Shown here: positions 1 to 64,000 of the stretch, piece by piece | Numbering within the stretch: the first letter of the stretch is position 1 | Layout: every line of letters begins with the position of its first letter | From: a plasmid | Sequence record: OW849299.1 | Strand: one strand, 5' to 3' | Length of the DNA: 64,000 nt | Notes under the pieces: model-generated | The model's database searches: none | Told to the model about the DNA's origin: nothing | The model's input: the letters and a program-made list of their open reading frames with translations, nothing else | Made by a program: the position numbers and the translations under genes

Positions 1-1056
1 GTGAATCAAAAGAATCCATACCTACAGCTTTCTGACATTGAGTCAGTAGAAGGTCTTTCGCCGGAGTTCATCTCCTGGCTTGAAAGCCAGTCCCCTAAAG
101 AATCGCCCCTGCAGCTGCTTCTCGATGAAGGCACCAAGCCCGTGCGCAAAACCCGCCGTCGTCGCGGTACGCACTCAACGGCGTGTCTCTGCCCGGAGCC
201 CAGCTGGTACCGACCGGACAATTTCAAAAAGCTCCCTGGCCAGCTTGGCCATGCCTACAACCGCCTTGTTCGCCGCGATCGCAAAACGGGCGCGTTAAGT
301 CTGCGTATGCGGATCAGCCGCCACCCGTACTTCGTGCAGCTGCGCGAGCAGGCTGGCCGGAAGCGCGACTTCCGCCCGGAGCGGGAGAAATTACTCGATG
401 CGATTGTGCCGCTCCTGGTCAGCACCGTTGACCGGGCTACCCATATCGACACTATCAACCTCAGTAAAATGGCGTGGCAGCTCAGCGAAAAGGACAGCGA
501 AGGGAACGTGATCCGGAAAGTGACGGTACCGCGGGTTTGCCGGCTGCTGCAGCACATGATGGAATTCGGGTTACTGGCGCTGCCTGAAGGCGTCACATGG
601 GACCCGTTTAACCGCAAGTGGTTCCCCAAGCATGTCGTGCTGACGGAACGCCTCTGGAAGATGATCGGTGTTGATCTCGATAAGCTGTATGCGGAGCAGG
701 CCGAACAGGTGGCCGCTGAAGCTGCAGGCTGGATAACCCGTGATGAACATGGCCAGGCGGAAGAAATCTCTGTTAAAGCCGCGCGCCGGCGCTGGTATGA
801 AAAAATGATGCACGCCACGCTGGTTCGCCGGCGTGAAGCCGCCCTGAAGGGTAAGCGCGAGAAGAAGCTGAAAGCGCTGGCAGAACAGCCCTATGACGAC
901 CGGGCTTACGCCATGTCCGTTCATCTGATACGGACGCTGCCGAAAGACGAACTGCACGCGCTGTCGCCTGAGCAGTTTACCCAGCGAGTACGCAGCCACC
1001 TGTATCAGCTCGATCTGGGGCTGGAGAGGGAATCCGGTCCCCCTGATTATCACTGA
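1..1056 (+). CDS. repA: Plasmid replication initiator RepA (IncL/M-type, FII/I-complex-like). GTG start sits exactly at the window edge.
   Basis: 351-aa ORF with basic Arg/Lys-rich N-terminal and C-terminal segments typical of RepA initiators of the IncFII/IncI/IncL-M complex. Followed by a non-coding origin-like block. Context is an IncL pOXA-48-type backbone. Confidence 0.7.
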   Translation: MNQKNPYLQLSDIESVEGLSPEFISWLESQSPKESPLQLLLDEGTKPVRKTRRRRGTHSTACLCPEPSWYRPDNFKKLPGQLGHAYNRLVRRDRKTGALSLRMRISRHPYFVQLREQAGRKRDFRPEREKLLDAIVPLLVSTVDRATHIDTINLSKMAWQLSEKDSEGNVIRKVTVPRVCRLLQHMMEFGLLALPEGVTWDPFNRKWFPKHVVLTERLWKMIGVDLDKLYAEQAEQVAAEAAGWITRDEHGQAEEISVKAARRRWYEKMMHATLVRRREAALKGKREKKLKALAEQPYDDRAYAMSVHLIRTLPKDELHALSPEQFTQRVRSHLYQLDLGLERESGPPDYH

Positions 1057-1204
1057 TTTTCTCCCCCTGTAATTCTCTTACCGCCGCCTGGCGGTTTTCG
1101 TGCTCGCCAGCCGGCGCGACCTGCTCAAATTTCCTCCAGTTTTAACGTGTGGCCATCGTGATTTTTTGACGTTCTGGCGCCGCCGGTGGATAACCGGCAG
1201 CGAG

Positions 1205-1225
1205 ATCACCACTATCCACAGTTAT
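1205..1225. promoter_or_regulatory. DnaA-box-like sites (cTATCCACA and gTTATCCgc) downstream of repA, a candidate oriV component. A further near-box GGTTATCCACG lies at 1840-1850.
   Basis: Near-consensus TTATCCACA 9-mers read directly in the sequence. Confidence 0.3.
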
Positions 1226-1992
1226 CCGCAAAGGAGGAAATAAAGTCACCTGCAATCGTGGTCAAAGCAAGCTGCAATACACTCTTAACTTCTTTAAAAA
1301 GATGTTTATTCAATAAAGAGATCACTGTTATTCAGGCTCAATTTTCTGTGGATTATGGGAATATGCCTGGCCTTTCAGCGCCGCTACGCGGCACGACGGC
1401 CAGAATGGTCGCTATGCTCCCAGGTTAGCACCCGGCAAATGCCGGGCAGGGTGGCCAGCAGAAACCACCACTGTAGATTTTTCTTTGCCCCACCGTGCTT
1501 TTCCCCGCCGAGCCAACGGCTCGGCAGAAAAAAGCATGATGGATGATGTAACTAAGAACACCCCCGTAAGACGGAAGGGCTGCGACCCGCACCCCTGACG
1601 TCAACGCTACTACCCACGCGCCCGGTGCGCCGCTAACGTCACACCGCCCGCTCGCAGTAGCCAGGGGGTAATGTGGCCACAGCGTCACCTGCAGGGCAGT
1701 CAGGCAGGAAAATCATCTGCTATGGCGTGCAATGCCTTTCAGGCAATCAACGCCAGTGTCTGCTGTCAGTTTTAAAATTAACAGGGAAAAGAGGATCGAT
1801 TTAGCCGCGGTTATCCACGTCAGCCGCTCGCAGGCGCGTTAAAAAGGGTGAAGGCAGGGGAATGTTGCTCTTTTTGCAGTGAAGGCCACAGAGAGCGTTT
1901 CAGGCGCTTATTTGAGGAAATGCGATTTCTGCCAGGGTGGAGGCACAAAAAAACCCGACTGGTGAGATCGGGTTTTCATGTTTTGCCCCGGA

Positions 1993-2209
1993 TGGAGGCG
2001 GGAACACCTAAACAATTGACGGTTAAATATTACGCCATGAGTGCAGTAAATGCAAACCACCGGGAATAGGGTATACTGCGCGGGTCAATCTGTTGACGTT
2101 CTTCTCCAGCCCCCGCTTACGCGGCGTGAACGGTTTAAAGCCCTGGTTGAAAAACAGGTGGTGCTGTTTCAATGCCCTGGCTGGAGTGGGAACATCTAAA
2201 CAATTGACG
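1993..2209. repeat. Two 27-29 bp imperfect direct repeats 190 bp apart (1993-2021 and 2183-2209) in the non-coding block 3' of repA. Candidate oriV iteron-like element.
   Basis: tggagGcgggaacaCctaaacaattgacg and tggagTgggaacaTctaaacaattgacg, three mismatches, read directly in the sequence. Confidence 0.45.
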
Positions 2210-2391
2210 TGAGGTAGCCGCTGTGACAGGCAATGTAAGGGCGATCAGCGGTGTTCCTGCTCTGTATGGAGCAAACGGATGATTAACTTGTTAATCGTCG
2301 TTCTGCGGGCAGTTGTTGCAGTGTCTAACGCTGTGATAGCGGTCCTGGAGCTGATCCGGCAGTATTTTGACTGACCGGAAACGTAACTAAA

Positions 2392-2419
2392 GGCGGGGGG
2401 ACCACTCCCCGCCTTTTAA
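2392..2419. terminator. Bidirectional rho-independent terminator at the 3' end of trbC.
   Basis: Hairpin ggcgggggg-acca-ctccccgcc with T-runs on both strands. Confidence 0.5.
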
Positions 2420-2424
2420 CAGGG

Positions 2425-4512
2425 TTACATCTCGATCATCGGGAACAGATCGTCTTCCTGGTGGTAAAGCACGTCGTCCGTTTCCGTTCCATCAAGCCAT
2501 TCAGCGAACAGTTCAAACAGGCACACCGACATTTCCTCCGGTGAAATTGCGCCACACTGCAGCTCGTAGAAGACCTCAATTTTTTCCAGCAGGCTGTTGG
2601 CCGCTTTGTCGTAGCCGAACAGCTTGATCGGCGGGAATCGCATTGCATCCGGGTTGGTTTCCGCCAGTTCATCATCCTTGCGTTCCGGATAAATGCTGTA
2701 CAGCGTTGCCGGCGATGGCGGCAATACCTCGATAAAGCGGTTTATCCGCATCGGCAGTTCGCTGGAAAACTTCTCATTGTCCGGAATGTAAAACGCGGCG
2801 CTGCGTACCAGGGCATCCTGGAAAGAAATTACCCCCTGACCTTCGGTCTGCTTACGTAGCTCACGAATGTTCACGCGGTCCTTTTCACGGATTTGGTACA
2901 GATCCCCTTCCCGGACCGTTTTGGAAAACGTGCCGTGTTCGGCTTCCTGCCCGGAGAGCTCAGAATAATAATCCTGGCCGACGGTTTCGCGCAGTATTTC
3001 AAAGGTTTTCCGGTCTTCAATCGACTCAAAATATTTCACGCGGGTGTTGGCGATCAGCGAATCCACCTCGCCGTTCGCGCCGCGGGCGAGCGACGGGTGA
3101 TCCTGGGAGGAAAATACGCCCATTTTTTCCAGTGAACGCATCTGCGCACTCAGCGTATCCATACCGCTGGTGAAATACTGGCCCAGCTCGTCATAAATCA
3201 GCCCGTATGGCGCCTGATTATTCAGCGCGTGAGTGAGCAGGACTTCCTCTTTTTTCCCTTCCAGCTGGTAGCCCAGGTCCTTACTGATGGTCATTCGCTG
3301 CAGCGTCACATATAAACGGCCAAGCGTGGCCGCTTCACCGCGTGACAGCTCCAGCGACGGGATCATGACGATGAGAATGCGGTCATTGTGGAAAATATCG
3401 TCCATCCGGATATCGCCGCTGTCTTCCGGAAAAACATGGCCATAAGTTTCATTGAACAGGGAGAGCGTCTTCAGGAACTGACGGCTCATGTAGTTATGCT
3501 GTTCGAAGGCGCGGGCTTCCCACGTTTCCGGGTATTCCGCGTTGGCCAGCAGGAAGCCTGGTGTATTTTCCAGATAACTTTCCAGCGCGGCGTAACCCTC
3601 GCTGTGCCAGCCGTTTTTCTTTGCCTCCACGTACAGCGCGGCCATTGCCGGCAGCGACATGTTTTTCTGAATAGTGCGCTGTGACAAAAGCAGTTCGCCG
3701 CGGGCGCGCTTATAACACAGGGCATTGATCAGCGCCGACATCATGGCTTTTGCCGTATCCTGCCACTGTGCCGAATCCCCGCCCACCTGGGGGAGCATGG
3801 ATTCCATCAACTGGATGATGAAGGTCGGCGGGGCAACGCTGAAGAGGTTGACTGAGTTGGATTGCGCGGGGATGCTTTCCTGCTTCACCAGGTTCACGAA
3901 CCTGTCAATACTGCCGGTCAGCAGGTTGAGAACGTAATAATCATCCTCACGGCCGAAACGGCGCGCCAGCGACCAGGTGGCGAAGGCCAGCTTGTTATCT
4001 GCTTTACCGTCTGAGAGGCAGTAGCCACGGCACCACAGCAGGAAGTTAACGATAAACCCATAGAAGGTTTCGGTTTTACCCGACCCGGTGGTACCAAAAA
4101 ATACCATGTGGCGCAGCAGGTCCGTCATGTTCAGCCACAGCTCGCGGCCGAACAGGCGTCCCCGCTCATACCCGACATATAAAATTCCCTTCGCTTTCTT
4201 TCGCTCCCGGACCTTATGCGGGATGCGAATGGGCCCCAGACGGTATTCCGCCTGGGTTTCCGTGGTCAGGGTGTCGTCGAACATTTCGCAGTCTTTCGGC
4301 ATTCGCAGCGGTGGCCGGAATTTACGATCCGTGAATGCCACCATCAGCGGCGGAAGGATGAGGATGCTCAGCAGCATGGTAAAGGGGAGAAACAGACCCA
4401 GCACGGTCAGTATGGCCAGCAGGCCAAACTGTACGTTCGGAGTGAGGAACCACTCCATGAACGAACCATCCGGGCGGAGGACTTTTTTACTGTCTACAGA
4501 TTCCTGTTGCAT
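2425..4512 (-). CDS. trbC: Type IV coupling protein (TrbC / DotL / VirD4-like ATPase).
   Basis: 695 aa with an N-terminal transmembrane segment and Walker A GTTGSGKT. Last gene of a trbA-trbB-trbC operon, as in IncI/IncL-M plasmids. Confidence 0.8.
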   Translation of the reverse strand: MQQESVDSKKVLRPDGSFMEWFLTPNVQFGLLAILTVLGLFLPFTMLLSILILPPLMVAFTDRKFRPPLRMPKDCEMFDDTLTTETQAEYRLGPIRIPHKVRERKKAKGILYVGYERGRLFGRELWLNMTDLLRHMVFFGTTGSGKTETFYGFIVNFLLWCRGYCLSDGKADNKLAFATWSLARRFGREDDYYVLNLLTGSIDRFVNLVKQESIPAQSNSVNLFSVAPPTFIIQLMESMLPQVGGDSAQWQDTAKAMMSALINALCYKRARGELLLSQRTIQKNMSLPAMAALYVEAKKNGWHSEGYAALESYLENTPGFLLANAEYPETWEARAFEQHNYMSRQFLKTLSLFNETYGHVFPEDSGDIRMDDIFHNDRILIVMIPSLELSRGEAATLGRLYVTLQRMTISKDLGYQLEGKKEEVLLTHALNNQAPYGLIYDELGQYFTSGMDTLSAQMRSLEKMGVFSSQDHPSLARGANGEVDSLIANTRVKYFESIEDRKTFEILRETVGQDYYSELSGQEAEHGTFSKTVREGDLYQIREKDRVNIRELRKQTEGQGVISFQDALVRSAAFYIPDNEKFSSELPMRINRFIEVLPPSPATLYSIYPERKDDELAETNPDAMRFPPIKLFGYDKAANSLLEKIEVFYELQCGAISPEEMSVCLFELFAEWLDGTETDDVLYHQEDDLFPMIEM

Positions 4513-4524
4513 AGCGGCTCCGGG

Positions 4525-5544
4525 TTATTCTCCTATTGCCTGCTGCAGGCGGGCATCGTCTTTGACGACGGAAACCGGGATCACATCACCCGAATCGGCA
4601 ACGATGGACGGGGTACCGATAAACCCGAATTTCGCAAATGCCATATTGTTCGCGTCAACCAGGCGGGCGCCGGTGGTATCCGGGGCTGTTTTCGGATCGT
4701 CAATTTTCGGGTTCATGGTGGTGTATCCCATGTTAATCGTGTCTTCCCAGCTTTTCAGTCGGGTATCTTTCCCGGTATCGAGTACAGGAGCGGCGCGGAC
4801 CATCGAGCGCAGGTCGCCATAAACGGACACGGGGAAAATCTCGACGTTATAGCGTTTGCTCAGTTCCTGCAGTCGGGGTTCCAGCGCGCGGCAGTGCGGG
4901 CACATCGGATCGGAAAACACATACAGGGTGTGTTTATGCCCGGTTGAAAGCGAGATTGTAAAGCGTCCGCTGGTGACGGCATCTTTCAGTGACAGCAAGT
5001 CGTTATCAGCCAGTTTTTTAGGGGCTTCAGGTGCTGCCTGAACCTGCAGCTGCTCCGGCGCAGTGGCAGGCTGCTGCAGACCCGGCGCGGGAGCATACGA
5101 GTTTGCCTGCAGTGGCTGTGCCGGCTGATGCATATTCATCAACGCGCCGTTGATGGAGACGATAAAGCCCAGCGCGGCGACTGGCCAGAAGATAAAGTTA
5201 GACAGCCGGCGCACGGCATTGAGTCCGCGCTGCTGTTTCAGCTTTTTACGGATATTGTTCAGCGCCTCGATGGCCTGATATTCGTTTTCAAAGCGGAACA
5301 GCTGCACCGCTTCACCAGAAAACGTATTGTGCGTCAGGATGTGGCCGCTGCCGGCATCATGGCCAAGTCCAAAATGACAGGCTGACAGGGGGAAGGAGTG
5401 CAGGGCTTGTTCCTGGTAGTTTCCGTCAGCGGAAAGATAAAGTGTGTTGCGATCGGTTTTTACGGTGAGTTTCATACTTCCTCGCTTAGAGTTCCAGGTG
5501 ATCGGGTCGGGTTGCCGGCTGAGGTTTAGCCGGCGTCGGTTCAT
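4525..5544 (-). CDS. trbB: TrbB, a periplasmic thiol:disulfide interchange (DsbC-like) protein.
   Basis: Thioredoxin motif FSDPMCPHC. Position between trbA and trbC. The N-terminal start is uncertain because the ORF overlaps the trbA 3' end. Confidence 0.7.
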   Translation of the reverse strand: MNRRRLNLSRQPDPITWNSKRGSMKLTVKTDRNTLYLSADGNYQEQALHSFPLSACHFGLGHDAGSGHILTHNTFSGEAVQLFRFENEYQAIEALNNIRKKLKQQRGLNAVRRLSNFIFWPVAALGFIVSINGALMNMHQPAQPLQANSYAPAPGLQQPATAPEQLQVQAAPEAPKKLADNDLLSLKDAVTSGRFTISLSTGHKHTLYVFSDPMCPHCRALEPRLQELSKRYNVEIFPVSVYGDLRSMVRAAPVLDTGKDTRLKSWEDTINMGYTTMNPKIDDPKTAPDTTGARLVDANNMAFAKFGFIGTPSIVADSGDVIPVSVVKDDARLQQAIGE

Positions 5545-6793
5545 CGTCTGTCAGTCGCAGACTGTTGTTCGGGGTGTCGTGCGGAGCTGCAGGCGGCGTA
5601 GCCGGCTCGTCTTCCGCTTCAGCGTCAGATTCAAATGCAAATGGCGGTATAACGTCTTCCTGCCAGTGAGCGACCGGAATGGCGGGATCGCGGCGGTCAA
5701 TATGGCGGTAATGGAGCAGATCCAGCTCAAGGCCCAGCACGGCCGCCCGCACGGTCGGCGGGAATTTCGCCGCCTTTTCTTCATCGAGCGTCAGCCGGTA
5801 ACTTTCGCACTGACTCCAGGCAATAACACCACCTCCCTCAATGAAGAACTTCCCGCGGCCGGCGCTTGAAAGTGCATACCATAACGTGCGGTCCACACCT
5901 TTAAGCCACCGGAAATTAGCGGATGGCAGCTGCAGGTCATCATCGAACAGCGCGTAGAGTAGCGAACGGGAGCTGCGGCGCCCCTTTGCAAATTCTCGGA
6001 ACGCTTCACACTGGCTGGCGACGGTCCAGAACCCGGCGGCCAGCGAATAATCAGGGAAACCGTCTTTAGTCCGCAGGCAGGAACGGTTGAGATCGTCGAG
6101 AATGGATTTAGCCGTTGGCCGGTCGCCCATAAACCGCAGATGTACAAACGAGGCTGCGAGCGCTTTTTCCCAGGGCGCCAGGGAAAGGGCCGCCCCTTCG
6201 GGGGCCAGGTTTACCTGTGACAGGAAGACTTTATGTGCGGCTTTTTTACGGAGGCGGCGCTTAGCGGTATCAATCAGGTTATGTTCCTGGGCAAACTCAA
6301 CGGGTGACTGCGCGCTGCGTGCTTCTTCCGGATCTTCATTCAGCAGCAGCTGATCGAGGTGGCCAAACCGGGCGAGGATATGAGCTATCCCCGGATAGTT
6401 TTTTACCATCACCCAGGGAAGGTTCCGGATGGTCAGTTTACGGGTCAGACGGTAGTAAGGATTGCGCGAGATAACCCAGACGAACAACCCGATGATTAAA
6501 ATGAACAGGGGAAAGAGCACGCTGGCCGTGTCGTTCATCACGCTGATAAAGTCCCACAGCGAAACCTGGTGGTTATACCGCGCCGCCGACAGCAGCATGT
6601 CCCGGCGCTCGGCCGCATTACCCGGCGTAATGGCGTCCGGCAGTACACCGTAGATCCAGTAAAGCAGGCGACAGACTCCGTAAATCACATAATCACGAAA
6701 GCCAAACCACATCACTGTGATCATGATGAGAAGGGCCCCGATAATCATCAGGCCATCATCCCCTCCCCCTTTCCGTTGTGGCTGGTTTTGCAT
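5486..6793 (-). CDS. trbA: TrbA-like conjugal transfer protein.
   Basis: 435-aa ORF with an N-terminal hydrophobic segment, in a tight operon with trbB/trbC. Named by order only. Confidence 0.5.
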   Translation of the reverse strand: MQNQPQRKGGGDDGLMIIGALLIMITVMWFGFRDYVIYGVCRLLYWIYGVLPDAITPGNAAERRDMLLSAARYNHQVSLWDFISVMNDTASVLFPLFILIIGLFVWVISRNPYYRLTRKLTIRNLPWVMVKNYPGIAHILARFGHLDQLLLNEDPEEARSAQSPVEFAQEHNLIDTAKRRLRKKAAHKVFLSQVNLAPEGAALSLAPWEKALAASFVHLRFMGDRPTAKSILDDLNRSCLRTKDGFPDYSLAAGFWTVASQCEAFREFAKGRRSSRSLLYALFDDDLQLPSANFRWLKGVDRTLWYALSSAGRGKFFIEGGGVIAWSQCESYRLTLDEEKAAKFPPTVRAAVLGLELDLLHYRHIDRRDPAIPVAHWQEDVIPPFAFESDAEAEDEPATPPAAPHDTPNNSLRLTDDEPTPAKPQPATRPDHLEL

Positions 6794-7188
6794 CAGAACC
6801 TCAGAGAATTTTGGTAAACCTTCCCGATATACCAGGCCTTACGCGCCGGCGTGTTGGAGTGATAGCGGCCGACACCCTGCCAGAAATCCCCCCCTTCGAG
6901 AATGATGTTGTATTTGAGGATGTAGGCACTGGCCATTGCAGAGGCGCAGAAGTCATGCTGCAGCTGCTCCGCTTTCACGCCAAAATCGGACGCCAGCTTA
7001 TTCGCCCAGATGGTGTTTATCTGGAATGCGCCGTAATCGTAAGTGCCGTTTTTGTTTTTATTTTTCATTCCCGGTTTTCCGCCTTCAGTCAGCCACAAGG
7101 CGAGGAATCCACGGAGAGGAATGTGATAAATCTGTGCTGCTTCAACCATGCAAGTTGGCAGCGGGATTGAGGGCGGGGCATCAACCAT
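6793..7188 (-). CDS. Small lytic transglycosylase (SLT domain, IagB/IpgF/X-polypeptide-like) used for T4SS wall penetration.
   Basis: 131 aa with GAFQIN...YHSNTP motifs that resemble the GLMQI...AYNAGP core of family-1 lytic transglycosylases. Confidence 0.65.
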   Translation of the reverse strand: MVDAPPSIPLPTCMVEAAQIYHIPLRGFLALWLTEGGKPGMKNKNKNGTYDYGAFQINTIWANKLASDFGVKAEQLQHDFCASAMASAYILKYNIILEGGDFWQGVGRYHSNTPARKAWYIGKVYQNSLRF

Positions 7189-7292
7189 AACAATCTCCTA
7201 ATGATTTCTATTTCGAGTAAAAAATATACCATCAAAAGGAGATTTTTTTAAATCATTTTGGTGCGGATAATTGAGAGGCTGTCAAAGGGATT

Positions 7293-7688
7293 TTATTTGC
7301 CTTCGACAGAGACAATATTGCCCTCGTTCACATTTTCCCATGTCGGGATTTCGCCACTCAGCGTGCAGCGGAGTGTTTCTTTTCCGACGGTAAGTGGTGC
7401 GCCACTGCTGTAGTAATGACTTTCATACAGGCAAGAGGTTTTCTTTTGTTCCGGGGTCAGTGTAATACCGGCATCCTGATCCTTTGCCAGCAGTTGTACA
7501 AGATGTTGGTTTGTCTGTACCTGCTCACCCAGAATGCTGCTCAGTAAAGAATCGGTTTTCGGCGCGGATACGCTCTGAGCAAAGGCACTGCAACTGATTA
7601 CGGATGCAGCCAGAATAAGAGCAATCTTCGTGTTGAATTTCATTTCACTTTCTCCATTAAAAAAATCGGCAATCATTTTCTGTATCAT
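7293..7688 (-). CDS. Secreted protein of unknown function.
   Basis: 131 aa with a cleavable signal peptide MKFNTKIALILAASVISCSAFAQ. Confidence 0.4.
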   Translation of the reverse strand: MIQKMIADFFNGESEMKFNTKIALILAASVISCSAFAQSVSAPKTDSLLSSILGEQVQTNQHLVQLLAKDQDAGITLTPEQKKTSCLYESHYYSSGAPLTVGKETLRCTLSGEIPTWENVNEGNIVSVEGK

Positions 7689-7755
7689 TTAAATTAGGTC
7701 TGAAAACCGGCCTGAGTGTCAAGCCGATTCTGTTTAAAAATTAACAGGGGATAAA

Positions 7756-8191
7756 ATGATTCAGTCACGTAATAAATATCTGCAGTTTATGCTGGTTCTG
7801 CTGGCAGCCTGGGCCATAGCCTGGGGGGCCATGTTTGTCATGGGGCAGGCTGTTCTGCTCTATGGGCTGGGGAAAAATACGCTGTTCTTCAGTCATGGTG
7901 CTGTACTGGTGTACCTCCTGTGTGTTTTCCTGGTATACCGCCGCTGGGTTGCTCCGCTACCGGTCGTTGGCCAGCTGAGCAACGTTGGCGCACTGTGGCT
8001 GGTTGGCGCGATGGCCGTGGTGTATGTCGGTGAATTTCTGCTGGGTAAAGTGCTGGACCTGCCCGCTGAGCCATTTATGACGAAACTTTTTGCCGATAAG
8101 TCCATACCCGATGTGATCCTGACGTTGCTGGCCGTCTTTATCCTTGCCCCGCTGAATGAGGAAATCCTGTTCCGTGGTGTCATGCTGAACG
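7756..8191 (+). pseudogene. tir: 5' part of a CPBP-family intramembrane protease gene (tir-like transfer inhibition gene), truncated by the Tn1999 insertion.
   Basis: EEILFRG motif typical of CPBP/CAAX proteases. The ORF runs straight into the IS1999 inverted repeat at 8192 and its 3' part resumes at 13858. Confidence 0.6.
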
Positions 8192-8204
8192 CTGAAGGAT
8201 CCCC

Positions 8205-9338
8205 TCATAAATCAGCCATAGCATAGCCATATTTGAGCAACTGATTGGCGAATAATACCCAGGCCGCCAGCAATTCTTTCTCCGTGATTTGATAATCAGG
8301 CCGCCTGAGTACCTCCAATCCCAAGCGAATCGTTGAGAGTACCGTTCGATGCCCAATGGTATTGGCCTGAAAATGCTTATCCCAGCCCTGTTGCTGTGCG
8401 TGTAAACCAACTAGCCACAACAGGCATTGAACCATCAACGCTATCAGTAGGATGATGTCGAATCGCTCTGGACTGTTGGTACGACTTTGGCGTAAGCCAA
8501 AGCCGTATGCCGGGCTTTTGAGGTCACGAAAGGTTTCCTCTATTTGCATACGTTTGGCGTACAGGTTTACCAGCTGCTTTGGGCTCCGAGATTCTGGTGG
8601 TAAATTGCTGGCTAACACCCAAGGCTCTTTCGCCGATGTTGAGTACGTTTTTGCCGATGGATGGTGGCAATTAGTCCTCGTTGAACGCTGATTTGTACGC
8701 CCCTTAGGTTTGCTACGATAAAGCGTGAGATGGCAATTGATAGGGTTAGTTTTGGTCAAAGTCTTACAACCCAGGCTCTTCGCTTGACCGTTGGCCAAGT
8801 CATGTGTACTTCGAACTGCACGCCAATTTTCAGCGCCAATATCTGCAAATTGAACTGTACCGCGAATACGGCTTAGCCAAAACCAACCATGCGCCTCAAC
8901 CTCTTTGTACCAAGGCACTTTGAACCCCGCGTCAGTCACGATGAGAGGGGTAACATGCAAAGGTAAAATCTTGGCTAAGTCCGCTAAAAAACCGTTGTGG
9001 GAGGCCTTAGAGCATTGTTCTGATAGGGGATAGGACTTCTCATACAGGGTAATAGAGCGGCCATTGAAGGCTATTGAGGCGCGCAGAGCCATGATGCGTT
9101 TATGCTCTCGGATGTCTGACCAATCGACGAGCACAATCGGCATAGGGTTACCAGAACAGATGAGGCTGGCATGCCATTGGTAGACAGCTAACCGTTCTTG
9201 ATGCAGATGCGTGTTGCCGAGCAAACGATCAATGCGCTTGATGTTGTGCTTGGTTCGGGCCGTGGTTGGTAAATTTCGACCTAACTCAGTCAAGGTCAGT
9301 GTCTTACATTCAATCAGCGCCTTAGAGGCCAGCATCAA
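8205..9338 (-). pseudogene. IS1999 transposase, N-terminally truncated by the IS1 insertion.
   Basis: 377 aa, identical to residues 40-416 of the intact copy at 12636-13844. Roughly 75% similar to the IS10 transposase. Confidence 0.8.
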
Positions 9339-9406
9339 GCTGTTTAATCGTTTTAGGTGAAGTTCTGGGCAGTATTGGTGTAAAGAATGTTGGTAATGAC
9401 TCCAAC

Positions 9407-9910
9407 TTATTGATAGTGTTTTATGTTCAGATAATGCCCGATGACTTTGTCATGCAGCTCCACCGATTTTGAGAACGACAGCGACTTCCGTCCCAGCCGT
9501 GCCAGGTGCTGCCTCAGATTCAGGTTATGCCGCTCAATTCGCTGCGTATATCGCTTGCTGATTACGTGCAGCTTTCCCTTCAGGCGGGATTCATACAGCG
9601 GCCAGCCATCCGTCATCCATATCACCACGTCAAAGGGTGACAGCAGGCTCATAAGACGCCCCAGCGTCGCCATAGTGCGTTCACCGAATACGTGCGCAAC
9701 AACCGTCTTCCGGAGCCTGTCATACGCGTAAAACAGCCAGCGCTGGCGCGATTTAGCCCCGACGTATCCCCACTGTTCGTCCATTTCCGCGCAGACGATG
9801 ACGTCACTGCCCGGCTGTATGCGCGAGGTTACCGACTGCGGCCTGAGTTTTTTAAATGGCGGAAAATCGTGTTGAGGCCAACGCCCATAATGCGGGCGGT
9901 TGCCCGGCAT
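9407..9910 (-). CDS. insB: IS1 InsB (made as an InsAB fusion by frameshift).
   Basis: 167-aa ORF, recognised as IS1 InsB. Confidence 0.9.
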
Positions 9911-10104
9911 CCAACGCCATTCATGGCCATATCAATGATTTTCTGGTGCGTACCGGGTTGAGAAGCGGTGTAAGTGAACTGCAGTTGCCATGTTTTACGG
10001 CAGTGAGAGCAGAGATAGCGCTGATGTCCGGCGGTGCTTTTGCCGTTACGCACCACCCCGTCAGTAGCTGAACAGGAGGGACAGCTGATAGAAACAGAAG
10101 CCAC
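9829..10104 (-). CDS. insA: IS1 InsA.
   Basis: 91-aa [23 protein letters not shown]..., recognised as IS1 InsA. Confidence 0.9.
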
Positions 10105-10159
10105 TGGAGCACCTCAAAAACACCATCATACACTAAATCAGTAAGTTGGCAGCATCACC

Positions 10160-10322
10160 AAGAATGTTGTAGGATATTGGCTTCGCGCATCTTGTTGTCC
10201 AAGTGTAGTTTTTGGCGAAACCATTTGATCATGCAACAAGATGCGCTTCCACCCTAATTTGATGATTTATTTGTAAATCATCAGGGGATTCTTCAGTATA
10301 TTGCATTAAGCAAGGGGACGTT
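10160..10322 (+). promoter_or_regulatory. IS1 / IS1999-end derived promoter region driving blaOXA-48.
   Basis: blaOXA-48 begins 27 bp after the IS1999 terminal repeat, with the IS1 end 163 bp upstream. This is the known Tn1999.2 hybrid-promoter arrangement. Confidence 0.45.
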
Positions 10323-11120
10323 ATGCGTGTATTAGCCTTATCGGCTGTGTTTTTGGTGGCATCGATTATCGGAATGCCTGCGGTAGCAAAGGAATGGCAA
10401 GAAAACAAAAGTTGGAATGCTCACTTTACTGAACATAAATCACAGGGCGTAGTTGTGCTCTGGAATGAGAATAAGCAGCAAGGATTTACCAATAATCTTA
10501 AACGGGCGAACCAAGCATTTTTACCCGCATCTACCTTTAAAATTCCCAATAGCTTGATCGCCCTCGATTTGGGCGTGGTTAAGGATGAACACCAAGTCTT
10601 TAAGTGGGATGGACAGACGCGCGATATCGCCACTTGGAATCGCGATCATAATCTAATCACCGCGATGAAATATTCAGTTGTGCCTGTTTATCAAGAATTT
10701 GCCCGCCAAATTGGCGAGGCACGTATGAGCAAGATGCTACATGCTTTCGATTATGGTAATGAGGACATTTCGGGCAATGTAGACAGTTTCTGGCTCGACG
10801 GTGGTATTCGAATTTCGGCCACGGAGCAAATCAGCTTTTTAAGAAAGCTGTATCACAATAAGTTACACGTATCGGAGCGCAGCCAGCGTATTGTCAAACA
10901 AGCCATGCTGACCGAAGCCAATGGTGACTATATTATTCGGGCTAAAACTGGATACTCGACTAGAATCGAACCTAAGATTGGCTGGTGGGTCGGTTGGGTT
11001 GAACTTGATGATAATGTGTGGTTTTTTGCGATGAATATGGATATGCCCACATCGGATGGTTTAGGGCTGCGCCAAGCCATCACAAAAGAAGTGCTCAAAC
11101 AGGAAAAAATTATTCCCTAG
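10323..11120 (+). CDS. blaOXA-48: Class D carbapenem-hydrolysing beta-lactamase OXA-48.
   Basis: 265 aa MRVLALSAVFLVASIIGMPAVAKEW... with STFK, SVV, YGN and KTG motifs. Recognised as OXA-48 from memory. Confidence 0.95.
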   Translation: MRVLALSAVFLVASIIGMPAVAKEWQENKSWNAHFTEHKSQGVVVLWNENKQQGFTNNLKRANQAFLPASTFKIPNSLIALDLGVVKDEHQVFKWDGQTRDIATWNRDHNLITAMKYSVVPVYQEFARQIGEARMSKMLHAFDYGNEDISGNVDSFWLDGGIRISATEQISFLRKLYHNKLHVSERSQRIVKQAMLTEANGDYIIRAKTGYSTRIEPKIGWWVGWVELDDNVWFFAMNMDMPTSDGLGLRQAITKEVLKQEKIIP

Positions 11121-11421
11121 AAGTGGTTAGCGCGTATTTGTGTGAAATAGCCGTCATATAAGCTGTAAAGATATATGGACAAAATGCTGATGCTCGATGC
11201 GCTTGTAGTTAATGGCTCATACTTAATCGGTTAGGCCTAATCGACTTAAGCTCCGCGCGTTAACTTTTAGCCTGAGCATTAGCATCACATTCCTCAACGT
11301 AAAAAGCCTAGCCAATTTGCTAGGCTTTTTTGTTATCTAAATGGTCATGGTCACTCAACATTGGGATGTGTATAAAGGAATGGCGATGTCAGTAAAGGTG
11401 AATGCCGCTGCGATAAAGTGC

Positions 11422-12333
11422 CTAGCCCATCAAGGATTGTAGGCTTTCTTGGCTGCTAAAGCGTTTGACGAAAAAGTCCAAGAAGGCGCTGATATTGGTG
11501 GCTAATTGTCTGCGGCTCGAATACACCCCGTAGACCTTAAAGGGTTCAATCGGCCATTCCTGTAAGATTGGCACTAGCTGGCCGTTGGCGAGTTCGGTTT
11601 TGCAGGCGGAGTTTGATAGCATTGCAATCCCAAAGTCATCGAGGGCTAACTGCTTAACCATAATCGGGCTATTGACCCTGACTTTACGCTGAAAGTTTAC
11701 CATGGTTTTGCGAGCACCTTTGCCTAAGGGCCATATGGGTGCTGAGCGGGATGTTCCTAGCAGAATACCACTATGATCGCTCAGCTCCTTAGGTGTTGCG
11801 GGGGTGCCGCGTGCTTTTAAATAGCCAGGGCTTGCTACCAGAATTGGTTGACGCTCGAACAGTAATCTTGCAACAAGATCAGAGGATTGCAGTGGCCCAT
11901 ATTTGATAGCTATGTCATATCCTTCACCCACCAAACCTATATCGTTGTCGGTAAACTGGACATCTAATTCCACATTGGGATATAAACGCATGAATCCGCT
12001 ACAGAGGTTAGCAATTAATTCTTGGCTAAAAGAGACCGGAATGGCTATCCGTAATGATCCTGATACATCATCATGGGTACTCTCGATAACAGCCTTGGCC
12101 GCTTCCACCTCATTGCGAATGGAATCACAGTGTTGATAAAAGAGTGCCCCGACTTGGGTAAGACTCAGGTTACGGGTGTCGCGTTGTAACAATCGCACGC
12201 CTAGTTGTTCTTCAAGCTGCGCGATTTTGCGACTTATGGTGGATTTTGGGTGGCCGGTTTCACGTGCAGCTTGGGAGAATCCCTTTGCTCTCACTACGGC
12301 TGCAAATAGCATCATACCGTTTAAATCTGGCAT
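11422..12333 (-). CDS. lysR: LysR-family transcriptional regulator (Tn1999 lysR).
   Basis: 303 aa with an N-terminal HTH (FSQAARETGHPKSTISRKIAQLEEQLG) and a LysR substrate-binding domain. Confidence 0.85.
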   Translation of the reverse strand: MPDLNGMMLFAAVVRAKGFSQAARETGHPKSTISRKIAQLEEQLGVRLLQRDTRNLSLTQVGALFYQHCDSIRNEVEAAKAVIESTHDDVSGSLRIAIPVSFSQELIANLCSGFMRLYPNVELDVQFTDNDIGLVGEGYDIAIKYGPLQSSDLVARLLFERQPILVASPGYLKARGTPATPKELSDHSGILLGTSRSAPIWPLGKGARKTMVNFQRKVRVNSPIMVKQLALDDFGIAMLSNSACKTELANGQLVPILQEWPIEPFKVYGVYSSRRQLATNISAFLDFFVKRFSSQESLQSLMG

Positions 12334-12529
12334 GTTTTTCCCACTGTCTCATATTTGGAACATAGCGTCTTATGCAGTTTAATGGCATTTGGCGGGATAA
12401 CAAAGTTATATTTATTGGCTAAAAATTTTCAGAGGCTAAAGCAGAGGATCTTTTGATGACCAGCAATAATCAGCCCAAACACATGACTCAAGCCCAAACG
12501 CCCGATCCGCTTTTTTTACAGGCCGAGCA

Positions 12530-13857
12530 CTGAAGAATCCCCTGATGATTTACAAATAAATCATCAAATTAGGGTGGAAGCGCATCTTGTTGCATGATCA
12601 AATGGTTTCGCCAAAAACTACACTTGGACAACAAGATGCGCGAAGCCAATATCCTACAACATTCTTTACACCAATACTGCCCAGAACTTCACCTAAAACG
12701 ATTAAACAGCTTGATGCTGGCCTCTAAGGCGCTGATTGAATGTAAGACACTGACCTTGACTGAGTTAGGTCGAAATTTACCAACCACGGCCCGAACCAAG
12801 CACAACATCAAGCGCATTGATCGTTTGCTCGGCAACACGCATCTGCATCAAGAACGGTTAGCTGTCTACCAATGGCATGCCAGCCTCATCTGTTCTGGTA
12901 ACCCTATGCCGATTGTGCTCGTCGATTGGTCAGACATCCGAGAGCATAAACGCATCATGGCTCTGCGCGCCTCAATAGCCTTCAATGGCCGCTCTATTAC
13001 CCTGTATGAGAAGTCCTATCCCCTATCAGAACAATGCTCTAAGGCCTCCCACAACGGTTTTTTAGCGGACTTAGCCAAGATTTTACCTTTGCATGTTACC
13101 CCTCTCATCGTGACTGACGCGGGGTTCAAAGTGCCTTGGTACAAAGAGGTTGAGGCGCATGGTTGGTTTTGGCTAAGCCGTATTCGCGGTACAGTTCAAT
13201 TTGCAGATATTGGCGCTGAAAATTGGCGTGCAGTTCGAAGTACACATGACTTGGCCAACGGTCAAGCGAAGAGCCTGGGTTGTAAGACTTTGACCAAAAC
13301 TAACCCTATCAATTGCCATCTCACGCTTTATCGTAGCAAACCTAAGGGGCGTACAAATCAGCGTTCAACGAGGACTAATTGCCACCATCCATCGGCAAAA
13401 ACGTACTCAACATCGGCGAAAGAGCCTTGGGTGTTAGCCAGCAATTTACCACCAGAATCTCGGAGCCCAAAGCAGCTGGTAAACCTGTACGCCAAACGTA
13501 TGCAAATAGAGGAAACCTTTCGTGACCTCAAAAGCCCGGCATACGGCTTTGGCTTACGCCAAAGTCGTACCAACAGTCCAGAGCGATTCGACATCATCCT
13601 ACTGATAGCGTTGATGGTTCAATGCCTGTTGTGGCTAGTTGGTTTACACGCACAGCAACAGGGCTGGGATAAGCATTTTCAGGCCAATACCATTGGGCAT
13701 CGAACGGTACTCTCAACGATTCGCTTGGGATTGGAGGTACTCAGGCGGCCTGATTATCAAATCACGGAGAAAGAATTGCTGGCGGCCTGGGTATTATTCG
13801 CCAATCAGTTGCTCAAATATGGCTATGCTATGGCTGATTTATGAGGGGATCCTTCAG
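12530..13857 (+). mobile_element. IS1999, the intact downstream copy (1328 bp).
   Basis: Terminal inverted repeats CTGAAGAATCCCCTGATGATTT ... GGGGATCCTTCAG. One complete transposase ORF. Confidence 0.85.
12636..13844 (+). CDS. IS1999 transposase (IS4 family, DDE).
   Basis: Start MREANILQHSLHQYCPELHLKRL aligns with the IS10 transposase start MCELDILHDSLYQFCPELHLKRL. Confidence 0.85.
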   Translation: MREANILQHSLHQYCPELHLKRLNSLMLASKALIECKTLTLTELGRNLPTTARTKHNIKRIDRLLGNTHLHQERLAVYQWHASLICSGNPMPIVLVDWSDIREHKRIMALRASIAFNGRSITLYEKSYPLSEQCSKASHNGFLADLAKILPLHVTPLIVTDAGFKVPWYKEVEAHGWFWLSRIRGTVQFADIGAENWRAVRSTHDLANGQAKSLGCKTLTKTNPINCHLTLYRSKPKGRTNQRSTRTNCHHPSAKTYSTSAKEPWVLASNLPPESRSPKQLVNLYAKRMQIEETFRDLKSPAYGFGLRQSRTNSPERFDIILLIALMVQCLLWLVGLHAQQQGWDKHFQANTIGHRTVLSTIRLGLEVLRRPDYQITEKELLAAWVLFANQLLKYGYAMADL

Positions 13858-14084
13858 TGCTGAACGTCTTCCGTTCGAGGTACAACTGGACGATGTGGCT
13901 GGGCGCGCTGATAACGTCTTTGCTGTTTGCCGCCGTGCATATGCAGTATCAGAACCTGCTGACCCTGGCAGAAATGTTCCTGGTGGGGCTGATTACATCA
14001 GCTGCCCGGATCAGAAGTGGCGGCCTGCTGCTGCCGGTATTGCTGCATATGGAAGCTACCGCGCTGGGTTTACTGTTGGGCTGA
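13858..14084 (+). pseudogene. tir: 3' part of the CPBP protease (tir) gene separated by Tn1999.
   Basis: 75-aa fragment with the FAAVHMQY motif. Reading frame is continuous with 7756-8191 once the transposon and one copy of the target duplication are removed. Confidence 0.6.
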
Positions 14085-14175
14085 AAGTTATATTTTTATT
14101 AAATATTGTGCGTTAAAGGCTGGTATGTTTTTTTGTGAATGTTATATTTAAATATAACTTTTATGGAGGTGAAAA

Positions 14176-14433
14176 ATGCATACCACTCGACTGAAGAAGG
14201 TTGGCGGCTCAGTCATGCTGACCGTCCCACCGGCACTGCTGAATGCGCTGTCGCTGGGTACAGATAATGAAGTTGGCATGGTCATTGATAATGGCCGGCT
14301 GATTGTGGAGCCGCACAGACGCCCGCAGTATTCACTGGCTGAGCTGTTGGCACAGTGCGATCCGAACGCTGAAATCTCGGCAGAAGAACGTGAATGGCTG
14401 GATGCGCCGGCGGCTGGTCAGGAGGAAATCTGA
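14176..14433 (+). CDS. pemI: PemI/MazE-type antitoxin.
   Basis: 85-aa SpoVT/AbrB-like protein immediately upstream of pemK. Confidence 0.85.
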   Translation: MHTTRLKKVGGSVMLTVPPALLNALSLGTDNEVGMVIDNGRLIVEPHRRPQYSLAELLAQCDPNAEISAEEREWLDAPAAGQEEI

Positions 14434-14434
14434 C

Positions 14435-14767
14435 ATGGAAAGAGGGGAAATCTGGCTTGTCTCGCTTGACCCTACCGCAGGTCATGAGCAGCAGGGAACG
14501 CGGCCGGTACTGATTGTCACGCCGGCTGCTTTTAACCGCGTGACCCGCCTGCCTGTTGTTGTGCCCGTGACCAGCGGAGGCAATTTTGCCCGCACAGCAG
14601 GCTTTGCTGTGTCGCTTGACGGCGCCGGCATACGTACCACCGGCGTTGTGCGTTGCGATCAACCCCGGACGATCGATATGAAAGCCCGCGGCGGCAAACG
14701 ACTCGAACGGGTGCCAGAGACTATCATGGACGACGTTCTTGGCCGTCTGGCCACCATCCTGACCTGA
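14435..14767 (+). CDS. pemK: PemK/MazF-type endoribonuclease toxin.
   Basis: MERGEIWLVSLDPTAGHEQQGTRPVLIV... is a PemK fold. The start is 1 nt after the pemI stop. The listed ORF from 14303 is an upstream extension in the same frame. Confidence 0.85.
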   Translation: MERGEIWLVSLDPTAGHEQQGTRPVLIVTPAAFNRVTRLPVVVPVTSGGNFARTAGFAVSLDGAGIRTTGVVRCDQPRTIDMKARGGKRLERVPETIMDDVLGRLATILT

Positions 14768-14859
14768 CCCCAGCGTGCCGGCATGAAATATGCCGGCATT
14801 GCCTGTTTCCTGAAGCCTGCAATATACTGTATGTATAAACAGTTATTGGAGGCTAAATT

Positions 14860-15294
14860 ATGGCGCTGGATCTCGTTTATCCCCGGCCTTCAGTGGAAGG
14901 TGACGCACTCCCTTTTTTTGCCGAGCCCGTTGCGGCCGGCTTTCCCAGCCCGGCCGCAGGCTATGAGGCCAATGAACTTAACCTGCATGATTACTGCGTG
15001 CGGCGTCCGGCCGCAACGTACTTCTTGCGTGTGTCCGGCGATTCTATGCGTGATGCCCGCATTCATGATGGCGATGTGCTGGTCGTCGATCGGGCAGAAG
15101 AGCCCCGGCACGGCAGCATCGTGATTGCCAGCATCGATAATGAATTTACGGTCAAGCAGCTGCAGCTCCGCCCTTACCCCTGCCTGATGCCGCTGAATCC
15201 GGCTTTTCCGCCAATCAGGTTTGATCCGGAGGCGCTGCAGATATGGGGTGTGGTTACGTTCACTGTCATGAGACACCGCCCGTGTACGCCTTAA
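14860..15294 (+). CDS. umuD: UmuD/MucA-like SOS mutagenesis protein (S24 LexA-like peptidase).
   Basis: 144 aa with Ser-Lys dyad context GDSMRD ... KQLQ. Confidence 0.8.
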
Positions 15295-16547
15295 TCGATG
15301 TCAATTCGATGTACTGCAGCTGCGAAGAAGCGTTCCGCCCTGATTTACGAGGTCGCCCTGTGGTCGTTCTCAGCAACAACGACGGGGCGCTTGTTGCGGT
15401 CAATCGCGCGGCGAAAGCGCTTGGCGTGCGCCGCGGGGAGCCCTATTTCCGCTGCCGCCGCCTGCTGGAACAGCATAACGTTGCCGTATTCAGTTCCAAC
15501 TACACCCTTTACGCCTCATTCTCCGCCAGATTTGCAACCGTGGTGGAGAGTCTGGCGCCGCGGACATTTGTTTACTCAATTGATGAGCTCTTTGCGGATG
15601 CCTCTCATATGGAGGGAGTGATGACGCCGCAGGCGTTTGGCCAGCTTTTGCGGGCTGAAGTGCTGCGCCAGACAACGCTCACCTGTGGAGTCGGCGTCGC
15701 GCCAACGAAGACGCTGGCCAAACTGTGCAACCACGCCGCGAAGACGTGGCCTGCCACCGGGGGGGTTGTGGCGCTCAGTGATCCTGTAAGACTGAAAAGG
15801 CTGATGAGCCTGGTGTCGGCCGGCGATGTGTGGGGGGTTGGCCATCGTACCGAAAAAGGGCTGGCGACAATGGGGATCAAAACGGCGCTGGCGCTCGCAG
15901 AGATGGATATCCGACTGGCACGCCGGCTGTACGGTGTGACGCTGGAACGCACCATCCGTGAGCTGCGTGGCGAGGCCTGCTTTGCCCTGGAAGAAGGTAC
16001 CGGCGCGAAACAGCAGCTTGTTGTATCCCGTTCGTTTGGATCGCGGGTCACGCAACTGGCGCAGATGCAGCAGGCGGTGACTAAATATGCCACACGGGCA
16101 GGAGAAAAGTTGCGCCAGGAAAACCGTCTGGCGAAGGTGGTAACGGTCTTTATCCGCAGCAGTGCTTATGACGCCGGCGGTGTGCCCTACAGTAACCAGG
16201 CTACGGAAGTGCTTCCCGTGCCAAGCCAGGATACCCGCGACATCATCGCCGCGGCGCAGCTGGGACTGTCGCGTATCTGGCGTGAGGGCGTGCGGTATGC
16301 AAAAGCCGGCGTGATGCTCAGCGATCTGCAGGGATATGAAACCCAGCTGGATCTGTTTTCGCCGGCTGCTGTGCGGCCGGGCAGCGAAAAACTGATGGCC
16401 ACCATCGACAAAATAAACAGGGAAGGAAGGTCAAGGATCTTCTTCGCCGGAGAAGGTATTGATCCGGAATATGCCATGCGCCGTGAAATGTTGTCCCCGG
16501 CCTACACCACGCAGTGGAAGGATATTCCCGCGGCGTTTATGCGATAA
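15243..16547 (+). CDS. umuC: UmuC/MucB-like Y-family DNA polymerase V subunit. The real start is probably the in-frame GTG at 15282.
   Basis: [36 protein letters not shown] aligns with the UmuC start [35 protein letters not shown]. Confidence 0.85.
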
Positions 16548-16558
16548 CAGCGATGTGC

Positions 16559-16585
16559 AGCCGCTCTTGACGGCGGCTTGTTTTC
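16559..16585 (+). terminator. Rho-independent terminator after umuC.
   Basis: agccgc-tcttgacg-gcggct followed by tgtttt. Confidence 0.5.
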
Positions 16586-16669
16586 CCTGGTGTCGGGAAC
16601 ATTAAAACCTCTCCTTACTGCCCGCGTGATAGGGCCGTATTTCCGGCTAATTCCAGATAGTCCCGGCCC

Positions 16670-16878
16670 TTATCGTGGTGCATAGCCCTCTTCAGCCAGT
16701 GCTTTCATGATCTGGTTGATTCCATCCATCATCAGATATGCCTCAATATCTGACGTCGCCAGGCCGCGGCAGTCACTGAATCCCAGACGCTTAACCAGTT
16801 GCGCCAGAGCCTGCGCTTCTCTGTGTGTCAGCTGTATATTCACTTCAACGGGTTTTTCGTGGCGAATTTCATCTTTCA
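16670..16878 (-). CDS. Small hypothetical protein (69 aa), last gene of a five-gene minus-strand operon.
   Basis: ORF starting MKDEIRHEKPVEV. The longer 100-aa version would overlap the upstream membrane ORF. Confidence 0.4.
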
Positions 16879-16881
16879 TGG

Positions 16882-17100
16882 TCAGAGTCCTTTTTTGATG
16901 TTTCGTGAAATGTACCAGGCTTCTTTTGCCTGAGCTACAGCCCAGATCCAGACGAGAGTTGACACAATGCACAGCCCCGTCATGTTCCAGAAATGACCTG
17001 TCGTATATTCATGGCTATGAAGCAGGAGGCCGGCGCCGGCCGCCAGGCTCATGACCAGGAAAAGGACGGCTGCGCCGGCGTGATAAATGATGCTGAACAT
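16882..17100 (-). CDS. Small two-helix membrane protein (72 aa).
   Basis: Two hydrophobic helices, AAVLFLVMSLAAGAGLLL and LCIVSTLVWIWAVA. Confidence 0.45.
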   Translation of the reverse strand: MFSIIYHAGAAVLFLVMSLAAGAGLLLHSHEYTTGHFWNMTGLCIVSTLVWIWAVAQAKEAWYISRNIKKGL

Positions 17101-17144
17101 GTAAAACCCCCTTCTGGCGACGGTAGCGCCAGTCTCTGTCTGTA

Positions 17145-17828
17145 TTAAATGGTTGCCGCCTGCCGGGCGTCTGCCTGCATCATGGCGTCAATCAGGGCGC
17201 CGGCGCAGGCAATATTCAGGCACGTCATGTTCGATTTCAGGGTCGCCATCATGTCCGCGCGGCTTCTTTTAAGAAACGGCTGCAGCGGACCACGATAGCC
17301 CTGTGAGGTCACGATAATCAGCTGAGCGGCCGCATCATGCAGTGCCGGCACGCCGGCCAGAATATCCTGCTCAGCCGCGCTGATATACACGGGTGAACCG
17401 GCGATCACAAAGCGATCGTCCGGGCAGCGTTGCATCAGCTCAGCCAGGGAGGCGCAGCGGCCCGCCAGCGGGGGGCGTGCCGTCAGTGAGCCCCAGACGG
17501 TCGCCGGCGCGAAGGGCATGGCGTGAAACGTTGCCTCATACGCGACCGCCGGATCGGTATGGTGGCGCAGCCCCAGACCGGCCGACATGGCCCACAGCTC
17601 GATGCCCGGCCACCGCGCCGCGATACCGCGGGCACGCAGCCAGTGTGCGCCCCGGTAAAGCTCTCCCGTTTCCAGCACCCTGCCAGGACGGCGGGCGGCC
17701 TGGGCGATCAGCCTGTACCAGCCGTCAAAGGCGTCATCAAGGGAAGTGTCGCCCGGAAAAACGGTATCCTCCACGCTGCCCGCCTTGCGCCGGGTACAGG
17801 TGGTGATGAGGTGAAGACGTTTGTTCAT
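17145..17828 (-). CDS. Hypothetical protein (227 aa, Ala/Arg-rich, no recognisable motif). Candidate effector/toxin partner of the upstream XRE protein.
   Basis: Start overlaps the stop of the XRE gene by ATGA. Confidence 0.45.
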   Translation of the reverse strand: MNKRLHLITTCTRRKAGSVEDTVFPGDTSLDDAFDGWYRLIAQAARRPGRVLETGELYRGAHWLRARGIAARWPGIELWAMSAGLGLRHHTDPAVAYEATFHAMPFAPATVWGSLTARPPLAGRCASLAELMQRCPDDRFVIAGSPVYISAAEQDILAGVPALHDAAAQLIIVTSQGYRGPLQPFLKRSRADMMATLKSNMTCLNIACAGALIDAMMQADARQAATI

Positions 17829-18097
17829 TCAGGGCCTCCCGGCTCTGGTGCGTCTGTGCCTGCCGCGCGCGGTTCGCCGGGCCGCCGGGCACGCATATCG
17901 GGCAGACCCCGGCAGGCATCGTTCCAGTGCGTGCCCCGATCGGGGTTATTGGCCAGCTTACTGATCCAGGTTTCTGACACATTCCAGCGGCGGGCCAGAT
18001 CCTTCTGCTTCCAGCCTTTCGCCCTGAGCAGTGCCCGCCACTCCTGCGGGGAAAGTGGCGCCGCCGTGATGCCGTCCGCATAACAGGTCGTTTTCAT
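17825..18097 (-). CDS. XRE-family HTH DNA-binding protein (90 aa) with a Pro/Gly-rich tail.
   Basis: QKDLARRWNVSETWISKLANN is a typical HTH_XRE helix-turn-helix. Confidence 0.6.
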   Translation of the reverse strand: MKTTCYADGITAAPLSPQEWRALLRAKGWKQKDLARRWNVSETWISKLANNPDRGTHWNDACRGLPDMRARRPGEPRAAGTDAPEPGGPE

Positions 18098-18115
18098 CGC
18101 GTGAGGCTCCCGGCC

Positions 18116-19327
18116 CTAATCCTGCCCCGGCCGTGCCGGCTGGATTTGACGCAGTATTGTTGTTGCCTGCCATCCCGTAAACCCGAAGGTATCGGCCAGT
18201 TCGCCGGGCAGTGACGCGGCCAGGCGCGGCAGTTCGTCCGGGGATTCATTGTGAAAGACAAAACAGACCCCCTCATCCCTGATGCGCGACATCAACATCG
18301 CAATAAGCCGGTGCAGCCCCTCATGGCTGGCGTGTTCAGTGACCTTTTCAGTAAACCGCCGGGGATTGCTGCAGCTGATGCCCCGGTCGGCCAGGAACGC
18401 CAGAAAGCGCTGCAGGAAACCGGGGAGATCCCTGGCGGCCAGGGCGGGTTTCAGCACCGCTTCTGCCTGGGCCTGTGTGAAGCCAAACGCCGCCGCCAGC
18501 TCAGGGGAAAAGTCCGGCGTGTCAGCGCTGGCCTCAAAAATGACGCCATCGTTTATGGCCTGCTGCATGTCCGGGGGCATATTCCCGATCATATTTTCAC
18601 GCACGCCCCATGCACGGCCGGCGCTTTCGGTCAGTCTCTGCGGATCGCTGCAGCTGACGCCCCGCTCCGCCAGGAACGTCAGGAAACGCTGCAGGACGGC
18701 GGCGCCGGACCCGGTGCTTTTTCCGCTCCGCCAGGCCGTATTATTTCGACTGACGATGGCAGGATCGACATGTTCGCTGTCTACGATGCTGTTAATGAAC
18801 GTCACTGACTGTTCTTCGCTGAAATCAAAGTCGCGCTGTAACAGGGACAGCAGCCTGTCATGCCAGTCATCTTTCACGCGACTGGCGGCATTAACCATGA
18901 ACGTGACGTTCAGTACACCGGCCAGTAAACAGGCAGCCTGGTCGGCCACATACAGGCTGAAGTACTCCAGTACCGCCTGTTCAAATGCAGCGGGATCGCA
19001 GCAGACCACTTCCACAGCTCCCAGCGACTGCAGAAACCGCCGGGTGTTTTCGGTCACAGCGTCGGCGGGATTGAGGGCGATGGCGCGGCCGCGCTGTGAC
19101 TGGATGTCAAATGTGACGATACGCTCCGTGACGGGCATCCGGCCGTGATCGGCGATGAAGCGGTAAAGCTGCTCCACCGCTTCCGTGGCGGTCATCCCCA
19201 TTGCCTCCAGACGCAGTTCGGCGCGTTTCTTCAGCTGCTCATCGAGACGCACGGTCAGCTGGGCGTTTTTGGCCCGCTTTTTACGTTCAAAAAAACCGGT
19301 CATGCTCCTTCCTTTTTGTACAGTCAT
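18116..19327 (-). CDS. Fusion protein: an N-terminal RelB/DinJ-like ribbon-helix-helix domain plus two ~80-aa internal repeats.
   Basis: N-terminus AKNAQLTVRLDEQLKKRAELRLEAMGMTATEAVEQLYRFIADHGRMP resembles DinJ/RelB. Repeats LQRFLTFLAERGVSCSDPQRLTESAG and LQRFLAFLADRGISCSNPRRFTEKVT. Confidence 0.55.
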   Translation of the reverse strand: MTVQKGRSMTGFFERKKRAKNAQLTVRLDEQLKKRAELRLEAMGMTATEAVEQLYRFIADHGRMPVTERIVTFDIQSQRGRAIALNPADAVTENTRRFLQSLGAVEVVCCDPAAFEQAVLEYFSLYVADQAACLLAGVLNVTFMVNAASRVKDDWHDRLLSLLQRDFDFSEEQSVTFINSIVDSEHVDPAIVSRNNTAWRSGKSTGSGAAVLQRFLTFLAERGVSCSDPQRLTESAGRAWGVRENMIGNMPPDMQQAINDGVIFEASADTPDFSPELAAAFGFTQAQAEAVLKPALAARDLPGFLQRFLAFLADRGISCSNPRRFTEKVTEHASHEGLHRLIAMLMSRIRDEGVCFVFHNESPDELPRLAASLPGELADTFGFTGWQATTILRQIQPARPGQD

Positions 19328-19820
19328 CTGGCTTTACATAATGTACAGCCATTTGTACCGCACTTTTGCGCGCGGGACCACATTTTTTCGCCGTTGCGGT
19401 TTAGCGGTATTCTCCGCAGCGCCGCCACTTATCCACCGTTTCTGTGGATAACGCTATATGTAGTGGCTCCGTCAGCCGGAAACGGCACAAGATATGGTGT
19501 CCGCGCCGGCAGCCGCGCGACCGTTCCCCTGCCTTCCTCTCCCTGTTGATTTCGTTTTTTCCGGTATTTACGTTTTTTCCGCAATGGCGGCACCGGCCAA
19601 AAGGTATTTTCCGGTGGTTGCGGGCGTAAAAGTCACAGGGTGAAAAGATAAGGGCGCAAATCATCCGGCGGGGTAAATCGTGCGGTCGTCACGCAGCGTG
19701 ATGATTACCGGTGTGTTGCTTTATTAAATTAGCTTTTAGTGCTAAATCTAAATATTTATAATATACGAATGAAACCTAATTTATTAGAGTGTGGTTATTC
19801 AGTAAACAACGGCAAGCGGA

Positions 19821-20174
19821 GTGAATGGTATGGAATATGAAGCGTACAAGGTTCGCGGCTACGGCTTCGGACTGAAGAAAGAGATCACCGGCGTGCTGGG
19901 TCGTTACCCCACGCAGGAAGAGGCGCAGAAGGTCGCGGACGACTACACGCAGGCCTGCCTGCCGGATAACCTGCCGGACAGCTACGATATGGGCATGGTC
20001 CGGCCGGTCGCTGCCGGCGAACCTGCCGCCCTCGATACGGACGTTTTTCGCGGTCCGGGCGCGCCGTTCATGATGGATGCCGGCCAGCTAAGCACAGGTC
20101 AAACCGTATGCCTGGGCAAAGCGGCGGATGGAAAACGGTTTTATGTCGGCGGGGAGCATTCCGGTGGCCAGTGA
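19821..20174 (+). CDS. Hypothetical protein (117 aa).
   Basis: ORF preceded by an AT-rich promoter-like region. No recognisable domain. Confidence 0.4.
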   Translation: MNGMEYEAYKVRGYGFGLKKEITGVLGRYPTQEEAQKVADDYTQACLPDNLPDSYDMGMVRPVAAGEPAALDTDVFRGPGAPFMMDAGQLSTGQTVCLGKAADGKRFYVGGEHSGGQ

Positions 20175-20198
20175 ACAATGTTTAACAGAGAGGGGGTT

Positions 20199-20357
20199 AT
20201 GATGCGTCAGGGGGTGATTTCTGCCGTTATATATTTACTGCTGGCAATGCTGGTCATGATCTACATGCCGGAGGGTTACTCCGCGATTAGCTGGGCCATA
20301 GGCGCGGTTGTGGTTGTGACGCTGATTTATATTCGTGCCCGTAAAGGAGAGGATTGA
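20199..20357 (+). CDS. Small hydrophobic membrane peptide (52 aa), translationally coupled to the next gene through a TGATG overlap.
   Basis: MMRQGVISAVIYLLLAMLVMIYMP...AIGAVVVVTLIYIRARKGED. Not in the ORF track because it is shorter than 60 aa. Confidence 0.4.
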   Translation: MMRQGVISAVIYLLLAMLVMIYMPEGYSAISWAIGAVVVVTLIYIRARKGED

Positions 20358-20941
20358 TGGCCACCAAGCATATTAATGACGAGCTCTGGCATCGTATTGA
20401 AGTTCTGACCGTCCGGGCAAATGCCAGGCAAAACCTGATCCGCCCGGTCAAAGAAGCGGACGTGCTTCATCTGGTTCTGCAGCGTGGCCTGGAGCTGCTT
20501 ACAGACGACGATCTGCTGCAGCTGGGCAAGTACCGCCGGCCCATAGGATTTGTGCTGCGTCGGCCGGGCATGGAGATGCTGAAGCTGGACACACTGAGTA
20601 TGGCTGACGCTGCTACTATCCTCATGCGCAGCGGACCGGCAACGCTGTGCATCTGGAGTCGTGACGATATCCTGCGGCAGGCCAGTGAAGCGGTGATCCG
20701 CGAACGGCTACCGGAAATGGCCCTGCTGTCGGAGGGGGATGACCGGGCCCGGTTCCAGACGCTGCTGCCTGGCGTCTGGAATGCCGCGAACCGGGGCGAA
20801 ACGGCCGTGATTTCCCTGCGTGCTGACAATGCGGATCTCGCTATTGCACGCATCACTGACCTGATGTGCGAATCCCTGCTGGGTTATAAGGGGCAGCGGG
20901 CATACCGGGCAGGTGAAAACGAACAGGGAGAAGAGTCATGA
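20357..20941 (+). CDS. Hypothetical protein (about 194 aa).
   Basis: ORF with ATG at 20357 directly after the TTG listed in the track. No recognisable domain. Confidence 0.45.
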   Translation: MATKHINDELWHRIEVLTVRANARQNLIRPVKEADVLHLVLQRGLELLTDDDLLQLGKYRRPIGFVLRRPGMEMLKLDTLSMADAATILMRSGPATLCIWSRDDILRQASEAVIRERLPEMALLSEGDDRARFQTLLPGVWNAANRGETAVISLRADNADLAIARITDLMCESLLGYKGQRAYRAGENEQGEES

Positions 20942-21246
20942 ACATGCGAGGCATTCTTTTTGTACTACTTCTGGGAGGTCCGGAGCAAAAACGTGCAGCA
21001 GCTGGACAGTCGTGCTGAGCTGACCGGAGATGAGATCAGTGCAATTCAGAAACTGGCCGCGGACAGTTCTCGGACCGACATTTGATGAAATGAATAAGGA
21101 TATACAAAAGGAGCCCAACTGGTGAGGAAGGGCTCCTTTTAATTACTAGACGTTTTTACTACTTAACTTTCTGTCGGAGTAAACGGAAAATTAATTTGTT
21201 AATCACTGTCAGTATAAGTACCCGATAAACGTGGTGCAACTCCGTA

Positions 21247-21792
21247 TCAGAAATTACCGCCAGTGCTTGAATCCAGCGCCCTGAACAGGGCTTCATGAGC
21301 GGCATCCAGAAGGCGTCCAGGCAGAAGGACATCATTCACGCGGTAACTCTGACCGTTCTGTGTGGTCACGGTGAGGTAATATTGATCGTCAAACTGCCTA
21401 TCGGCACCGATATGCACAATGTTGGACGTGTCGATCCAGCACAGGTTTGTGCCTTCCACAGGATGAAGAGGTTTGATTCGGCCTTTCAGCCATTTCTGCG
21501 GGCGTCCCGGCCAGGATTTAATGGTAATGCCGTGCTTATAGTCGCGGGTTCTGGCCACAAAGGCCGCTACTTTATCTTCATCCATCTCTTTTGCTGAGGT
21601 GTTCTCCTTGAAGTAGTACGGATTGAGGTTGTATTGCAGCTCTTCAAATAGCTTCATATACGTCACCTGATCATCCAGGCTTTCCCCCTGATTTTTCAGG
21701 CTGCTGCCCCAAACTTCTTCCAGATTGGCTTTCAGCGCCAGCGTGACCGCCTCAAATTCTTCCTGATGTTTATCGTAGTAGTTGATATCCAT
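21247..21792 (-). CDS. Hypothetical protein (181 aa from MDINYYDKHQEEF).
   Basis: AGGAG Shine-Dalgarno 7 nt upstream of ATG 21792. A lone minus-strand gene with no recognisable domain. Confidence 0.45.
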   Translation of the reverse strand: MDINYYDKHQEEFEAVTLALKANLEEVWGSSLKNQGESLDDQVTYMKLFEELQYNLNPYYFKENTSAKEMDEDKVAAFVARTRDYKHGITIKSWPGRPQKWLKGRIKPLHPVEGTNLCWIDTSNIVHIGADRQFDDQYYLTVTTQNGQSYRVNDVLLPGRLLDAAHEALFRALDSSTGGNF

Positions 21793-21932
21793 CGCGTCTC
21801 CTGTTGTGTTTATGGCGAATTTGCGGAAATAATATACATAAAAAATGTTCAAATATGAACATTTTCAGGCTATAAATACAGGCAGATTATAACAGGCCAG
21901 TCCACCAGGATTCGGCCAGGAGCTGAGTACGC

Positions 21933-22394
21933 ATGATAAAGAAACCACTTATTGCCGGCATCATGCTGGTTGTGGCGCACACCGCCGGCGCTGCGCAGGT
22001 TGATGATACCAATCTGCAGCAGATTTATACCGAGGCGGGCATTCAGGGTATATGCAGCGCCGGGATGCTGGCTGTGCCGGAAGGGGCCAGAGATGAAGTT
22101 GTCCCGCAGAACGTCAGACACCTCCTGGTTCAGTGTGCCTATTTCGACGAGCAGCAGTTGCGCCGGCGTGCCGGCCTTCCGGCTCAGACATTTAGCCACT
22201 GGCGTGACCGCAATGCGGTCCTTAATCTGTCGTCTGACCAGGTATCTGATGCGCTCTGGCTGTCAGCGTGGCGTGATTTCCGGGCACAACTGGCCTCGGC
22301 CTACCCGGCCCCGGCGGAAAAAAAGGCACAGGGGAAAGAGGCCGTACCCGCCGGCACGAAGCCCGGCACTGAGCATGGGAGTGCGGCGGATTGA
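21933..22394 (+). CDS. Secreted/periplasmic protein (153 aa), first gene of a five-gene overlapping operon.
   Basis: Signal peptide MIKKPLIAGIMLVVAHTAGAAQ. Confidence 0.5.
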   Translation: MIKKPLIAGIMLVVAHTAGAAQVDDTNLQQIYTEAGIQGICSAGMLAVPEGARDEVVPQNVRHLLVQCAYFDEQQLRRRAGLPAQTFSHWRDRNAVLNLSSDQVSDALWLSAWRDFRAQLASAYPAPAEKKAQGKEAVPAGTKPGTEHGSAAD

Positions 22395-22639
22395 CCGGCT
22401 TTGACTTGATCCTGTGGCGACGGGGCCTGAACTGGACCCAGGAACGCGCCGCGGCTGAGCTCGGTATCAGCCGTACCAGCCTGGTAAAATATGAGGACGG
22501 TGAGACAGTACCCCGGACCATACAACTTGCCACCGTCGCGCTGACGCTGAAAGCGGAATGGCCCACCCTGAAAACCATGAGCAAAGACAGGCTGCTGCGG
22601 CAGCTGAAGTATGAAGTGCTGAGGATCGATAATGAATGA
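22391..22639 (+). CDS. XRE-family HTH regulator (82 aa).
   Basis: LNWTQERAAAELGISRTSLVKYEDGETVP is an HTH_XRE motif. ATGA overlap with the upstream gene. Confidence 0.65.
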   Translation: MTGFDLILWRRGLNWTQERAAAELGISRTSLVKYEDGETVPRTIQLATVALTLKAEWPTLKTMSKDRLLRQLKYEVLRIDNE

Positions 22640-23219
22640 GTCCATCCATGTTGTCGGCTCTTTTATCCTTGCGGGTATCCTGCTGTATGGCCTCTGGCAG
22701 GGTACACGGCGACGCCGGCGCCGGCACGAACGGAAACAGGCCAGCGCGGTACGTGTGATCGATAAAATTAATACGTTTCCGCATTTCGGGCAGAAAATTG
22801 CCTATCTGCGCAAGATTGACCCGTTTGTGTTCGAAGAGCTGCTGCTTGAAGGCTTTGAACGCCGGGGCTTTGAAGTGATCCGTAACCGCCGGTATACCGG
22901 TGACGGCGGGATTGATGGCCGTGTGAAGATTGATGGCCAGACCTGGCTTATCCAGGCCAAACGCTATACCAGCTATATTGCCGTTGGCCACGTCCGTGAC
23001 TTCAGCGACCTGCTGAACGCCACCGGTGCCCGCGGTTTTTTCTGCCATACCGGCAAAACGCGCGAAGGCACCAAATCGCTCATTCGCGGAGACAGCCGCA
23101 TGATCCTGGTCAGTGGCCAGAAGCTGCTAGACCTTATTGCCACCGATGCGCCGTTTATCCCGTATCCGGGATACCGGCCACCGACCGAAATGGTTCATCC
23201 TGAACAGGAGACAACATGA
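22632..23219 (+). CDS. Membrane-anchored Mrr-cat (PD-(D/E)xK restriction-endonuclease-like) domain protein.
   Basis: N-terminal transmembrane segment VVGSFILAGILLYGLW. FVFEELLLEGFERRGFEV...GDGGIDG...WLIQAKRY matches the Mrr N-terminal catalytic fold. Confidence 0.65.
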   Translation: MNESIHVVGSFILAGILLYGLWQGTRRRRRRHERKQASAVRVIDKINTFPHFGQKIAYLRKIDPFVFEELLLEGFERRGFEVIRNRRYTGDGGIDGRVKIDGQTWLIQAKRYTSYIAVGHVRDFSDLLNATGARGFFCHTGKTREGTKSLIRGDSRMILVSGQKLLDLIATDAPFIPYPGYRPPTEMVHPEQETT

Positions 23220-23701
23220 AATTCAAAGGATACGTCGCCGCCCTGCCGGCACTGCTGCTGACAGGGTGCGCCATGCTCCCCGGACAGCCCACCGATTATG
23301 ACCGCTTCTGTAACGTCTCAGGCATCGCCAGCCACGGCGAAACCTACCGTGTCAGTGACAGCCAGGATTTCTGGTTAACCCCGAACGGCCGCTATCTCAG
23401 CCAGGCTGAGTACAGCAGTCCGGCAGATACGCTTCAGAAACTGACGGGCGTGGTCAGTGGTGAAGATCCTGACCAGGTGCGGAAGAACGCCGTCAGGGTA
23501 AGGGTGTTCCGCGTCGAGAGTGAAAACAGCCATAAAGGTGCGTGCCTGCCTGTGCGTTATGACGATAATGGCGCACAGCGTAAAATGGATTCACTGACTA
23601 ACGGCCGCCGTATGGTGGTATTCAGTGAAGATGAAGGTCAGTCTGGTCAGCAGATTTACAACAAAAGTCGTGGTACAGGATTCAGTTACAGGTTGTTATG
23701 A
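23216..23701 (+). CDS. Lipoprotein (161 aa).
   Basis: Lipobox LLLTGC. Confidence 0.5.
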   Translation: MKFKGYVAALPALLLTGCAMLPGQPTDYDRFCNVSGIASHGETYRVSDSQDFWLTPNGRYLSQAEYSSPADTLQKLTGVVSGEDPDQVRKNAVRVRVFRVESENSHKGACLPVRYDDNGAQRKMDSLTNGRRMVVFSEDEGQSGQQIYNKSRGTGFSYRLL

Positions 23702-23946
23702 GTGGATTGAAAGGCCGCCGAATCAGCGCGGATATGTTTGCTATGATGTTAAAAGTATCTGCCGGGCAGCTGGTTTTTGCAGCCCGGCATGACAAGCCTT
23801 TACGCGGACTGACCCTACCCCCTTACAGAATCGAAGGCGGGAAAAGCTGGAGCTCGACCGCCTCCACCCGCAGTATGACGTTTGATATGCAGGATGCGGT
23901 CGAATTCAGCGAGAAATTTCATAAAATTCAGTCGCCTGACGGCTGA
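23698..23946 (+). CDS. Hypothetical protein (82 aa), last gene of the operon.
   Basis: ATGA overlap with the upstream lipoprotein gene. Confidence 0.35.
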   Translation: MSGLKGRRISADMFAMMLKVSAGQLVFAARHDKPLRGLTLPPYRIEGGKSWSSTASTRSMTFDMQDAVEFSEKFHKIQSPDG

Positions 23947-23964
23947 TTAGCGGATTTTAAAAAA

Positions 23965-24705
23965 TTGAACACTTTCCCCCTGCAAATTTCCCAGAATTCA
24001 CGTAGCGACGCCATCGGGACCGGGCGCGTGACATATGCCTACTTCGATTATGCCGATGCGCTGGCGCTGCGGGAGATGGCCAGCCAGGCTGATTTACCCA
24101 AATACCTGCTGGCCCCGGAGGTGTCGGTGTTTCTGCGGTATGTGCCAGACCTGCGCCAGCAGGTCCTTTTCGATACCCTCTGGAACACGGGCGCGCGTAT
24201 TAATGAGGCGCTGGCGCTGACCGGCGCCAGCTTTCAGCTTGACGGTTCCCGGCCGTTTGTCCGGCTGAAGACGCTTAAACAGCGTCAGCGTGGCCGCGGC
24301 AGGCCGGGCAAGGATGAAGAGGTGTTCCGTCTTGTTCCTCTGACCGATCCTCAATATGTCAGGAAGGTGCGTGAATTTCTGACCACCCTGCGTATTGGTA
24401 AACAGCAGCTGCTCTGGCCGGTGCAGAGTGATAACACGCCGCGTAACTGGATCAGGAAGGCACTGGACCTCGCAAAACGTGACTCTGTCACTTTTAGTAT
24501 CCCTGTTACCTGCCACACGTTCCGTCACAGCTTCTGTATGCACCTGATCCAGCATGGGGTTCCGCTGAAAGTTGTACAGGCTTATGCCGGGCATTCCCGG
24601 CTGGAAACCACAGAAACCTACACGCGCGTGTTTGCGCTCGATGTTGGTCGTCAGTATGGCGTCCGATTCAGCCTGCCAGACAGTCATTTAACGCTCCCGG
24701 AATAA
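23965..24705 (+). CDS. Tyrosine site-specific recombinase (XerD/ResD-like multimer resolution). The start is uncertain: TTG at 23965 or ATG at 24076.
   Basis: C-terminal catalytic residues CHTFRHSFCMHLIQHGVPLKVVQAYAGHSRLETTETYTRVF, the R..H..R..Y pattern. Confidence 0.75.
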   Translation: MNTFPLQISQNSRSDAIGTGRVTYAYFDYADALALREMASQADLPKYLLAPEVSVFLRYVPDLRQQVLFDTLWNTGARINEALALTGASFQLDGSRPFVRLKTLKQRQRGRGRPGKDEEVFRLVPLTDPQYVRKVREFLTTLRIGKQQLLWPVQSDNTPRNWIRKALDLAKRDSVTFSIPVTCHTFRHSFCMHLIQHGVPLKVVQAYAGHSRLETTETYTRVFALDVGRQYGVRFSLPDSHLTLPE

Positions 24706-24762
24706 TCTGTATCCCTCCCTGATATTTCCGTATAAATCTAAATAAATCCCTTTTCTTTCTAT

Positions 24763-24810
24763 GTCAGACCGTTTTCAGGACGGTCTGACCGTCTTTTGTT
24801 GATTTTTATT
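24763..24810 (+). terminator. Perfect 10-bp-arm palindrome followed by a T-rich run. Terminator and/or res-site component after the recombinase gene.
   Basis: gtcagaccgt-tttcagg-acggtctgac. Confidence 0.4.
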
Positions 24811-24945
24811 CGGTATTTTTCTGTATTTTTCTATATTGGTGCATCTTTTTGTCTTTACACGTCAGCAGAGATGCGTAATAATCCATTTGAAAGCTGTATT
24901 TTTCCTGATTTCTACGGTTTTTTTCTAAATAATGTGAGGTTCAAA

Positions 24946-25920
24946 ATGCGTATTTTTGTTGATGACGGTTCCACCAACATCAAACTGGCCTGGATGGAAG
25001 AAGGCGCAGTGAAAACGTTGATCAGTCCGAACAGCTTCAAGCCCGAATGGTCCATGACATTGCTGACAGATTCATCGGTGCCGGCTTCCGCCAACTATGA
25101 AATTGACGGGGAAAAGTACAGCTTTGACCAGCTGAGCCCGGATGCCGTGCGCACCACGGAAACACGCTATCAGTACAGTGATGTGAATGTCGTCGCTATC
25201 CACCATGCCCTGATGCAGTCTGGCATTGAACCGCAGCCGGTTGATGTTGTGGTGACGCTGCCGCTGGGCGAGTACCTGGATGAAAACGATCAGCCTAATA
25301 TGGCCAACATCGAGCGGAAAAAAGCGAACGTGAAGCGCGCGGTGGCCGTTCAGGGGCGTGAGAGCTTTACCGTGCGTAAAGTCAGCGTACTGCCAGAGTC
25401 GGTCCCTGCAGGCTTCAGTGTGCTGAAGGATCTGGACGATCTGGACTCCCTGCTGATTGTGGATATCGGTGGAACCACGCTGGATATCGCGCACGTTCGC
25501 AGCAAAATGTCCGGATTCACCAAGACGCATTGCGATCCTAAAACCGGCGTATCCATCATCACCGAAGCCGTAAAACATGCACTGGATACCAGTGTGAGCA
25601 CCCGTACCAGTTCGTATTTTGCCGACCGTCTGATCCAGGCGCGAAATGACGAAACGTTTCTTTCCCGTTACCTCCAGAATGCTGACCAGCGGGCCCAGGT
25701 GATGAAGGTACTGCATGAGCGGGAAAAAGCCCTGACGCACCGTGTCACCGATTCAGTTGGCCGCTTTGCCGGCTTCACGCACGTCATGGTTGTCGGTGGC
25801 GGTGCCAGCCTGGTCGCCGGCGCAGTGAAGCAGGCCACGGGGGTGAGTGACGATCGTTTCTTCGTCAGTGATAACCCGCAATTCGATCTGGTTCTGGGTA
25901 TGGTGGCAATGAAGGGCTGA
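24946..25920 (+). CDS. parM: ParM/StbA actin-like plasmid segregation ATPase.
   Basis: MRIFVDDGSTNIKLAWMEEG...ISPNSFK matches the ParM start MLVFIDDGSTNIKLQW...ISPNSFK. Confidence 0.9.
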   Translation: MRIFVDDGSTNIKLAWMEEGAVKTLISPNSFKPEWSMTLLTDSSVPASANYEIDGEKYSFDQLSPDAVRTTETRYQYSDVNVVAIHHALMQSGIEPQPVDVVVTLPLGEYLDENDQPNMANIERKKANVKRAVAVQGRESFTVRKVSVLPESVPAGFSVLKDLDDLDSLLIVDIGGTTLDIAHVRSKMSGFTKTHCDPKTGVSIITEAVKHALDTSVSTRTSSYFADRLIQARNDETFLSRYLQNADQRAQVMKVLHEREKALTHRVTDSVGRFAGFTHVMVVGGGASLVAGAVKQATGVSDDRFFVSDNPQFDLVLGMVAMKG

Positions 25921-25922
25921 GT

Positions 25923-26366
25923 ATGACTGATAACCGTAAGTGCTCGTTTTATATCTACCCGGAGCGCAATGCGGCGGACCGGGTAGCCGACGGCTTTCTT
26001 GAGAAACTGCCTCAGAAAGAGCGTGGCCGCGCGATGCGCGCCATGATGCTCTGTGGTGCCGCGTTGATGAAGCAGGACGAACGCCTGCCGTTCCTGATCG
26101 CTGAATTCCTGACGGAGAGCACCACGATGCAGGATATTCAGCGGATCATCAGCAGTACGCTGCCGCAGCAGGATACAGGAGAAATGGCGCGTCTGGTTGA
26201 GGCGTTTCTGCAGGCCACCGGCGGTGGCAGCAATACGGTGTCGCCGGCAGGCGGCGCTGCGCCGGAAAACAGTCCCGCCGTGGCTCCCGAACCGGCAGCA
26301 CCGGAGGATAAGAATCTGGAAGAAACCCGTAAGAACGTCCAGCATCTGTTCCCGGATGATGATTAA
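25923..26366 (+). CDS. parR: ParR/StbB centromere-binding adaptor.
   Basis: 147 aa immediately downstream of parM, with an acidic C-terminus. Confidence 0.7.
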   Translation: MTDNRKCSFYIYPERNAADRVADGFLEKLPQKERGRAMRAMMLCGAALMKQDERLPFLIAEFLTESTTMQDIQRIISSTLPQQDTGEMARLVEAFLQATGGGSNTVSPAGGAAPENSPAVAPEPAAPEDKNLEETRKNVQHLFPDDD

Positions 26367-26375
26367 GGGGGCTGC

Positions 26376-26939
26376 GTGAAAAAATATGTGCTGTTAACCC
26401 TGACCCTCATCGCCGGCGCCGTGGCAGCAAACCCGGTAACAGCGGCCGGCAATATTGCCGGCGATGTCCAGGCGCAAGCTGCGACTGAAGTGAAAACCGG
26501 GTTTTCACCCGGCGGGACCGCATTAAATCTGGTTCTGGATTCAATCGACCACGCGCAGCATGAGATTCTGGTTGCCGCGTACAGCCTGACCAGTCGTCCT
26601 GTTGCCGGCGCGTTGCGTGCCGCAAAAAAACGGGGCGTATCGGTGGTGGTGGTGGCCGATCGCAAAGCGAACGACAACCGGTACACCGAAGTGAACTTTC
26701 TGGCCAATAACCGCGTGGCGGTGCGGATCAACGATAACTACGAGGCCATGCATGATAAATTCATGGTCTTTGACCGCCGCGCCGTATTGACCGGCTCGTT
26801 TAACTTCAGCGCCAGCGCAGACAGTCGTAATGCGGAAAATGTGGTGCTGATCAGCGGCGCGCCTGCAGTAACTGAAGCCTACGTGAACGAGTTTTCCCGT
26901 TTATGGGACGAAGGAAAGGACGTGGCTCCACGGTACTGA
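26376..26939 (+). CDS. nuc: Phospholipase-D-family periplasmic endonuclease (Nuc-like).
   Basis: Signal peptide, and HxK motif context HDKFMVFD...GSFNFS. Confidence 0.8.
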   Translation: MKKYVLLTLTLIAGAVAANPVTAAGNIAGDVQAQAATEVKTGFSPGGTALNLVLDSIDHAQHEILVAAYSLTSRPVAGALRAAKKRGVSVVVVADRKANDNRYTEVNFLANNRVAVRINDNYEAMHDKFMVFDRRAVLTGSFNFSASADSRNAENVVLISGAPAVTEAYVNEFSRLWDEGKDVAPRY

Positions 26940-26948
26940 CCTACAGCA

Positions 26949-26976
26949 GCGGCAGAAACTCTGCCGCCTGATTTTT
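26949..26976 (+). terminator. Terminator after nuc.
   Basis: gcggcag-aaact-ctgccgc followed by ctgattttt. Confidence 0.5.
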
Positions 26977-26979
26977 AAC

Positions 26980-27056
26980 TTGATTTATATGGCTCATTCG
27001 TCGTATTATCAAGGCTCATTTTTCGGTAGCGCCCCGACTGGCGAAGGAGTAAAACC
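26980..27056 (+). promoter_or_regulatory. CUP-like promoter/5'UTR cassette, copy A (degenerate). It drives the 168-aa ORF and the tandem-HTH regulator.
   Basis: TTGATTtatATGGCTCATTcGtCGTATtAT ... cggtagcgccccgactggcgaaggagt + 6 nt + ATG. Confidence 0.55.
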
Positions 27057-27563
27057 ATGCAATCATTCCCCCTGTTCGTTTCCCGTGTCGTTCCTGTGAT
27101 CACCCTGAGCCATTGTCTGCGGCAGCGGCGCTGGTCCCTGCACAACACGCCATGCCAGATTGACCTGAGATCAGGTTGTCACCTGCGCTCACAGCCTTTC
27201 GGCACGCTATCCAGACGGGAAATAAGCGACCGGCCACCGGCTATGCCCCGCGGTTACTGGTTCAGGCAATGCAGCCGGGATGTCATGTTTACGGGGCGCA
27301 TCGATCAGGCAGATCCTATGAAACAGGTCTATTACAACGAAGGCTGGAGCGGTCCGAACAAGTATACGTTTGAAGTTTATCAGCTGGAGAACGGGAGTTA
27401 CCGGGCGCTGGCCCGCAAATGGAATGGCAAAATCAACAAGGTGCAGCAGGAAACGCAGTACCTGTCTGACACGCGGGAGGGGCTGAAGCACCAGGACTAT
27501 CCCCGCACGCGCCAGGTGAAAATTTTTCTGAATTCAGACTTCTGGGAGAAGGGTAATGATTAA
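27057..27563 (+). CDS. Hypothetical protein. The start is positioned by the RBS cassette, but the N-terminal 85 aa have odd composition. An alternative start is ATG 27318, giving an 82-aa product.
   Basis: ATG lies 7 nt after the aggagt of the cassette. The 3' end overlaps the start of the next gene. Confidence 0.35.
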   Translation: MQSFPLFVSRVVPVITLSHCLRQRRWSLHNTPCQIDLRSGCHLRSQPFGTLSRREISDRPPAMPRGYWFRQCSRDVMFTGRIDQADPMKQVYYNEGWSGPNKYTFEVYQLENGSYRALARKWNGKINKVQQETQYLSDTREGLKHQDYPRTRQVKIFLNSDFWEKGND

Positions 27564-28035
27564 GATGGTTAGCGTCGTTCCGCAGCCGGAAACAGTGAAG
27601 ACGCTCCGGGAAAAAATGGGCATGACTGAAACCGCATTAGGGGCTGTCATGGGGTACGAACTGCGCGCCTGGCAGCGTAAGGAAGCTATCAGCGACGATC
27701 TCAGCCAGTACAACAAGACCAGTCTTCGCCCAGGCGAATATAACATGCTGATGCTGATCGCCGGCGTGCATCCTGATTACCGCCTGAACAGGGCATTCAG
27801 TCCTGATGATATGGTCAAAGATCCCGCCACGGCCGAAGACGTTCGCCGCCTGCGTCTGGCGCTGGGGCTGAAGCACGCTGAAATTGCAGCGCTGTTTGGC
27901 TATAAACCGGCGTCATGGCAGACCAAAGAAAAGGCTGCTCAGCGCGGCGTAAAGCTCAAGACCGGGGAATTCAATTTCCTGTTACTTCTGGCCGGTGAGC
28001 ATCCGTCACTGCAGCTGGTTGAGAAGGCGAAATAA
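27556..28035 (+). CDS. Tandem-HTH DNA-binding regulator (KorC-like). Candidate repressor of the repeated leading-region promoters.
   Basis: Two homologous ~70-aa halves, LREKMGMTETALGAVMGYELRAWQRKE and LRLALGLKHAEIAALFGYKPASWQTKE, each followed by ...LLIAG(V/E)HP. Confidence 0.6.
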   Translation: MIKMVSVVPQPETVKTLREKMGMTETALGAVMGYELRAWQRKEAISDDLSQYNKTSLRPGEYNMLMLIAGVHPDYRLNRAFSPDDMVKDPATAEDVRRLRLALGLKHAEIAALFGYKPASWQTKEKAAQRGVKLKTGEFNFLLLLAGEHPSLQLVEKAK

Positions 28036-28063
28036 GGCCCGCGGCGACCAGAGAGGACCCTTT

Positions 28064-28474
28064 ATGATCACCACACGCCGAATGTTAATGCTGTATGCCT
28101 GCCTTGTGCCCGTAGCCCTGACAGGGTGTGATCTGGCTGATTATTTCCCGAATGTGCCACAGCCCGTGCCCGTGATTTCGCCCGGCTATCAGGTTGATAT
28201 CGATGGCCACCCGGTCCGAATATCAGGATTTGATGACTGTCCGCGGGAAAAAGATGAAGCCCGGCACGCAGCTGCACAAGATGAGAAAGGCTGCATTGTG
28301 CTGTCTGCAGAGCGTTCCGAGGTGAAGGTCAGACTGTATCAGCCAGCCGGCGCCGTCACCGAAACCTGGCGGATCATCCGGGAAAAAGACGCTCGCCAGA
28401 ACGATATTATTCGCCTGCAGCGCCCGAACGGTGCGCTTGTGATGCAAAATTTACAGGGGAAAGAGTCTCCTTAA
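28064..28474 (+). CDS. Lipoprotein (136 aa).
   Basis: Lipobox VALTGC. Its 3' end (NLQGKESP*) is part of a motif repeated upstream of several CUP-like units. Confidence 0.5.
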   Translation: MITTRRMLMLYACLVPVALTGCDLADYFPNVPQPVPVISPGYQVDIDGHPVRISGFDDCPREKDEARHAAAQDEKGCIVLSAERSEVKVRLYQPAGAVTETWRIIREKDARQNDIIRLQRPNGALVMQNLQGKESP

Positions 28475-28497
28475 ACCAGGGAAATAACAAAATTAAC

Positions 28498-28591
28498 TTG
28501 ATTTATATGGCTCATTAGACGTATAATAATTACATCGAAAGGCAATCCGGTCTTTCGACGGTAGCGCCCCGACCGGCGCAGGAGTCACCTT
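28498..28591 (+). promoter_or_regulatory. CUP-like promoter/5'UTR cassette, copy B (complete).
   Basis: -35 TTGATT at 28498, invariant ATGGCTCATTAGACG spacer, -10 TATAAT at 28522, UTR hairpin tcgaaaggcaatccggtctttcga, cggtagcgccccgaccggcgcaggagt, ATG at 28592. Confidence 0.7.
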
Positions 28592-28855
28592 ATGACTGCT
28601 CTCAATTCTCAGCAACAGGCTGATGTTGCCCGCTATATCCGGGAACATGGCAATAAAACCGTTATTTCCCCTGAATGGTCACTTATTTATTTCTCGCTGT
28701 GTCAGTGTGAATTACATCAATCGCATGAAGCCATTATTTTTCATAATGGCCGACCTGCAGGGCTATTTATTCTGAATGAAACAGGCGAGCTCACCGAATT
28801 ATATCTGCTGGGGTCGCTTTCTGACATTCTCACCGCCGCTGCGGTCAACAAATAG
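28592..28855 (+). CDS. Hypothetical leading-region protein (87 aa).
   Basis: First ORF after cassette B. Confidence 0.5.
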   Translation: MTALNSQQQADVARYIREHGNKTVISPEWSLIYFSLCQCELHQSHEAIIFHNGRPAGLFILNETGELTELYLLGSLSDILTAAAVNK

Positions 28856-28876
28856 CTTTCAGGGAGTAAATACACT

Positions 28877-29239
28877 ATGACCATGCAATCAGAACTTGTT
28901 TTTACTGATCCTATGCTCAACGTCGTTATTGCTGAAGTTAAGCGTTTTAATTGCCCGCTTCTTTTTGTCAAAGATCATGGCGTGTATGTGATGGCGGCGA
29001 AAGGTGAGAAAAACAGTAATGGGATGCACAATGTCTGTTACGCCAATGGTTTTAATCCGGATACAACGGATTTTGACGAGCTCTGGGACCGGATGCGTGA
29101 TGCCTGTGGCGGAGATGATTTTTGCGAATCCCTGGAGCTCGATCCGAGGTCGATTGAACTTCTCAGCCGTACCAAACCCTGCCTGAAAATTATGCTTTCA
29201 GAGACGGAACTGGAAGTTATTGCAGGGGGACAGAAATAG
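28877..29239 (+). CDS. Hypothetical leading-region protein (120 aa).
   Basis: Second gene of the operon (RBS agggag). Terminator at 29246-29272: aaagcccg-ttaaat-cgggcttttttat. Confidence 0.5.
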   Translation: MTMQSELVFTDPMLNVVIAEVKRFNCPLLFVKDHGVYVMAAKGEKNSNGMHNVCYANGFNPDTTDFDELWDRMRDACGGDDFCESLELDPRSIELLSRTKPCLKIMLSETELEVIAGGQK

Positions 29240-29360
29240 ACCATAAAAGCCCGTTAAATCGGGCTTTTTTATATTTCACTGTATTTACATCTAGGACAAA
29301 ATGTCCTATTATATATTTGTGGCCGGGCATGGTGCTCAGGTCCCCTAACGAGGGAAATAT

Positions 29361-29810
29361 ATGAAATTTTCAGCAGAAGAACTCAACATTATCCGCCAGG
29401 CGGACGCCATTATTGCCGGTAAAATTACCACAACGGATTTTATCACCGGCGCCGACGCCGCGCGTTCCTTACTGCGGTTTCGTCTTGCTGCAGAACCACG
29501 CGAATCATTCTGCGCGTTCTTTCTTAACTGCCACAACGGCGTGATTGCGTTTGAAGAACTGTTTAAGGGAACTATCAGCAGCGTCACCGTTCATCCGCGT
29601 ATCGTCCTGCAACGCGCCCTGCATCATAATGCCGCCGCCGTGGTACTGGCGCATAACCATCCTTCCGCTAACACTACACCCAGCCAGGCTGACAAGCTGA
29701 TCACCGAGCGTCTGGCGCAGGTGCTGGGGATGGTTGATGTCAAAGTCCTCGATCACCTGATTGTGGGCGGCAGCGATATTTACTCTTTTGCTGAACATGG
29801 TCTGATTTGA
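29361..29810 (+). CDS. radC: RadC-like JAB/MPN domain protein (YeeS family), common in plasmid leading regions.
   Basis: HNHPSANTTPSQADKLITERL matches the RadC HNHPSG...PS.AD motif. Confidence 0.85.
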   Translation: MKFSAEELNIIRQADAIIAGKITTTDFITGADAARSLLRFRLAAEPRESFCAFFLNCHNGVIAFEELFKGTISSVTVHPRIVLQRALHHNAAAVVLAHNHPSANTTPSQADKLITERLAQVLGMVDVKVLDHLIVGGSDIYSFAEHGLI

Positions 29811-29854
29811 TAACCGCGGCCGCACAGTGGTGCGGCCGGCTCTGGAGGCTTGCT

Positions 29855-30121
29855 ATGGGCAATAAATATACCGTGCCGCTTAACGTGGGCGCGATCCGCG
29901 AAAGCTGTTTCCGTCCCGCTGATAAATGGACCCCGCCGACGGGGGATGAACTCCGCTATCTGCTGGAAAATGTGCTCAACCTGAGTCAGGAGGGACTGGC
30001 GCGACATGTCGGCGTGAACGGCAGAACGGTGCGCCGCTGGGTGAACGGAGAAAGTGACATCGCGTATTCCGTCTGGTGCGTCCTTTGCATCGATGCCGGC
30101 TTACCGCCGATCTGGAAATAG
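29855..30121 (+). CDS. HTH-containing small regulator (89 aa) co-transcribed with radC.
   Basis: LSQEGLARHVGVNGRTVRRWVNGE is a helix-turn-helix. GGAGG Shine-Dalgarno upstream of ATG 29855. Confidence 0.5.
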   Translation: MGNKYTVPLNVGAIRESCFRPADKWTPPTGDELRYLLENVLNLSQEGLARHVGVNGRTVRRWVNGESDIAYSVWCVLCIDAGLPPIWK

Positions 30122-30184
30122 CAGCGCAAAACACCGACGCGCAAACGTGCTTCCTGAACGTATCGGATATACGAAGGAAATATT

Positions 30185-30467
30185 ATGAATACTGATAACT
30201 ATTTTTTCAGAGTCCCGGCCACACGCGGAATACAGGGCGGCATAGAACAATACATGCTGACGGTTCCTATGGTCGTGTTACGTCGTATTCTTGCAATGGA
30301 CAATGATGGCGATGTTATGGATCGCAGCCAGCGAGAAGCGAACAAAACGCGGGCCAAAAAAATACGGAATTATGTTGCCGGCGCAACATCAAAACGAGCT
30401 CCCTATATTTTGCCGTCAATTACCGGAAATATTGATAGTCATGTTGAATTCCTTCCCAGCGAACTCT
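30185..30467 (+). pseudogene. 5' part of a DGQHR-domain (DndB-like) protein gene, interrupted by IS1.
   Basis: The N-terminal 94 aa run into the IS1 end. The downstream fragment carries the LFDGQHRALG motif. Confidence 0.6.
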
Positions 30468-31235
30468 GGTAATGACTCCAACTTATTGATAGTGTTTTAT
30501 GTTCAGATAATGCCCGATGACTTTGTCATGCAGCTCCACCGATTTTGAGAACGACAGCGACTTCCGTCCCAGCCGTGCCAGGTGCTGCCTCAGATTCAGG
30601 TTATGCCGCTCAATTCGCTGCGTATATCGCTTGCTGATTACGTGCAGCTTTCCCTTCAGGCGGGATTCATACAGCGGCCAGCCATCCGTCATCCATATCA
30701 CCACGTCAAAGGGTGACAGCAGGCTCATAAGACGCCCCAGCGTCGCCATAGTGCGTTCACCGAATACGTGCGCAACAACCGTCTTCCGGAGCCTGTCATA
30801 CGCGTAAAACAGCCAGCGCTGGCGCGATTTAGCCCCGACGTATCCCCACTGTTCGTCCATTTCCGCGCAGACGATGACGTCACTGCCCGGCTGTATGCGC
30901 GAGGTTACCGACTGCGGCCTGAGTTTTTTAAATGGCGGAAAATCGTGTTGAGGCCAACGCCCATAATGCGGGCGGTTGCCCGGCATCCAACGCCATTCAT
31001 GGCCATATCAATGATTTTCTGGTGCGTACCGGGTTGAGAAGCGGTGTAAGTGAACTGCAGTTGCCATGTTTTACGGCAGTGAGAGCAGAGATAGCGCTGA
31101 TGTCCGGCGGTGCTTTTGCCGTTACGCACCACCCCGTCAGTAGCTGAACAGGAGGGACAGCTGATAGAAACAGAAGCCACTGGAGCACCTCAAAAACACC
31201 ATCATACACTAAATCAGTAAGTTGGCAGCATCACC
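30468..31235 (-). mobile_element. IS1 (768 bp), second copy, in the same orientation as the first. No flanking direct repeat.
   Basis: Ends identical to the first copy. Flanks gcgaactct and gggattctt do not match. insA at 30905-31180 and insB at 30483-30986. Confidence 0.95.
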
Positions 31236-32225
31236 GGGATTCTTAAAATTCCGATGGACGCTGATTTAAAATTATTCGATGGCCAGCACCGTGCGCTGGG
31301 TATTTTTGAATTTGTACGCGATTATTCCAATACGGAAGATACGATCAGCTTGTTGCTTACCGTTGGCCTGCCACTTGAGTTACGCCAGCAGTTTTTCGCT
31401 GATATTAATAACAACGCGAGCAAACCGGCAGCGGCGATCAGTATGGCATATAACAACAATGATCCGGTCAACCAGCTGGCAATGCATCTGGCCCGAACCG
31501 TCACCGGGCTGGCGGGCACAGTGGATTTTGAACACAACGTGGTCCCGGCGAAAAGCTCACGGCTGATCAGCTTTAAAGCACTGAACGATGCGACGAAAAA
31601 AATGCTCAACCTGCGGGCCAACAGCATTCCCTCGACGCAACAGCGTGATATGGCAGAAAAGCTCTGGACTGCCTGGGCACAGGCGATGCGCTGGAATGAT
31701 ATTGCCCAGGATGATATCGCTGCGGAGTACCGTCAGGAGGCGCTGGGACTGCATGGCATCATGATAAATGCGATCGGTATGGCAACGGCCAGGATGTTAC
31801 GGCACAGAACACCTGAAAGCATCGAGAACCTTCTGGCCTGTGCGGAAAACGGAGACAACGGTTTTCATTATCGGGAGTCGTTTGTACCTGAGTGCTGGGA
31901 AGGGAAGTGTGTTGATCCGGAGACTGGCACCATTAAAACTGACCGGCGGGCGCTTGAAGCAACGGCTGAAGCGCTGCAAAAGCTGATAGACCCGTTCGCA
32001 GATGCGCTGTGGTTGCGTGCTTATCTGCCAGTTGAAGAGGCGAGTGATACGGCATTACTGAAATATGCTGCTGACATCGAGAGTTATAAGCAGCGCACAG
32101 CCGTGCCGATGATCAATATCGTGGAGAAGCTGAAGGCGCTGGGTGACGGCGAACCGCAGTTCAGAGCGTCGGTGCTGGCTTCCCGTGAGGGGCTAAGCCG
32201 CTATCTGGCCGGGGCTGAAGGCTGA
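31236..32225 (+). pseudogene. 3' part of the DGQHR-domain (DndB-like) protein gene.
   Basis: Reading frame GFLKIPMDADLKLFDGQHRALG... continues directly from the IS1 end. DGQHR motif and DndB-like central region. Confidence 0.6.
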
Positions 32226-32737
32226 CGCGGTGGTTGCCGCCTGCAGGGCAATACGGGCATCGAACCCGTATTGCCCTGAAACGCGCTGAGCCGCTCTCTG
32301 GGCGCGCATTTAAAAAACCTGTACCCATCATCGTTTTTATGTCTTTGACGAGTCCTGCCCCCTATTCTGGCCTTTTCTGATGTGATCCCGCCCTGGTGTC
32401 TGCAAGTTAACTTAATTTTGACGCCCGCACAGCGTGTCTTCCCTGTTCATTTCTGCTCAGTTGCCGGCGTTTTCTGGCTGGCCTGTCGTACTAAAACACC
32501 TCTGGGCCCCTTCGGCTCCTGCCCGTCGGGCAGTCGTCAGCCACACTCCGCTAGCCAGGCAAAGCCTGGCAGCTCCGCCGAACCCCCTGCGGGGTTTCGG
32601 GCTATCGCTAGTGTCTGATGCCTGAACCCCTGCACCATGCCGGCAAAGCACCTTCATCGGGCTGATGGGGATCTGAAAAGCAAAATTTACAGGGAAAGGA
32701 GTTCAGGAAAAAACAAAGAAAATTAATCAGATAACGC

Positions 32738-32832
32738 TTGATTGTTATGGCTCATTAGACGTATAATGATCACATCGAAAGGCAATAAGGCTTTTCGCGG
32801 TAGCGCCCCGACTGGCGCAGGAGTAACAAATT
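32738..32832 (+). promoter_or_regulatory. CUP-like promoter/5'UTR cassette, copy C (complete).
   Basis: TTGATTgttATGGCTCATTAGACGTATAAT + hairpin + cggtagcgccccgactggcgcaggagt + ATG at 32833. Confidence 0.7.
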
Positions 32833-33012
32833 ATGAGTAAAGCACTGACCCCCTCCCAGCTTAAAGCTGAACTGGAAACGCAGAAAGATGCGCTGCTGAA
32901 GGCGTGCCTGTATGCCCTCAACGAAATCCCTAACCGTCGTTTAAGTGGCCCGTATGCGTCCACGTATGCGCTGGCCGAGCAGGTCAGTAAACTGCTTCAG
33001 CGCTGCAAATAA
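32833..33012 (+). CDS. Small protein (59 aa), not in the ORF track.
   Basis: MSKALTPSQLKAELETQKDALLKACLYALNEIPNRRLSGPYASTYALAEQVSKLLQRCK. ATG 7 nt after the cassette aggagt. Confidence 0.45.
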   Translation: MSKALTPSQLKAELETQKDALLKACLYALNEIPNRRLSGPYASTYALAEQVSKLLQRCK

Positions 33013-33084
33013 TCATTGATGGGCTGGCATTGCCAGCCCTGTTCACCCCTTACGGTAGCGCCCCGCATGGCGCAGGAGTCTGAA
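33013..33084 (+). promoter_or_regulatory. Internal cassette, copy D: a perfect hairpin plus the UTR/RBS module, with no promoter.
   Basis: gggctggca-t-tgccagccc then cggtagcgccccgcatggcgcaggagt then ATG at 33085. Confidence 0.6.
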
Positions 33085-33945
33085 ATGTCATCTGAAAAAA
33101 CTCTCCCGTCGGTCGATCTGATGTCCTGCCAGCATGGCGGTGAAGTGATCCCGTCCATAGCTATTGAGCGCATTATCTCGTTGCGGAATGAAGGTATTCG
33201 CGTCTATCTCGACGGCATAGACAAGCTGCGAAAAGCGCGCGATCTGATGCAGCAGGCCGGAGGCTGTCAGTACCTGTATGACTACGACAAAGCCGTAGAG
33301 AGCGCGATCAAATGGAGCGACACCAGACCAGACCAGGCCGAAACGGCTATTTCCCGCGTTATCGACGGAAAAATCTGGGATCGGCTGATGTCGGAAACCG
33401 GCATGTATACGCTGATGAGCAACAAACAACGTCAGGAATGGGATCGGCAGGTGGCAGGCGAGGAAATGCCGCCGATAACGCTGGAGAACGTTATGAGTAC
33501 GTTCCGGCACCTGAACGCAAGCAAGGCCGATACTTTCACGCAAGGGCTGATTGATATCTTTAAATCCCTGTCGTGGGATTATAAAACCAATAACCCCTGC
33601 ATGTTTGGCAAGCGTATCATCATCGCGCCGTTGCTCGATGTCTGGCGCAGTAGCTGGGTGCGCTTCAGCTCAGACGGGCACACCAAAATTGACGATCTGG
33701 CGCGGCCGTTCTACGTGCTGGACGGGCGTAACGTGCCTGATTACCGCGTTTCTGACGGTGCCAAACTGGATGCCTTTTTCAGTGAAAACCAGTTCAACGG
33801 TAAGGTGTTCGAGTGTGATTACTTCAGCGTGCGATATTACAAAAAGGGCAGCGCGCACATTACGTTTAAACGCCCGGAGCTGGTTGAGAAGATCAATAAT
33901 CTGGTTGCCAGTCACTATCCCGGAATGTTACCCCCTCGCGTGTAA
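33085..33945 (+). CDS. Hypothetical leading-region protein (286 aa).
   Basis: Start set by the RBS cassette. The ORF-track version has an N-terminal extension in the same frame. Confidence 0.55.
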   Translation: MSSEKTLPSVDLMSCQHGGEVIPSIAIERIISLRNEGIRVYLDGIDKLRKARDLMQQAGGCQYLYDYDKAVESAIKWSDTRPDQAETAISRVIDGKIWDRLMSETGMYTLMSNKQRQEWDRQVAGEEMPPITLENVMSTFRHLNASKADTFTQGLIDIFKSLSWDYKTNNPCMFGKRIIIAPLLDVWRSSWVRFSSDGHTKIDDLARPFYVLDGRNVPDYRVSDGAKLDAFFSENQFNGKVFECDYFSVRYYKKGSAHITFKRPELVEKINNLVASHYPGMLPPRV

Positions 33946-34030
33946 TGCAGACGGCAGGCCGCATTTGCGGCCTGAAATATAAACAGGGAAAGGAAGTATT
34001 CCCCGGCCTGAAAAAATCATGCCGGGCATG

Positions 34031-34134
34031 TATTTATTGCTTGATTAATATGGCTCATTAGACGTATAATAATCACATCGAAAGGCAATGAGGCTTTTCG
34101 CGGTAGCGCCCCGACTGGCGCAGGAGTAATAAAT
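34031..34134 (+). promoter_or_regulatory. CUP-like promoter/5'UTR cassette, copy E (complete).
   Basis: TTGATTaatATGGCTCATTAGACGTATAAT + tcgaaaggcaatgaggcttttcg + cggtagcgccccgactggcgcaggagt + ATG at 34135. Confidence 0.7.
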
Positions 34135-34473
34135 ATGGCTATTCAATCCCTTCAGTTCCGTAACGGCTCCGTTTCTCTTGGTGATGTTTTTGTTTCCAGC
34201 TGGGGTTATGAGCAGACAAATACCTGTTTTTATCAGGTGATCGCCCTGCGCGGTAAGAAAACCGCCGTACTGCGCCGCATCGCTGCGCAGCAGGTGAAAG
34301 CAGACAGTGCAATGTCTGGCGAGTTAAAGCCGGTATTGAACGACTTTAAAGGCGAACCCGTGACCCGTCGCATCTGTGAAAACCATGAGCATCCGTCTGT
34401 CAGCATTGACGAGTACGAACAGGCTTATAAGACCGATCCTAACGAAAGCCATTTTTACAGCACCTGGGGCTGA
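34135..34473 (+). CDS. Hypothetical leading-region protein (112 aa).
   Basis: ATG positioned by the cassette. Confidence 0.5.
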   Translation: MAIQSLQFRNGSVSLGDVFVSSWGYEQTNTCFYQVIALRGKKTAVLRRIAAQQVKADSAMSGELKPVLNDFKGEPVTRRICENHEHPSVSIDEYEQAYKTDPNESHFYSTWG

Positions 34474-34570
34474 CCGCCTGCTACGCCCCGCAAGGGGCGT
34501 ATAGTCGAAGACTTATTCAACCAAAACGTGAATACTATGCGAAATAACAAGGCGCTCAGGACGCAGATAC

Positions 34571-34801
34571 ATGGCGGAAACAGTTTATCAGGCGCGGAGG
34601 CGTTTTTACCTTCTCCGTTTTCGGCGCAGTCGTAACCCGGACACACTGGAAAAAATGTACGAATCCATGCGGGATCGTGGACAGGTGCCGCCGGAGGACA
34701 CCGAGGCTTTTGAGGCTGCCGCCGACCATCGCCGCGCAGAGCTGGCATCGGGACGCATCTGGGATAAGATCCCGCCGCATGTCTGGCAGTATGTAAAATA
34801 A
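34571..34801 (+). CDS. Hha/YmoA-family small nucleoid-associated modulator (76 aa), the leading-region copy.
   Basis: FEAAADHRRAELASGRIWDKIPPHVWQYVK aligns with Hha [30 protein letters not shown]. Terminator agcgcccctacacggggcgttttttt at 34806-34830. Confidence 0.7.
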   Translation: MAETVYQARRRFYLLRFRRSRNPDTLEKMYESMRDRGQVPPEDTEAFEAAADHRRAELASGRIWDKIPPHVWQYVK

Positions 34802-34833
34802 TCACAGCGCCCCTACACGGGGCGTTTTTTTGC

Positions 34834-34913
34834 TTGCATATATGGCTCATTAGACGTATAATGTTTTTACTGATTCAAATCAGTACCTTCCTAAACAGCC
34901 TTACAGGTGCATT
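34834..34913 (+). promoter_or_regulatory. CUP-like promoter, copy F: promoter core only, with a different UTR.
   Basis: TTGCATatATGGCTCATTAGACGTATAAT. UTR carries the ctgattcaaatcag hairpin. Confidence 0.6.
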
Positions 34914-35027
34914 ATGACCTCTTCTGAAATCCTCCATAACCTCCCTCAGATTATCACGGCCGTGGCCGCCCTCATTACAGCCATTACCGGGCTGATTAAA
35001 GTCATGAAGGATAAAGGTAAGGACTGA
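34914..35027 (+). CDS. 37-aa hydrophobic peptide with a basic C-terminus (Ldr/type-I-toxin-like). Candidate small membrane toxin or regulator.
   Basis: MTSSEILHNLPQIITAVAALITAITGLIKVMKDKGKD. Resembles the LdrD core LAAPILAGIITAAIVSWW. Confidence 0.35.
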   Translation: MTSSEILHNLPQIITAVAALITAITGLIKVMKDKGKD

Positions 35028-35098
35028 ACCGCCGCAGGGGGCGACAGCCCCCTGCATCCCTAACCGGCAGCGCCCCGACTGGCGCAGGAGTAAAAAAA
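35028..35098 (+). promoter_or_regulatory. Internal cassette, copy G: a perfect hairpin plus the UTR/RBS module.
   Basis: gcagggggc-gaca-gccccctgc then cggcagcgccccgactggcgcaggagt then GTG at 35099. Confidence 0.6.
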
Positions 35099-35335
35099 GT
35101 GACAACGCTGCATATTCGAGAAATTCCCACTGATGGAGCGCCGCCTATCTGTGCAGGCCGCTCAATCTCAGATGATGACCTTTGCGCCTCATGCCAGCAT
35201 CTCGACTATCGCCCTGGGCACCTCAGCGCCTGCCTGCTGTCAGGTTGCGGGCGTGACGACTGGCCTTCAGAACTGGATGCAAACGGCTACAGCGTTGCCT
35301 GTAGCAGCTATGAGCGTGAAAAATCGCTTGATTAA
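35099..35335 (+). CDS. Cys-rich small protein (78 aa, GTG start), possibly zinc-binding.
   Basis: Motifs CAGRS...CASCQH...CLLSGC. Its last five codons (KSLD*) are supplied by the -35 region of cassette H. Confidence 0.45.
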   Translation: MTTLHIREIPTDGAPPICAGRSISDDDLCASCQHLDYRPGHLSACLLSGCGRDDWPSELDANGYSVACSSYEREKSLD

Positions 35336-35419
35336 TATGGCTCATTAGACGTATAATTATCACATCGAAAGGCATCCGGTCTTTCGCGGCAGCGCCCCGA
35401 CTGGCGCAGGAGTTTTACA
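35328..35419 (+). promoter_or_regulatory. CUP-like promoter/5'UTR cassette, copy H (complete).
   Basis: TTGATTaatATGGCTCATTAGACGTATAAT + tcgaaaggcatccggtctttcg + cggcagcgccccgactggcgcaggagt + ATG at 35420. Confidence 0.7.
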
Positions 35420-35830
35420 ATGCACGGTAACGTAAATGAAATTTGCGCAAGGCTTCTCGATAGTTTTGATCCACAGCAGCGGATCAGCCTGCTGATCTGG
35501 ACTGCTGAAGATGTCCATGACTGCACCAGTGATATGAACCTCACTGACGATGAGGCCGAAGCCGTTCTGGCAGAAATCGCGGAATGCAGTTCACACAGCC
35601 GTTATGGCGTCGGAAAAGATACCGTCTGGAGCCTGGCAAAGCAGGTGCGCGAAGATGCCGCCCGCGATCGAAAAATAGAGGTCAATGCCGAGGCGCTGCA
35701 AAAAGTCGTGGCGCTGGCGGCGCAGTTTATCCGGCTGGAAGAAATCCAGTCTGGTGAAGGAGCTGCACGCCGACTTTATCCGCAGGAGTCTGAGGCGCTG
35801 GAGTGCATCACGAAGGTGATTAACGGCTAA
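35420..35830 (+). CDS. Hypothetical acidic leading-region protein (136 aa).
   Basis: ATG positioned by the cassette. Confidence 0.5.
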   Translation: MHGNVNEICARLLDSFDPQQRISLLIWTAEDVHDCTSDMNLTDDEAEAVLAEIAECSSHSRYGVGKDTVWSLAKQVREDAARDRKIEVNAEALQKVVALAAQFIRLEEIQSGEGAARRLYPQESEALECITKVING

Positions 35831-35891
35831 TTCACGCAGTAACGCAGCGAACTTTCACGGTAGCGCCCCGACTGGCGCAGGAGGAAAAAAC
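35831..35891 (+). promoter_or_regulatory. Internal UTR/RBS cassette, copy I.
   Basis: cacggtagcgccccgactggcgcaggaggaaaaaac then ATG at 35892. Confidence 0.6.
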
Positions 35892-36197
35892 ATGTCCCAG
35901 AATGAAGCCTATTACGACACGCTGGCCCTGATTGAAAAGGGGCAATGGTGTTTCGGCAGTATGGACGAAGAAAACGAAGAGCGGGCAATCAAGGCCGCTA
36001 AGGCGCTGGCGCTGTTTGCGCGCCTGAATGAGCAGGACTGCGACGGACACCCGGTTTCCGAAATCATCGTTGATTTTATCGCTAACCTGATGCACCTGGG
36101 GGAAGCGATAAATTTTCGTGTGCTCGATGAAGAAAGCGCGGTGATCCCGTTGGTCAGGATCGCCGCCGTACACTTTAACGCTGAAACAAAGTCATAG
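35892..36197 (+). CDS. Hypothetical acidic leading-region protein (101 aa).
   Basis: ATG positioned by the cassette. Terminator-like hairpin cccgcctg-aaaatatt-caggcaggcggg at 36264-36300. Confidence 0.5.
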   Translation: MSQNEAYYDTLALIEKGQWCFGSMDEENEERAIKAAKALALFARLNEQDCDGHPVSEIIVDFIANLMHLGEAINFRVLDEESAVIPLVRIAAVHFNAETKS

Positions 36198-36302
36198 TAA
36201 TCATGTGAATCAGAAGGGGGCAGGCGTGATCCTGCCCCCAAAAATGGACAGGGGAAAGAGTTCTCCCGCCTGAAAATATTCAGGCAGGCGGGAATTTTTT
36301 GC

Positions 36303-36397
36303 TTGATTAATATGGCTCATTAGACGTATAATAATCACATCGAAAGGCAATCCGGTCTTTCGACGGTAGCGCCCCGACTGGCGCAGGAGTACAGAAA
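36303..36397 (+). promoter_or_regulatory. CUP-like promoter/5'UTR cassette, copy J (complete).
   Basis: TTGATTaatATGGCTCATTAGACGTATAAT + tcgaaaggcaatccggtctttcga + cggtagcgccccgactggcgcaggagt + ATG at 36398. Confidence 0.7.
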
Positions 36398-36838
36398 ATG
36401 TCTACTGAACTGAATCAACCCGCCATCACTGCACGCATTATCCCCAATAACCGCCGCATGGCCTTTCTGCCACGTCTGTTCGGCGCCTGGTATCTCACAG
36501 GTGAGGCCGGTGTCTACAACCTCGCACGCTCTCTCTGCGTCGATTATCAAGGCGGTTCCTGGGAGTTCGTCGAACTGTCTTGCGGTAGCGGCTTCATGTA
36601 CCCACTGAGCGCAGAGCGCTTCACGGTATCGGTTAGCGGTAACTGGTTCGAAGGGGAACTGTCCGCAGAAGCTACCGGTATCGTGCTGACCCTGTTCACC
36701 CTGAACCACATGATCTGGCACGCACATGATGAAGGCTATCAGCACATCTGCGACATGCTGATCACCCAGCAGGAAAAGCTCAAATTATATGCCGACCAGC
36801 ACGCCGAAGCCGGTTTGATTTACCGCGCGATTGACTGA
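36398..36838 (+). CDS. klcA: KlcA/ArdB-family anti-restriction protein.
   Basis: LPRLFGAWYLTGEAGVYNLARSLCVDYQGGSWEFVELSCGSGFMYP...GELSAEATGIVLTLFTL...AGLIYRAID aligns along its full length with IncP KlcA. Confidence 0.85.
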   Translation: MSTELNQPAITARIIPNNRRMAFLPRLFGAWYLTGEAGVYNLARSLCVDYQGGSWEFVELSCGSGFMYPLSAERFTVSVSGNWFEGELSAEATGIVLTLFTLNHMIWHAHDEGYQHICDMLITQQEKLKLYADQHAEAGLIYRAID

Positions 36839-36881
36839 AACGGCGGCCCCCGTGAGGGGGCCAATACTGACAGGGGGAAAA

Positions 36882-37166
36882 ATGTTAACACTAACTGATA
36901 TTCGCGCCAGCAATACGGTGCTGGTTACGGAATTTGGCGGCGTGCGTGCTGTGCATTTCTGTCTGCATGAAAAATTAAGCGGTAGCGACAACGATCTGTG
37001 GTTTCCGCTTGCCAATGGAGCCGACCTGTTCGAGGCGCTGGAAAGCATTATGTGCATCAATTTTGCCGCTGCTAACGTTGTCTCGCTGGAGTTCCTGCGG
37101 CAGAACGGGAAGTGCAAAGACTACCGGATCACCTACAACAAGGCCAAATTCAAGCCATTAGGTTAG
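36882..37166 (+). CDS. Hypothetical leading-region protein (94 aa).
   Basis: ATG at 36882 after the hairpin ggcccccgtgagggggcc. Confidence 0.45.
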   Translation: MLTLTDIRASNTVLVTEFGGVRAVHFCLHEKLSGSDNDLWFPLANGADLFEALESIMCINFAAANVVSLEFLRQNGKCKDYRITYNKAKFKPLG

Positions 37167-37230
37167 ATGTCTGGCATCATTTGATGTTCATATTTGAACA
37201 AAATTAAATAAAAAAAATACGTCTGATGAG

Positions 37231-37320
37231 TTGATAAAATGGCTCATTAGACGTATAATTATTACATCGAAAGGCAGTTGAGTCTTTCGCGGTAGCGCCC
37301 CGACTGGCGAAGGAGTTGAA
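37231..37320 (+). promoter_or_regulatory. CUP-like promoter/5'UTR cassette, copy K (complete, 1 nt shorter in the spacer).
   Basis: TTGATAaaATGGCTCATTAGACGTATAAT + tcgaaaggcagttgagtctttcg + cggtagcgccccgactggcgaaggagt + ATG at 37321. Confidence 0.7.
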
Positions 37321-37542
37321 ATGAAAGAAGCAGACCAAAAAAAAGTGAATGCCGTAATGGCAATTGCTGATTATCTCGGTGTGAAAAATCAAATCGAGGT
37401 GATCGAATACTCAGCCGAATCAGTGCAGGTTGAGTGGCGAAATCCTAAAACAAAACAGCTTATTCATCGTGATTACACTTTTGCAAATTCCTTTGTAAAA
37501 GACTTTGAAAAAGCCCTGAAATCGAACGTGAAGTTTTACTGA
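37321..37542 (+). CDS. Hypothetical small protein (73 aa).
   Basis: ATG positioned by the cassette. Confidence 0.5.
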   Translation: MKEADQKKVNAVMAIADYLGVKNQIEVIEYSAESVQVEWRNPKTKQLIHRDYTFANSFVKDFEKALKSNVKFY

Positions 37543-37613
37543 AAAAGAGGGGGAGAAATCCCCCTTAATCCTCCCATTTTTTACTGATAAACATCAAATA
37601 TATGAGGTGTATT

Positions 37614-38048
37614 ATGTGGAAACGTGGCGAAAACAAAGTGATTCTGATGGGGCGTGCTGGCAAAGATGCAGAAGTGCGTTACACCCCAAACAGAACGGCC
37701 ATTGCGAGCCTGACGCTGGCTACAGAAATCAGCTACAGCGACAACGAAGGGAAGGAGCAAAAAGAAACGGAATGGCATGATATTGTCATTTTTGGAAAGA
37801 AAGCCGAAGCAGCTGGGAAGTACTTCAAAAAGGGTATGATGCTGTATTTTGTCGGGCGCATTCGTAATAACAAATGGCAAGGGACAGACGGCAAAATGCG
37901 CAGCAATAAGGAAATTGTGATCGATAATAACGGCGAAATGCAGATGCTGCCGGGAGCTGGGCCACGTAACACCAGTGCAGAAGGCCAGGGAGGCATTGAA
38001 AATCATGATGAACCGCCGTTCCCGGATATGAATGATTACCCGCAGTGA
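37614..38048 (+). CDS. ssb: Single-stranded DNA-binding protein (plasmid SSB).
   Basis: MWKRGENKVILMGRAGKDAEVRYTPNRTAIASLTLAT...TEWHDIVIFGKKAE...DEPPF, with the acidic DxxPF tail. OB-fold pattern of SSB. Confidence 0.9.
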   Translation: MWKRGENKVILMGRAGKDAEVRYTPNRTAIASLTLATEISYSDNEGKEQKETEWHDIVIFGKKAEAAGKYFKKGMMLYFVGRIRNNKWQGTDGKMRSNKEIVIDNNGEMQMLPGAGPRNTSAEGQGGIENHDEPPFPDMNDYPQ

Positions 38049-38103
38049 GTATTTGAGTTAGAACGGCCCGCAGGACGCGGGCCGCCAATCCAGAGGGGGG
38101 AGT

Positions 38104-38415
38104 ATGAATATCAGTGAACAATATCGGGTGGCGGTCGTCAGTACCGGCCATGTAAAAAAAGAAGACGCGGAACTACTGGACAAGGTCTGTAACGATGACT
38201 TGTCCGGTCAAGGTTTGTTCTGGATCGAGAAAAATCGCTATGGGTGGATATTGCGTATTTCTGCTACTGAACAATGGCGAGTGGAATTAACCAGGGCGGG
38301 GATCAGTGCAAGTGCTTTGGATAATATAGCCGCGTTAAATGGTGCCGGGTTCGACTGGATTTGGTTTGACCGGGATGCGGAACAGGTGCCAGAACTGACC
38401 GTTTGGGAGTGGTAA
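38104..38415 (+). CDS. Hypothetical protein (103 aa) downstream of ssb.
   Basis: ORF in the same operon. Confidence 0.45.
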   Translation: MNISEQYRVAVVSTGHVKKEDAELLDKVCNDDLSGQGLFWIEKNRYGWILRISATEQWRVELTRAGISASALDNIAALNGAGFDWIWFDRDAEQVPELTVWEW

Positions 38416-38454
38416 ACCGGTTAAAAATTTGCCTCGAAAAGGGGCATTTTTTTC

Positions 38455-38547
38455 TTGCCTGCAATGGCTCATTAGACGTATAATAATCGTGAAGTTTAAA
38501 AGTGGATATTGATTAAAACGCTCTGTAAATAACGTGGAGAGAATATT
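38455..38547 (+). promoter_or_regulatory. CUP-like promoter, copy L: promoter core only, with a different UTR.
   Basis: cTTGCCtgcaATGGCTCATTAGACGTATAAT, then a distinct 60-nt leader, then ATG at 38548. Confidence 0.6.
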
Positions 38548-39084
38548 ATGGCGGCCTTATACCCTTATGAGGTTTATACCCTTATTGTGTCAGAATTAAT
38601 CGTAAGCCATTTTAATGATGTCGCTATGGTATATCCGGGAAGCGAAGAAATTAAAAAGAACTACGACAGTGAATTAAGTGCTGTACAGGTAGTTAATGGC
38701 ATCAGAGAAAAACTGATTGAAGATGGTGTTATACAGTGCGAACAGTGCCCACTGCTATCCGAGTGGGATGAGAACAAGGTTATCAACCAGCTAATTAAAG
38801 ATTACCGCCTGATTCTCAATCGTGACTATGAACTAAACCGTGTTCGTCAGCAGCTGGCCCCGGAGCTGATCGCACAGATAGAAAACTGGAAAGAGCAGAA
38901 GTATTCCGATTCTGCGAAGGAATACGAGGTGCTCTATGAAACCATCAACATCAACGGAAAGGAGGTTACAGGCAAACTAAACGTAGTTGCAGTAAGTCGC
39001 TTTGATGCTGTTTTCATCGTAGGGCAGCGTCACGCTAACGATAACTTTTTGGTTCTGGATGTGAAGGAGGTGATGAATCATTGA
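38548..39084 (+). CDS. Hypothetical protein (178 aa) next to oriT.
   Basis: ORF after cassette L. Confidence 0.5.
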   Translation: MAALYPYEVYTLIVSELIVSHFNDVAMVYPGSEEIKKNYDSELSAVQVVNGIREKLIEDGVIQCEQCPLLSEWDENKVINQLIKDYRLILNRDYELNRVRQQLAPELIAQIENWKEQKYSDSAKEYEVLYETININGKEVTGKLNVVAVSRFDAVFIVGQRHANDNFLVLDVKEVMNH

Positions 39085-39143
39085 AATCCAGAAAAGGTGC
39101 CGGATTGCGCCAACAATCCGGCTGGGTAGGCAATTTAAATTGT

Positions 39144-39293
39144 GAGGTTCAAAATGCCATTGTGGATTATACACTATGCTGAAGATGTCGCAAACGGAGT
39201 GCAAACAAAGTCGCATCCGATGAACGCAGCGCAATGGGATCACTTCCGTTTCTGGTTGGCAGTGTTCCGGCGGATTAAAGAAGCCGCAATGTA
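39144..39293 (+). CDS. Possible 49-aa small ORF followed by a strong terminator (aggggcgctgtatgcgcccctttttaat at 39300-39333).
   Basis: RBS context tgtgaggttcaaaATG is identical to the one in front of parM. Confidence 0.25.
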
Positions 39294-39585
39294 ATCTGTA
39301 ACTGTCTCAGGGGCGCTGTATGCGCCCCTTTTTAATATCCTTGCCCGGACTCCTTTCCCTGTAAATTTATCGGGATCAAGGGCGGATCGTGGCCCTGAAC
39401 GTGCGCACCATTGAGCGCTGCATCGCAGCGGAACCGGAAAATTTTTTTCCGGCCAATGAGTGCCCTTGTCACCGGAACGGTGACAAGTATGCACGCACAA
39501 TTACACGAACAGGCAGCACCCATGCCCGGCCTGACAGGCCGGGAGCTATATCATAATGTGGGATGCTATATGTGAAAGGTGAAGG

Positions 39586-39951
39586 TTAATACTGCGGACC
39601 TGAAGCGTCAGGATTCTGAGCGGTAGAGCTATTTTGTGTGCGCTGCTCTTCGTCAACTCCAGTGATTTTTTTTCGGCTGTTGCTGGTTCTTTTTTTTCCA
39701 ACTCGTCCGGCAGTAATGTCCTTGATATCACGTAATGTAACGTCTGAAAAACCCGCATCGTTGAGGAATTTCAGTATCTCTTTATCTTCATATCCTTTCG
39801 AATCTTTCAGCTTCTTAATGTCAGACTTAAGCTCGTCGAGTACGTGCTTTTTCTCAAGCCTTTCCGACGTCACATCAGGCAAGTCGTCGAGAATGCTTTT
39901 GAATTTTCCGATGTCCTCACTGCTATAAAATGCTTTCTTTTTTGCAGGCAT
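39586..39951 (-). CDS. Basic/Lys-rich small protein (about 121 aa from MPAKKK) divergent from nikA. Possible relaxosome or oriT accessory protein.
   Basis: ORF with a KK-rich N-terminus, next to oriT. Confidence 0.4.
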   Translation of the reverse strand: MPAKKKAFYSSEDIGKFKSILDDLPDVTSERLEKKHVLDELKSDIKKLKDSKGYEDKEILKFLNDAGFSDVTLRDIKDITAGRVGKKRTSNSRKKITGVDEEQRTQNSSTAQNPDASGPQY

Positions 39952-40135
39952 ATGCCCTCCCAATAATGTCAAAATCGCCATGCCGAACCGGAGAAAATCG
40001 ACCCAGGCTATTCGGGTGATTTTACATGATGCCCGGCACGATTCAATTGCTCTGCCTGCCAGGCCCTTCGCTGCTGGCTTTCAAACCTCGCCGATGGTAG
40101 AATTCAATGAGGTATTTAAGTACGGGACAAGATGT

Positions 40136-40176
40136 GTTTTTGGAGTACCGCCGACACGCGGCGGCCGTCCAAAAAC
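40136..40176. promoter_or_regulatory. oriT: Candidate oriT core: a nested inverted repeat 50 bp upstream of nikA.
   Basis: Outer arms gtttttgga/tccaaaaac at 40136-40144 and 40168-40176. Inner hairpin ccgccg-acac-gcggcgg at 40148-40164. Confidence 0.5.
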
Positions 40177-40225
40177 GTCTTGGTCAGGGCAAGCCCCGAC
40201 ACCCCCTAACGAGGTTAGCTATCTG

Positions 40226-40543
40226 ATGAGCCGTAGCGAGAGCAGAAAAACAGACGATCGAATCCAGGTGAGATGTTCCACAGAAGTGAAAGCTAAACTC
40301 ACCGAAAAGGCCCATGAAGCAGGGCTTAGTCTTAGTCAATATCTTATCAAATCTGGGCTTGGAAAGCGCATTCAATCGAAAGGCAATTACAATGCACTTG
40401 CCGCTCTTGTAAAGATAACAGCCCTTCAAAAACATCTGTTTAACGAAGGTGCCGGAGTTCATAGCAAGGAGTATTCAGAGATTCTGATCGAGGTCAAAAA
40501 GGCCGCACAGAAACTGCAACAGGAGATGGATGGTGATACCTAA
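40226..40543 (+). CDS. nikA: NikA-like ribbon-helix-helix relaxosome accessory protein.
   Basis: 106 aa ...LSLSQYLIKSGLGKRIQS...LQKHLFNEGAG..., similar to R64 NikA. The ORF-track version (from 39980) is an upstream extension. Confidence 0.8.
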   Translation: MSRSESRKTDDRIQVRCSTEVKAKLTEKAHEAGLSLSQYLIKSGLGKRIQSKGNYNALAALVKITALQKHLFNEGAGVHSKEYSEILIEVKKAAQKLQQEMDGDT

Positions 40544-42509
40544 AATCATTGAGGGCCGAAGGGACAAAAAGTCCAGCTTTGGTCAGCTGATTAAGTACAT
40601 GGCAGACAAGCCGTCTCAGGAGTTGACTGATACAGTTCAGCCTACTCCTGAGACGGCTTTGGCTGTTAAATCAGATATGTTCGAAGGGTTAAACAATTAC
40701 CTGACCCGTAAGCAGAAAGTGATCAGCACACCGGTGGATGTTGAGCCAGGTGTACAGCGTGTTGTGGTTGGTGATGTTACCTGCCAGTACAATACCTTCT
40801 CGCTCGATGGTGCAGCACAGGAAATGAATTCAGTTTCTCAGCAAAGCACACGCTGTAAAGATCCAGTTATGCACTATGTTCTCTCATGGCCTGACTATGA
40901 AAAGCCGAATGATGATCAGGTTTTCGATTCGGTGAAGTTTACACTGGCATCGATGGGCATGTCCGATCACCAGTATGTTGCTGCCATCCACCGGGATACA
41001 GATAACCTGCATGTGCATGTTGCTGTTAACCGCATCAATCCCCAGACATATAAAGCAGCCTCATCGAGCTTTACCAAAGACACTCTTCATCAGGCGTGCC
41101 GCTTACTGGAATTGAAGAATGGTTGGTCCCATTCAAACGGTGCATATGTGGTTAATGACCGTCAACAGATTGTCCGGAACCCTCACAGCAAGAAAGAGCG
41201 GGGCAACTGGCGCTCACTCGATCGCATCAACAAGATGGAGAATAAAGAGGGGGTTGAAACGCTCTATCGCTATATCGTTGGTGATGAACAGGTAGGCGGT
41301 AGTCGTCAAAACTTGATCCATGTTTCAGCTGGGCTTCGTGAAGCCAAAAGCTGGGATGATGTGCATAAGACATTTGCAGACATCGGTCTTCGTGTCGAAA
41401 AAGCACAGGGGAAAAAGGGCTACGTCATTACCCACGAACATCAAAACCAGAAGACGGCTGTTAAGGCGAGTCTGGTATTTAACAAGGCGCAATATACCCT
41501 GAAGTCGATGGAAGAGCGCTTTGGTGAATACCAGCCTTCACATATTGAACCGGCCAAAGTATCGGTATTTAAAACCGCATATACCCCTGGTGCTTATCGT
41601 CGAGATGCCAATAAACGTCTGCAGCGTAAAATTGAGCGCGCAGAAGAAAGAATGCTGCTCAAGGGTCGCTATCGCGCCTACCGAAACAATTTACCGATAT
41701 ATTCTCCGGATAAGGATCGCATCGCCGATGAATACCGGAAAATTGCCCAACATACCCGGTTGGTGAAAAATAACGTCCGGCATTCTGTTTCAGATCCTCA
41801 TACCAGAAAGCTGATGTACAACCTGGCTGAGTTCAAACGCCTGCAGGCGGTTGCCAATCTGCGTCTTAGCTTGCGTGAAGAACGCAACGGCTTCAGGGCG
41901 GCTAACCCACGGCTTTCTTACCGGGAGTGGGTCGAACAGGAAGCACTGAAGGGTGATAAGGCAGCGCTCAGCCAAATGAGGGGCTTTGCCTATTCCTCCA
42001 GGAAGAAGGAGAAGTATAAACAGCAACTGGTTGAGCAGATCGGGTTCAACCGTACCTTTAACGCCATCACCAGTCATGATCGTGATGATGTGGCCGTAAT
42101 GGCCTCAGCACGTCATGGTGTCAAGCCACGGCTTTTGAAAGACGGTACTGTTATCTTTGAGCGCGACGGTAAACCGGTAGCGGCTGATCGTGGTCATATT
42201 GTGCTGACAGAAAGTAATGGAATCGACAAAGAGAAAACGGCTGACCTTGCAATTGCATTAACGATTGCTGGTAAAGCCAAATCTGTTCGTGTTGATGGTG
42301 ACGGCGAGTTTAAGGAACTGTGCTGTAATCGTATCGTCGATGCAGCTGTGAACCACAATCACCCTGTCGCGCAGGGCATTACCTTCACAGATGCCGCTCA
42401 GCAGGCGTATGCTCAAAACGAGAAACATCGTTTGATTCGTGAGCAAAATAATAGTAAAAATGAAATGCAATTCAGAAGTGAAAGCGACGACAAATTCAAT
42501 CCGAAGTAA
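40530..42509 (+). CDS. nikB: MOBP-family relaxase NikB.
   Basis: MVIPKIIEGRRDKKSSFGQLIKYMADK aligns with the R64 NikB start MNAIIPKKRRDGKSSFEDLVKY. HxH motif HVHVAVNRINP. Confidence 0.9.
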   Translation: MVIPKIIEGRRDKKSSFGQLIKYMADKPSQELTDTVQPTPETALAVKSDMFEGLNNYLTRKQKVISTPVDVEPGVQRVVVGDVTCQYNTFSLDGAAQEMNSVSQQSTRCKDPVMHYVLSWPDYEKPNDDQVFDSVKFTLASMGMSDHQYVAAIHRDTDNLHVHVAVNRINPQTYKAASSSFTKDTLHQACRLLELKNGWSHSNGAYVVNDRQQIVRNPHSKKERGNWRSLDRINKMENKEGVETLYRYIVGDEQVGGSRQNLIHVSAGLREAKSWDDVHKTFADIGLRVEKAQGKKGYVITHEHQNQKTAVKASLVFNKAQYTLKSMEERFGEYQPSHIEPAKVSVFKTAYTPGAYRRDANKRLQRKIERAEERMLLKGRYRAYRNNLPIYSPDKDRIADEYRKIAQHTRLVKNNVRHSVSDPHTRKLMYNLAEFKRLQAVANLRLSLREERNGFRAANPRLSYREWVEQEALKGDKAALSQMRGFAYSSRKKEKYKQQLVEQIGFNRTFNAITSHDRDDVAVMASARHGVKPRLLKDGTVIFERDGKPVAADRGHIVLTESNGIDKEKTADLAIALTIAGKAKSVRVDGDGEFKELCCNRIVDAAVNHNHPVAQGITFTDAAQQAYAQNEKHRLIREQNNSKNEMQFRSESDDKFNPK

Positions 42510-42522
42510 AATGGAGTAAGAA

Positions 42523-43023
42523 ATGAAAATCAAAATGCAAACGGTCCTCGCGGCCGTTTCTGTGTTAGCTCTTGCCGGGTGTGCCTCTCAAAGCGAAAAG
42601 GAAAAACAAATCTCTGCACAGCAGCTGGTAGATCAGGAATTGCGTGAGCAAGCCATTAAGATAAAACTCGCACAGGATGAGCTTTACCAGGCTGGAGCCA
42701 TTAACAGGACCCGTTACAAATTCCCTACCATTATCAATGCAAACAGTCAGTATGTTCGTGTGAGCTGGCAGGGTGATGCTTACGAATTACTGGAGCAACT
42801 GGCTAAACAGCGTGGCCTTCAATTCACCAGTCAGGGGATCAAGTTACCGCTTCCACTCAATATCGATGTTGGTGGTTCGAAGGTTACGTTTGAACAGTTG
42901 CTGACCCTGATCCGACAACAAACGCAGTACCGTGCCACCATCAACCAGAAACCCGGTGAACTGCAGCTGCTTTACCTCACACCATCGAAGAAAGGTTCAT
43001 TCCTCAGAGGGACCCGCCCATGA
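42523..43023 (+). CDS. traH: TraH-like lipoprotein (MPF_I conjugation system).
   Basis: Lipobox LALAGC. Position after nikB, as in IncL/M. Confidence 0.6.
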   Translation: MKIKMQTVLAAVSVLALAGCASQSEKEKQISAQQLVDQELREQAIKIKLAQDELYQAGAINRTRYKFPTIINANSQYVRVSWQGDAYELLEQLAKQRGLQFTSQGIKLPLPLNIDVGGSKVTFEQLLTLIRQQTQYRATINQKPGELQLLYLTPSKKGSFLRGTRP

Positions 43024-43799
43024 AACTTAAACTGATCGTGCTTCTGACGTTACCGCTGCTTGCTGCGAACGTTGCACGCGCGGACGACTCCGATGTTAAA
43101 GGCCTGGATTACTACATGGACCCGCCAAGCCAAAGTGACGATGAGGCCGATGTTACTGGCAGTATGCTAAACGACGCAGCGCACACCATTGGATTTCGCG
43201 GCGGAAAGGCAGAACGCGCTAAAGAAATTCGCGCCGCGCTGGAAAATCAGCGCAGCAACCTTGATTACATGTATTCGTTCCAGCCGCTGATCTCTTCTGA
43301 AGGCTACCTGCCTCCGGTCATTGCTGAAGCTAAAGACGTTGCACACATTACCAATGAGCAAATCCGAACGGCCAACCGTGCCTATGACATTGTGGTGCCG
43401 GCGCGCTTTGTCAGTAACCCGCCGACCTGGAAAAGCTATCTTCTGACCGGGCTGATGGCGCAGCGGATCGAATTGCCTGAACCGGCTGCAATGCCGAAGG
43501 ACGGGAAACAACGTGATATCTGGAAAAAAGCTGTCGCGCTGGGCTGGTCTGACGGTCGCCAAAAAGCTGATGAGATATTCACTGCTAATTTCAATCGCCT
43601 CACACGGGATTACACCGGCATGTTGCGCTACAGCACGCTACTGCAGCAGGGCATGATTAAGGCTCCAGTCATCACACAGCAGCAGCAAACAGTTACAGGG
43701 GATAAAAACCGCCTCATGCTGGGCGATAAAACGAAACGTATGAAGCAGCAAGCTGAGTTTGACATCAACAAACGCAGCTGGAAACCGACCATACGTTAA
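43020..43799 (+). CDS. traI: TraI-like (DotC-like) secreted protein.
   Basis: Signal peptide. Synteny with the IncI/IncL traHIJK block. Confidence 0.55.
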   Translation: MKLKLIVLLTLPLLAANVARADDSDVKGLDYYMDPPSQSDDEADVTGSMLNDAAHTIGFRGGKAERAKEIRAALENQRSNLDYMYSFQPLISSEGYLPPVIAEAKDVAHITNEQIRTANRAYDIVVPARFVSNPPTWKSYLLTGLMAQRIELPEPAAMPKDGKQRDIWKKAVALGWSDGRQKADEIFTANFNRLTRDYTGMLRYSTLLQQGMIKAPVITQQQQTVTGDKNRLMLGDKTKRMKQQAEFDINKRSWKPTIR

Positions 43800-43809
43800 G
43801 GGGCAGTAG

Positions 43810-44973
43810 ATGGAAGCATTCAATTTTGGTCCAACGCTGACGCCCCAGACGCTGGAACGTTTTCTCGTACACTGCTCAAACAATGAAGTGTCCGATATTC
43901 TGTTGCAGGGCGGAGATAAAATCTGGGTAGAACGTCATGGGCGCCAGTTGCCCATGACATCTTACCCGCTCGACAACCTGGAGCTGGAACGTACCGTTGA
44001 TAAGGTGTTCGGTCAGGAGATCAAAGGGACGCTGAAAAGTGCTGCGGTCGTTAATACCGCTATCCAGCTAAGAGGTGATGAAGCGGGCACGATTGGACTC
44101 GGCCGCGGCGAAACCCGCCGGTTCCGCGCGAACTTTACTCAGGCCGATATTTATAAAACAGAAGCGGCAATGTCTCTGACACTCCGTGTTCTGAATGAGG
44201 TTATTCCTCAGCTTAAACAAATGGGTATTGAGCCGGACCTGTTTAATTCTCTGTTGCCGGCTGCCGGCCTCGGACTGATATGCGGCGAGACGGGATCGGG
44301 CAAGTCAACCCTGATGGCCAGCATCTTCCAGTATTGCGGTGAAACGTACCAGGACCGGAAAATCATCACGGTTGAAGATCCCATCGAGTATCGCCTGGGA
44401 AGTCGAGACTGGATTGCGCCGGCGCCGGCACAGTCACAGATTGGGCGCGATATTGATTCCTTCCACAATTTTATCACTCTCTCCGGGCTCCGTCGTTCTC
44501 CGAAGATTATGGGGGTTGGTGAGCTCCTTAACCGCCTGTCATTTGAAGCTGCTGTACTGGCAGGTAAATCCGGCCACTTTTGTCTTGGCACACTGCACGT
44601 CAAAACGGTCGGAGAAGCCATTTCCCGATCATTGCAGAACTATCCGCCGGAAATGCGTGAAGCTGCCGCCTTTGACCTGCTGAGTATCCTTTCTTACATC
44701 ATCGTGCAACGCTTGCTTAAAACAAAAGACGGCCGGCGCAAGGCTGTCCGTGAATATCTCGTCATTGATAACAGCCTGCGCCGCAAACTCTATGACGTTG
44801 ATTACAGCAAGTGGGGCCGCTACATCGACGACCTGTTGATCGCTGAAAACCGCAGTCTGATTCAGAACGCCTGGGCAATGCACCAGGAAGGTTTGATCGA
44901 CGAAGCGGAAGTCATCGAGGTCGCAGGATATATGGACTATCTGGCGTTAAAAGAGGGCAAGTATGGACATTAA
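43810..44973 (+). CDS. traJ: TraJ, a PilT/DotB-like secretion ATPase.
   Basis: Walker A GETGSGKST. 387 aa. Confidence 0.8.
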   Translation: MEAFNFGPTLTPQTLERFLVHCSNNEVSDILLQGGDKIWVERHGRQLPMTSYPLDNLELERTVDKVFGQEIKGTLKSAAVVNTAIQLRGDEAGTIGLGRGETRRFRANFTQADIYKTEAAMSLTLRVLNEVIPQLKQMGIEPDLFNSLLPAAGLGLICGETGSGKSTLMASIFQYCGETYQDRKIITVEDPIEYRLGSRDWIAPAPAQSQIGRDIDSFHNFITLSGLRRSPKIMGVGELLNRLSFEAAVLAGKSGHFCLGTLHVKTVGEAISRSLQNYPPEMREAAAFDLLSILSYIIVQRLLKTKDGRRKAVREYLVIDNSLRRKLYDVDYSKWGRYIDDLLIAENRSLIQNAWAMHQEGLIDEAEVIEVAGYMDYLALKEGKYGH

Positions 44974-45223
44974 CAAATGGCGTTATGCCGGCCGGCCACT
45001 GACGGTTTTTGGTGTGCCTGTTATCTCGTTTCTTGTGTACTTCATCTGGTTTCCGTTCCCGTCAGTAAAAACCTTTGTTATCTGCACCTGTGTGGTTCTC
45101 TTTTACTTTCTGCTGGCCATGATGGGCTACACGTTACCGGTGCTGTACCAGGTCATTCTCCGGGTTATCCGCGGGAAAAAACTTACCGGGCGGCCGTGGT
45201 GGTACCGGCGCTCTCAGCGATAA
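44963..45223 (+). CDS. traK: TraK-like small membrane protein.
   Basis: 86 aa with two transmembrane segments. Synteny. Confidence 0.5.
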   Translation: MDINKWRYAGRPLTVFGVPVISFLVYFIWFPFPSVKTFVICTCVVLFYFLLAMMGYTLPVLYQVILRVIRGKKLTGRPWWYRRSQR

Positions 45224-45247
45224 CACATAACTACAGGGGTAGACAGT

Positions 45248-48200
45248 ATGGCGAAACCTGAAATTGCAACTGAAAGAACCCGTCTGAGTATTCCCTTTGA
45301 CGATCGCCAACGTGCAATACGTGCGGCCGGCAAACTGGCTGATGGCAGTAATGCTCTGGACTACGTGAAGGAAGAAAAGGTGTGGTATGCACAGCCGGGG
45401 GCCAACCTGAGCCGGCTGAAAGAGTGGATTTTTGACCCCAATAAAGTGATCGAAGAACCGCCCCTGGATATTCAGGCCATTGAAGATGAATTTACGGCGT
45501 GGCTTGAAGAGCGCGGTGCCATTATCAAAGACCCCATAGAGTTCGATGGCCAGAAGCATTATGTCGATACCGTGGACGGTAAAGCTGGTTCAAGAAAGGG
45601 GGTGTATGCCGCCTTTCTGGATGGCCGACCTGCAGGGTGGTACAGGGACTATAAGAACGGTGGTGAAATTCAGAAATGGGTATCTACCGGCGCAGCCCCT
45701 AACCCTGAACAAATGGCCATGCTCCGTGCTGATGCTGCGGCAAGGCGTGAACAAAGAGCTGCAGCGCAAGCGGATAAGTTTGATCAGACCGCTAACCGGT
45801 TGATGGAAGAATATAACCGGCTTCCGGATGCCACGGGAGATCTGGCATACCTGAAAAACAAACAGGTCATTGCCGCTAACGGCCTTAAAGCTGATGAGCG
45901 GGGCAACGTTGTGATCCCTCTGTTTAATGCTGATGGCGAGTTCAGGACCCTTGAGCGCATCTGGTCCGACGGTAGTAAACACCTTGAAAAAGACGGCCAG
46001 GCATGGGGGAGTTTTTTCGTTGTGGGTGGTCAACTGAAGGATGGTGACAACCTGCTTTATGCCGAGGGATATGCGACAGCAGCCAGTATCAGCGAAGCCA
46101 TCAATCAGCCTGTGATCATGACGGTTAATGCCGGCAACATGGTGGAAGTTGCTGGCCGCCTGAAAGACACCTTTCCAAACAGCACTCATTACTTCCTTGC
46201 TGACAATGACATTTATAAAGACGAGAACGTTGGGCTAGAAAAAGCGACAGAAGCTGCAGAGCTGACTGCCGGCCATGTTCTGGTCCCTGCCTTTAGCAAC
46301 CCGAAAGAAGGGCTTACTGACTACAACGATTTGCATGTCTCTGAAGGGCTGGAGCAAGTCAGATTGCAGGTAGAAGGAGCCATTAATCAAATGAACAGGG
46401 TAGACACTATGCCGACTGATAACCCGAACATTACTGACGTTAATCACAGCTCGACTGACAGCGCTGCCGTTGCAGATCCTGAAAAAGCCGCGCCGGTGGC
46501 CAGCGCCCCTGCAGCTGCCGAACCGGAGGAAACCGCGCCGGTGGCCAGCGCCCCTGCAGCTGATGAACCGGTGGAAGCCGCGCAGGTGGCCAGCGCCCCT
46601 GCAGCTGATGAACCGGTGGAAGTCGCGCCGGTGGCCAGCGCCCCTGCAGCTGATGAACCGGAGGAAGTCGCGCCGGTGGCCAGCGCCCCTGCAGCTGCTG
46701 AACCGGAGGAAACCGCGCCGGTGGCCAGCGCCCCTGCAGCTGCTGAACCGGAGGAAGTCGCGCCGGTGGCCAGCGCCCCTGCAGCTGCTGAACCGGAGGA
46801 AACCGCGCCGGTGGCCAGCGCCCCTGCAGCTGCTGAACCGGAGGAAACCGCGCCGGTGGCCAGCGCCCCTGCAGCTGCCGAACCGGAGGAAGCTGTGCCG
46901 GTGTCCAGCACCCCTGCAGCTGCTGAACCGGAATACACCGCACCAACAGATCGAGACGGCGATGATGAAGAGAGTAATAGCGCCAGTGATCTTGAGGCGT
47001 ATGCCGCTATGATGGCCTTTGGCGGTGAAACAACTGACTCCGCTCAGCAAAAGCCTGAAAGGATAGCGCCCAGCGAATCTGTAGCTAATACCGCCCCGGC
47101 TGAAAATGAAACCGAGGAGAAGAAAAAAACAAACGAAGAACTGGAAAACGGCATACGCTGGGCAACCAACGATAATGCAGAAACGCCCCCAAAAGAACGT
47201 ATAGACCTGGAAGGGTTAATTGCCCGGTTTGGGTACAGAGCAGAGAAAGACTATACGGCGTATACGCTTGATGGACAGGATGCGTTTTACGATTACGGCT
47301 CACATCTGCGTATGGCTACCCCTGAAGCCAGCCAGAGTGACGAGATGATCCTGGCGGCCGTTCTAACCGCGGATAAGCAACATCATCGTGGTATTGAAAT
47401 CACCGGCAGTGACGAATTTAAAGAGCGAGTGTTTAACCTTATCAGTGAATACAACATTGAGGTGAAACTGACTAACCCAGAACAAAGGGTTAAATTGCTC
47501 GAACTCAAAAAAGCAAATGAAACAGCAAAAGAAACGGCAAAAGAAAATGTTGCTGATTCAAATGCGAATAAGCAGGAAGGGGCAAACGAAAAGACAAATT
47601 CATCAGTTCAGCAGAATGGAATGCGCTGGGAAGAATCGGCCTCTGTGCAGCCGAAGAAGCAGAATGCATCTGATACTCAAAAGGAAGATAAAGCTGCAGG
47701 TGAACCCTGGGAGAAAGGCGTTATCGTCGCGCATGGACGTGCTAAGTATGAGTGGAAAGAAGATGAATCCATGAACTACTTTGTCACCCTCAAAAATGAA
47801 CATGGAGAGAAGACACTCTGGGGGAAAGACCTTGAGAGAGCGGTTAAAGATGCTGGTGTAGACACAGAACGTCTTGTTACAGTCAGAAAGCTGGGATTTG
47901 TGGATGTTGAGGTGAATGCACCTGTCCGTGATGAAAGCAACAAGATCGTTCGTTATGAAACTATCCAGACCAAACGTAATGAGTGGGAAGTAAAGCCTGT
48001 ATACCCACAGCCAACAGCAGGGAATGAACAGGCCTATAAGCCTTCTGAACTGGTTCCGTATGATGCTGCAACCTTCCAGAAGCTCCGCACAACAATTCAG
48101 CAGATTACCGGTGTTGATCTCAGCCGTGAGGCCGTGCCTGAAAAAGAACTGTACTGGTTCTTGCCTAATGGTAAGCCAGCTCCAGAAAGCATGACAAAGC

Positions 48201-48685
48201 CCACAGGCTATAAACTCCCTCAAGAGTCAAAAACCGCGGGTACACCTTTGCTGATCGCACCGCATAAAAAAGGCGAACGCCCAGATTATTTCCTTGTTGA
48301 GTCGCGTAAAGGATTCATGCAGGGGATCGCAAAGGATAAGGAGTCCGGTGAGTACCATAGCGTGATTGGAAAAGTGAACAAGCGTATTGATAAAGACGGA
48401 AACTGGAAAACGTATATGACTCTTTCAGCAATCAATAAAAATGCCGAAAGTGGAATTGTTTTGCATGGTTATGGACATGTAGATCAGGGGGGTAAAAATT
48501 TGCTTTACAAAAACACAATTGCAAATGAAAAACAGCCTCAGCATTTACAAGCGGCCTCAGATGAGGTAAAAAACAAAACAGTAATGAAGCAGCTTTTTCA
48601 TCCTTCAAATTCTGCAAAAAGAAAAGATGATGAAAGGAGAGAACAGACTCATGCACCAGTCGCAAAGTCAGCGCCTCGGCCATAA
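45248..48685 (+). CDS. pri: Sog-like DNA primase (Toprim/DnaG-type) with a repetitive linker and a long C-terminal domain.
   Basis: Toprim motifs YAEGYATA and FLADNDIYKD. Eleven PVASAPAA(A/D)EPEE(T/V)A repeats. Confidence 0.85.
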   Translation: MAKPEIATERTRLSIPFDDRQRAIRAAGKLADGSNALDYVKEEKVWYAQPGANLSRLKEWIFDPNKVIEEPPLDIQAIEDEFTAWLEERGAIIKDPIEFDGQKHYVDTVDGKAGSRKGVYAAFLDGRPAGWYRDYKNGGEIQKWVSTGAAPNPEQMAMLRADAAARREQRAAAQADKFDQTANRLMEEYNRLPDATGDLAYLKNKQVIAANGLKADERGNVVIPLFNADGEFRTLERIWSDGSKHLEKDGQAWGSFFVVGGQLKDGDNLLYAEGYATAASISEAINQPVIMTVNAGNMVEVAGRLKDTFPNSTHYFLADNDIYKDENVGLEKATEAAELTAGHVLVPAFSNPKEGLTDYNDLHVSEGLEQVRLQVEGAINQMNRVDTMPTDNPNITDVNHSSTDSAAVADPEKAAPVASAPAAAEPEETAPVASAPAADEPVEAAQVASAPAADEPVEVAPVASAPAADEPEEVAPVASAPAAAEPEETAPVASAPAAAEPEEVAPVASAPAAAEPEETAPVASAPAAAEPEETAPVASAPAAAEPEEAVPVSSTPAAAEPEYTAPTDRDGDDEESNSASDLEAYAAMMAFGGETTDSAQQKPERIAPSESVANTAPAENETEEKKKTNEELENGIRWATNDNAETPPKERIDLEGLIARFGYRAEKDYTAYTLDGQDAFYDYGSHLRMATPEASQSDEMILAAVLTADKQHHRGIEITGSDEFKERVFNLISEYNIEVKLTNPEQRVKLLELKKANETAKETAKENVADSNANKQEGANEKTNSSVQQNGMRWEESASVQPKKQNASDTQKEDKAAGEPWEKGVIVAHGRAKYEWKEDESMNYFVTLKNEHGEKTLWGKDLERAVKDAGVDTERLVTVRKLGFVDVEVNAPVRDESNKIVRYETIQTKRNEWEVKPVYPQPTAGNEQAYKPSELVPYDAATFQKLRTTIQQITGVDLSREAVPEKELYWFLPNGKPAPESMTKPTGYKLPQESKTAGTPLLIAPHKKGERPDYFLVESRKGFMQGIAKDKESGEYHSVIGKVNKRIDKDGNWKTYMTLSAINKNAESGIVLHGYGHVDQGGKNLLYKNTIANEKQPQHLQAASDEVKNKTVMKQLFHPSNSAKRKDDERREQTHAPVAKSAPRP
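46490..46960 (+). repeat. About eleven tandem 45-bp (15-aa) coding repeats inside the primase gene.
   Basis: gcgccggtggccagcgcccctgcagctgc(c/t)gaaccggaggaa(a/g)(c/t)c repeated head-to-tail. Confidence 0.9.
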
Positions 48686-49163
48686 AACAAAAACCCTACT
48701 CGTTGCAGTAGGGTTTTCCTGCATTTCTGTGAGCTCATTTGCGGCAACACAGACCTGTGCAGCATACGAACTGGCAAAAGCTGGTGCAGATGCTGCCTAT
48801 AAGCAGGAAGTGGAAAGGATTAACAACGCCGCAAAAAGCGAATCCAGTACGTCTGATTCTCTCGGACAGTGCCTGGGGTCGCTATCGGTATCACTTAAAA
48901 TCCCACAGTTTCCGTCTATCAGCGACATTATTGATAAGGTGAAGGATGAGGTATGCAATACGGTTAAATCGAAGATTAATGAGAAGTGGGGGAGCCTGAC
49001 TAATACGACGCTGGACCCGTGGTCAACGATTTCATCCCGACTGCCAGATACGTCAGGTATCCTGCCCAACGCATCTTCTAAAAATGTGCAATTAAACAAT
49101 CCGGCAGCTGCGAGTGGAAGTGGTGAGGATGCAAACAGTGATGCATTCCCGTTCCATTTGTAA
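48627..49163 (+). CDS. Secreted protein (TraL-like position).
   Basis: Signal peptide LLVAVGFSCISVSSFAATQ. 5' overlap with pri. Confidence 0.45.
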   Translation: MMKGENRLMHQSQSQRLGHKTKTLLVAVGFSCISVSSFAATQTCAAYELAKAGADAAYKQEVERINNAAKSESSTSDSLGQCLGSLSVSLKIPQFPSISDIIDKVKDEVCNTVKSKINEKWGSLTNTTLDPWSTISSRLPDTSGILPNASSKNVQLNNPAAASGSGEDANSDAFPFHL

Positions 49164-49376
49164 CTACCGGAAGAGTCCTTTCGGGATTTTATCGAATAGC
49201 TTGCCGGTTCGTATTTCAACGCGGCGGTGTTCCGCCGCGGTTAGTAAACGCATAAATTCTGTGGCAGGTAGAACATCACGTTTTGAGTCTACATACGTAT
49301 CAAGCGAATCTTCATTCATGAAACGTCTGACAGTATGCAGCCAGTCTTCAGCTGATTTCATATTTTTTGAGCTCAT
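49164..49376 (-). CDS. hha: Hha/YmoA-family modulator, the second copy.
   Basis: LLTAAEHRRVEIRTGKLFDKIPKGLFR aligns with the Hha C-terminus. Confidence 0.7.
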   Translation of the reverse strand: MSSKNMKSAEDWLHTVRRFMNEDSLDTYVDSKRDVLPATEFMRLLTAAEHRRVEIRTGKLFDKIPKGLFR

Positions 49377-49776
49377 CGTCGCTCATCTCGGCAAACGCTG
49401 CAGGTCGGCGACCTTTTCCTGTCCAGGTTATGGACTTTCCATCAACTTCGATCCGGTACTTCACTTTTCCAAAAGTGGATTTACTTTTCGTGGACGGACC
49501 AAAGAGATTTTCGAAGATCTGGAGAGCTTCATCAGCCGTAATATTGTGTTCTTCCATGAACCGCTTTGTGGCTGCGGCTTTCTCTTCAGTGGCCTTCTGT
49601 TCTTCCTTAAATTTCTCGATCATTCCCTGTGCAATGTCGGACCACATATTAATGAGTTGTTCAAGGTTTTCTGGCGGGATTTTGCGCAAAACGGCGGTGG
49701 CTTTTCGTCGTTCGCACATGATAACTGCACAGGATTCGTAATCATTATGTTCGCTCATGTATACCTCATTGTTCAT
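49348..49776 (-). CDS. hns: H-NS-like nucleoid-associated protein (plasmid xenogeneic-silencing / stealth protein).
   Basis: C-terminal DNA-binding motif ITWTGKGRRPAAF matches the H-NS TWTGQGRTP motif. Coiled-coil N-terminus. Confidence 0.8.
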   Translation of the reverse strand: MNNEVYMSEHNDYESCAVIMCERRKATAVLRKIPPENLEQLINMWSDIAQGMIEKFKEEQKATEEKAAATKRFMEEHNITADEALQIFENLFGPSTKSKSTFGKVKYRIEVDGKSITWTGKGRRPAAFAEMSDDELKKYEIS

Positions 49777-49825
49777 TAACGATCTGCGTGATTTTCTAAC
49801 ACAAACTTTTGAAAAGAGAAACTCT

Positions 49826-50539
49826 ATGAAAACACAAAATGGTGAAAATATTATGGATCAAACTGACTCGGATCAAAACTCAGTCGTTGATGATGACAGC
49901 AACGCCCTTGCTCCAGCTCTGGCTGAAGAGAGTAACCGAACGGTACAAGAAATCGTATCGAAACATGGTTTAAAAGTAATTTTGATTCAAACGCTAATCA
50001 TATTAGTCGCAATCATTATCATTGGTCTTCAGGGTTACTGGCTTCACCAGAAAAAAACCAAATATATTGCAACGAATGGGGGCATGATCACAGAAGTTCA
50101 TCCAACCGATGAACCCGCTTACACGGCGGAAGAGGTGATGGACTTTGCCAACCGTACAATGATCAAATCGCTTTCACTGAACTTTGTGAATTACGAAAAC
50201 CAATTAACCAGCGTCCGCGGCGATTTTAGCGCTGAAGGGTACGTTAGTTTCCGTAAAGCGCTGTCCGATAGTGGGCTGCTGAAAGATATCAGTGAAAAAC
50301 GTCTGAACGTAAAACTTTCCACAACTCCTGGAACCCTGATCACGGAAGGTCTTATCCGTGGCACCAAAACCTATGCCTGGCAATACCGCATTCCGGTGAC
50401 TGTTCAGCTTGTTGGGCAGGCTCAGGACTACAGACCGCAACCTTACGATTTGATGGTTCAGGTACGCCGCGTAAAAGAAGACGAAGATCCACGGGGTATT
50501 CAAGTAGCACAGGCCATTCTCAAACCCCGGAACTACTGA
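49826..50539 (+). CDS. traM: TraM-like (DotI/IcmL-like) inner-membrane T4BSS component.
   Basis: Single transmembrane segment. Size and synteny. Confidence 0.55.
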   Translation: MKTQNGENIMDQTDSDQNSVVDDDSNALAPALAEESNRTVQEIVSKHGLKVILIQTLIILVAIIIIGLQGYWLHQKKTKYIATNGGMITEVHPTDEPAYTAEEVMDFANRTMIKSLSLNFVNYENQLTSVRGDFSAEGYVSFRKALSDSGLLKDISEKRLNVKLSTTPGTLITEGLIRGTKTYAWQYRIPVTVQLVGQAQDYRPQPYDLMVQVRRVKEDEDPRGIQVAQAILKPRNY

Positions 50540-50547
50540 GGTCAATC

Positions 50548-51699
50548 ATGAAGATTAAACTGTTAACTGTACTTATGGCCGCACTGTTTTCGGCAAATTC
50601 TGTATCTGCAGCTGATGCGCCGACTGGTAATGGAGCGCCGCAGCAAACGGCGCCAGCTGTGCCTGGTGGTGATATTGCTCAATGGCAGCAGGCCAGTTCC
50701 GGGTTGCCCGTAAATCAGCAGTCACAGGTGCAACAGCCTCCACAGCAAACAGCACAGGAACAAGGTCAGCAGCAGGCGCAAGGCCAACAACCACAGGCAC
50801 AGGCCCAACAGCAGCCAACTACTGCACTGCCTCCTGCACCCATGCCGCAGATTCCTCCACCACAGCAGCAGGTTACTCATGTTAATCCGCAGACACTGGA
50901 AGAGTTACCTGCACCTGTTCTGCAGCAGATCCAGCCTATTACCCCTGGTCAGGTGCGGTCTGCCCGCAGCGCAATGGAAGATATGAGCGCGGCGGCCAAA
51001 ACCTCACCATTAACGCCGATCCCACGAATTTCAAGCCAGACGGTATCACTGTCAGCTGGTGCATCCATTCCGCAGGTACGGGTATTTCCAAACCAGGCAA
51101 CCACAGTGACGTTTTCAGATGCAACCGGACACCCCTGGGTATTAGGCGCCCCTCCATATAATTCGAGTCCCTGTGCATCTGGTGGTGAACTGTGTGTTGG
51201 CTATATTCCAGGATCGGCGGTATTCACAATCCAGCCGACCAATGCCTATGCCAGCGGGAACATCACAGTGCTTCTGAAGGGGCTGGCTACGCCGGTCATT
51301 ATTAACGTGAAGGGGGCAGAACCCTCCGTTAAATCAAAAACCGTTGATGTTGATTATCGTCTGGATCTCCGTATCCCGAAGCGCAGTCCTGACACACCGG
51401 TTTATACCGCTACTCCTGAGAAAAAAATCTCACTGTATGACAAGCAGCTGCAGAGCGTGCTCGATGGCATCCCGCCTGAAGATGCTCAGCGGTTGAAACT
51501 TAAAAACGCGCCAGGGAGTACCAAAGTCTGGCAGATCGGTGATGAGCTCTACGTCAGAAGTAACATGCAGCTGCAGGATGAGTTTGAAAAAACGCTTTCC
51601 GCTATCGATGGCACACATGTTTACGTGCTGCCGGCAACACCAGTGCTGACTTTTTCGGTTAACGGTCAGGCGCGTGACGTTGAAGTTGAGCTGAATTAA
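50548..51699 (+). CDS. traN: TraN-like (DotH/IcmK-like) outer-membrane/periplasmic core component with a Q-rich low-complexity region.
   Basis: Signal peptide. Q/P-rich segment. Synteny. Confidence 0.55.
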   Translation: MKIKLLTVLMAALFSANSVSAADAPTGNGAPQQTAPAVPGGDIAQWQQASSGLPVNQQSQVQQPPQQTAQEQGQQQAQGQQPQAQAQQQPTTALPPAPMPQIPPPQQQVTHVNPQTLEELPAPVLQQIQPITPGQVRSARSAMEDMSAAAKTSPLTPIPRISSQTVSLSAGASIPQVRVFPNQATTVTFSDATGHPWVLGAPPYNSSPCASGGELCVGYIPGSAVFTIQPTNAYASGNITVLLKGLATPVIINVKGAEPSVKSKTVDVDYRLDLRIPKRSPDTPVYTATPEKKISLYDKQLQSVLDGIPPEDAQRLKLKNAPGSTKVWQIGDELYVRSNMQLQDEFEKTLSAIDGTHVYVLPATPVLTFSVNGQARDVEVELN

Positions 51700-51710
51700 G
51701 GGGAACGACG

Positions 51711-53060
51711 ATGGCTACAGATAAAGGTAAAGAAACCAGAAAAATGATGCTCTACGTCGGTGGCGCCGCTGCAGTTGTGGCGCTTCTGGGAGGGTACTGG
51801 TTGTTTGGCTCATCAGATGAGCCGGCAACGGGCGGGTCGCAGGTGAAGGCCCAGGGGCTGGAAGGGAAAACTGGCAGGGAAAAAGCTAATGATCCCCAAT
51901 ACAACAAGCTGCTGAATGAGTGGAATGCTGATAACTCAGAAAAAGCGGCTCTCACGGGGGATAGTTTCATATCCACGTTGTCAGCCAGTAACCCGGTGGC
52001 CGTTGATTACGGCACCAAAGCACCGCCACCAAAATATTCGTGGGAATCGTCAGCAAAACAGTCGGGCGATAACAGTAAGGCTAATGATGCTGAGCAGAAA
52101 GAGCGTGAGCGTCAGGCTAAAGCTGTGGCTACGTTACTGCAGAAAATAGACCAGGCCAGAACACCGGTTGTCACGGGTGTTGCTCTTGCAACCCCTCTGG
52201 GAGCAGAGGGTAATGACAAGAACGGCGGCACCTTCTCAGGGTGGACCGATTCGGTCTATCCGCAGAACAAAAAGCCGGATGCTGAAAAACAACAGGGGGC
52301 GAAGAATAAGGTCAAAGATAAAGGAGCCCGGCTTGTATCGGCTTACACGCTTGTGCCGGCAGTAATGGATACGGCGATGGACAGTGACGATCAGAACAGT
52401 ATTGCTATTGCCCATGTTCCAACTGGAGCGCAGGCCGGCGCCAAATTCTATTCTGGCCAAAACCGTCTTGCCGGCGATGGTATTCGAATTCACTTCACCG
52501 GCATGGAGCTGAACGGAGTGCAGTGTAAGGTCGATGCGTATGGCGTGGCTTCCGACTCGTTGCGCGCGGCCGTTTCCTCAAATGTAAATAACCGCTGGTT
52601 CAGCCGTATTATTCTGCCGGCTGTTGCTAACGGATTAGGCCGAACTGGTCAGCTGTATGCGGACAGCAATTCGCAGATGATTATCACTGACGGCGGGAAT
52701 GCATATCGTTCAACTGGTACACCTGATGGCAAAGCGGTTGCCGGTACCATTATTGGCGGGATGGGTGAGCAAGCAGGGCGTGTCCTGGCCGACGATGCAG
52801 CCCGCCTGCCGATTAAGCAGGTTACGGTTGACCGTAACCAACTCATAGGCATCCAGTTTGTCGCGCCTGTGTATGAAAGCGACTGTGGCGAGAATATGGA
52901 AAATGCTTCTGCAGAGCAGGTGCAGCAGCAAGCAACTCCCACACTATCTAGTGTGCAACCTCAGCAGATGCCTCAGCCTCCGGCTCCTAATTACCCTCAG
53001 CAAAACTTTCCAAGCTACCCCGGCTACGGGTATGGCACCAATAACCCGTATTACCGTTAA
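51711..53060 (+). CDS. traO: TraO-like (DotG/IcmE-like) core component.
   Basis: 449 aa with an N-terminal transmembrane segment and a Q/P-rich C-terminus. Synteny. Confidence 0.55.
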   Translation: MATDKGKETRKMMLYVGGAAAVVALLGGYWLFGSSDEPATGGSQVKAQGLEGKTGREKANDPQYNKLLNEWNADNSEKAALTGDSFISTLSASNPVAVDYGTKAPPPKYSWESSAKQSGDNSKANDAEQKERERQAKAVATLLQKIDQARTPVVTGVALATPLGAEGNDKNGGTFSGWTDSVYPQNKKPDAEKQQGAKNKVKDKGARLVSAYTLVPAVMDTAMDSDDQNSIAIAHVPTGAQAGAKFYSGQNRLAGDGIRIHFTGMELNGVQCKVDAYGVASDSLRAAVSSNVNNRWFSRIILPAVANGLGRTGQLYADSNSQMIITDGGNAYRSTGTPDGKAVAGTIIGGMGEQAGRVLADDAARLPIKQVTVDRNQLIGIQFVAPVYESDCGENMENASAEQVQQQATPTLSSVQPQQMPQPPAPNYPQQNFPSYPGYGYGTNNPYYR

Positions 53061-53065
53061 GGAGA

Positions 53066-53776
53066 TTGATAATGAATCTGTTTGAAGATGACAATAAAAA
53101 CGAAGCAGCTCCTGCCCAGGAACCGGTGTCTGCTAAGCCTGCTGAAAAGCCAAAACCGACAGTGACGCCAGCAGCAAAAGCGAGCAAAAAGCCGCTTAAT
53201 ATCAGTGACTATGCATGGATTGGTGGTATCGCTGTCATCGCTATCCTGCTTTTAGTCTGGTTGTTTGGGGGCTCCGATAGTGATACTGCGCCAGCGACGG
53301 GGAATGGGGCGATCCAGTCTTCAGCGCAACGTCCGCGCGTACAGTCTGCCCCTGCAGGGCAGGATTCTGGTGACTTCCGCGAGCAGATTTCCGGGATTCT
53401 GCTGCAGCAAAAGGAACGGCTGGACGCGATAGAATCAACTTCTAAAAATGGAATGATGATCCTTTCCAGTCAGTTACAAAGCGCTAATGAACAAATTAAA
53501 AATCTGAACAATCAGGTTCAGGAACTGAAAATGAAAGCCGCTGGTTATGGGCCTTCATTTGGTAATCAGAGTGGAACAATTTCCGGTGCAACGTCACAGG
53601 CATTACCTTTGTTGAGAGGTTTTTCAATTAATGATTTATCTGGCGATCTTGCTTGGGTAAAATACAAAAACCAGACGTATGCTGTGAAGGTCGGAAGTCA
53701 ACTTGGCGGAGTCACCATTACAGGTATCGATACTGAAAATAGAATCGTTACAACAAGTAAAGGCCTTATCCGCTAA
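53066..53776 (+). CDS. traP: TraP-like protein.
   Basis: Transmembrane segment plus coiled coil. Synteny. Confidence 0.45.
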   Translation: MIMNLFEDDNKNEAAPAQEPVSAKPAEKPKPTVTPAAKASKKPLNISDYAWIGGIAVIAILLLVWLFGGSDSDTAPATGNGAIQSSAQRPRVQSAPAGQDSGDFREQISGILLQQKERLDAIESTSKNGMMILSSQLQSANEQIKNLNNQVQELKMKAAGYGPSFGNQSGTISGATSQALPLLRGFSINDLSGDLAWVKYKNQTYAVKVGSQLGGVTITGIDTENRIVTTSKGLIR

Positions 53777-53799
53777 TCAGGACCTAAAAAGGCGAAACT

Positions 53800-54330
53800 A
53801 TGGATTTAGAATCGGTATTAATTCAGGTTGCTAACGGTGGTCAGGAACCGCTGACAAGGCTAATCATAGGTGTCGCTGCAATCGTTGGGATCATTGGTGT
53901 TATTGGATATCTGATGAGCCTGCGGAAGCAGGCCAGGCATTCTACCAAAGGTGTTGAAGTTGGCAGAATTTTTGCCGGGATCATCTTCTGTGTATGCCTC
54001 ATCACGCTGAAAGCACAGATGAACTCAGGCGGTGCCACTTTAGGATTTGGCGATGTCAGTTTCGGACCCGTCAGTTATGCGAGCGAATCTACGTTTGGCA
54101 TGGGAGCCGCAGCAGTCAACGCAGTGCTGGGGATTGTTAGAATTCTCGGTGCATACTTTTTTTACAGGGGTATTAAGGGGTTGAAAGACTCTTACCTTGA
54201 GGGCCATACGGAGCTGTCAGCTTCGGGCACGAGAGGGGCATCCATTGTGAAAATTGTATGTGGACTACTTCTGATGTTCGATACACAAACGCTCGATGCG
54301 TTGCAGAGCACATTAAACATTCACTGGTAA
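53800..54330 (+). CDS. traQ: TraQ-like membrane protein.
   Basis: Multi-pass membrane ORF. Synteny. Confidence 0.45.
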   Translation: MDLESVLIQVANGGQEPLTRLIIGVAAIVGIIGVIGYLMSLRKQARHSTKGVEVGRIFAGIIFCVCLITLKAQMNSGGATLGFGDVSFGPVSYASESTFGMGAAAVNAVLGIVRILGAYFFYRGIKGLKDSYLEGHTELSASGTRGASIVKIVCGLLLMFDTQTLDALQSTLNIHW

Positions 54331-54346
54331 TCAAAAAGGATACTTT

Positions 54347-54736
54347 ATGAAAATTGTTAAATTTATCAAAGACAAGGCGTTATCTGCATCCATCGCAGCG
54401 TATCAGCTGCGCGGAACGGTAGCAAAATCGTTAGTGGTATTGCCGCTGGCATTGCTGAGCAAAGAGGCTGCAGCTGAAACGACTATCTGGGAAAAGATCA
54501 ATACCTTCACGGAAGGTATGGCCAGTACCCAGCCTGGTCTGATTACCGCTGGTAAAGTGGTTGGTGTTGTCTGCTTCATCGTAGGTCTTGTTGCTCTGTG
54601 GCTCAAAAACAAACGCGGGAAAGATATCAGTGGCGGCTTCATCTTCTGGTCAATGGTTGTTGGAGCCTGTCTGGTCGGCCTGACCGCATGGATCTCTTCT
54701 GTTGGTTCAACTGTTGGTGTTGACGCAACCCTGTAA
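54347..54736 (+). CDS. traR: TraR-like membrane protein.
   Basis: 129 aa with two transmembrane segments. Synteny. Confidence 0.45.
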   Translation: MKIVKFIKDKALSASIAAYQLRGTVAKSLVVLPLALLSKEAAAETTIWEKINTFTEGMASTQPGLITAGKVVGVVCFIVGLVALWLKNKRGKDISGGFIFWSMVVGACLVGLTAWISSVGSTVGVDATL

Positions 54737-54781
54737 TGTCCTTTCGGCCCCGCCTTGCGGGGCCAATACCGGAGTTCCCCC

Positions 54782-55276
54782 ATGAAAGATTTTAAGCTCA
54801 CCAGGAATGAACAACCTGCCAGATGCCATGTGTGCGGGATAAAGAGCAAAGATGTTTTCTCCCTCGCAGAAGATGGACAGAAAGAGAGAATGCTTTGCTC
54901 TGTATGCCTGTCGCTCGAACACCCGGAGAAAATGAAACTAGAGACTCAAACCGGACTTCTGCTGAAGAGAAATACAAACCGAAAACTCTACAGCCTGTTG
55001 TTTCGTTCAATTGCAAAGGCGGAAAAGTCAACGGACGATTCTTACCGTGAAAAGGCACAGAAACTTAAACAGATATTGCTCAGTACAACTGACGTAGTTC
55101 TAAACGAAACCGGCAGTGATGATGGATACGATTTACTGCACCTGATAAAAAAACACCATCAGTTACTTCCCATGAATTTTGACGATGAGTTTGTCACTTC
55201 TGTCGCAGAGTCAGACGAATTGCCGGATGTAAGTGACTGGAATGAAATTTACAAGGGTAAGAGAGGTTTTAAATGA
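54782..55276 (+). CDS. Zinc-ribbon (CxxC...CxxC) small protein between traR and traU.
   Basis: CHVCG ... CSVCLSLEH. Preceded by the hairpin ggccccgccttgcggggcc. Confidence 0.45.
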   Translation: MKDFKLTRNEQPARCHVCGIKSKDVFSLAEDGQKERMLCSVCLSLEHPEKMKLETQTGLLLKRNTNRKLYSLLFRSIAKAEKSTDDSYREKAQKLKQILLSTTDVVLNETGSDDGYDLLHLIKKHHQLLPMNFDDEFVTSVAESDELPDVSDWNEIYKGKRGFK

Positions 55277-58200
55277 TTTCTTTCTTTGAGGATGTGATCG
55301 AAGGTATCTCACGCAATCTTACGTCAAATGACTCGTTAAAATACTGTGATTTGACAACGGTTGTAGGGCTTACGTCGCAGGATCGCGTTGAGCATCCTGA
55401 AATCAGGGCTCCGTACATACTGACCACGAAGAACAACGATTTTCTTACCGTTATTGAGATTCAGGGCGCTAAATCATCGTTTGACGAGAAGTCGTTTAAT
55501 GACTTCATCATGCACCTTTCAAACTCGTTGTCGAATTCCTTTATTAACAGTGGCCATAAGCTGTCTGTGGTGTTTGAGCGCGACTTTACCAAGAACCAGG
55601 AAGAGCTGAATAATGTTTATAAACCGCAGGTAGCAGCAATAGAGCGCCTGCAGATAGACATTAAAGACCTGATCGCCGATGACGCAAAAAAAATCGCTGC
55701 CCATTACAGCCGTGAACGCGCTTACATCGTGCTGTATACCTCGAAGGGGATGATTGCGAAGGATGAACTTAAAAACGAGCAGGCAAAAGCTGCCGGCGTT
55801 ATGAAGGATATCCCGCAGACTCGCTTCAGTCAGAACCCAATCGAATTTCAGCTTGAAGGTTTGAAGATCACGCATGACGCGATGCTTTGGCGGCTGATTG
55901 GTATGCTTCAGGGGGATGATGAGTCGGGGATGGGGCTTCTGGTTGATGTCCTCGATGTCAAACACGCCGGCGCAATGATGCGTCAGATGCTGTTCCGGAA
56001 CTCAACATCAGAAAACTGGTACCCTCGCACGCCGTTTGACCAAAATCTGCGAGTCTATGGCGCTCCACGGAAAGGCAATATCGACTCAGTGCTGCCGCCG
56101 CGGCTGAATATCCAGATCATGGAAGGGGAACTGGAAGAAGATGGTGGCCTGATTTACTGCGATGGCAAGTATTACGGTTCTGTTGCCCTTGAGTTGCCAC
56201 CACTTCACCCTGTCAAATTTAAGCAGTTATTCAACGCGATTAACCGGAAAATCCCGTACCGGATAAAATATGACTTTATGGGCGGGGGCAAAAAAGCATT
56301 GTTCTGGCCATCAGTGATCGTCTCTTTCCTTCGTTTCATTCCCTCACTCGGTACTATCGCGCGTGATATGGATTATGTCGGGGCCCAGAGCGAAACCGAT
56401 CCAACGGCTATCATGGCCATCAACTTTGCCACCTGGGGTGACACTAAGGATGAAGCCAAACGCAACCTGGCGGCTTTAACTAAGGCGATTGAAGGCTGGG
56501 GTGTATCAGGTGTGTCCAAGACATATGGCAATCCAGGTAGCGCACTGATTGCATCCGTTCCGGGGCTGACGACGGCCACACCTGGCTCATTGCATTATCC
56601 GCCGTTGAGTGAAGGCTTGCGGATGTTACCTTTTGAACGTCCGGCCAGTCCCTGGCATGGTAAAGGCAATATCAACTTCATCACGCTCGATGGCAAGCTG
56701 TTCCCCTATCAAATCGCCAGTCCCCTGCAGGAGAAATTTACCGATGTCATCACCGGTGTTCCAGGTTCCGGTAAAAGCGTGCTGGCCAACCGCCTTAACC
56801 TGAGTTCGATTTACCGGGCTGATAAAAAACTGCCTTATCTGACTATCATTGATAAGGGCTACAGTGCAAAAGGTATCGCCGATCTGATTAGCGCTGAGCT
56901 GCCGTCAGAGAAACGTCACCAGATTGCCAGTATCACCCTGAACAATGACGAATCGCACTGTATTAACATCTGCGATACGCAGTTAGGTTCAAGGTATCTG
57001 ACGCAGTTTGAGGAAGTATTCTTAAAGCAGATGCTTAACGCATTCTGTATTGATCCGGCAATTGGCCAGCCGCCAGATGCAATGAGCGTTGGCCAAATCG
57101 TCAGTAAGGTTGTATCAAACGTATACAAAGCAAAAGCGCATTCAAGTGCTAACTTGTTTAAGTATAACGACCCGGTGATTAATGAAGCTCTGAAAGAATC
57201 AGGTCTGGATAAAGAGCTCGGTGAAGACTGGTTTGAAAGAGCTACATGGTGGGAAGTCGTTGATAAGCTGTTTGCCAAAAAATATCTTCATGCTGCGACG
57301 GTTGCTCAGCGTTATGCTGTGCCAACTATTCACGATTTTATTGCTGAACTACAAACTGAATCATTTAAAAACCAATACGCTGACGTAAAAGTTAATGGGA
57401 GTGAGCCTGTAGTAGGCTTCGTTGCACGTTGTTTCCAGGCTGCAGCAGCTGAGTATGCCATTTTCTCTGGGATCACGGTTTATGATTTCAGCCCGGAGAC
57501 TCGCATTGCGATCCTGGATATGCAAAACGTCCTCGGTGACAGAACGACACCTGCAGGTAAGCTCAAGTCCGGCATTATGTATCTTTTTGCGCGCCAGATG
57601 GCTGTGCGTAACTACTACCTGCCTCAGTCCGCAGAAACCTTCATTCCTGCTTTACCGGAGCAGTACAGGGCATATCACCAGGCGCGCATCAGGGAGCTTT
57701 CAGAAGAAGTTAAACATACCTTTTATGATGAGTGTCATAACTTTGCCGGCATCGACTTTATCCAAAATGCGCTGAATACCGCTGACCTTGAAGATCGTAA
57801 ATTCAACGTCCGTACTGCGTTCTCGTCTCAGTATCTGAGCCATATGCCTTCGAGTGTGCTTAAAACCATGAACAGCCTGTTTATGATGCGCCTGACGGAA
57901 GGGGATGAAGAGTATCTGAAGCAATTAGAGATCAACATCCCGGCCGATATCCTGCGTCGTTTCAGACAGCTTCCGCAAGGGGTTTATCCGGACGGAAGTG
58001 GTACTGCATTCCTCGGTATTTTTAAAACAAAACGTGGTCTTATTTGCCACATTCTGAAAAACACATTAGGTCCAAAACTGCTTTGGGCTTTGAACTCATC
58101 TGCAAAAGACAGAGCGCTCAGAGATGTGCTTTATGAAGAGCTTGGAACGAAAAAAGCAAGGGAAGAATTAGCAAATAGATTCCCTATGGGAAGTGCATCA

Positions 58201-58323
58201 AGTATCATTGATGAAATGGTGGTCAATCAGGGTGGTGAGCGTGATTCTGAAGAAGAATCACAAACTATGGCGATGAAGCTCGCTAAAGAAATCATTTCTG
58301 ATGTGAGAAGGGGATTCAGATGA
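55273..58323 (+). CDS. traU: TraU (DotO/IcmB / VirB4-like) T4SS ATPase.
   Basis: 1016 aa. Walker A VITGVPGSGKSVLANRL. Confidence 0.8.
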   Translation: MISFFEDVIEGISRNLTSNDSLKYCDLTTVVGLTSQDRVEHPEIRAPYILTTKNNDFLTVIEIQGAKSSFDEKSFNDFIMHLSNSLSNSFINSGHKLSVVFERDFTKNQEELNNVYKPQVAAIERLQIDIKDLIADDAKKIAAHYSRERAYIVLYTSKGMIAKDELKNEQAKAAGVMKDIPQTRFSQNPIEFQLEGLKITHDAMLWRLIGMLQGDDESGMGLLVDVLDVKHAGAMMRQMLFRNSTSENWYPRTPFDQNLRVYGAPRKGNIDSVLPPRLNIQIMEGELEEDGGLIYCDGKYYGSVALELPPLHPVKFKQLFNAINRKIPYRIKYDFMGGGKKALFWPSVIVSFLRFIPSLGTIARDMDYVGAQSETDPTAIMAINFATWGDTKDEAKRNLAALTKAIEGWGVSGVSKTYGNPGSALIASVPGLTTATPGSLHYPPLSEGLRMLPFERPASPWHGKGNINFITLDGKLFPYQIASPLQEKFTDVITGVPGSGKSVLANRLNLSSIYRADKKLPYLTIIDKGYSAKGIADLISAELPSEKRHQIASITLNNDESHCINICDTQLGSRYLTQFEEVFLKQMLNAFCIDPAIGQPPDAMSVGQIVSKVVSNVYKAKAHSSANLFKYNDPVINEALKESGLDKELGEDWFERATWWEVVDKLFAKKYLHAATVAQRYAVPTIHDFIAELQTESFKNQYADVKVNGSEPVVGFVARCFQAAAAEYAIFSGITVYDFSPETRIAILDMQNVLGDRTTPAGKLKSGIMYLFARQMAVRNYYLPQSAETFIPALPEQYRAYHQARIRELSEEVKHTFYDECHNFAGIDFIQNALNTADLEDRKFNVRTAFSSQYLSHMPSSVLKTMNSLFMMRLTEGDEEYLKQLEINIPADILRRFRQLPQGVYPDGSGTAFLGIFKTKRGLICHILKNTLGPKLLWALNSSAKDRALRDVLYEELGTKKAREELANRFPMGSASSIIDEMVVNQGGERDSEEESQTMAMKLAKEIISDVRRGFR

Positions 58324-59528
58324 TAAAAATCGGAAAAGCAAAACGGTCAGTGATGGCCGTTTCAATTCTGGCCTTCAGCGTACAGTCAGCATTTGCCTAT
58401 ACGGTCAACGTTAACAGCAGCATTCCCATCTCAACGCAGGTTATGCCGGCGTTGAGCACAGCTAATGGCCTGTTAGGTAATATCCAGGCCACGCTGATTA
58501 ACATTGGTACGGCAATCAGCCAGCAGGGCGATCGCCAGGCAGCATTAATGCAGCAGGTGGCTGAAACTAACCGACAGTTCGAAGTCGAGCAAAAACGTAA
58601 TGACCGGCTGCTGCAGGCACAGGATAAGTACCGTGTTCCGGATGATATATGTGCGCAGTCTATTGGCGGTGGCGCCGCGGGGGTATCCTCTGCGGCCGCT
58701 GGCGGTCAGCGAACGCTGGGAAGCGCCAGTTCTGCGAAAGATGTTAAGGCTATTTTTGAAGTGCCGGCACGCGCAACCGACGTGGATGCATCTTCAACGG
58801 CCGAAGTTCACAGCCAGTACTGCGACAGTTCGGATTATGCTGCATTTGGCGGGACTTCATTCTGCCCAAGTGTATCTGACATGCCGCGGGCAGATACGTC
58901 GCTGAGCTCGTTGCTTTATGGCGCCGGCAAAGAAGGCAAGGCACCTGATCTGACGTTTACAGATGAGCAGACAGATGCGGCGCTGCGCTATATGAAAAAT
59001 ACCGCGTTGCGCAGTGCTGGTCGTCAGCTGAGTCGTGGGGAAGTTAAAGGCGCCAGCGGGCGAATTTACCTGGGCATGATTCAGCAATACCAGGCGCTCA
59101 CCGACGCGGCCGCACAACCTCAGATGGAAATGATCGCCAACTCTAAACCGAACCCGGCCACTGATGCCGCGCTTGCAGATGCGCGCAAAGTGCCGGAAGT
59201 CGAATCCTATTTCCAGGCGACGGCCAGTAACAGGGCGAAACAGCTTAACCGTATGTCTGCCAGAGAGTTTGAGGAATTCGAAGTAGGTCGCCGTTACAGC
59301 AACCCTGCTTACCAGGCGACGTTGACCAACAAGAACACCGAAGATTTGATGCGTGAGCAAATCAATATCGCCAATCTGAACAACTGGTTAGTGTTGAAAA
59401 CCAAACAGCAGCTGGAGAAACAAAATGTGCTGCTTGGCCAGATCCTGGCGAACGACGCATATCAAACATACAAACCGATGCTGGCAGCACAGCTGGAGAG
59501 TGTGAACGCGGGAGTATCCAGAAAATGA
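58320..59528 (+). CDS. traW: TraW-like secreted protein.
   Basis: Signal peptide. Synteny. Confidence 0.5.
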   Translation: MIKIGKAKRSVMAVSILAFSVQSAFAYTVNVNSSIPISTQVMPALSTANGLLGNIQATLINIGTAISQQGDRQAALMQQVAETNRQFEVEQKRNDRLLQAQDKYRVPDDICAQSIGGGAAGVSSAAAGGQRTLGSASSAKDVKAIFEVPARATDVDASSTAEVHSQYCDSSDYAAFGGTSFCPSVSDMPRADTSLSSLLYGAGKEGKAPDLTFTDEQTDAALRYMKNTALRSAGRQLSRGEVKGASGRIYLGMIQQYQALTDAAAQPQMEMIANSKPNPATDAALADARKVPEVESYFQATASNRAKQLNRMSAREFEEFEVGRRYSNPAYQATLTNKNTEDLMREQINIANLNNWLVLKTKQQLEKQNVLLGQILANDAYQTYKPMLAAQLESVNAGVSRK

Positions 59529-60121
59529 CAGACGAAAATAAAACAGGGGAAGAAGTTACAAAATCCCCCGGCCGCATGAAAAAAGCGGTTTATCATATTA
59601 CCGGAATTAGTGATATTCAGTTTATGTGGAAATCACTAAGGGAATCTATCAGCCTGCTCAATGAGCGGGCTTCTTTCGTTAAGAAGCAAATCAAAAATTT
59701 GGAAGCTCCGGACGAAAAATCAGCTTCGAATCAGTCGTTTGAGGATGTTGTTAAAAAGAGTTCTATCCCCTTAGAACAGCATCTAGCTAAAGCCGGTAAG
59801 TATAAAAAATATTGGTTATGTTGCTTCTTTATAGCTGTTTTTGTTGCCCTGTTTTTAATCGCTGGCTGTGTAAAATTGATTGTTAATACTGAATACAATG
59901 TAAGCCTTCTGAAGGTGACATTAACACTTGGTTTAATGTTTGCTGTTTGTATCTACTCGTTCGTAAAAGCAATGACTTATGAATTTTTAGGTTGGCAATT
60001 ACGCAATGAGGCCCATTCTGAAGAAGAATTCGGTACATTGAGACATTTTATTAACGATAACGGTGTGCGCAATACATTTAATTTTGAACAAGCTGGCCAG
60101 ATTCGGGGGGCGCATGAATAA
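59525..60121 (+). CDS. traX: TraX-like membrane protein.
   Basis: One central transmembrane segment. Synteny. Confidence 0.45.
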   Translation: MTDENKTGEEVTKSPGRMKKAVYHITGISDIQFMWKSLRESISLLNERASFVKKQIKNLEAPDEKSASNQSFEDVVKKSSIPLEQHLAKAGKYKKYWLCCFFIAVFVALFLIAGCVKLIVNTEYNVSLLKVTLTLGLMFAVCIYSFVKAMTYEFLGWQLRNEAHSEEEFGTLRHFINDNGVRNTFNFEQAGQIRGAHE

Positions 60122-62309
60122 GTCAAGAAACTCATTGGTCGCATTGTTGCCGCTATCGCTTTTCATTACCCCGGCATATTCTGCAGATCTGGGAATTGAT
60201 AGTATTACAGAGGCTGCTAAACGGTCTGGTGATTTGTCACGTCAGATGCTGCATACCGTTTTTGGTGAAGTGGTAAATAATCCTTTCAGTCCGTCAGGTG
60301 ATGGGTTGTTAAATAACGTATTTTTCACAGTGAATGAGGTTATCGCCATATTAGCGCTGATTTATATGGCGATAATCAGTATTAAAAAACTACATCAGGC
60401 AGGGCAACTTGGGAAGTTTATAGAGGGTGATGGGAATAATGCCTTCAATTTTGTTAAAACAACATTCGGCTGGCTCCTTTTGGTTCCAACTGTTGTTGGA
60501 TGGTCCGTTGCACAACTGCTCTTCCTGTGGTGTGGGTCAATCATAGGTGTAGGTTCTGCCAATGTTATTGCAGATAAAACAGCGTCGGAACTAGCGAGTG
60601 GCAAAGCTGTTTATATAACGCCAGTTATGCCAGAAATGGCTTCTGTGGCTAAAGGAATGTTCGAAATGAACTTGTGCGCTCTTGGTGTCAATCAAGGGTT
60701 AGCTCAGATGGAGGCTTCAGGCCAACATTATGAAAGTAATAGCCAGATGAAGTTTAATACTGGTGATTCTAGTTACTCAATTTCAGTTGACAATGGTTCT
60801 GCTGTTTGTGGGACTGTTAAATTACCACAAAAACCTACAGGTTGGACTTCGGTATTCTCCAGTGGTTACGCTGATTCTGTTTATGCAGTTCAACAGCAGG
60901 CTACAGACTCGCTTTGGAGTAAGATGAAGAATACAGCAGAGCAATTTAACTCTGCTTATATGTCTAAAATGCGTTCCGGAGATGGGCAGCTGCCTGACGT
61001 TGAAACTGCAATTCAGACAGCAGCAAGAGATTACCAACAACAAGTACAGCAAGCTGCAGACAATGCTGCCGGAAGCAATGATATGCTCCAGAAAATGGAG
61101 TCGGATATAAAGGAAAAAGGCTGGCTATATCTTGGTATTTATTATCATACCCTGGCAACTGCTAACACTGAGCTGAAGGACGTTGCTAATCTGAAACCTA
61201 TTGTATCAGGGATAAGTGGTGATGGTGATGTAGGTTCTACGGACTATTATAAAGGTCTGTTCCAGGCATATCATTCACAACTGAAAAACAGTACCTACAC
61301 TCCCCCTTTAGGTACTGCTGATAATGCTTTAGCTCAGAACATTGACAATAAAGGCATCGAAGAAGCGGCAAAAAGTGGTGATGCAGATTCGTTGATTACC
61401 AAAATTTTCAACTTTAATGTTACTTCATGGCTTGCCACTAGAAACTACGGCACTGGCGATGGATACAGCGATGTAACGAATCCCTTGTTGAAAATGAAAG
61501 CCATTGGTGATTACACGATGTTTACTGCTGAGAGTGGTCTAGCTGCTTGGGGAGCTGTTAATGTCGCAATGAGTGTTGCAGATGGTAATAACGCTGCTGG
61601 AATGGGGGCGGGATTACTTAATTTCTTCACTTCAGGTAAGGATATTATTAAGGGTGTAATTAAAACTGCGGCTCCGATCGTATACATGATTTTAGTCGCT
61701 CTGTTCTGTATAGGGTTAACGCTTTCAATTTGGCTTCCATTTGTGCCATTTATCTATTGGTTTGTCGCAATGGCGGATTGGTTAGTTACTTTGCTGACTG
61801 GTATCGTTGCATCTTCATTGTGGGCCGCTACCCATATTAACATTGGCCAAACTAATGAGGACCGGTCAACGTATGGATATATTTTCCTGATAGATGTGAT
61901 GATTCGACCACTGTTGATGGTAATGGGGTTCATTTTTGCATCATTGGCCATTGTGGCTCTTGGCACCGCGCTTAACTATATTTTCAAAACAGCAATGGAA
62001 AATGTACAGGCAGATTCAACAACTGGCCTTTGGTCAATGATAGGTATCCTTTTTGTCTATGCAAGGATGTGTACAGGTATGGTCGCTAGGGTATTTGCAT
62101 TACCTGCAAGGATGCCTAACTACGTCATCAGCTGGATTGGTAACAAGCATAACGATTCAATTCTTGGTGATATGCAGAATCATGTTCACGACCTGTTTGC
62201 TGCATTTGGTCGTGGAGCTAAAAATACAGGTGGACGTCCTTCTGGGCCGAAGAACTTCAACCCAACCAATACGGTTGATAAAGACAAAGATGGTATAGCG
62301 GGGGCGTGA
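60114..62309 (+). CDS. traY: TraY (DotA-like) polytopic integral membrane protein.
   Basis: About 730 aa with a signal peptide, a large periplasmic domain and multiple C-terminal transmembrane segments. ATGA overlap with traX. Confidence 0.65.
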   Translation: MNKSRNSLVALLPLSLFITPAYSADLGIDSITEAAKRSGDLSRQMLHTVFGEVVNNPFSPSGDGLLNNVFFTVNEVIAILALIYMAIISIKKLHQAGQLGKFIEGDGNNAFNFVKTTFGWLLLVPTVVGWSVAQLLFLWCGSIIGVGSANVIADKTASELASGKAVYITPVMPEMASVAKGMFEMNLCALGVNQGLAQMEASGQHYESNSQMKFNTGDSSYSISVDNGSAVCGTVKLPQKPTGWTSVFSSGYADSVYAVQQQATDSLWSKMKNTAEQFNSAYMSKMRSGDGQLPDVETAIQTAARDYQQQVQQAADNAAGSNDMLQKMESDIKEKGWLYLGIYYHTLATANTELKDVANLKPIVSGISGDGDVGSTDYYKGLFQAYHSQLKNSTYTPPLGTADNALAQNIDNKGIEEAAKSGDADSLITKIFNFNVTSWLATRNYGTGDGYSDVTNPLLKMKAIGDYTMFTAESGLAAWGAVNVAMSVADGNNAAGMGAGLLNFFTSGKDIIKGVIKTAAPIVYMILVALFCIGLTLSIWLPFVPFIYWFVAMADWLVTLLTGIVASSLWAATHINIGQTNEDRSTYGYIFLIDVMIRPLLMVMGFIFASLAIVALGTALNYIFKTAMENVQADSTTGLWSMIGILFVYARMCTGMVARVFALPARMPNYVISWIGNKHNDSILGDMQNHVHDLFAAFGRGAKNTGGRPSGPKNFNPTNTVDKDKDGIAGA

Positions 62310-62310
62310 T

Positions 62311-62964
62311 ATGAAAGGATATTCGTATACTGTTGTCGATAACAACATGGCTAAATCAAAAGGTGTTGGCTACTATCTGTCACGCCTGTCTGTAGCCATA
62401 AGTATAGTTATTTTAACAATAAGTCTTCCGTTGACTGTATATTCTGGCTTTCTTACTTTAGGTGGAAGCCTGGCATTGGCGTGGTTTGTTGCTCTACTTG
62501 TTTTCGATGCCATGCTGATCACATATGTTGTACGCCAGGTAAAAAGTAAGGGAGTCAAAAAGGTCGTTGCAGGCATGAGAGTTTATGGATGCTTTAATCC
62601 ATCGGCTAAAGAGGAACAATACATGCCGGCTCAGAAAACATATTTTGGTATAGATATGGACTCCGGTGTTGTTGGTATTGCTGCCCTTTATGCTGTACAG
62701 GCCTCTATTAAGCAAAAGAGAATTTTGTTTGAGGCCGAGACAATTGAGTCTTGGGAGTATACTGATAGTAAACTTGTCGTAAATATTCGGAACCGACATG
62801 TGCCTACTGTTGAAATAATCTTGCTCAATGCCGGCCTAGCATATCGCCAGCTGGAAATGTTAACCAGGATGCATGAGCAACATAAAAAATACAGGGGTGA
62901 AAAATATCTCCAGTGGCGAAAGACTATGCTTGATGAAGGTTGGATGCTACCACGAACGTATTGA
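62311..62964 (+). CDS. excA: Entry-exclusion-like membrane protein (ExcA position).
   Basis: 217 aa with two N-terminal transmembrane segments, immediately after traY. Confidence 0.5.
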   Translation: MKGYSYTVVDNNMAKSKGVGYYLSRLSVAISIVILTISLPLTVYSGFLTLGGSLALAWFVALLVFDAMLITYVVRQVKSKGVKKVVAGMRVYGCFNPSAKEEQYMPAQKTYFGIDMDSGVVGIAALYAVQASIKQKRILFEAETIESWEYTDSKLVVNIRNRHVPTVEIILLNAGLAYRQLEMLTRMHEQHKKYRGEKYLQWRKTMLDEGWMLPRTY

Positions 62965-64000
62965 TGTTTACTTCCAAACCGCCTGAAAATGAAGTGAACC
63001 CCGAAAGTTGGACATCCAACGATTAGGGGTTTTTGCGTTTCAATGGGCAGAAAAAAATACTCATCTGAATTCAAGCAACAGGTCGTTCTCCACTATCTGT
63101 ACAGCAGTGACGGAGCAAAGAAAACAGCCCGGTTGTTCGGTGTCGATCACGGAGCGGTCAGACGCTGGACTGAGCACTGGAAAGTGAATGGGATCGACGG
63201 TTTTACCATTCCTACCAAGGCTTACTCTGCCGAGTTTAAAGAGTCTGTTGTGCTCTGGATGCAGCAACACAACAAATCATCCAGGAAAGCTGCTGCGGAG
63301 TTTCGTATCGCAACTGCCTGTACTGTCAGTAAATGGGAGCGTCTTTACCGTACAGGCGGTATTATTGCCTTACAGGATAAACCCAGAGGACGCCAGATGA
63401 AGTCAGGGAAGAACGAAACTTCAGATAAAGAACTTAATAATCCCCGTCCAGTGTTCCAGAGCGCGGAAGAAGAGCTTGAATACCTGCGTGCGGAGAATGC
63501 CTACCTAAAAAAGCTTCAAGCCTTGATTCGGGAAAAGCAGAGGACAAAGCAAAAATAATTACCGAATTGAGGCAAAACCATAACCTGAGAATGCTGCTTC
63601 ATATAGCAGGATTACCTCGTAGCACGTACTACTGGCACATTAAGGCCGATGGACGTGGAGAGCGCTATGAGGGCGAACAGCAAAGAATAGCCGCACTGTT
63701 TCATTATCATAAAGGACGGTATGGTTACCGCCGCATTACCCTGGCGTTGCGTAATGAAGGTTATGGCATTAATCATAAAACAGTACGAAAACTGATGCGT
63801 AAGATGGGGCTGGCCTCATGCCTGAGAAGCAAAAAGTATCAGTCATACAAAGGTACCTACGGTAAAGTAGCGCCAAATACCCTTGCACGTGATTTTCAGG
63901 CCAGCAGTCCAAACCAGAAATGGGTCACGGATGTGACAGAGTTCAACGTAAAAGGGACAAAGCTGTACTTGTCACCAGTGCTTGATCTGTATAACAGCGA
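62962..64000 (+). mobile_element. IS3-family insertion sequence (partial; it runs off the window end) abutting the excA stop codon.
   Basis: orfA at 63043-63558 has an HTH (SSEFKQQVVLHY...). orfB lies in the -1 frame from about 63558 (IITELRQNHNLRMLLHIAGLPRSTYYW...DFQASSPNQKWVTDVTEF), which is a DDE transposase N-terminus. The left end begins TGATG. Confidence 0.8.

Follow-up and report, generated by a model that had tools for sequence, protein, structure and literature searches.

The promoter core and its copies

The 64,000-nt window analysed here (OW849299.1) comes from a pOXA-48-type IncL plasmid, and it raises the question of whether a family of promoters and 5' leaders repeated along one strand places the genes behind them under common control. 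The oriT block (40127..40176, - strand) consists of the pCTX-M3 nic sequence ACATCTTG|T (40135-40127; PMC8125031) and an adjoining inverted repeat with 18-nt arms. Because nic is on the - strand, that strand is the one transferred and the leading region lies below 40127, where an earlier note on this DNA had placed the family. The cassette-driven genes are oriented to suit leading-strand entry, with the T-strand as their template.

We found nine sigma-70 promoters on the + strand (26980-38484) that have ATGGCTCATTAGACG-TATAAT in common. All copies of ATGGCTCATTAGACG lie on this strand between 26989 and 38478; eight are exact and the ninth, at 26989, has two mismatches, a TATTAT -10 box and no hairpin 1 in its leader, so that the invariant core claimed for nine promoters holds in eight. 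Chance would give 1.7 matches even when up to three mismatches are allowed (three-mismatch matches at 9644, 30720 and 51805 fall outside the promoter set and were treated as chance), and the UTR module CGGTAGCGCCCCGACTGGCGCAGGAGT has ten matches at up to two mismatches with none expected. The repeated cassettes are confirmed as genuine and far beyond chance, and the "twelve copies" of the earlier note correspond to nine promoters, seven of them with the UTR module, and three UTR-only sites (33053, 35065 and 35858). An independent promoter consensus scan listed eight of the nine as promoter-like. The positions given before agree with ours to within 1-3 nt apart from the fourth promoter, whose -35 box starts at 34041 and not 34031. 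The spacer is 18 nt long in 8/9 promoters; the -35 box, thought to be TTGATT throughout, has that sequence in six of the nine and reads CTTGCA/TTGCAT, TTGATA or TTGCCT in the rest. A proposed imperfect dyad between -35 and +1 proved not to be conserved, being complementary at 7-9 of 10 positions in five copies and at 3-4 in the other four, where chance gives 3.8.

When the copies were aligned on the -10 box, leaving out the 26989 variant (n = 8), the core and TATAAT showed 0 differences in 588 pairwise base comparisons, while 39-54% of compared positions differ in the -35 hexamer, the three bases after it and the six bases after the -10. All copies sit on one strand inside 12 kb, where gene conversion is favoured, and their leaders are also very similar, so recent duplication or homogenisation could in principle have produced this invariance without any regulatory meaning. 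We regard this as very improbable, since the invariant block spans only 21 nt between diverged flanks, the core persists in plasmids whose Orf20 is 85-89% identical despite changed -35 boxes and leaders, and unrelated backbones show the same design with other sequences. The data instead support the view that the invariant spacer behaves as a putative plasmid-specific operator.

Genes behind the cassettes

Cassette 1 (26980..27056, +) is the variant copy, a presumed autoregulatory form (TTGATT-tat-ATGGCTCATTcGtCG-TATtAT, with hairpin 2 and Shine-Dalgarno sequence at 27024-27050), and drives orf19-orf20(-orf21). Cassette 2 (28498..28591, +; promoter 28498-27, predicted start 28534, hairpins 1 and 2) drives an 87-aa gene and a DUF3085 gene, and cassette 3 (32738..32832, +; start 32774, two-hairpin leader) a 59-aa gene and a DUF4942 gene, the latter (33085) directly preceded by a promoterless hairpin 2 and Shine-Dalgarno sequence at 33053..33084 (+). 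Cassette 4 (34041..34134, +; start 34077, two-hairpin leader) drives a 112-aa gene and probably also the Hha/YmoA-family gene at 34571. In cassette 5 (34833..34913, +) the core and TATAAT are combined with a different -35 box and an unrelated leader with a 5'-terminal hairpin of its own (ACTGATtcaaATCAGT), ahead of an unannotated 37-aa hydrophobic ORF (34914-35027), an arrangement kept in two of the compared loci (L003 and L015). A second internal hairpin 2 with Shine-Dalgarno sequence (35065..35098, +) precedes a 78-aa gene that starts with GTG at 35099; cassette 6 (35328..35419, +; start 35364, two-hairpin leader) drives a DUF1380-like gene, and the third internal module (35858..35891, +) precedes a 101-aa gene (35892). 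Cassette 7 (36303..36397, +; start 36339, two-hairpin leader) drives the anti-restriction gene klcA (36398-36838) and a 94-aa gene, cassette 8 (37230..37320, +; TTGATA, 17-nt spacer, start 37266, two-hairpin leader) a 73-aa gene, ssb and a DUF5983 gene, and cassette 9 (38455..38547, +; core and TATAAT, -35 TTGCCT, unrelated unstructured leader) the 178-aa gene nearest oriT. Thus klcA and ssb do sit behind cassettes, as in the co-regulated set that had been envisaged, whereas radC has a separate promoter carrying a KorC operator and falls outside the proposed regulon.

Structured leaders and the NDM-sR5 transcripts

A conserved two-hairpin 5' leader lies behind 7/9 promoters, those at 34842 and 38464 having leaders unrelated to it. 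Hairpin 1 begins at +2/+3, and hairpin 2 is a 5-bp GC stem immediately 5' of AGGAG; the start codon follows GGAGT by 4-8 nt and is in one case GTG, which slightly widens the ATG distance of 5-8 nt first reported. Covariation in hairpin 1 includes compensatory changes at four of eight pairs, with 99% of cells paired and G-U pairs present, and a G-C pair of hairpin 2 is replaced by U-A in L002; the covariation of the whole two-hairpin structure was reached by 0 of 500 shuffles. Since hairpin 1 is kept by compensatory changes and uses G-U pairs, it acts in the RNA. Folded singly, the leaders reach modest z-scores (+0.7 to -2.3), and their minimum-energy folds leave the Shine-Dalgarno sequence and AUG unpaired.

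Four of these leaders, identical or near-identical, were published in 2018 by Kong et al. as the "sRNAs" NDM-sR5a-d of the IncM plasmid pNDM-HK (PMC5880898), and they match cassettes 2, 3 (two differences), 4 and 7 over the first 53-55 nt of the leader. The cassette 2 leader (28534-28588) is identical to NDM-sR5a, that of cassette 3 is close to NDM-sR5b, and the starts of the cassette 4 and 7 leaders are identical to NDM-sR5c and to NDM-sR5d, the latter mapped upstream of klcA. The 5'-RACE starts in pNDM-HK lie exactly 7 nt after TATAAT (PMC5880898), which shows that the promoters fire and bears out the description of these elements as promoter/5'UTR cassettes. The leaders were detected in established transconjugants (PMC5880898), so that any steady-state repression is at most partial. 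The pNDM-HK study presented them as sRNAs in their own right and guessed at a function in partitioning or stability; the word "promoter" does not occur in it, and neither an operator, the remaining copies nor a tie to the downstream genes is described there (PMC5880898).

It could be argued that the transcripts are themselves the functional product, a multicopy family of trans-acting sRNAs (for instance a sponge or regulator) to which the genes are incidental. The discrete ~55-nt Northern bands obtained for four copies, whose 5' ends are primary (PMC5880898), fit such a family, as do a leader sequence better conserved than the downstream genes and a hairpin 2 kept even in unrelated plasmid backbones. 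We nevertheless find it improbable, because each RNA stops without a U-tract terminator at a Shine-Dalgarno sequence that lies 4-8 nt ahead of a start codon, hairpin 2 with its Shine-Dalgarno sequence also occurs without a promoter directly before three genes inside operons, the same core is followed at two promoters by unrelated leaders, and no Rfam family matches the leader. An sRNA role and a leader role are compatible and not mutually exclusive. A discrete ~55-nt RNA ending just before the AUG is not accounted for by the regulon model.

Conservation of the spacer across plasmid lineages

Across five IncL/M-like lineages with Orf20 at least 85% identical, 24 distinct promoters keep the core (consensus ATGGCTC[A/g]TT[A/c]G[A/t]CG) despite varying -35 boxes. 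This supports selection on the promoter core and its reading as a predicted operator. The orf19-orf20 promoter has a TTCG[T/C]CG variant and/or a weaker -10 in L003, L008/9, L013 and L015, and is a degenerate copy in L002. With a diverged Orf20 homologue comes the same architecture with a different invariant spacer of its own, although the compared loci were themselves picked by their homology to Orf20, so that the co-occurrence of protein and cassette is partly by construction. In L002 (45% identity) the spacer is GGTATGTCTTTTGTCG in five copies, the first before its orf19/20, and in the Serratia loci L005 and L017 (42% and 39%) it is GA[T/C]ATCAA[A/G]CGATG in three copies each. The homologues of IncI2 (L012) and IncX3 (L011) are single-domain proteins of 80 aa; the former has a perfectly palindromic spacer, ATACATCTAaaTAGATGTAT, in three copies, and the latter a palindrome, ACCATCA-N2-4-TGATGG, abutting TATAAT in two. 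Single-domain proteins thus pair with symmetric sites and tandem proteins with asymmetric ones. No repeated spacers turned up at two more loci that encode tandem homologues (L016, L018), where the contig ends or IS elements intervene.

Orf20 as the candidate repressor

orf20 (27556..28035, +) encodes a tandem XRE-type helix-turn-helix protein, as had been noted from the sequence: its two repeats of ~75 aa are 34% identical (E=2e-14), and the AlphaFold2 model (mean pLDDT 89.8) has two four-helix domains. The nearest solved proteins are Aca10, Aca1, Aca2, C.Kpn2I, HigA2 and HipB. Aca10 (7xi5) is the best sequence match among solved structures, and Foldseek places it third after two 2ox6 chains and ahead of Aca1 and Aca2; this similarity (phmmer E=0.0026 over 40 residues; Foldseek E>0.1) is too weak for us to call Orf20 an Aca-family member. 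Two 2025 studies found orf20 essential for pOXA-48 maintenance and identified no targets of its product (PMC12365149, PMC12361523). Orf20 is the best candidate repressor because it is encoded behind the first, variant cassette and is essential, and it is the sole operon protein common to all compared lineages; we infer from the sequences that it may bind the invariant spacer.

The spacer might alternatively serve a factor other than Orf20, either another plasmid protein (Orf19, the Hha/H-NS pair or the HTH protein upstream of parM) or a MerR-like activator that remodels a slightly overlong spacer. The 18-nt length in eight of nine copies, expression of the leaders in established cells and the presence of further regulators on the plasmid speak for this possibility, which we consider unlikely. 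KorC is excluded as regulator of the cassettes, which lack its site: its single palindromic operator, TAGGACAAAATGTCCTA, is a different sequence located at its own orf24-korC promoter. Orf19 (27057..27563, +; 168 aa, no Pfam domain, co-transcribed with orf20) is kept in L002 (42% identity) but missing from the Serratia, IncI2 and IncX3 systems of like architecture; its deletion had no phenotype, and the low Tn-seq insertions in the gene were ascribed to a polar effect on orf20 (PMC12365149). Nucleoid proteins do not read specific 15-nt sites that differ between lineages, the match between domain number and site symmetry points to the Orf20 family, and lethality or plasmid loss without orf20 fits a repressor of strong promoters.

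A model for a proposed leading-region regulon

We propose, with a probability of roughly 0.6, that a modular expression cassette organises the pOXA-48 leading region into one regulon with Orf20 as its presumed repressor, a reading that is supported but not proven. The best model is an autoregulated, zygotically induced regulon, which would be analogous, not homologous, to CUP/ArdK. Its first module is a sigma-70 promoter whose -35 varies, whose TATAAT is perfect and whose spacer is 18 nt long; of that spacer, the 15 promoter-proximal bases (-27 to -13) would constitute the plasmid-specific operator, and Orf20, as a tandem-HTH "built-in dimer", would bind there and occlude RNA polymerase. An 18-nt spacer enclosing a protein site would also fit an activator. 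The second module, the 5'-terminal hairpin, may stabilise the mRNA 5' end, and the third, hairpin 2 with the Shine-Dalgarno sequence, may be a standard context for the ribosome-binding site. With orf20 behind the first cassette, with its variant operator and weaker -10, the protein would negatively autoregulate. In a new recipient lacking Orf20 the promoters would fire once the incoming strand is double-stranded, and KlcA, SSB, the Hha-like protein, DUF4942 and many small proteins would be made in a burst, until Orf20 builds up and switches the set off. Without Orf20, up to nine promoters would escape repression, which would account for the essentiality of orf20.

Transcription could also start before complementary-strand synthesis, if the cassettes were Frpo/ssi-type promoters folding in the entering T-strand. 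Genes that use the T-strand as template, and the presence of such promoters before klcA and ardA in IncI1 and F plasmids (PMC12672017), would suit this idea, to which we give hardly any weight: folds of the - strand comprise two short leader hairpins and a weak -35/+1 stem with the core in its loop (z-scores +0.5 to -2.8), no long stem holds -35 and -10, the G-U pairs of hairpin 1 would become C-A mismatches in the T-strand, and the intergenic spaces are merely ~100-200 nt. pOXA-48 shares with the Frpo/ssi systems of F and IncI1 the leading-region setting, the kinds of genes (ssb, klcA/ardB, small ORFs) and the template strand, but its cassettes are ordinary duplex promoters lacking a long promoter-mimicking hairpin.

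Relation to known regulons

The label "CUP-like" holds only as an analogy. Similar to CUP/ArdK-ArdR of IncN pKM101/R46 and ArdK of IncW R388, promoter-bearing elements are repeated before successive leading-region operons that include anti-restriction genes, and in those systems the elements are bound by a plasmid-encoded repressor whose own gene is likewise under its control (PMC6289460). However, the R46 repeats are ~300 nt long and were found with different sequences of their own, whereas pOXA-48 conserves a 15-nt block within the promoter spacer, with a conserved structured leader after it, and BLASTP found no similarity of ArdK or ArdR to Orf20 (E=22 and 0.83). The KorA/KorB/KorC regulons of IncP RK2 and IncU RA3 likewise rely on plasmid-encoded repressors with operators in many backbone promoters, kor loss is host-lethal, and klcA is regulated in RK2; in pOXA-48, klcA sits behind the cassette core and the cassettes have no KorC site.

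One Aca repressor can control several anti-defence operons (PMC13551039). Aca1, Aca2 and Aca10 resemble the system proposed here in being small XRE-type HTH proteins encoded in the operon that they repress, with an operator overlapping the strong promoter of anti-defence genes and an RNA motif beginning right after the transcription start. They differ in acting as homodimers on inverted repeats, where Orf20 is a fused tandem with an asymmetric predicted site, and in serving a phage acr operon, where Orf20 would serve as many as nine promoters in the leading region of a plasmid. The Aca2 RNA motif mimics its operator; in contrast, the pOXA-48 leader hairpins do not resemble the predicted operator.

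A bounded promoter core repeated through the leading region

The 11.7 kb around the promoters described here is 100% identical to pOXA-48-type IncL plasmids of Klebsiella and other Enterobacterales, and an annotated relative is typed as IncL/M, MOBP and MPF_I. On the - strand, at 40135-40127, we found the sequence ACATCTTG|T, which matches the pCTX-M3/IncI1-type nic sequence (PMC8125031) and is adjoined by an inverted repeat with 18-nt arms. This makes the - strand the transferred strand, so that the region below 40127 is the first to enter the recipient and the + strand genes of 27000-39100 are templated by the transferred strand; the earlier note was thus correct to call this the leading region. 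The RefSeq mobA CDS (175 aa; 40016-40543) spans the nic site and the inverted repeat at oriT (40127-40176), while the MobA of relatives is NikA-like and 103 aa long; an ATG at 40227 with GAGG in front of it is probably the true mobA start.

Nine + strand promoters, starting at 26980, 28498, 32738, 34041, 34833, 35328, 36303, 37230 and 38455 (cassettes 1-9), share a 15-nt core in their spacer, and the repetition of this core and of a 27-nt 5'UTR module that the earlier note had picked out proved to be real. The 15-mer ATGGCTCATTAGACG is present in eight exact copies and one with two mismatches, every one on the + strand, and the UTR module in ten copies at ≤2 mismatches, neither count being expected by chance. 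When the eight canonical copies were aligned on the -10 box, the core and TATAAT showed 0 differences in 588 pairwise base comparisons, whereas the -35 hexamer, the next three bases and the six bases past the -10 differed at 39-54% of compared positions, which makes the conserved block a sharply bounded 21-nt island and not the middle of a long young duplication. The cassette order is -35 / N3 / core / TATAAT / 6 nt / leader / 4-8 nt / start codon, and the leader reads A(+1)TCGAAAGGC-loop-G[T/C][C/T]TTTCG (hairpin 1) and then CGGTA-GCGCC-CCGACT-GGCGC-AGGAGT (hairpin 2 and Shine-Dalgarno, SD). These modules are separable: the promoters with cores at 34842 and 38464 have unrelated leaders, the copy at 26989 is without hairpin 1, and hairpin 2 with its SD stands alone before internal genes at 33053, 35065 and 35858. 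An imperfect dyad that had been proposed between -35 and +1 is not conserved, being complementary in only five copies, and on inspection we found no symmetry in the pOXA-48 core itself, which is not palindromic. It has TCAT..GA.G (8 of 11 positions) in common with the palindrome of the IncX3 promoters described below, which we take as a hint only.

Judged by gene spacing and terminator-like sites, cassette 1 would drive orf19, orf20 and the lipoprotein-like orf21; cassette 2 an 87-aa gene and a DUF3085 gene; cassette 3 a 59-aa gene and a DUF4942 gene; cassette 4 a 112-aa gene, with a Hha/YmoA-family gene next; cassette 5 a 37-aa hydrophobic ORF and a 78-aa gene; cassette 6 a DUF1380-like gene and a 101-aa gene; cassette 7 KlcA and a 94-aa gene; cassette 8 a 73-aa gene, SSB and a DUF5983 gene; and cassette 9 a 178-aa gene. 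The 37-aa ORF (MTSSEILHNLPQIITAVAALITAITGLIKVMKDKGKD, 34914-35027), behind the core-only promoter 34842, is unannotated in the RefSeq relative, and two plasmids of the IncL/M-like group (L003 and L015) conserve its leader and start. A small membrane protein or a toxin could be encoded here, which would make the ORF a candidate cause of toxicity on orf20 loss.

radC, which had been counted in the same regulon, belongs to a separate circuit. The orf24/radC-korC genes (29361-30121) are driven by a promoter at 29284-29312 (TTTACA-N17-TATTAT) with the palindrome TAGGACAAAATGTCCTA in its spacer, which Baffert et al. describe as the single KorC operator. This operator (TAGGACA-N3-TGTCCTA type) is absent from the cassette sequences, the palindrome being found only at the orf24-korC promoter, and radC and korC are therefore an autoregulated unit of their own amid the cassette regulon. 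KorC, which is the other essential regulator, was also considered as the protein that binds the core, and its own, different and single operator rules it out. Downstream of korC a DGQHR-domain gene (30185-32225) is interrupted by IS1 at about 30483-31180; the weak core-like 15-mers found at 9644 and at 30720 have one and the same sequence (CAGGCTCATAAGACG), so that IS1 is likely to have a second copy near 9644.

Mapped transcription starts and a structured leader

Additional support for the promoters comes through small-RNA sequencing of the IncM plasmid pNDM-HK by Kong et al., who described four ~55-nt 'sRNAs', NDM-sR5a-d, with 5' ends determined by TAP-dependent 5'-RACE and single bands on Northern blots (PMC5880898). 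Over their first 53-55 nt, the window leaders that begin at 28534, 34077 and 36339 are identical to NDM-sR5a, c and d, and the one at 32774 differs from NDM-sR5b at two positions. These RNAs were mapped to start at an A, 7 nt past TATAAT, which gives positions of -12/-7 and -36/-31 for the hexamers and -27/-13 for the core; with these starts in the matching pNDM-HK leaders, the cassette promoters that the earlier note had read from sequence are real. Kong et al. guessed at a role in partitioning and nowhere mention promoters (PMC5880898). An independent sRNA would have its own terminator and be free of the downstream ORF; each NDM-sR5 RNA lacks a U-tract and stops at the SD, with a start codon 4-8 nt further on, and a terminator scan found no terminator at these 3' ends. 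We therefore take them for the stable 5' portion of mRNA leaders, which recasts the published 'sRNAs' NDM-sR5a-d.

The leader structure was assessed by covariation in twelve leaders of three lineages, with 500 shuffles and slid controls. Hairpin 1 shows compensatory double changes at 4 of its 8 pairs (G-C/C-G, A-U/G-C and G-C/A-U) with 99% of cells paired, the covariation observed over the whole two-hairpin structure was reached by 0 of 500 shuffles, and pairing in the slid controls was only 38-47%. The variation in hairpin 2, which is also present in the Serratia plasmids, consists of G-U wobbles and one G-C to U-A exchange, in a diverged Klebsiella plasmid (L002). G-U pairs are frequent in hairpin 1 and would be C-A mismatches on the opposite strand, so that the leader structure acts in the + sense RNA and not in the transferred DNA strand. 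Minimum-energy folds give a hairpin from +2/+3, then hairpin 2, then an unpaired SD and AUG, and the leader of promoter 34842, although unrelated, also has a hairpin at its beginning. In E. coli mRNA decay, 5'-terminal stem-loops shield against 5'-end-dependent RNase E attack; on this basis hairpin 1 would be an mRNA stabilizer, and we infer that hairpin 2 presents the ribosome binding site. A different possibility is that the cassettes are Frpo-type single-stranded promoters, in which a long T-strand hairpin (Frpo/ssi) holds the -35 and -10 in its stem. In folds of the - strand DNA of five cassettes no such hairpin forms; the leader gives its small hairpins, the core lies in the loop of a weak stem, and we therefore reject this reading.

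Rfam (E≤1) gave no match at the cassettes, its sole matches over 26000-41000 being a traI palindrome (mir-5984) and a weak rimP. The spurious mir-5984 match, on both strands, arises from an inverted repeat at 40608-40659 (23-nt arms, 91% complementary, 6-nt loop) within the 5' part of the relaxase gene. The hairpin 2 and SD design also stands before genes on unrelated backbones, in the Serratia plasmids L005 (9149-9181 and 10872-10905) and L017 (1932, 3663 and 3993) as ACGGTA-CGCC-CCGAnn-GGCG-...AGGAG, and in a Pantoea plasmid (L019; 1585-1620 and 1809-1844) as GCCGC-aca-GCGGC-AGGAG. The translation-initiation module is older and wider spread than any single operator.

Orf20 as a candidate reader of the core

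The candidate is Orf20 (27556-28035, + strand), a protein of two repeats that are 34% identical to each other (E=2e-14), each of which matches 80-aa proteins of IncX3 and IncI2 plasmids (E=5e-15 to 5e-20). Its AlphaFold2 model (mean pLDDT 89.8, pTM 0.87) consists of two four-helix HTH domains. Among solved proteins, only the anti-CRISPR-associated (Aca) repressor Aca10 (7xi5) was found by phmmer below E=0.01 (E=0.0026 over 40 residues), and Foldseek ranked two chains of 2ox6 (an uncharacterised Shewanella protein), Aca10, Aca1, HigA2, the controller protein C.Kpn2I, HipB and Aca2, in that order, every E-value being >0.1 and the probability for Aca10, Aca1 and Aca2 being 0.8-0.99. Orf20 is unrelated to ArdK (BLASTP E=22) and ArdR (E=0.83). 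VirBR of IncX3 is another protein, being 85 aa long with elements ordered helix-strand-strand-strand-helix and no HTH.

Previous studies have noted the importance of this gene. For Baffert et al. a deletion of orf20 was possible only when the gene was complemented, and recipients of the orf20-deleted plasmid filamented and lost it; in the work of Calvo-Villamanan et al., CRISPRi silencing of orf20 led to plasmid loss. Both papers (Nature Communications, 2025) find orf20 essential for plasmid retention and describe its targets and mechanism explicitly as unknown (PMC12365149, PMC12361523). We observe that orf19-orf20 lie behind cassette 1 with its variant core, i.e. that the regulator operon is driven by a promoter carrying its own putative site. 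The regulator is likewise behind an own-type promoter in L002, and the same would apply to IncI2 and IncX3 provided that transcription from the DnaJ-gene promoter runs on into the HTH gene, one of the two palindromic promoters of the IncX3 plasmid being upstream of the regulator-containing operon. Conservation of Orf19 does not extend to the Serratia, IncI2 or IncX3 systems.

In an IncL/M-like group of plasmids (the window, L003, L008/9, L013 and L015), where Orf20 is 85-100% identical, ATGGCTC[A/g]TT[A/c]G[A/t]CG-TATAAT is kept in 24 distinct promoters, with -35 boxes ranging from TTGATT to TTGCTG, TTGTAA and CTTTTT; the orf19-orf20 promoter always deviates, in that it lacks hairpin 1 and carries TTCG[T/C]CG, a weaker -10 or both. 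The syntenic but diverged Klebsiella plasmid L002 (Orf20 homologue 45% identical) has five promoters of the form GGTATGTCTTTTGTCG-TATAAT, a first spacer copy that is degenerate and precedes its orf19/20 operon, and a leader that follows the same two-hairpin design. Two Serratia plasmids with an unrelated Rep_3/VirB backbone (L005 and L017; Orf20 homologues 42% and 39%) have three promoters each, GA[T/C]ATCAA[A/G]CGATG-TATAAT, between regulator and relaxase, and a hairpin 2-like stem precedes the start codon at 2/3 and 3/3 of them, respectively. An IncI2 plasmid with mcr-1 (L012) encodes an 80-aa single-domain homologue and has the perfect palindrome ATACATCTAaaTAGATGTAT as the spacer of three promoters; in the IncX3 plasmid pNDM-HN380 (L011), also with an 80-aa single-domain homologue, two promoters have ACCATCA-N2-4-TGATGG abutting TATAAT. 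No repeated spacers were found at two further tandem-homologue loci (Xenorhabdus L016 and Rouxiella L018), where contig ends or IS elements intervene.

That the spacer is invariant within a plasmid and different between plasmids of the same hosts suggests a plasmid-encoded reader, and not a host factor or RNA polymerase. Co-occurrence of protein and cassette is by construction, as the comparison loci were found via Orf20 homology. The single-domain proteins go with symmetric sites and the fused tandem proteins with asymmetric ones, as would be predicted for a dimer in the former and a built-in pseudo-dimer in the latter.

Relation to known circuits and significance

The description 'CUP-like' in the earlier note holds for layout and fails for descent. 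Similar to CUP/ArdK-type systems, the nine promoters between nuc and oriT are repeated elements before successive leading-region operons; however, the R46 CUP repeats are ~300 nt long with sequences of their own that, by eye, bear no resemblance to the IncL cassette, and Orf20 is no homologue of ArdK or ArdR, so the system is not a member of the CUP/ArdK family. In function it would resemble CUP/ArdK of IncN (PMC6289460) and the Kor regulons of IncP, with phage Aca circuits as the closest analogy. In these an operon-encoded HTH repressor acts on the promoter and an RNA motif lies right past the transcription start, and one Aca may control several anti-defence operons (PMC13551039). A structured RNA directly past the start is common to pOXA-48 (hairpin 1, +2/+3). 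However, the Aca operator is an inverted repeat for a homodimer whereas the pOXA-48 core is non-palindromic, palindromes being found with the single-domain relatives of IncI2 and IncX3. An Aca2-style RNA mimic is not evident, as the leader hairpins are by eye unlike the operator.

Taken together, the cassettes are a real regulatory architecture on a clinically central plasmid that had earlier been only half-noticed, and we propose from the sequences that they form a variant of a repressor-controlled leading-region regulon. A full-text literature search returned no relevant paper for the core and UTR sequences, and searches on pOXA-48/pCTX-M3 leading-region promoters, on IncL ssDNA promoters and on a master repressor turned up no earlier description of the regulon. 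We give a probability of roughly 0.4 to the broader reading in which plasmid establishment and anti-defence genes are under a widespread and hitherto unrecognised master switch, formed by HTH proteins of the Orf20 type with their spacer operators and similar to the phage Aca circuits. Such a switch would reach IncL/M (blaOXA-48, blaNDM-1), IncX3 (blaNDM-5), IncI2 (mcr-1) and other enterobacterial plasmids; an Orf20 homologue is encoded in 3,729 of 72,556 PLSDB records (~5%). In IncL/M the regulator gene would have been duplicated in tandem, its halves and the half-sites then diverging to give the asymmetric 15-nt operator. A post-transcriptional layer may come from the leader (5' hairpin, hairpin 2 and SD), which Orf20 could bind in an Aca2-like manner, and failure to silence the regulon would account for the essentiality of orf20 in pOXA-48.

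The plasmid that chiefly carries OXA-48 carbapenem resistance is pOXA-48, and for its essential Orf20 there is now a concrete hypothesis, which specifies a predicted regulon along with nine defined promoters and a site of 15 nt. The main value of this account is that it is specific and cheaply testable, along with the comparative hints for IncX3 and IncI2; should the comparative pattern hold, the leading regions of these plasmids, which spread blaNDM-5 and mcr-1, would be run by the same regulator-operator logic. A candidate repressor whose loss destabilises the plasmid is also a possible anti-plasmid target, and the cassette is a compact, portable expression module.

The IncI2 plasmid (L012, pWF-5-19C_mcr-1) has three long repeats of up to ~450 nt (6419-6867, 7337-7599 and 9373-9822), in which a GC-rich upstream part is followed by the palindromic-spacer promoter and then by a leader beginning ATCGAAAGG, the nine bases with which the leaders of pOXA-48 also begin. 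In the GC-rich part, an ssi/Frpo-like element might be joined to a repressible duplex promoter. In IncX3 (L011, 1353-3284) and IncI2 (L012, 7595-9246) a conserved set of genes ends with the Orf20-type regulator, which comes after a DnaJ-domain protein, an uncharacterised protein of ~183 aa and a protein of ~90 aa, whereas in the Serratia plasmid (L005, 9182-10435) the DnaJ gene instead lies downstream of the regulator. Between the Serratia and IncI2 plasmids the ~183-aa proteins are homologous (27% identity, E=6e-21).

What the first reader, a model, noticed from the sequence alone, without database searches (positions are those of the whole stretch)
27556..28035. Tandem-HTH (KorC-like) protein as candidate master repressor, autoregulated from cassette A
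The protein is an internal duplication of an XRE-like HTH unit, so one polypeptide carries two DNA-binding domains. That fits recognition of the dyad-symmetric promoter core. Its gene sits in the first, degenerate cassette unit (26980) and overlaps the stop of the upstream 27057-27563 ORF, which suggests autoregulation and translational coupling. A plasmid-wide repressor of this kind would give zygotic induction of the leading genes on entry into a naive cell.
Basis: inference. Interest (0 to 1): 0.6.

Follow-up and report, generated by a model that had tools for sequence, protein, structure and literature searches.

The report
Tandem-HTH repressor of pOXA-48 leading genes

Summary
ORF 27556-28035 encodes a 159-aa protein made of two XRE-type HTH units (34% identical, E 3e-14; AF2 pLDDT 92, pTM 0.89). 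It overlaps the upstream ORF's stop by 8 nt and lies behind a degenerate copy of a repeated promoter cassette.

The window is a pOXA-48-type IncL plasmid. The gene is the published orf20/DNDJGHEP_0014, which is essential for plasmid maintenance and has no known targets. It is not KorC-like: pOXA-48 has a separate korC (29858-30121) with its own unique operator (29292-29308), and the two proteins share only generic HTH similarity (hhalign probability 5%).

The repressor idea is well supported by comparison, but no binding was tested. A 21-nt core (ATGGCTCATTAGACGTATAAT, spacer plus -10) is invariant in 8 promoters between 28.5 and 38.5 kb, with a 3-mismatch copy at the gene's own promoter.

Single-unit homologues in IncX, IncI2 and other plasmids lie among homologous cassettes whose spacers carry plasmid-specific, near-perfect 9-2-9 palindromes. 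The three tandem proteins go with asymmetric operators. Identical recognition helices go with identical operators. An Arg in the helix tracks G at half-site position 5.

Functional analogues are IncN ArdK/CUP and phage Aca repressors. I rate it a new variant of a known kind, interest about 0.6.

The parts
26949..26967 (+). Terminator-like hairpin after the PLD-family nuclease gene nuc; it isolates cassette A as its own transcription unit
   Evidence: 8-bp stem, 6 G-C pairs, T-rich tail
26980..27009 (+). Promoter PA of the orf19-orf20(-orf21) operon: -35 TTGATT, 18-nt spacer, weakened -10 TATTAT. It holds the degenerate operator (core 26989-27009, ATGGCTCATTCGTCGTATTAT, 3 mismatches).
   Evidence: The own-promoter copy is also the divergent one in L018 (ATAGTTCATTAGTCGTATTAT) and L002 (…GTCGTATCAT).
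27019..27056 (+). Shortened 5'UTR module: hairpin GCGCC-ccgact-GGCGA, then SD GGAG, ahead of the orf19 ATG
27057..27563 (+). orf19 (DNDJGHEP_0013). Only its C-terminal 81 aa (27318-27563) are conserved in relatives. It is dispensable according to the literature.
   Evidence: PMC12365149
27556..28035 (+). orf20 (DNDJGHEP_0014): tandem-HTH protein. N unit is about aa 9-79, with recognition helix L36-K42 (LRAWQRK). C unit is about aa 89-158, with helix P118-K124 (PASWQTK).
28064..28474 (+). orf21: last gene of the unit, with a lipoprotein-like N-terminus (…LTGC); function unknown
   Evidence: no family hits
28507..28527 (+). Operator/promoter core B (perfect 21-mer). Drives an 87-aa ORF and a DUF3085 protein.
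32747..32767 (+). Core C. Drives a 59-aa ORF and a DUF4942 protein.
34050..34070 (+). Core D. Drives a 112-aa ORF; an Hha-family gene lies downstream.
34842..34862 (+). Core E (-35 TTGCAT, different UTR). Drives a 37-aa hydrophobic ORF and a 78-aa ORF.
35337..35357 (+). Core F. Drives a DUF1380 protein and a 101-aa ORF.
36312..36332 (+). Core G. Drives a KlcA/ArdB-type antirestriction protein and a 94-aa ORF.
37239..37259 (+). Core H. Drives a 73-aa ORF, SSB and a DUF5983 protein. An extra canonical half-site, ATACGTCTG, lies at 37217-37225.
38464..38484 (+). Core I (-35 TTGCCT, different UTR). Drives a 178-aa ORF next to oriT/nikA.

Best explanation
Orf20 is a single-chain 'pseudo-dimer' repressor. 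Its two diverged XRE-type HTH units each read one half of an asymmetric 20-bp operator, ATATGGCTC-AT-TAGACGTAT. This operator fills the -35/-10 spacer and runs into the -10 hexamer of eight strong sigma-70 promoters in the pOXA-48 leading region. The N unit probably reads the -10-proximal half, TAGACGTAT.

Binding would block RNA polymerase and keep about 20 establishment and anti-defence genes silent in an established host. These include KlcA/ArdB, SSB, and DUF4942, DUF1380, DUF3085 and DUF5983 proteins.

The repressor is translated, probably coupled to orf19, from a ninth cassette. That cassette has a weaker operator and a weaker -10 (TATTAT), which gives leaky negative autoregulation.

In a naive recipient no Orf20 is present, so the promoters fire until the repressor accumulates. 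Without orf20 they stay on. That would be toxic and would explain the published essentiality.

Shown here: the protein architecture, the invariance and position of the sites, and operator/helix co-variation across plasmids. Inferred: binding, repression, which unit reads which half-site, the timing, and which regulon member is toxic.
For: (1) The 21-nt core is identical in 8 of 8 promoters, while the columns on either side drop at once to 4-7 of 8. A sigma-70 spacer does not need a fixed sequence, so this points to a protein-binding site. The cassettes score 10-11 of 12 as promoters, and three of them (A, E, I) have a terminator-like hairpin just upstream.

(2) A 45%-identical tandem homologue in pUCLAOXA232-3 (L002) lies in the same gene order. 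That plasmid has five homologous cassettes with a different invariant spacer, GGTATGTCTTTTGTCGTATAAT. An 85%-identical homologue (L018) with near-identical recognition helices keeps the pOXA-48 core.

(3) Each half of Orf20 is 38-45% identical to free-standing 71-83-aa proteins in IncX1, IncX3, IncI2 and other plasmids. In those plasmids the same cassette architecture carries near-perfect 9-2-9 palindromes in the same register:
- ATACATCTA-AA-TAGATGTAT
- ATACCTGCA-AA-TGCAGGTAT
- TTACCATCA-TA-TGATGGTAT
- ATAGGTCAG-TT-CTGACCTAT
- ATACGTCTA-AA-TAGACGTAT
. All three tandem proteins (pOXA-48, L002, L009) go with asymmetric operators.

(4) Identical recognition helices go with identical operators in separate plasmids: IncX3 and L014; IncI2 and L006; L006-2 and L022; and, with one base changed, IncX1 and L013. 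Arg at the L-R-x-W position goes with G at half-site position 5 in 4 of 4 single-unit operator types. Ser or Asn there goes with A or C in 3 of 3.

(5) The nearest single-unit relative of the N unit, P0020 (helix VGLRTWQKKE), has the operator half-site ATACGTCTA. That is identical to the pOXA-48 right half. The same holds for the tandem protein P0008 and IncI2, at 8 of 9 positions.

(6) The best solved relatives are small dimeric autorepressors: Aca10 (profile E 8e-8, TM 0.84), Aca3, Aca1, MqsA-C, HipB and C.Kpn2I.

(7) Literature: orf19-orf20 form an operon; orf19 is dispensable; orf20 can be deleted only with a copy in trans; transconjugants lacking it elongate and stop dividing; silencing it causes plasmid loss. 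No targets are reported (PMC12365149 and PMC12361523).

(8) KorC has its own unique operator at 29292-29308, so the cassette core has no other assigned regulator.
Against: - No binding or expression experiment exists for Orf20 and the cassettes.
- The comparative sample is small: about 7 single-unit operator types and 3 tandem ones. Part of the helix/operator match could come from co-inheritance within related backbones.
- The left half-site of the tandem operators does not resemble any single-unit half-site, so I cannot model how the C unit reads DNA.
- In L009 the tandem gene lies behind a relB/parE operon and has no operator of its own, so autoregulation is not universal.
- In Pantoea stewartii p4 (L019) I found no operator near the gene.
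- The two-gene module also occurs alone in a P2-like prophage (L016). The ancestral role may therefore be local autoregulation only.
Confidence: 0.75

Rival explanations
1. Orf20 is only a local autoregulator or antitoxin of its own small module (orf19-orf20-orf21). It would resemble MqsA/HigA/Xre antitoxins, with essentiality coming from an unrestrained toxin. The invariant cassette core would then be bound by some other factor.
For: - Weak, sub-threshold hits to antitoxin HTH families: PF20432 24.1 bits against a cut-off of 25.8, and TIGR03830 25.8 against 61.8.
- Automated names such as 'MqsA family antitoxin' on some homologues.
- The two-gene module occurs alone, with its own palindromic operator, in a P2-like prophage.
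- The essentiality phenotype would fit loss of an antitoxin.
Against: - Deleting orf19 has no phenotype. Transposon insertions in orf19 are depleted rather than tolerated, which is the opposite of what a toxin gene would show (PMC12365149).
- No toxin or defence family matches orf19, orf21 or the upstream ORFs.
- MqsA's zinc-binding N-domain is absent.
- This reading does not explain why operators of the same type as the autoregulatory one recur at 2-8 other promoters in each plasmid and change together with the recognition helix.
Confidence: 0.12
2. The cassette core is controlled by a different regulator (KorC, the plasmid H-NS/Hha pair, or a host protein). Orf20 would act elsewhere, for example in partition or replication, given its position next to parM/parR/nuc.
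For: - KorC and the H-NS-like gene are also needed for pOXA-48 stability (PMC12361523).
- orf20 lies directly downstream of the partition genes.
Against: - The KorC-type palindrome TAGGACAAAATGTCCTA occurs only once, in korC's own promoter.
- The 24-kb syntenic region of L002 keeps the cassettes and the Orf20 homologue but has no KorC homologue.
- H-NS and Hha do not need a 21-nt exact sequence.
- Across IncX, IncI2 and IncL/M backbones, the Orf20-family HTH gene was the regulator seen next to the cassettes in every locus examined.
Confidence: 0.06
3. The identical cores reflect recent duplication or gene conversion of a strong promoter and have no dedicated regulator. The link with Orf20 would be a coincidence.
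For: The repeats lie within 12 kb, all in one orientation, which would favour homogenisation.
Against: - Identity stops sharply at the core edges while the -35, the flanks and the UTR vary. Gene conversion would homogenise the flanks too.
- The same sharply bounded pattern, with different core sequences, recurs in unrelated backbones.
Confidence: 0.05

Closest known systems
ArdK and the CUP (conserved upstream) elements of IncN plasmids pKM101/R46 (Delver & Belogurov 1997, as cited in PMC6289460)
   Same: One plasmid-encoded repressor binds a short conserved sequence repeated in promoters upstream of leading-region genes (ardA, ardB and others) and in its own promoter (CUPA). EMSA shows the binding (PMC6289460).
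   Different: There is no sequence relationship: tblastn of Orf20 and of each half against R46, which carries ardK and ardR, finds nothing. The operator sequence differs, and Orf20 is a tandem two-HTH chain.
KorC of IncP (RK2/RP4) and IncU (RA3) plasmids, and pOXA-48's own KorC
   Same: A small HTH repressor whose operator lies between -35 and -10 of plasmid backbone promoters, and whose loss is deleterious.
   Different: Only generic HTH similarity (hhalign probability 5.4%, 19% identity over 37 columns). KorC is a single unit of about 87 aa. Its palindrome TAGGACAAAATGTCCTA occurs once, at 29292-29308. pOXA-48 encodes KorC separately at 29858-30121.
Anti-CRISPR-associated (Aca) repressors of phages and mobile elements: Aca10 (7xi5), Aca3, Aca1, Aca2
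   Same: These are the closest solved relatives by sequence profile and fold (E 8e-8; TM 0.84 to the target). They are small XRE-type HTH dimers with palindromic DNA targets (for example PDB 7c0g, Aca1 bound to a 14-bp palindrome). From my own knowledge, they restrain strong promoters of anti-defence genes.
   Different: Aca proteins are single-unit homodimers in phage or MGE acr operons. Orf20 is a fused two-unit chain on a conjugative plasmid that would control many promoters.
HTH domains of type II antitoxins (MqsA C-terminal domain, HigA, HipB, Xre-RES)
   Same: The same XRE-type fold and weak family-level hits. Both are autoregulated small operons with overlapping genes.
   Different: No toxin partner is identifiable, orf19 is dispensable, scores fall below the family cut-offs, and the operators are spread over many promoters.
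ArdK regulon of IncW plasmid R388 and its transcriptional overshoot on entering a new host (from my own knowledge of Fernandez-Lopez et al. 2014; not checked here)
   Same: The concept matches: negative-feedback repressors keep leading and maintenance genes low at steady state and allow a burst in a naive recipient.
   Different: No sequence similarity to anything in R388. The operator architecture differs.

Membership tests
KorC (IncP/IncU global repressor) | Sequence homology to KorC | tested here: not met
   tblastn of Orf20 against the window finds no match at korC (29858-30118), and the reverse search finds none either, at E<=10. hhalign of the family profile against pOXA-48 KorC gives probability 5.4%.
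KorC (IncP/IncU global repressor) | Recognises the OC-type palindrome (TAGGGCATAATGCCCTA-like) | tested here: not met
   The only OC-like site is 29292-29308, in the orf24-korC promoter. The cassettes lack it.
KorC (IncP/IncU global repressor) | Single HTH unit of about 85 aa | tested here: not met
   Orf20 is 159 aa with two units.
XRE/Cro-C1-type HTH DNA-binding domain | HTH fold and family-level sequence signal | tested here: met
   Pfam hits are just below the cut-offs (PF20432 24.1 against 25.8; PF13560 23.6 against 27). The profile search hits Aca10 at E 8e-8 and MqsA-C at 6e-5. The AF2 units superpose on Aca10 with TM 0.84.
Tandem (single-chain) HTH architecture | Two homologous HTH units in one polypeptide | tested here: met
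   The halves are 34% identical, E 3e-14. AF2 pTM is 0.89. Each half is closer to free-standing single-unit proteins than to the other half.
Type II antitoxin (MqsA / Xre-RES) | Scores above the family cut-off, and an adjacent toxin gene | tested here: not met
   TIGR03830 scores 25.8 against a cut-off of 61.8, and NF049845 13.5 against 90. No toxin family matches the neighbours. Deleting orf19 gives no phenotype (PMC12365149).
IncN ArdK | Sequence homology to ArdK or ArdR | tested here: not met
   No tblastn hit in R46, which carries ardK at 30843-31184 and ardR at 26893-27297.
Leading-region repressor with repeated operators (functional class) | The same short site recurs in several leading-region promoters and in the regulator's own promoter | tested here: met
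   8 perfect sites plus 1 degenerate site, all between nuc and oriT/nikA.
Leading-region repressor with repeated operators (functional class) | The protein binds the site and represses transcription | not testable with these tools
   Only comparative co-variation supports it.

The most novel reading that the evidence does not exclude
Orf20 and its single-unit relatives form a widespread, so far uncharacterised family of Aca-like repressors. They would gate a modular 'promoter + operator + structured 5'UTR' cassette system driving establishment and anti-defence genes in IncL/M, IncX, IncI2 and related plasmids. The IncL/M form would be a natural single-chain heterodimer, made by fusing two diverged paralogues, that reads an asymmetric operator. 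Because losing it is lethal to the plasmid, it would be a specific weak point of pOXA-48.
Probability: 0.55. Interest if true: 0.75.

Novelty: new variant of a known kind. Interest (0 to 1): 0.62.

Why it matters
pOXA-48 is the main vehicle of OXA-48 carbapenem resistance. Two 2025 studies found orf20 essential for keeping the plasmid but could not say why. The reading here gives a concrete, testable mechanism: loss of repression at eight defined promoters. It also gives the exact operator to use in binding and reporter assays.

It links pOXA-48 to a family of small repressors and promoter cassettes shared with IncX3 (NDM), IncX4 and IncI2 (mcr-1) plasmids, so a single mechanism may control establishment genes in several clinically important plasmid groups.

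The paired single-unit/palindrome and tandem/asymmetric-operator cases are a natural experiment in how repressor specificity evolves. A repressor whose loss makes the plasmid non-viable is a plausible anti-plasmid target.

Tried and rejected
- KorC-likeness: tested and rejected.
- Homology to IncN ArdK/ArdR or to any R388 regulator: none found.
- Rfam search of 26.8-39 kb for a known RNA family in the cassette 5'UTR: nothing relevant, only a sub-threshold rimP-leader hit at 29208.
- RNAalifold on cross-plasmid UTRs: MAFFT put the hairpins out of register, so the consensus was uninformative. I read the stems directly instead.
- Homology between orf19's conserved C-terminal part and the ~85-aa ORFs upstream of single-unit HTH genes: only 12-17% identity, so not supported.
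- PADLOC, PHROGs, Pfam and NCBIfam on orf19, orf21 and the upstream ORFs: no toxin or defence family.
- The published type I toxin dqlB as the toxic regulon member: rejected, because it lies between repA and trbC, outside the cassette region.
- P0024 and P0106 (140-146 aa) as further tandem proteins: rejected. One is a read-through across a cassette and the other is a single unit with a C-terminal extension.
- A broad genome-collection scan for more loci: the first alignment had no usable conserved stretch. The second returned only 4 loci, so a statistically large operator/helix survey was not possible.
- P0007 (70% identical): its 3-kb contig showed no cassette.
Full report
**What the window is**

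The 1.6 kb around the finding is 100% identical to many pOXA-48-type IncL plasmids, at the same coordinates in NZ_CP083064.1. In RefSeq the ORF 27556-28035 is WP_004187375.1, 'hypothetical protein'. It is flanked upstream by parM, a partition adaptor gene, a PLD-family nuclease and a 168-aa hypothetical ORF, and downstream by a 136-aa hypothetical ORF.

Two 2025 papers name it. It is orf20 in Baffert et al. (PMC12365149) and DNDJGHEP_0014 in Calvo-Villamañán et al. (PMC12361523). Their findings:
- It is predicted to be XRE-like and forms an operon with orf19.
- orf19 can be deleted without effect.
- orf20 can be deleted only if supplied in trans.
- Recipients that acquire a plasmid lacking orf20 elongate, stop dividing and lose the plasmid.
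- CRISPRi silencing causes plasmid loss.

Neither paper reports a DNA target, and neither mentions the repeated promoters. A full-text search for pOXA-48 plus orf20 finds only these two studies.

**Checking the observation**

- The ORF is real.
- Its two halves align at 34% identity over 74 residues, E 3e-14.
- Pfam and NCBIfam give only sub-threshold XRE and antitoxin-HTH hits.
- AlphaFold2, run on a 118-sequence alignment, gives a confident model with mean pLDDT 92.2 and pTM 0.89. It has two equivalent units, each of four helices and a short strand.
- The recognition helices are L36-K42 (LRAWQRK) and P118-K124 (PASWQTK).
- The start codon overlaps the orf19 stop by 8 nt, and a GGAG lies 7 nt upstream.
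- The overlap is conserved in relatives: 4 nt in L002, 8 nt in L018, and 4-14 nt in single-unit modules.

**The cassettes**

The 21-mer ATGGCTCATTAGACGTATAAT occurs eight times without a mismatch, at 28507, 32747, 34050, 34842, 35337, 36312, 37239 and 38464. It occurs once with three mismatches at 26989, upstream of orf19-orf20. All copies are on the + strand, and none is expected by chance.

The 21-mer consists of the last 15 nt of an 18-nt spacer plus the TATAAT -10. The -35 is TTGATT, TTGATA, TTGCAT or TTGCCT. Conservation is 8 of 8 across the core and falls to 4-7 of 8 in the adjacent columns.

Six of the eight perfect-core cassettes carry the full conserved 5'UTR ending in a GC hairpin and GGAG, and cassette A a shortened copy. 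Three more copies of that UTR lie inside operons without a promoter.

The genes behind the cassettes are typical leading-region cargo: DUF3085, DUF4942, DUF1380, KlcA/ArdB antirestriction, SSB and DUF5983. nikA starts at 39980, so the cassettes lie on the leading side of oriT. The only other matches to the first 18 nt of the core, at up to 5 mismatches, are two 5-mismatch minus-strand hits (one is the 37217 half-site listed under 'Noticed in passing'), no more than the ~2 per strand seen in shuffled sequence.

**Not KorC**

pOXA-48's korC is a different gene (29858-30121), in an operon with a RadC-like gene. Its promoter holds the palindrome TAGGACAAAATGTCCTA at 29292-29308, which is unique in the window. 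This agrees with Baffert et al.

Orf20 and KorC do not find each other by tblastn at E<=10. A profile-sequence comparison gives 5.4% probability. Orf20 also has no match in R46 (which carries ArdK and ArdR) or in R388.

**Comparative evidence that the protein reads the core**

A tblastn search of PLSDB finds 3,729 plasmids. About 2,900 of them match at under 60% identity. In most of the sampled rows both halves of Orf20 map onto one ORF of about 70-80 aa. A profile search returns 145 such proteins.

I examined loci from the following sources:
- IncX1 (L003)
- IncX3 (L004)
- IncI2 (L005)
- an IncFIA mosaic with two paralogues (L006)
- IncX-like plasmids of Yersinia, Xenorhabdus, Pantoea and Morganella (L012-L015, L021)
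- a metagenome contig (L022)
- a P2-like prophage (L016)
- three tandem-protein lineages: pOXA-48 and L018; L002; L009

In nearly all of them the HTH gene is the last gene of an operon, and homologous cassettes lie beside it. Each cassette has a -35, a 17-18-nt spacer, a TATAAT-like -10, a 'CATCGAAAGG…' UTR, a GC hairpin and GGAG.

In a fixed register, a 20-nt window ending on the first three bases of the -10, the single-unit plasmids carry near-perfect 9-2-9 palindromes:

| Source | Operator |
|---|---|
| IncI2, L006 type 1 | ATACATCTA-AA-TAGATGTAT |
| IncX1, L011, L013 | ATACCTGCA-AA-TGCAGGTAT |
| IncX3, L014 | TTACCATCA-TA-TGATGGTAT |
| L006 type 2, L022 | ATAGGTCAG-TT-CTGACCTAT |
| L012 | ATACGTCTA-AA-TAGACGTAT |
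| L016 | CTACGTCCA-AA-TGGACGTAG |
| L015, L021 | TGCGCCCA…/ATACGACC… types |

The three tandem lineages carry invariant but asymmetric cores:
- pOXA-48: ATATGGCTC-AT-TAGACGTAT, with 6 of 9 arm matches.
- L002: AGGTATGTC-TT-TTGTCGTAT.
- L009: …ATATCAAACGATGTAT.

Identical recognition helices go with identical operators in separate plasmids:
- FTLSAWQAKE in IncX3 and L014.
- VGLSTWQKKE in IncI2 and L006.
- MSPRTWRRKE in L006 and L022.
- YQLNSWQ(M/Q)KE (one residue apart) in IncX1 and L013, whose operators differ at one base.

Arg in the L-R-x-W position goes with G at half-site position 5 in all four single-unit types that have it. Ser or Asn there goes with A or C in the other three. Arginine-guanine contact is a classical direct-readout pair; I state this from general knowledge.

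The right half of the pOXA-48 operator (TAGACGTAT) is identical to the half-site of L012. L012's protein, P0020, is the closest single-unit relative of the Orf20 N unit. The tandem P0008 shows the same pattern with IncI2, at 8 of 9 positions. I therefore assign the N unit to the -10-proximal half. This is an inference.

The pairwise scores also show how the tandem form arose. The N units of the tandem proteins group with the IncI2/P0020 clade. The C units group with each other and with the IncX1 clade. The tandem protein therefore looks like a fusion of two already diverged paralogues, not a recent internal duplication.

**The gene's own promoter**

Cassette A has a degenerate core and a TATTAT -10. 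The corresponding cassette is also the odd one out in L018 (ATAGTTCATTAGTCGTATTAT) and in L002 (…GTCGTATCAT). A weaker operator on a weaker promoter fits leaky negative autoregulation; that is my interpretation. In L009 the tandem gene lies behind a relB/parE operon and has no operator of its own. Autoregulation is therefore common but not universal.

**Mechanism and rivals**

The best-supported reading is a single-chain pseudo-dimer repressor. It occupies the spacer and -10 of eight leading-region promoters and, more weakly, its own. The promoters would burst into activity in a naive recipient, and unchecked expression without orf20 would be toxic. I give this a confidence of 0.75.

The rivals, each argued in full in its own entry above:
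- An antitoxin-type local regulator (confidence 0.12).
- Another regulator acting on the core (confidence 0.06).
- Homogenisation of the repeats with no regulator (confidence 0.05).

**Comparison with known systems**

- IncN ArdK/CUP is the closest functional analogue. ArdK binds conserved upstream elements, including one in its own promoter (PMC6289460).
- IncP KorC and IncW ArdK are further analogues.
- By sequence and fold, the nearest solved proteins are the anti-CRISPR-associated repressors Aca10, Aca3 and Aca1, then MqsA-C, HipB and a restriction-modification controller protein. Only one Orf20 unit aligns to any of them (TM normalised to the query is at most 0.34).

**Verdict**

The essentiality of the gene is already published. 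The proposed target and mechanism, the family-wide operator logic and the single-chain heterodimer form did not turn up in the literature I could search. I rate it a new variant of a known kind, with interest 0.62.

**Noticed in passing**

- A structured 5'UTR module whose hairpin stems co-vary between plasmids.
- Poor conservation of the N-terminal half of orf19.
- An extra canonical half-site upstream of the ssb cassette.
- A 37-aa hydrophobic ORF behind cassette E.
- Long structured repeats upstream of the IncI2 cassettes.

Noticed in passing
window 28528-28591, 32768-32831, 34071-34134, 35358-35419, 36333-36397, 37260-37320; promoter-less copies around 33054-33078, 35066-35090 and 35859-35883: Each cassette carries a conserved 5'UTR with two hairpins directly before the SD (…CGAAAGG-loop-CTTTCG… then GCGCC-ccgact-GGCGC-a-GGAG). 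The second stem changes in a compensatory way between plasmids: TCGCC/GGCGA in L002, GTCC/GGAC in IncI2, GCCGC/GCGGC in L006/L022, GCCC/GGGC in IncX. The module also occurs without a promoter in front of internal genes. This suggests an RNA-level role such as translation, stability or a protein-binding site. There is no Rfam match.
   Followed up: partly
window 27057-27563 (orf19); L018 9561-10008; L002 11456-11974: Only the C-terminal 81 aa of orf19 (from the ATG at 27318) are conserved (42% to L002). In L018 the N-terminal part is a separate, overlapping ORF. The annotated 168-aa product may therefore be two ORFs, or a leader plus a small protein.
   Followed up: partly
window 37217-37225: An extra canonical half-site, ATACGTCTG, lies just upstream of the -35 of the ssb-operon cassette. 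With the core's TAGACGTAT (37249-37257) it forms an inverted pair 23 nt apart. It may be an auxiliary operator.
   Followed up: no
window 34914-35027: A 37-aa hydrophobic ORF (MTSSEILHNLPQIITAVAALITAITGLIKVMKDKGKD) is the first gene behind cassette E. A small membrane peptide of this sort is a candidate for the toxicity seen when repression is lost.
   Followed up: no
window 29284-29312 and 29858-30121: The true korC and its promoter. The palindrome TAGGACAAAATGTCCTA lies between TTTACA and TATTAT and is unique in the window. It defines a regulatory unit separate from the cassettes.
   Followed up: yes
L016 7440-8219 (P2-like prophage, Phytobacter): The two-gene module (81-aa ORF plus 72-aa HTH) occurs alone in a P2-like prophage, between dinI and the replication gene. 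It has its own palindromic operator, CTACGTCCAAATGGACGTAG. The module therefore moves between phages and plasmids.
   Followed up: partly
L005 3421-3800, 4337-4530, 6373-6750; L006 4080-4350, 6515-6850, 8510-8850, 9854-10200: In IncI2-type plasmids each cassette is preceded by a repeated, GC-rich segment of about 100-330 bp (repeat coordinates). It was not folded or compared with ssDNA promoters or priming signals. pOXA-48 cassettes lack it.
   Followed up: no
window 46374-47003; 9391-9690 and 30467-30766: There is a tandem array of at least ten 45-nt units at 46.4-47.0 kb. There are also two identical 300-nt repeats 21 kb apart, probably IS1 copies bracketing part of the backbone including this locus.
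   Followed up: no

Follow-up and report, generated by a model that had tools for sequence, protein, structure and literature searches.

Promoter-less leader modules as probable natural joints of a CUP-like zygotic induction regulon in the leading region of an IncL (pOXA-48) plasmid

Within the 64-kb window (the whole stretch of plasmid DNA analysed here), a leader module that carries a ribosome-binding site recurs inside operons without a promoter, in two cases directly after a perfect palindrome. The question raised by this arrangement is whether hairpin and module together form an engineered junction, as the original prediction proposed, or what else the two elements might be. An engineered or synthetic origin was rejected, since the window is identical to clinical plasmids of the pOXA-48 type (100% identity; typed as IncL/M, MOBP, MPF_I) and the module was found in 819 PLSDB records as well as in environmental Erwinia and Rouxiella plasmids. 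What the window contains is a natural IncL plasmid like pOXA-48, the main vehicle of OXA-48 carbapenem resistance, and the studied region is the part that enters a recipient first, the leading region. The − strand carries the nic sequence, ACATCTTGT, at 40127–40135 and is thus both the transferred strand and the template of the module-bearing leading-region genes. These are establishment genes, including klcA (a KlcA/ArdB-family gene at 36398–36838), ssb, several DUF genes, and a homolog of ccgAI (32833–33012) whose 59-aa product is 58% identical to R46 CcgAI. Rfam searches of the window at gathering thresholds returned only two IS10 RNA-OUT copies. As argued below, the junctions are probably natural intercistronic joints within a CUP-like “zygotic induction” regulon located in the leading region of this IncL (pOXA-48) plasmid.

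Two repeated elements, a promoter/operator and a leader module, define this regulon. Between 26.9 and 38.5 kb there are, all on the + strand, six to seven 96-nt repeats as well as nine promoter cores and ten leader cores. The promoter/operator TGGCTCATTAGACGTATAAT occurs nine times versus 0.01 expected, and the nine near-identical sigma-70-type promoters (TTGATT-18-TATAAT) have one operator-like spacer, TGGCTCATTAGACG, in common. The module consists, in order, of the 13-mer CGGYAGCGCCCCG, a GCGCC/GGCGC stem-loop (SL2), and AGGAG; its sequence, GCGCCCCGACTGGCGCAGGAG, has 10 + strand occurrences at ≤3 mismatches versus none expected from shuffles, far beyond chance. All ten modules lie 5–9 nt upstream of start codons, and nine further cistrons in these operons have none. 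The elements are as follows, with SL1 denoting a first stem-loop that precedes the 13-mer in full cassettes:

26980–27053, + strand: variant cassette with operator TGGCTCATTCGTCG, −10 TATTAT, no SL1, and a module at 27024; heads orf19-orf20(Xre-like)-orf21.
28498–28588, + strand: full cassette heading the hyp87-DUF3085 operon.
32738–32827, + strand: full cassette heading the ccgAI-like gene, with TTGATT-18-TATAAT, operator-like spacer, SL1 at 32776–32797, 13-mer at 32798–32810, SL2, and Shine-Dalgarno sequence (SD).
33021–33039, + strand: hairpin of the ccgAI-like gene, GGGCUGGC-AUU-GCCAGCCC, −15.5 kcal/mol, no U-tract.
33053–33078, + strand: promoter-less module with 13-mer CGGTAGCGCCCCG at 33053–33065, SL2 GCGCC-CCGCAU-GGCGC at 33058–33073, and AGGAG at 33074–33078; upstream of a DUF4942 gene (ATG at 33085).
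34041–34130, + strand: full cassette heading the hyp112-Hha operon, with SL1 at 34079–34100 and 13-mer at 34101–34113.
34833–34862, + strand: regulon promoter without module, heading a 37-aa peptide ORF; its leader has its own 5′ hairpin, ACUGAU-UCAA-AUCAGU.
35034–35055, + strand: hairpin of the 37-aa hydrophobic peptide ORF (34914–35027), GCAGGGGGC-GACA-GCCCCCUGC, GNRA loop, −20.9 kcal/mol, no U-tract.
35065–35090, + strand: promoter-less module with CGGCAGCGCCCCG, SL2, and AGGAG; upstream of a 78-aa gene (GTG at 35099).
35328–35416, + strand: full cassette heading a DUF1380 gene, with its 13-mer at 35387 (CGGCAG variant).
35858–35883, + strand: promoter-less module with no hairpin before it and a remnant of the SL1 3′ arm (aactttca); upstream of a 101-aa gene (ATG at 35892).
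36303–36393, + strand: full cassette heading klcA (anti-restriction).
37231–37319, + strand: full cassette heading the hyp73-ssb-DUF5983 operon.
38455–38484, + strand: regulon promoter without module, heading a 178-aa gene beside oriT.

The absence of a promoter from three of the ten module copies was confirmed, with no promoter-like site upstream of 33058, 35070, or 35863, and two of the three directly follow hairpins while the third (35863) has none, exactly as first described. The palindrome at 33021–33039, GGGCTGGCA-T-TGCCAGCCC, was borne out; the second, GCAGGGGGC-GACA-GCCCCCTGC, is present as well, although at 35034–35055, one base away from where it had been placed. These hairpins turned out not to be a specific mark of the promoter-less modules, since a GC-rich hairpin (−8.5 to −20.9 kcal/mol) follows the stop codon by 5–18 nt at each of the 12 gene ends between 26.9 and 38.5 kb. 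Of the five tetraloops, four fit GNRA when read on the + strand. T-runs follow the hairpins at four of six transcription-unit ends (those at 33955 and 36216 have none) and at none of the six intra-operon positions. In a terminator scan, the hairpins at 33021 and 35034 were absent; their stems are followed by tgttcacccc and atccctaacc rather than by a U-tract, which argues against termination there.

Comparison with relatives separated the hairpin from the module. Hairpin positions are kept in Erwinia, L002, and Rouxiella plasmids while stems and loops have changed; the hairpin at 33021–33039 persists in L002, Erwinia L028, and Rouxiella L003, where its loop and uppermost pairs differ, and the 35034–35055 stem is kept in Erwinia and metagenome relatives with GAAA or GGAA loops. 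In the Rouxiella L003 plasmid, the ccgAI-like gene keeps its hairpin with no module behind it, and ccgAI of IncN R46 is followed by a hairpin with a different stem, so the pair is not a unit. The engineered-junction reading therefore does not hold: the hairpin belongs to the upstream gene, the plasmid is natural, and hairpin and module are two independent elements that happen to abut. From their lack of U-tracts and mostly GNRA loops, the intra-operon hairpins look like RNA 3′ stabilizers.

A cut between hairpin and module, which would leave the upstream mRNA with a 3′ hairpin and the downstream mRNA with a 5′ end protected by SL2, would also account for stable, GNRA-capped hairpins without U-tracts 5–18 nt past stop codons; a single-stranded spacer of 9–13 nt separates hairpin and 13-mer, and SL2 could stand in for the absent SL1 where processing creates a 5′ end. 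However, neither spacer (UGUUCACCCCUUA or AUCCCUAAC) is notably rich in A and U, unlike usual RNase E sites, the 8–9-bp stems are too short for RNase III, and the third promoter-less copy has no hairpin at all, which makes processing sites an unlikely reading of these sequences.

Two stem-loops had been proposed for the module. Both occur in the promoter-proximal copies, whereas the three promoter-less copies lack SL1. The proposed tcgaaag…ctttcga stem-loop is present, and is better described as an 8-bp stem, CGAAAGGC/GCUUUUCG or CGAAAGGC/GGUCUUUCG, that includes G-U pairs and starts 1–3 nt after the predicted transcription start. Double changes were seen at five of its eight pairs, a covariation score reached by none of 500 shuffles, and 94% pairing was found versus 29–47% in slid controls; more variants of the stem occur in L056 and L073. 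Judged by this covariation, SL1 is a real selected structure. For SL2, a lone compensatory change from G:C to A:U and single changes that preserve pairing as G-U are consistent with a structure. Predicted RNA folds place SL1, a single-stranded CGGUA, SL2, and a free AGGAG in order. On the transferred strand, the G-U pairs of both stem-loops would turn into C-A mismatches, which assigns the structures to the + strand or to RNA.

The same observation bears on a role of the module as DNA, either as a double-stranded binding site (a roadblock or second operator) or, on the single strand as it enters, as a hairpin or priming signal. A GCGCC-N6-GGCGC inverted repeat does recur every 0.25–4 kb in the first-transferred DNA, but its two halves are not conserved alike (CGGYA is found on a single side, and CCG in the 5′ half of the loop alone), the G-U-type substitutions preserve pairing on the + strand only and not on the transferred − strand, and the module is rigidly tied to AGGAG and a start codon. 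We consider such a role highly improbable.

Beyond its structure, the module core is conserved in sequence. Strict-pattern scans of genomes and metagenomes, which fix most positions and give conservation figures that are partly circular, returned only Enterobacterales plasmid-like contigs, plus chance matches in GC-rich genomes, and a distribution wider than Enterobacterales plasmids is not supported. When copies were anchored non-circularly by SL2/SD or by the promoter, rare singletons were altered at positions 3, 4, 7, and 8. The 13-nt core is near-invariant across diverged plasmids, which points to a common trans-acting reader; judged by this conservation, some sequence-specific factor must recognize the 13-mer. 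Acting purely as a “standard RBS insulator” would leave unexplained why the 13-mer keeps its sequence when SL1 covaries freely. Neither the 13-mer nor the 21-mer was more complementary to E. coli 16S rRNA than shuffled sequences were, and an rRNA-pairing enhancer was rejected. Neither Rfam models at E ≤ 10 across 26.9–38.7 kb nor the literature provided a match for the modules: no Rfam hit fell on them, and we found no paper on their sequences.

Modules have also been gained or lost at single junctions: the Erwinia relative has no module at the junction matching 35858. Together with the SL1 remnant at the 35858 copy and the documented CUP-mediated recombination in IncN2 plasmids, this would fit promoter-less copies that are functionless scars of cassette shuffling between repeated leaders, homogenized by gene conversion. 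Such an origin is nevertheless very unlikely, given that the 33053 and 35065 junctions are intact and promoter-less in IncL, L002, Pluralibacter, and Erwinia plasmids despite 15–45% protein divergence around them, and that the modules at these two junctions are the sole SD of their downstream genes.

Which factor might read the module was considered at both the RNA and the DNA level. The original prediction saw the 13-mer/SL2 RNA as a common target of an RNA-binding translational regulator, of plasmid or host, that switches all module-bearing cistrons together. Conservation of a single-stranded CGGUA at the level of sequence, the presence of a hairpin right next to the SD, and the provision of one module to each of ten cistrons, internal ones included, would suit such a per-cistron function. 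The search for a ProQ/FinO- or CsrA-like regulator nonetheless came back empty: no FinO/ProQ, CsrA, Hfq, KH, S1, or CSD domain was found by Pfam in 20 leading-region and neighboring proteins, the lone GGA in each leader is the SD itself, and the SL1 and SL2 loops have no GGA. No antisense or trans copy of the module occurs on the − strand of the 64-kb window, and the nine module-less cistrons of the same operons also speak against this reading, which we regard as decidedly unlikely. Joint switching of the cistrons would most simply be achieved through the operator-like spacer common to the nine promoters, not through the RBS module.

A different reader is suggested by the likeness of the module core to ops, GGCGGTAGCGTG, of which RfaH reads positions 3–8, CGGTAG, on the non-template strand in leaders (PMC5995543). 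The core may be an ops-like loading site, at which the non-template strand CGGTAGCG would recruit host RfaH or an unrecognized NusG paralog; we hold this as a tentative reading, possible but doubtful, which extends the zygotic induction model and does not exclude it. The loaded factor would render polymerase resistant to the gene-end hairpins and to Rho/H-NS silencing and would couple the ribosome, and promoter-less copies would load or reload it inside operons, for instance after the module-less promoter at 34833. The module’s CGGTAGCG corresponds to ops positions 3–10 on the non-template strand (GCGGTAGCG in three window copies), and Erwinia copies read GGCGGTAGCG (10/12 to ops) or, in one case, GGCGGTAGCGTC (11/12). 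The RfaH-contacted core C3–G8 is CGGTAG in eight of ten window copies and CGGCAG in the other two. Pairing in RNA leaves the conservation of CGGUA unexplained. A consensus pause pattern (G −10, Y −1, G +1) can be fitted to G5…C14-G15, with the 3′ end of SL1 12 nt upstream. RfaH, an activator of the F tra operon, is present in ∼84% of Enterobacteriaceae, plasmids of the IncX and IncI groups carry their own paralogs with ops-like sites, and the module has been seen only in Enterobacterales plasmids.

Several observations weigh against RfaH. The pause dinucleotide T11-G12, common to all validated RfaH targets, is replaced by C11-C12 in nearly all modules (T11-C12 in a single Erwinia copy). Among 64 distinct copies, 18 carry C in place of the “invariant” T6, a position that flips between close relatives. 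In the IncN CUP leader, the corresponding stretch is CGGTAT, with no G8. RfaH operons are long with one ops, whereas here ten sites precede short operons with strong SDs. The Rfam JUMPstart model had no match to the modules at E ≤ 10 (26900–38700). No NusG/KOW or RNA-binding protein was found in Pfam scans of 20 proteins or among the annotations of the related pOXA-48 record NZ_OW969712.1, and we found no paper linking RfaH to IncL/M leading regions. The wider proposal, that about ten degenerate ops-like sites, one in nearly every establishment-operon leader, load host RfaH or an unrecognized NusG paralog onto RNA polymerase within the first minutes after DNA entry, is put forward as an unlikely one. 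If such loading occurs, anti-restriction and SSB transcripts would be shielded from Rho, H-NS silencing, and gene-end hairpins, and a transient titration of RfaH away from LPS/capsule operons in new transconjugants would be possible. Were the ops likeness functional, a clinically important plasmid regulon would join the very small RfaH regulon, and plasmid entry would be tied to host envelope gene expression.

Returning to the zygotic induction regulon, the most likely candidate for an autoregulated repressor of its nine promoters, from sequence comparisons, is the essential Xre-like Orf20. Homologs with 88–97% identity to Orf20 go with the same operator versus 46–48% identity where the operator differs, and Pfam scans of the 20 leading-region and neighboring proteins returned only Xre/HTH, Hha, DUF4942, DUF1380, and DUF5983. 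In two 2025 studies, the regulators orf20 and korC were found to be essential for plasmid stability, their targets not being named, and recipients of Δorf20 plasmids (transconjugants) ceased dividing (PMC12365149; PMC12361523). KorC is an alternative candidate; its palindromic site occurs at a single location (29292–29308). The product of orf19 was rejected as a hidden factor, its family being shallow, with conservation limited to the C-terminal 83 aa, and its deletion having no phenotype. Loss of Orf20 would derepress nine same-operator promoters, one of them before orf19-orf20, to toxic effect, a candidate explanation of why orf20 is essential.

Under the zygotic induction model, entry and complementary-strand synthesis would be followed by unrepressed firing of the promoters until a plasmid repressor, most likely Orf20, shuts them; the variant cassette ahead of Orf20’s own operon makes it a candidate for autoregulation. 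SL1 would shield the 5′ end of each primary transcript, and the hairpins past internal stop codons, devoid of U-tracts, would act as 3′ stabilizers or weak attenuators of the upstream cistron rather than as terminators. A promoter-less module would then give the following cistron the common standard leader (13-mer, SL2, and exposed AGGAG), which may make translation strong and context-independent for whatever cassette comes after. Two modules of one operon, those at 32798 and 33053, are 255 nt apart, and a function exercised once per transcript would need only one of them, which counts against the model. The leading candidate for reading CGGYAGCGCCCCG would be RfaH-type loading, on the non-template strand, as elongation proceeds. 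The module would represent a compact natural “standard expression cassette” for anti-defense genes, and its 13-nt core a defined target against plasmid establishment.

Several known systems resemble parts of this arrangement. JUMPstart/ops leaders are known at rfa, rfb, hly, kps, and F tra, and the modules share with them 8–11 nt of identity including the whole CGGTAG core, the non-template strand, a position in the transcribed leader of horizontally acquired genes, and RfaH-bearing hosts; they differ by an added downstream hairpin that overlaps ops positions 8–12. Stem-loops of the ompA type at 5′ ends and intercistronic 3′ hairpins, such as REP in malEFG, are mRNA stabilizers. SL1 of pOXA-48 is like the former in lying within 1–3 nt of the predicted 5′ end and in being conserved as structure alone, and the gene-end hairpins are like the latter in lacking a U-tract and having GNRA loops, although they are gene-specific rather than a dispersed repeat family.

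For the regulon as a whole, the R388 (IncW) repressor ArdK is an autoregulated plasmid protein that controls several strong maintenance and establishment promoters (ardC, ssb, klcB, and others), and a transcriptional overshoot, or burst, on R388 entry is established (PMC3937220); the regulator family and operator differ from those of pOXA-48, and a shared leader module was not reported in that study. The closest layout is that of the CUP elements and CUP-controlled regulon of IncN pKM101/R46 (Delver and Belogurov, 1997, as cited in PMC6289460 and PMC5371602). In both systems, co-oriented cassettes, repeats of ∼100 bp, stand at the 5′ ends of short leading-region operons with anti-restriction and ccg genes, and CcgAI or its homolog is followed by a gene-end hairpin. 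The R46 order of promoter, SL1, SL2, AAGGAG, and ATG is like that of the pOXA-48 cassettes, and R46 ccgC has a leader without promoter, like the promoter-less copies described here. In sequence, only the start of the 5′ leader, ATCG(A/G)(A/G)AGGCAAT, is alike in R46 and pOXA-48 (CATCGAAAGGCAAT versus CATCGGGAGGCAAT); the remainder differs. To our knowledge, the role of the leader hairpins has been studied in neither system. The operators differ, R46 ArdK, ArdR, and KorA had no significant tblastn match in the window, which holds no ArdK/ArdR homolog, and SL2 and the 13-mer of pOXA-48 are unrelated to the IncN GCCG-GUAU-CGGC hairpin. Internal promoter-less copies are also more numerous in pOXA-48, where they make up three of ten.

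The window is a natural pOXA-48-type IncL plasmid, matching OW970026.1 (IncL/M, MOBP, MPF_I by typing) at 100% identity; this contradicts the original prediction that its hairpin-plus-RBS junctions looked engineered. The IncL/M oriT nic sequence is ACATCTTG/T (PMC8125031), and ACATCTTG lies at 40127-40135 on the - strand; thus, the - strand is transferred with entry beginning there, the leading region spans 39 to 27 kb in order of entry, and every + strand gene has the transferred strand as its template. The annotated mobA/nikA ORF (40016-40543, 176 aa) spans this nic sequence and MobA is annotated as 103 aa in relatives, so its start codon is probably over-extended here, with oriT upstream of the true start. 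Elsewhere, blaOXA-48 is flanked by two IS10 RNA-OUT antisense RNAs (10183-10251, +; 12575-12643, -) in a Tn1999-type structure, these being the sole Rfam gathering-level matches in the window, and a DGQHR-domain (DndB-like) gene is split into 30185-30508 and 31254-32225 by an IS1 copy at 30467-31235.

The predicted recurrence of the leader module is real and non-random: GCGCCCCGACTGGCGCAGGAG occurs in 10 copies at ≤3 mismatches, on the + strand only, versus 0 in 100 shuffles, and the promoter/operator block TGGCTCATTAGACGTATAAT in 9 copies versus 0.01 expected. The repeat search resolved these into ∼96-nt full cassettes and shorter cores, and no antisense module copy was found in the 64-kb window. 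With the RefSeq annotation mapped onto the window, the nine regulon promoters, named by coordinate, head the following transcription units (13-mer, module core, given by its start):

P26980 (variant operator, no SL1), 13-mer 27024, + strand: orf19, orf20, orf21
P28498, 13-mer 28559, + strand: hyp87, DUF3085
P32738, 13-mer 32798, + strand: ccgAI-like, hairpin 33021, internal module 33053, DUF4942
P34041, 13-mer 34101, + strand: hyp112, hairpin, Hha, terminator
P34833, no promoter-proximal module, + strand: 37-aa peptide, hairpin 35034, internal module 35065, hyp78
P35328, 13-mer 35387, + strand: DUF1380, internal module 35858, hyp101
P36303, 13-mer 36364, + strand: klcA, hairpin, hyp94
P37231, 13-mer 37290, + strand: hyp73, hairpin, ssb, hairpin, DUF5983, terminator
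P38455, no module, + strand: hyp178, then oriT

The three internal copies (33053, 35065, and 35858) are promoter-less as originally described, no promoter-like site being found upstream of them. The 37-aa hydrophobic peptide ORF (MTSSEILHNLPQIITAVAALITAITGLIKVMKDKGKD, 34914-35027) is unannotated and follows a regulon promoter and a leader of its own. Relatives of the Erwinia, Rouxiella-type, and metagenome groups keep this ORF, whose product may be a small membrane protein or toxin.

Comparison with leaders from a diverged Klebsiella plasmid (L002), Pluralibacter, Erwinia, and Rouxiella plasmids, and metagenome contigs revealed that the leader parts differ in evolutionary behaviour. Both stem-loops attributed to every module exist, but the first (SL1) is confined to promoter-proximal copies. 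SL1 is an 8-bp stem beginning 1-3 nt past the predicted transcription start and covarying freely, with arm pairs CGAAAGGC/GCUUUUCG, CGGAAG/CUUCCG, CCAGAAGC/GCUUCUGG, CCAAAGGC/GCCUUUGG, and CGAAACG/CGUUUCG; double changes occur in 5/8 pairs (observed covariation score matched by 0/500 shuffles), 94% of cells are paired versus 29-47% with the partner slid, and its G-U pairs would be mismatches if read on the transferred strand. Given its position, this restriction, and the separate 5′ hairpin of the module-less P34833 leader, we read SL1 as a putative 5′-end stabiliser linked to the promoter rather than the RBS module. Sequence conservation marks the core, CGGYAGCGCCCCG, which remains unchanged where operator, SL1, and SL2 loop diverged (Rouxiella, L056, and L073), and under non-circular anchoring its positions 3, 4, 7, or 8 are changed only in rare singletons. 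The second stem-loop (SL2, GCGCC-CCGNNN-GGCGC) overlaps the core; the 3′ half of its loop varies freely, single changes preserve G-U pairing, and one L073 copy carries a compensatory G:C to A:U change. AGGAG lies directly 3′ of SL2, and CGGUA and AGGAG are single-stranded in RNA folding.

The most specific hypothesis available for what reads the core is RfaH-type loading, unproven and in our judgement rather unlikely. CGGTAGCG equals positions 3-10 of the RfaH recruitment element ops (GGCGGTAGCGTG), whose RfaH-contacted core, positions 3-8, is recognised on the non-template strand (PMC5995543), and Erwinia module copies reach 10/12 and 11/12 identity to ops; however, C11-C12 stand where all validated RfaH targets have TG, T6 is replaced by C in ∼28% of distinct module copies, the many copies precede short operons already equipped with an SD, the IncN counterpart leader lacks an ops-like G8, and JUMPstart, the Rfam model of ops-bearing leaders, matched no module (26900-38700, E of 10 or less). 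No 16S complementarity of the core was found, and no paper describing this leader element was recovered from the literature collection searched. A Pfam scan of 20 leading-region and neighbouring proteins recovered neither a NusG paralogue encoded by the plasmid nor any RNA-binding domain of the kind expected for the regulator originally proposed. Within nikB/traI, GGCGGTAGTCGT at 41297-41308 (+) includes ops in its canonical 8-mer form, GGCGGTAG, in the same orientation as the long downstream tra operon; it may be meaningless, with ∼2 such 8-mers expected by chance in the window.

The two palindromes were present as described, the second shifted by one base to 35034-35055. In the 26.9-38.5 kb interval, each of the 12 gene ends carries a perfect GC-rich hairpin (-8.5 to -20.9 kcal/mol) 5-18 nt past the stop codon. 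T-runs follow four of six unit-terminal hairpins (26949, 29245, 34808, and 38430; absent at 33955 and 36216) and none of six within operons; lacking them, the hairpins at 33021 and 35034 are not terminator-like. GNRA tetraloops on the + strand (4/5; GCAA, GACA, GUGA, and GAAA) point to action at the RNA level. The same gene ends keep hairpins in L002 and the Erwinia aeris plasmid (L025/L028), with altered loops and some compensatory stem substitutions. In the Rouxiella plasmid the ccgAI-like gene retains its hairpin with no module after it, and the ccgAI gene end of IncN R46 has a stem of unrelated sequence, which assigns the hairpin to the upstream gene. Judged from these sequences, hairpin and module are adjacent rather than one unit, the hairpins being a separate general feature.

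A 20-nt motif, AAAATTNACAGGGRAAAGAG, occurs in 12 copies in the window versus 0.07 expected. Four of these precede regulon promoter -35 boxes by 45-58 nt, and the Erwinia relative has retained the motif, which might serve as a protein-binding site or strand-specific signal:

1774, 6498, 7737, 16410, 22321, 28446, 32682, 33976, 36241, 41398, and 59536, + strand: 11 copies
39350-39369, - strand: sole - strand copy, adjoining oriT

The proposed common regulator of all cistrons fits the promoter operator better than the RBS module. The best candidate repressor is the Xre-like Orf20, because its operon has the variant cassette, every lineage with the module also has an Orf20 homologue and the conserved orf19 C-terminus, identity of the homologue is 88-97% at the same operator and 46-48% at a differing one, and orf20 is essential for pOXA-48 stability (PMC12365149, PMC12361523; targets not named therein). 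A burst followed by repression upon entry is established in R388 (PMC3937220). Homologues of orf19 (27057-27563) share only the C-terminal ∼83 aa, from an internal Met (MKQVYYNEGW); the first 85 codons, rich in Arg/Pro/Ser, diverge fast, yet the frame remains open, and the annotated start may reflect a leader ORF or over-extension. Upstream of a JAB-domain gene and a korC-like HTH gene, a TTTACA-17-TATTAT promoter (29284-29312) includes the palindrome TAGGACAAAATGTCCTA (29292-29308), which fits the single KorC site of Baffert et al. The Rfam rimP-leader model also matched weakly here, through chance similarity of the preceding terminator.

The closest known counterparts are the CUP elements of IncN plasmids, described as ArdK-binding promoter repeats and also recombination mediators (PMC6289460, PMC5371602); no ArdK or ArdR homologue was found in the pOXA-48 window. 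In R46, CUPs precede ccgAI, ardA, ccgD, and ardB and comprise TTGACT-17-GATAAT, 7 nt, SL1 (UCGGGAGGC/GCCACCCGA), SL2 (GCCG-GUAU-CGGC), AAGGAG, and ATG, the same layout of promoter, SL1, SL2, SD, and ATG as in the pOXA-48 leaders. The 59-aa gene at 32833 encodes a CcgAI homologue (58% identity), and R46 ccgC has a leader without a promoter, the same phenomenon as the promoter-less pOXA-48 modules. The element is a new variant of the CUP-type leading-region regulon, carried by a clinically central plasmid.
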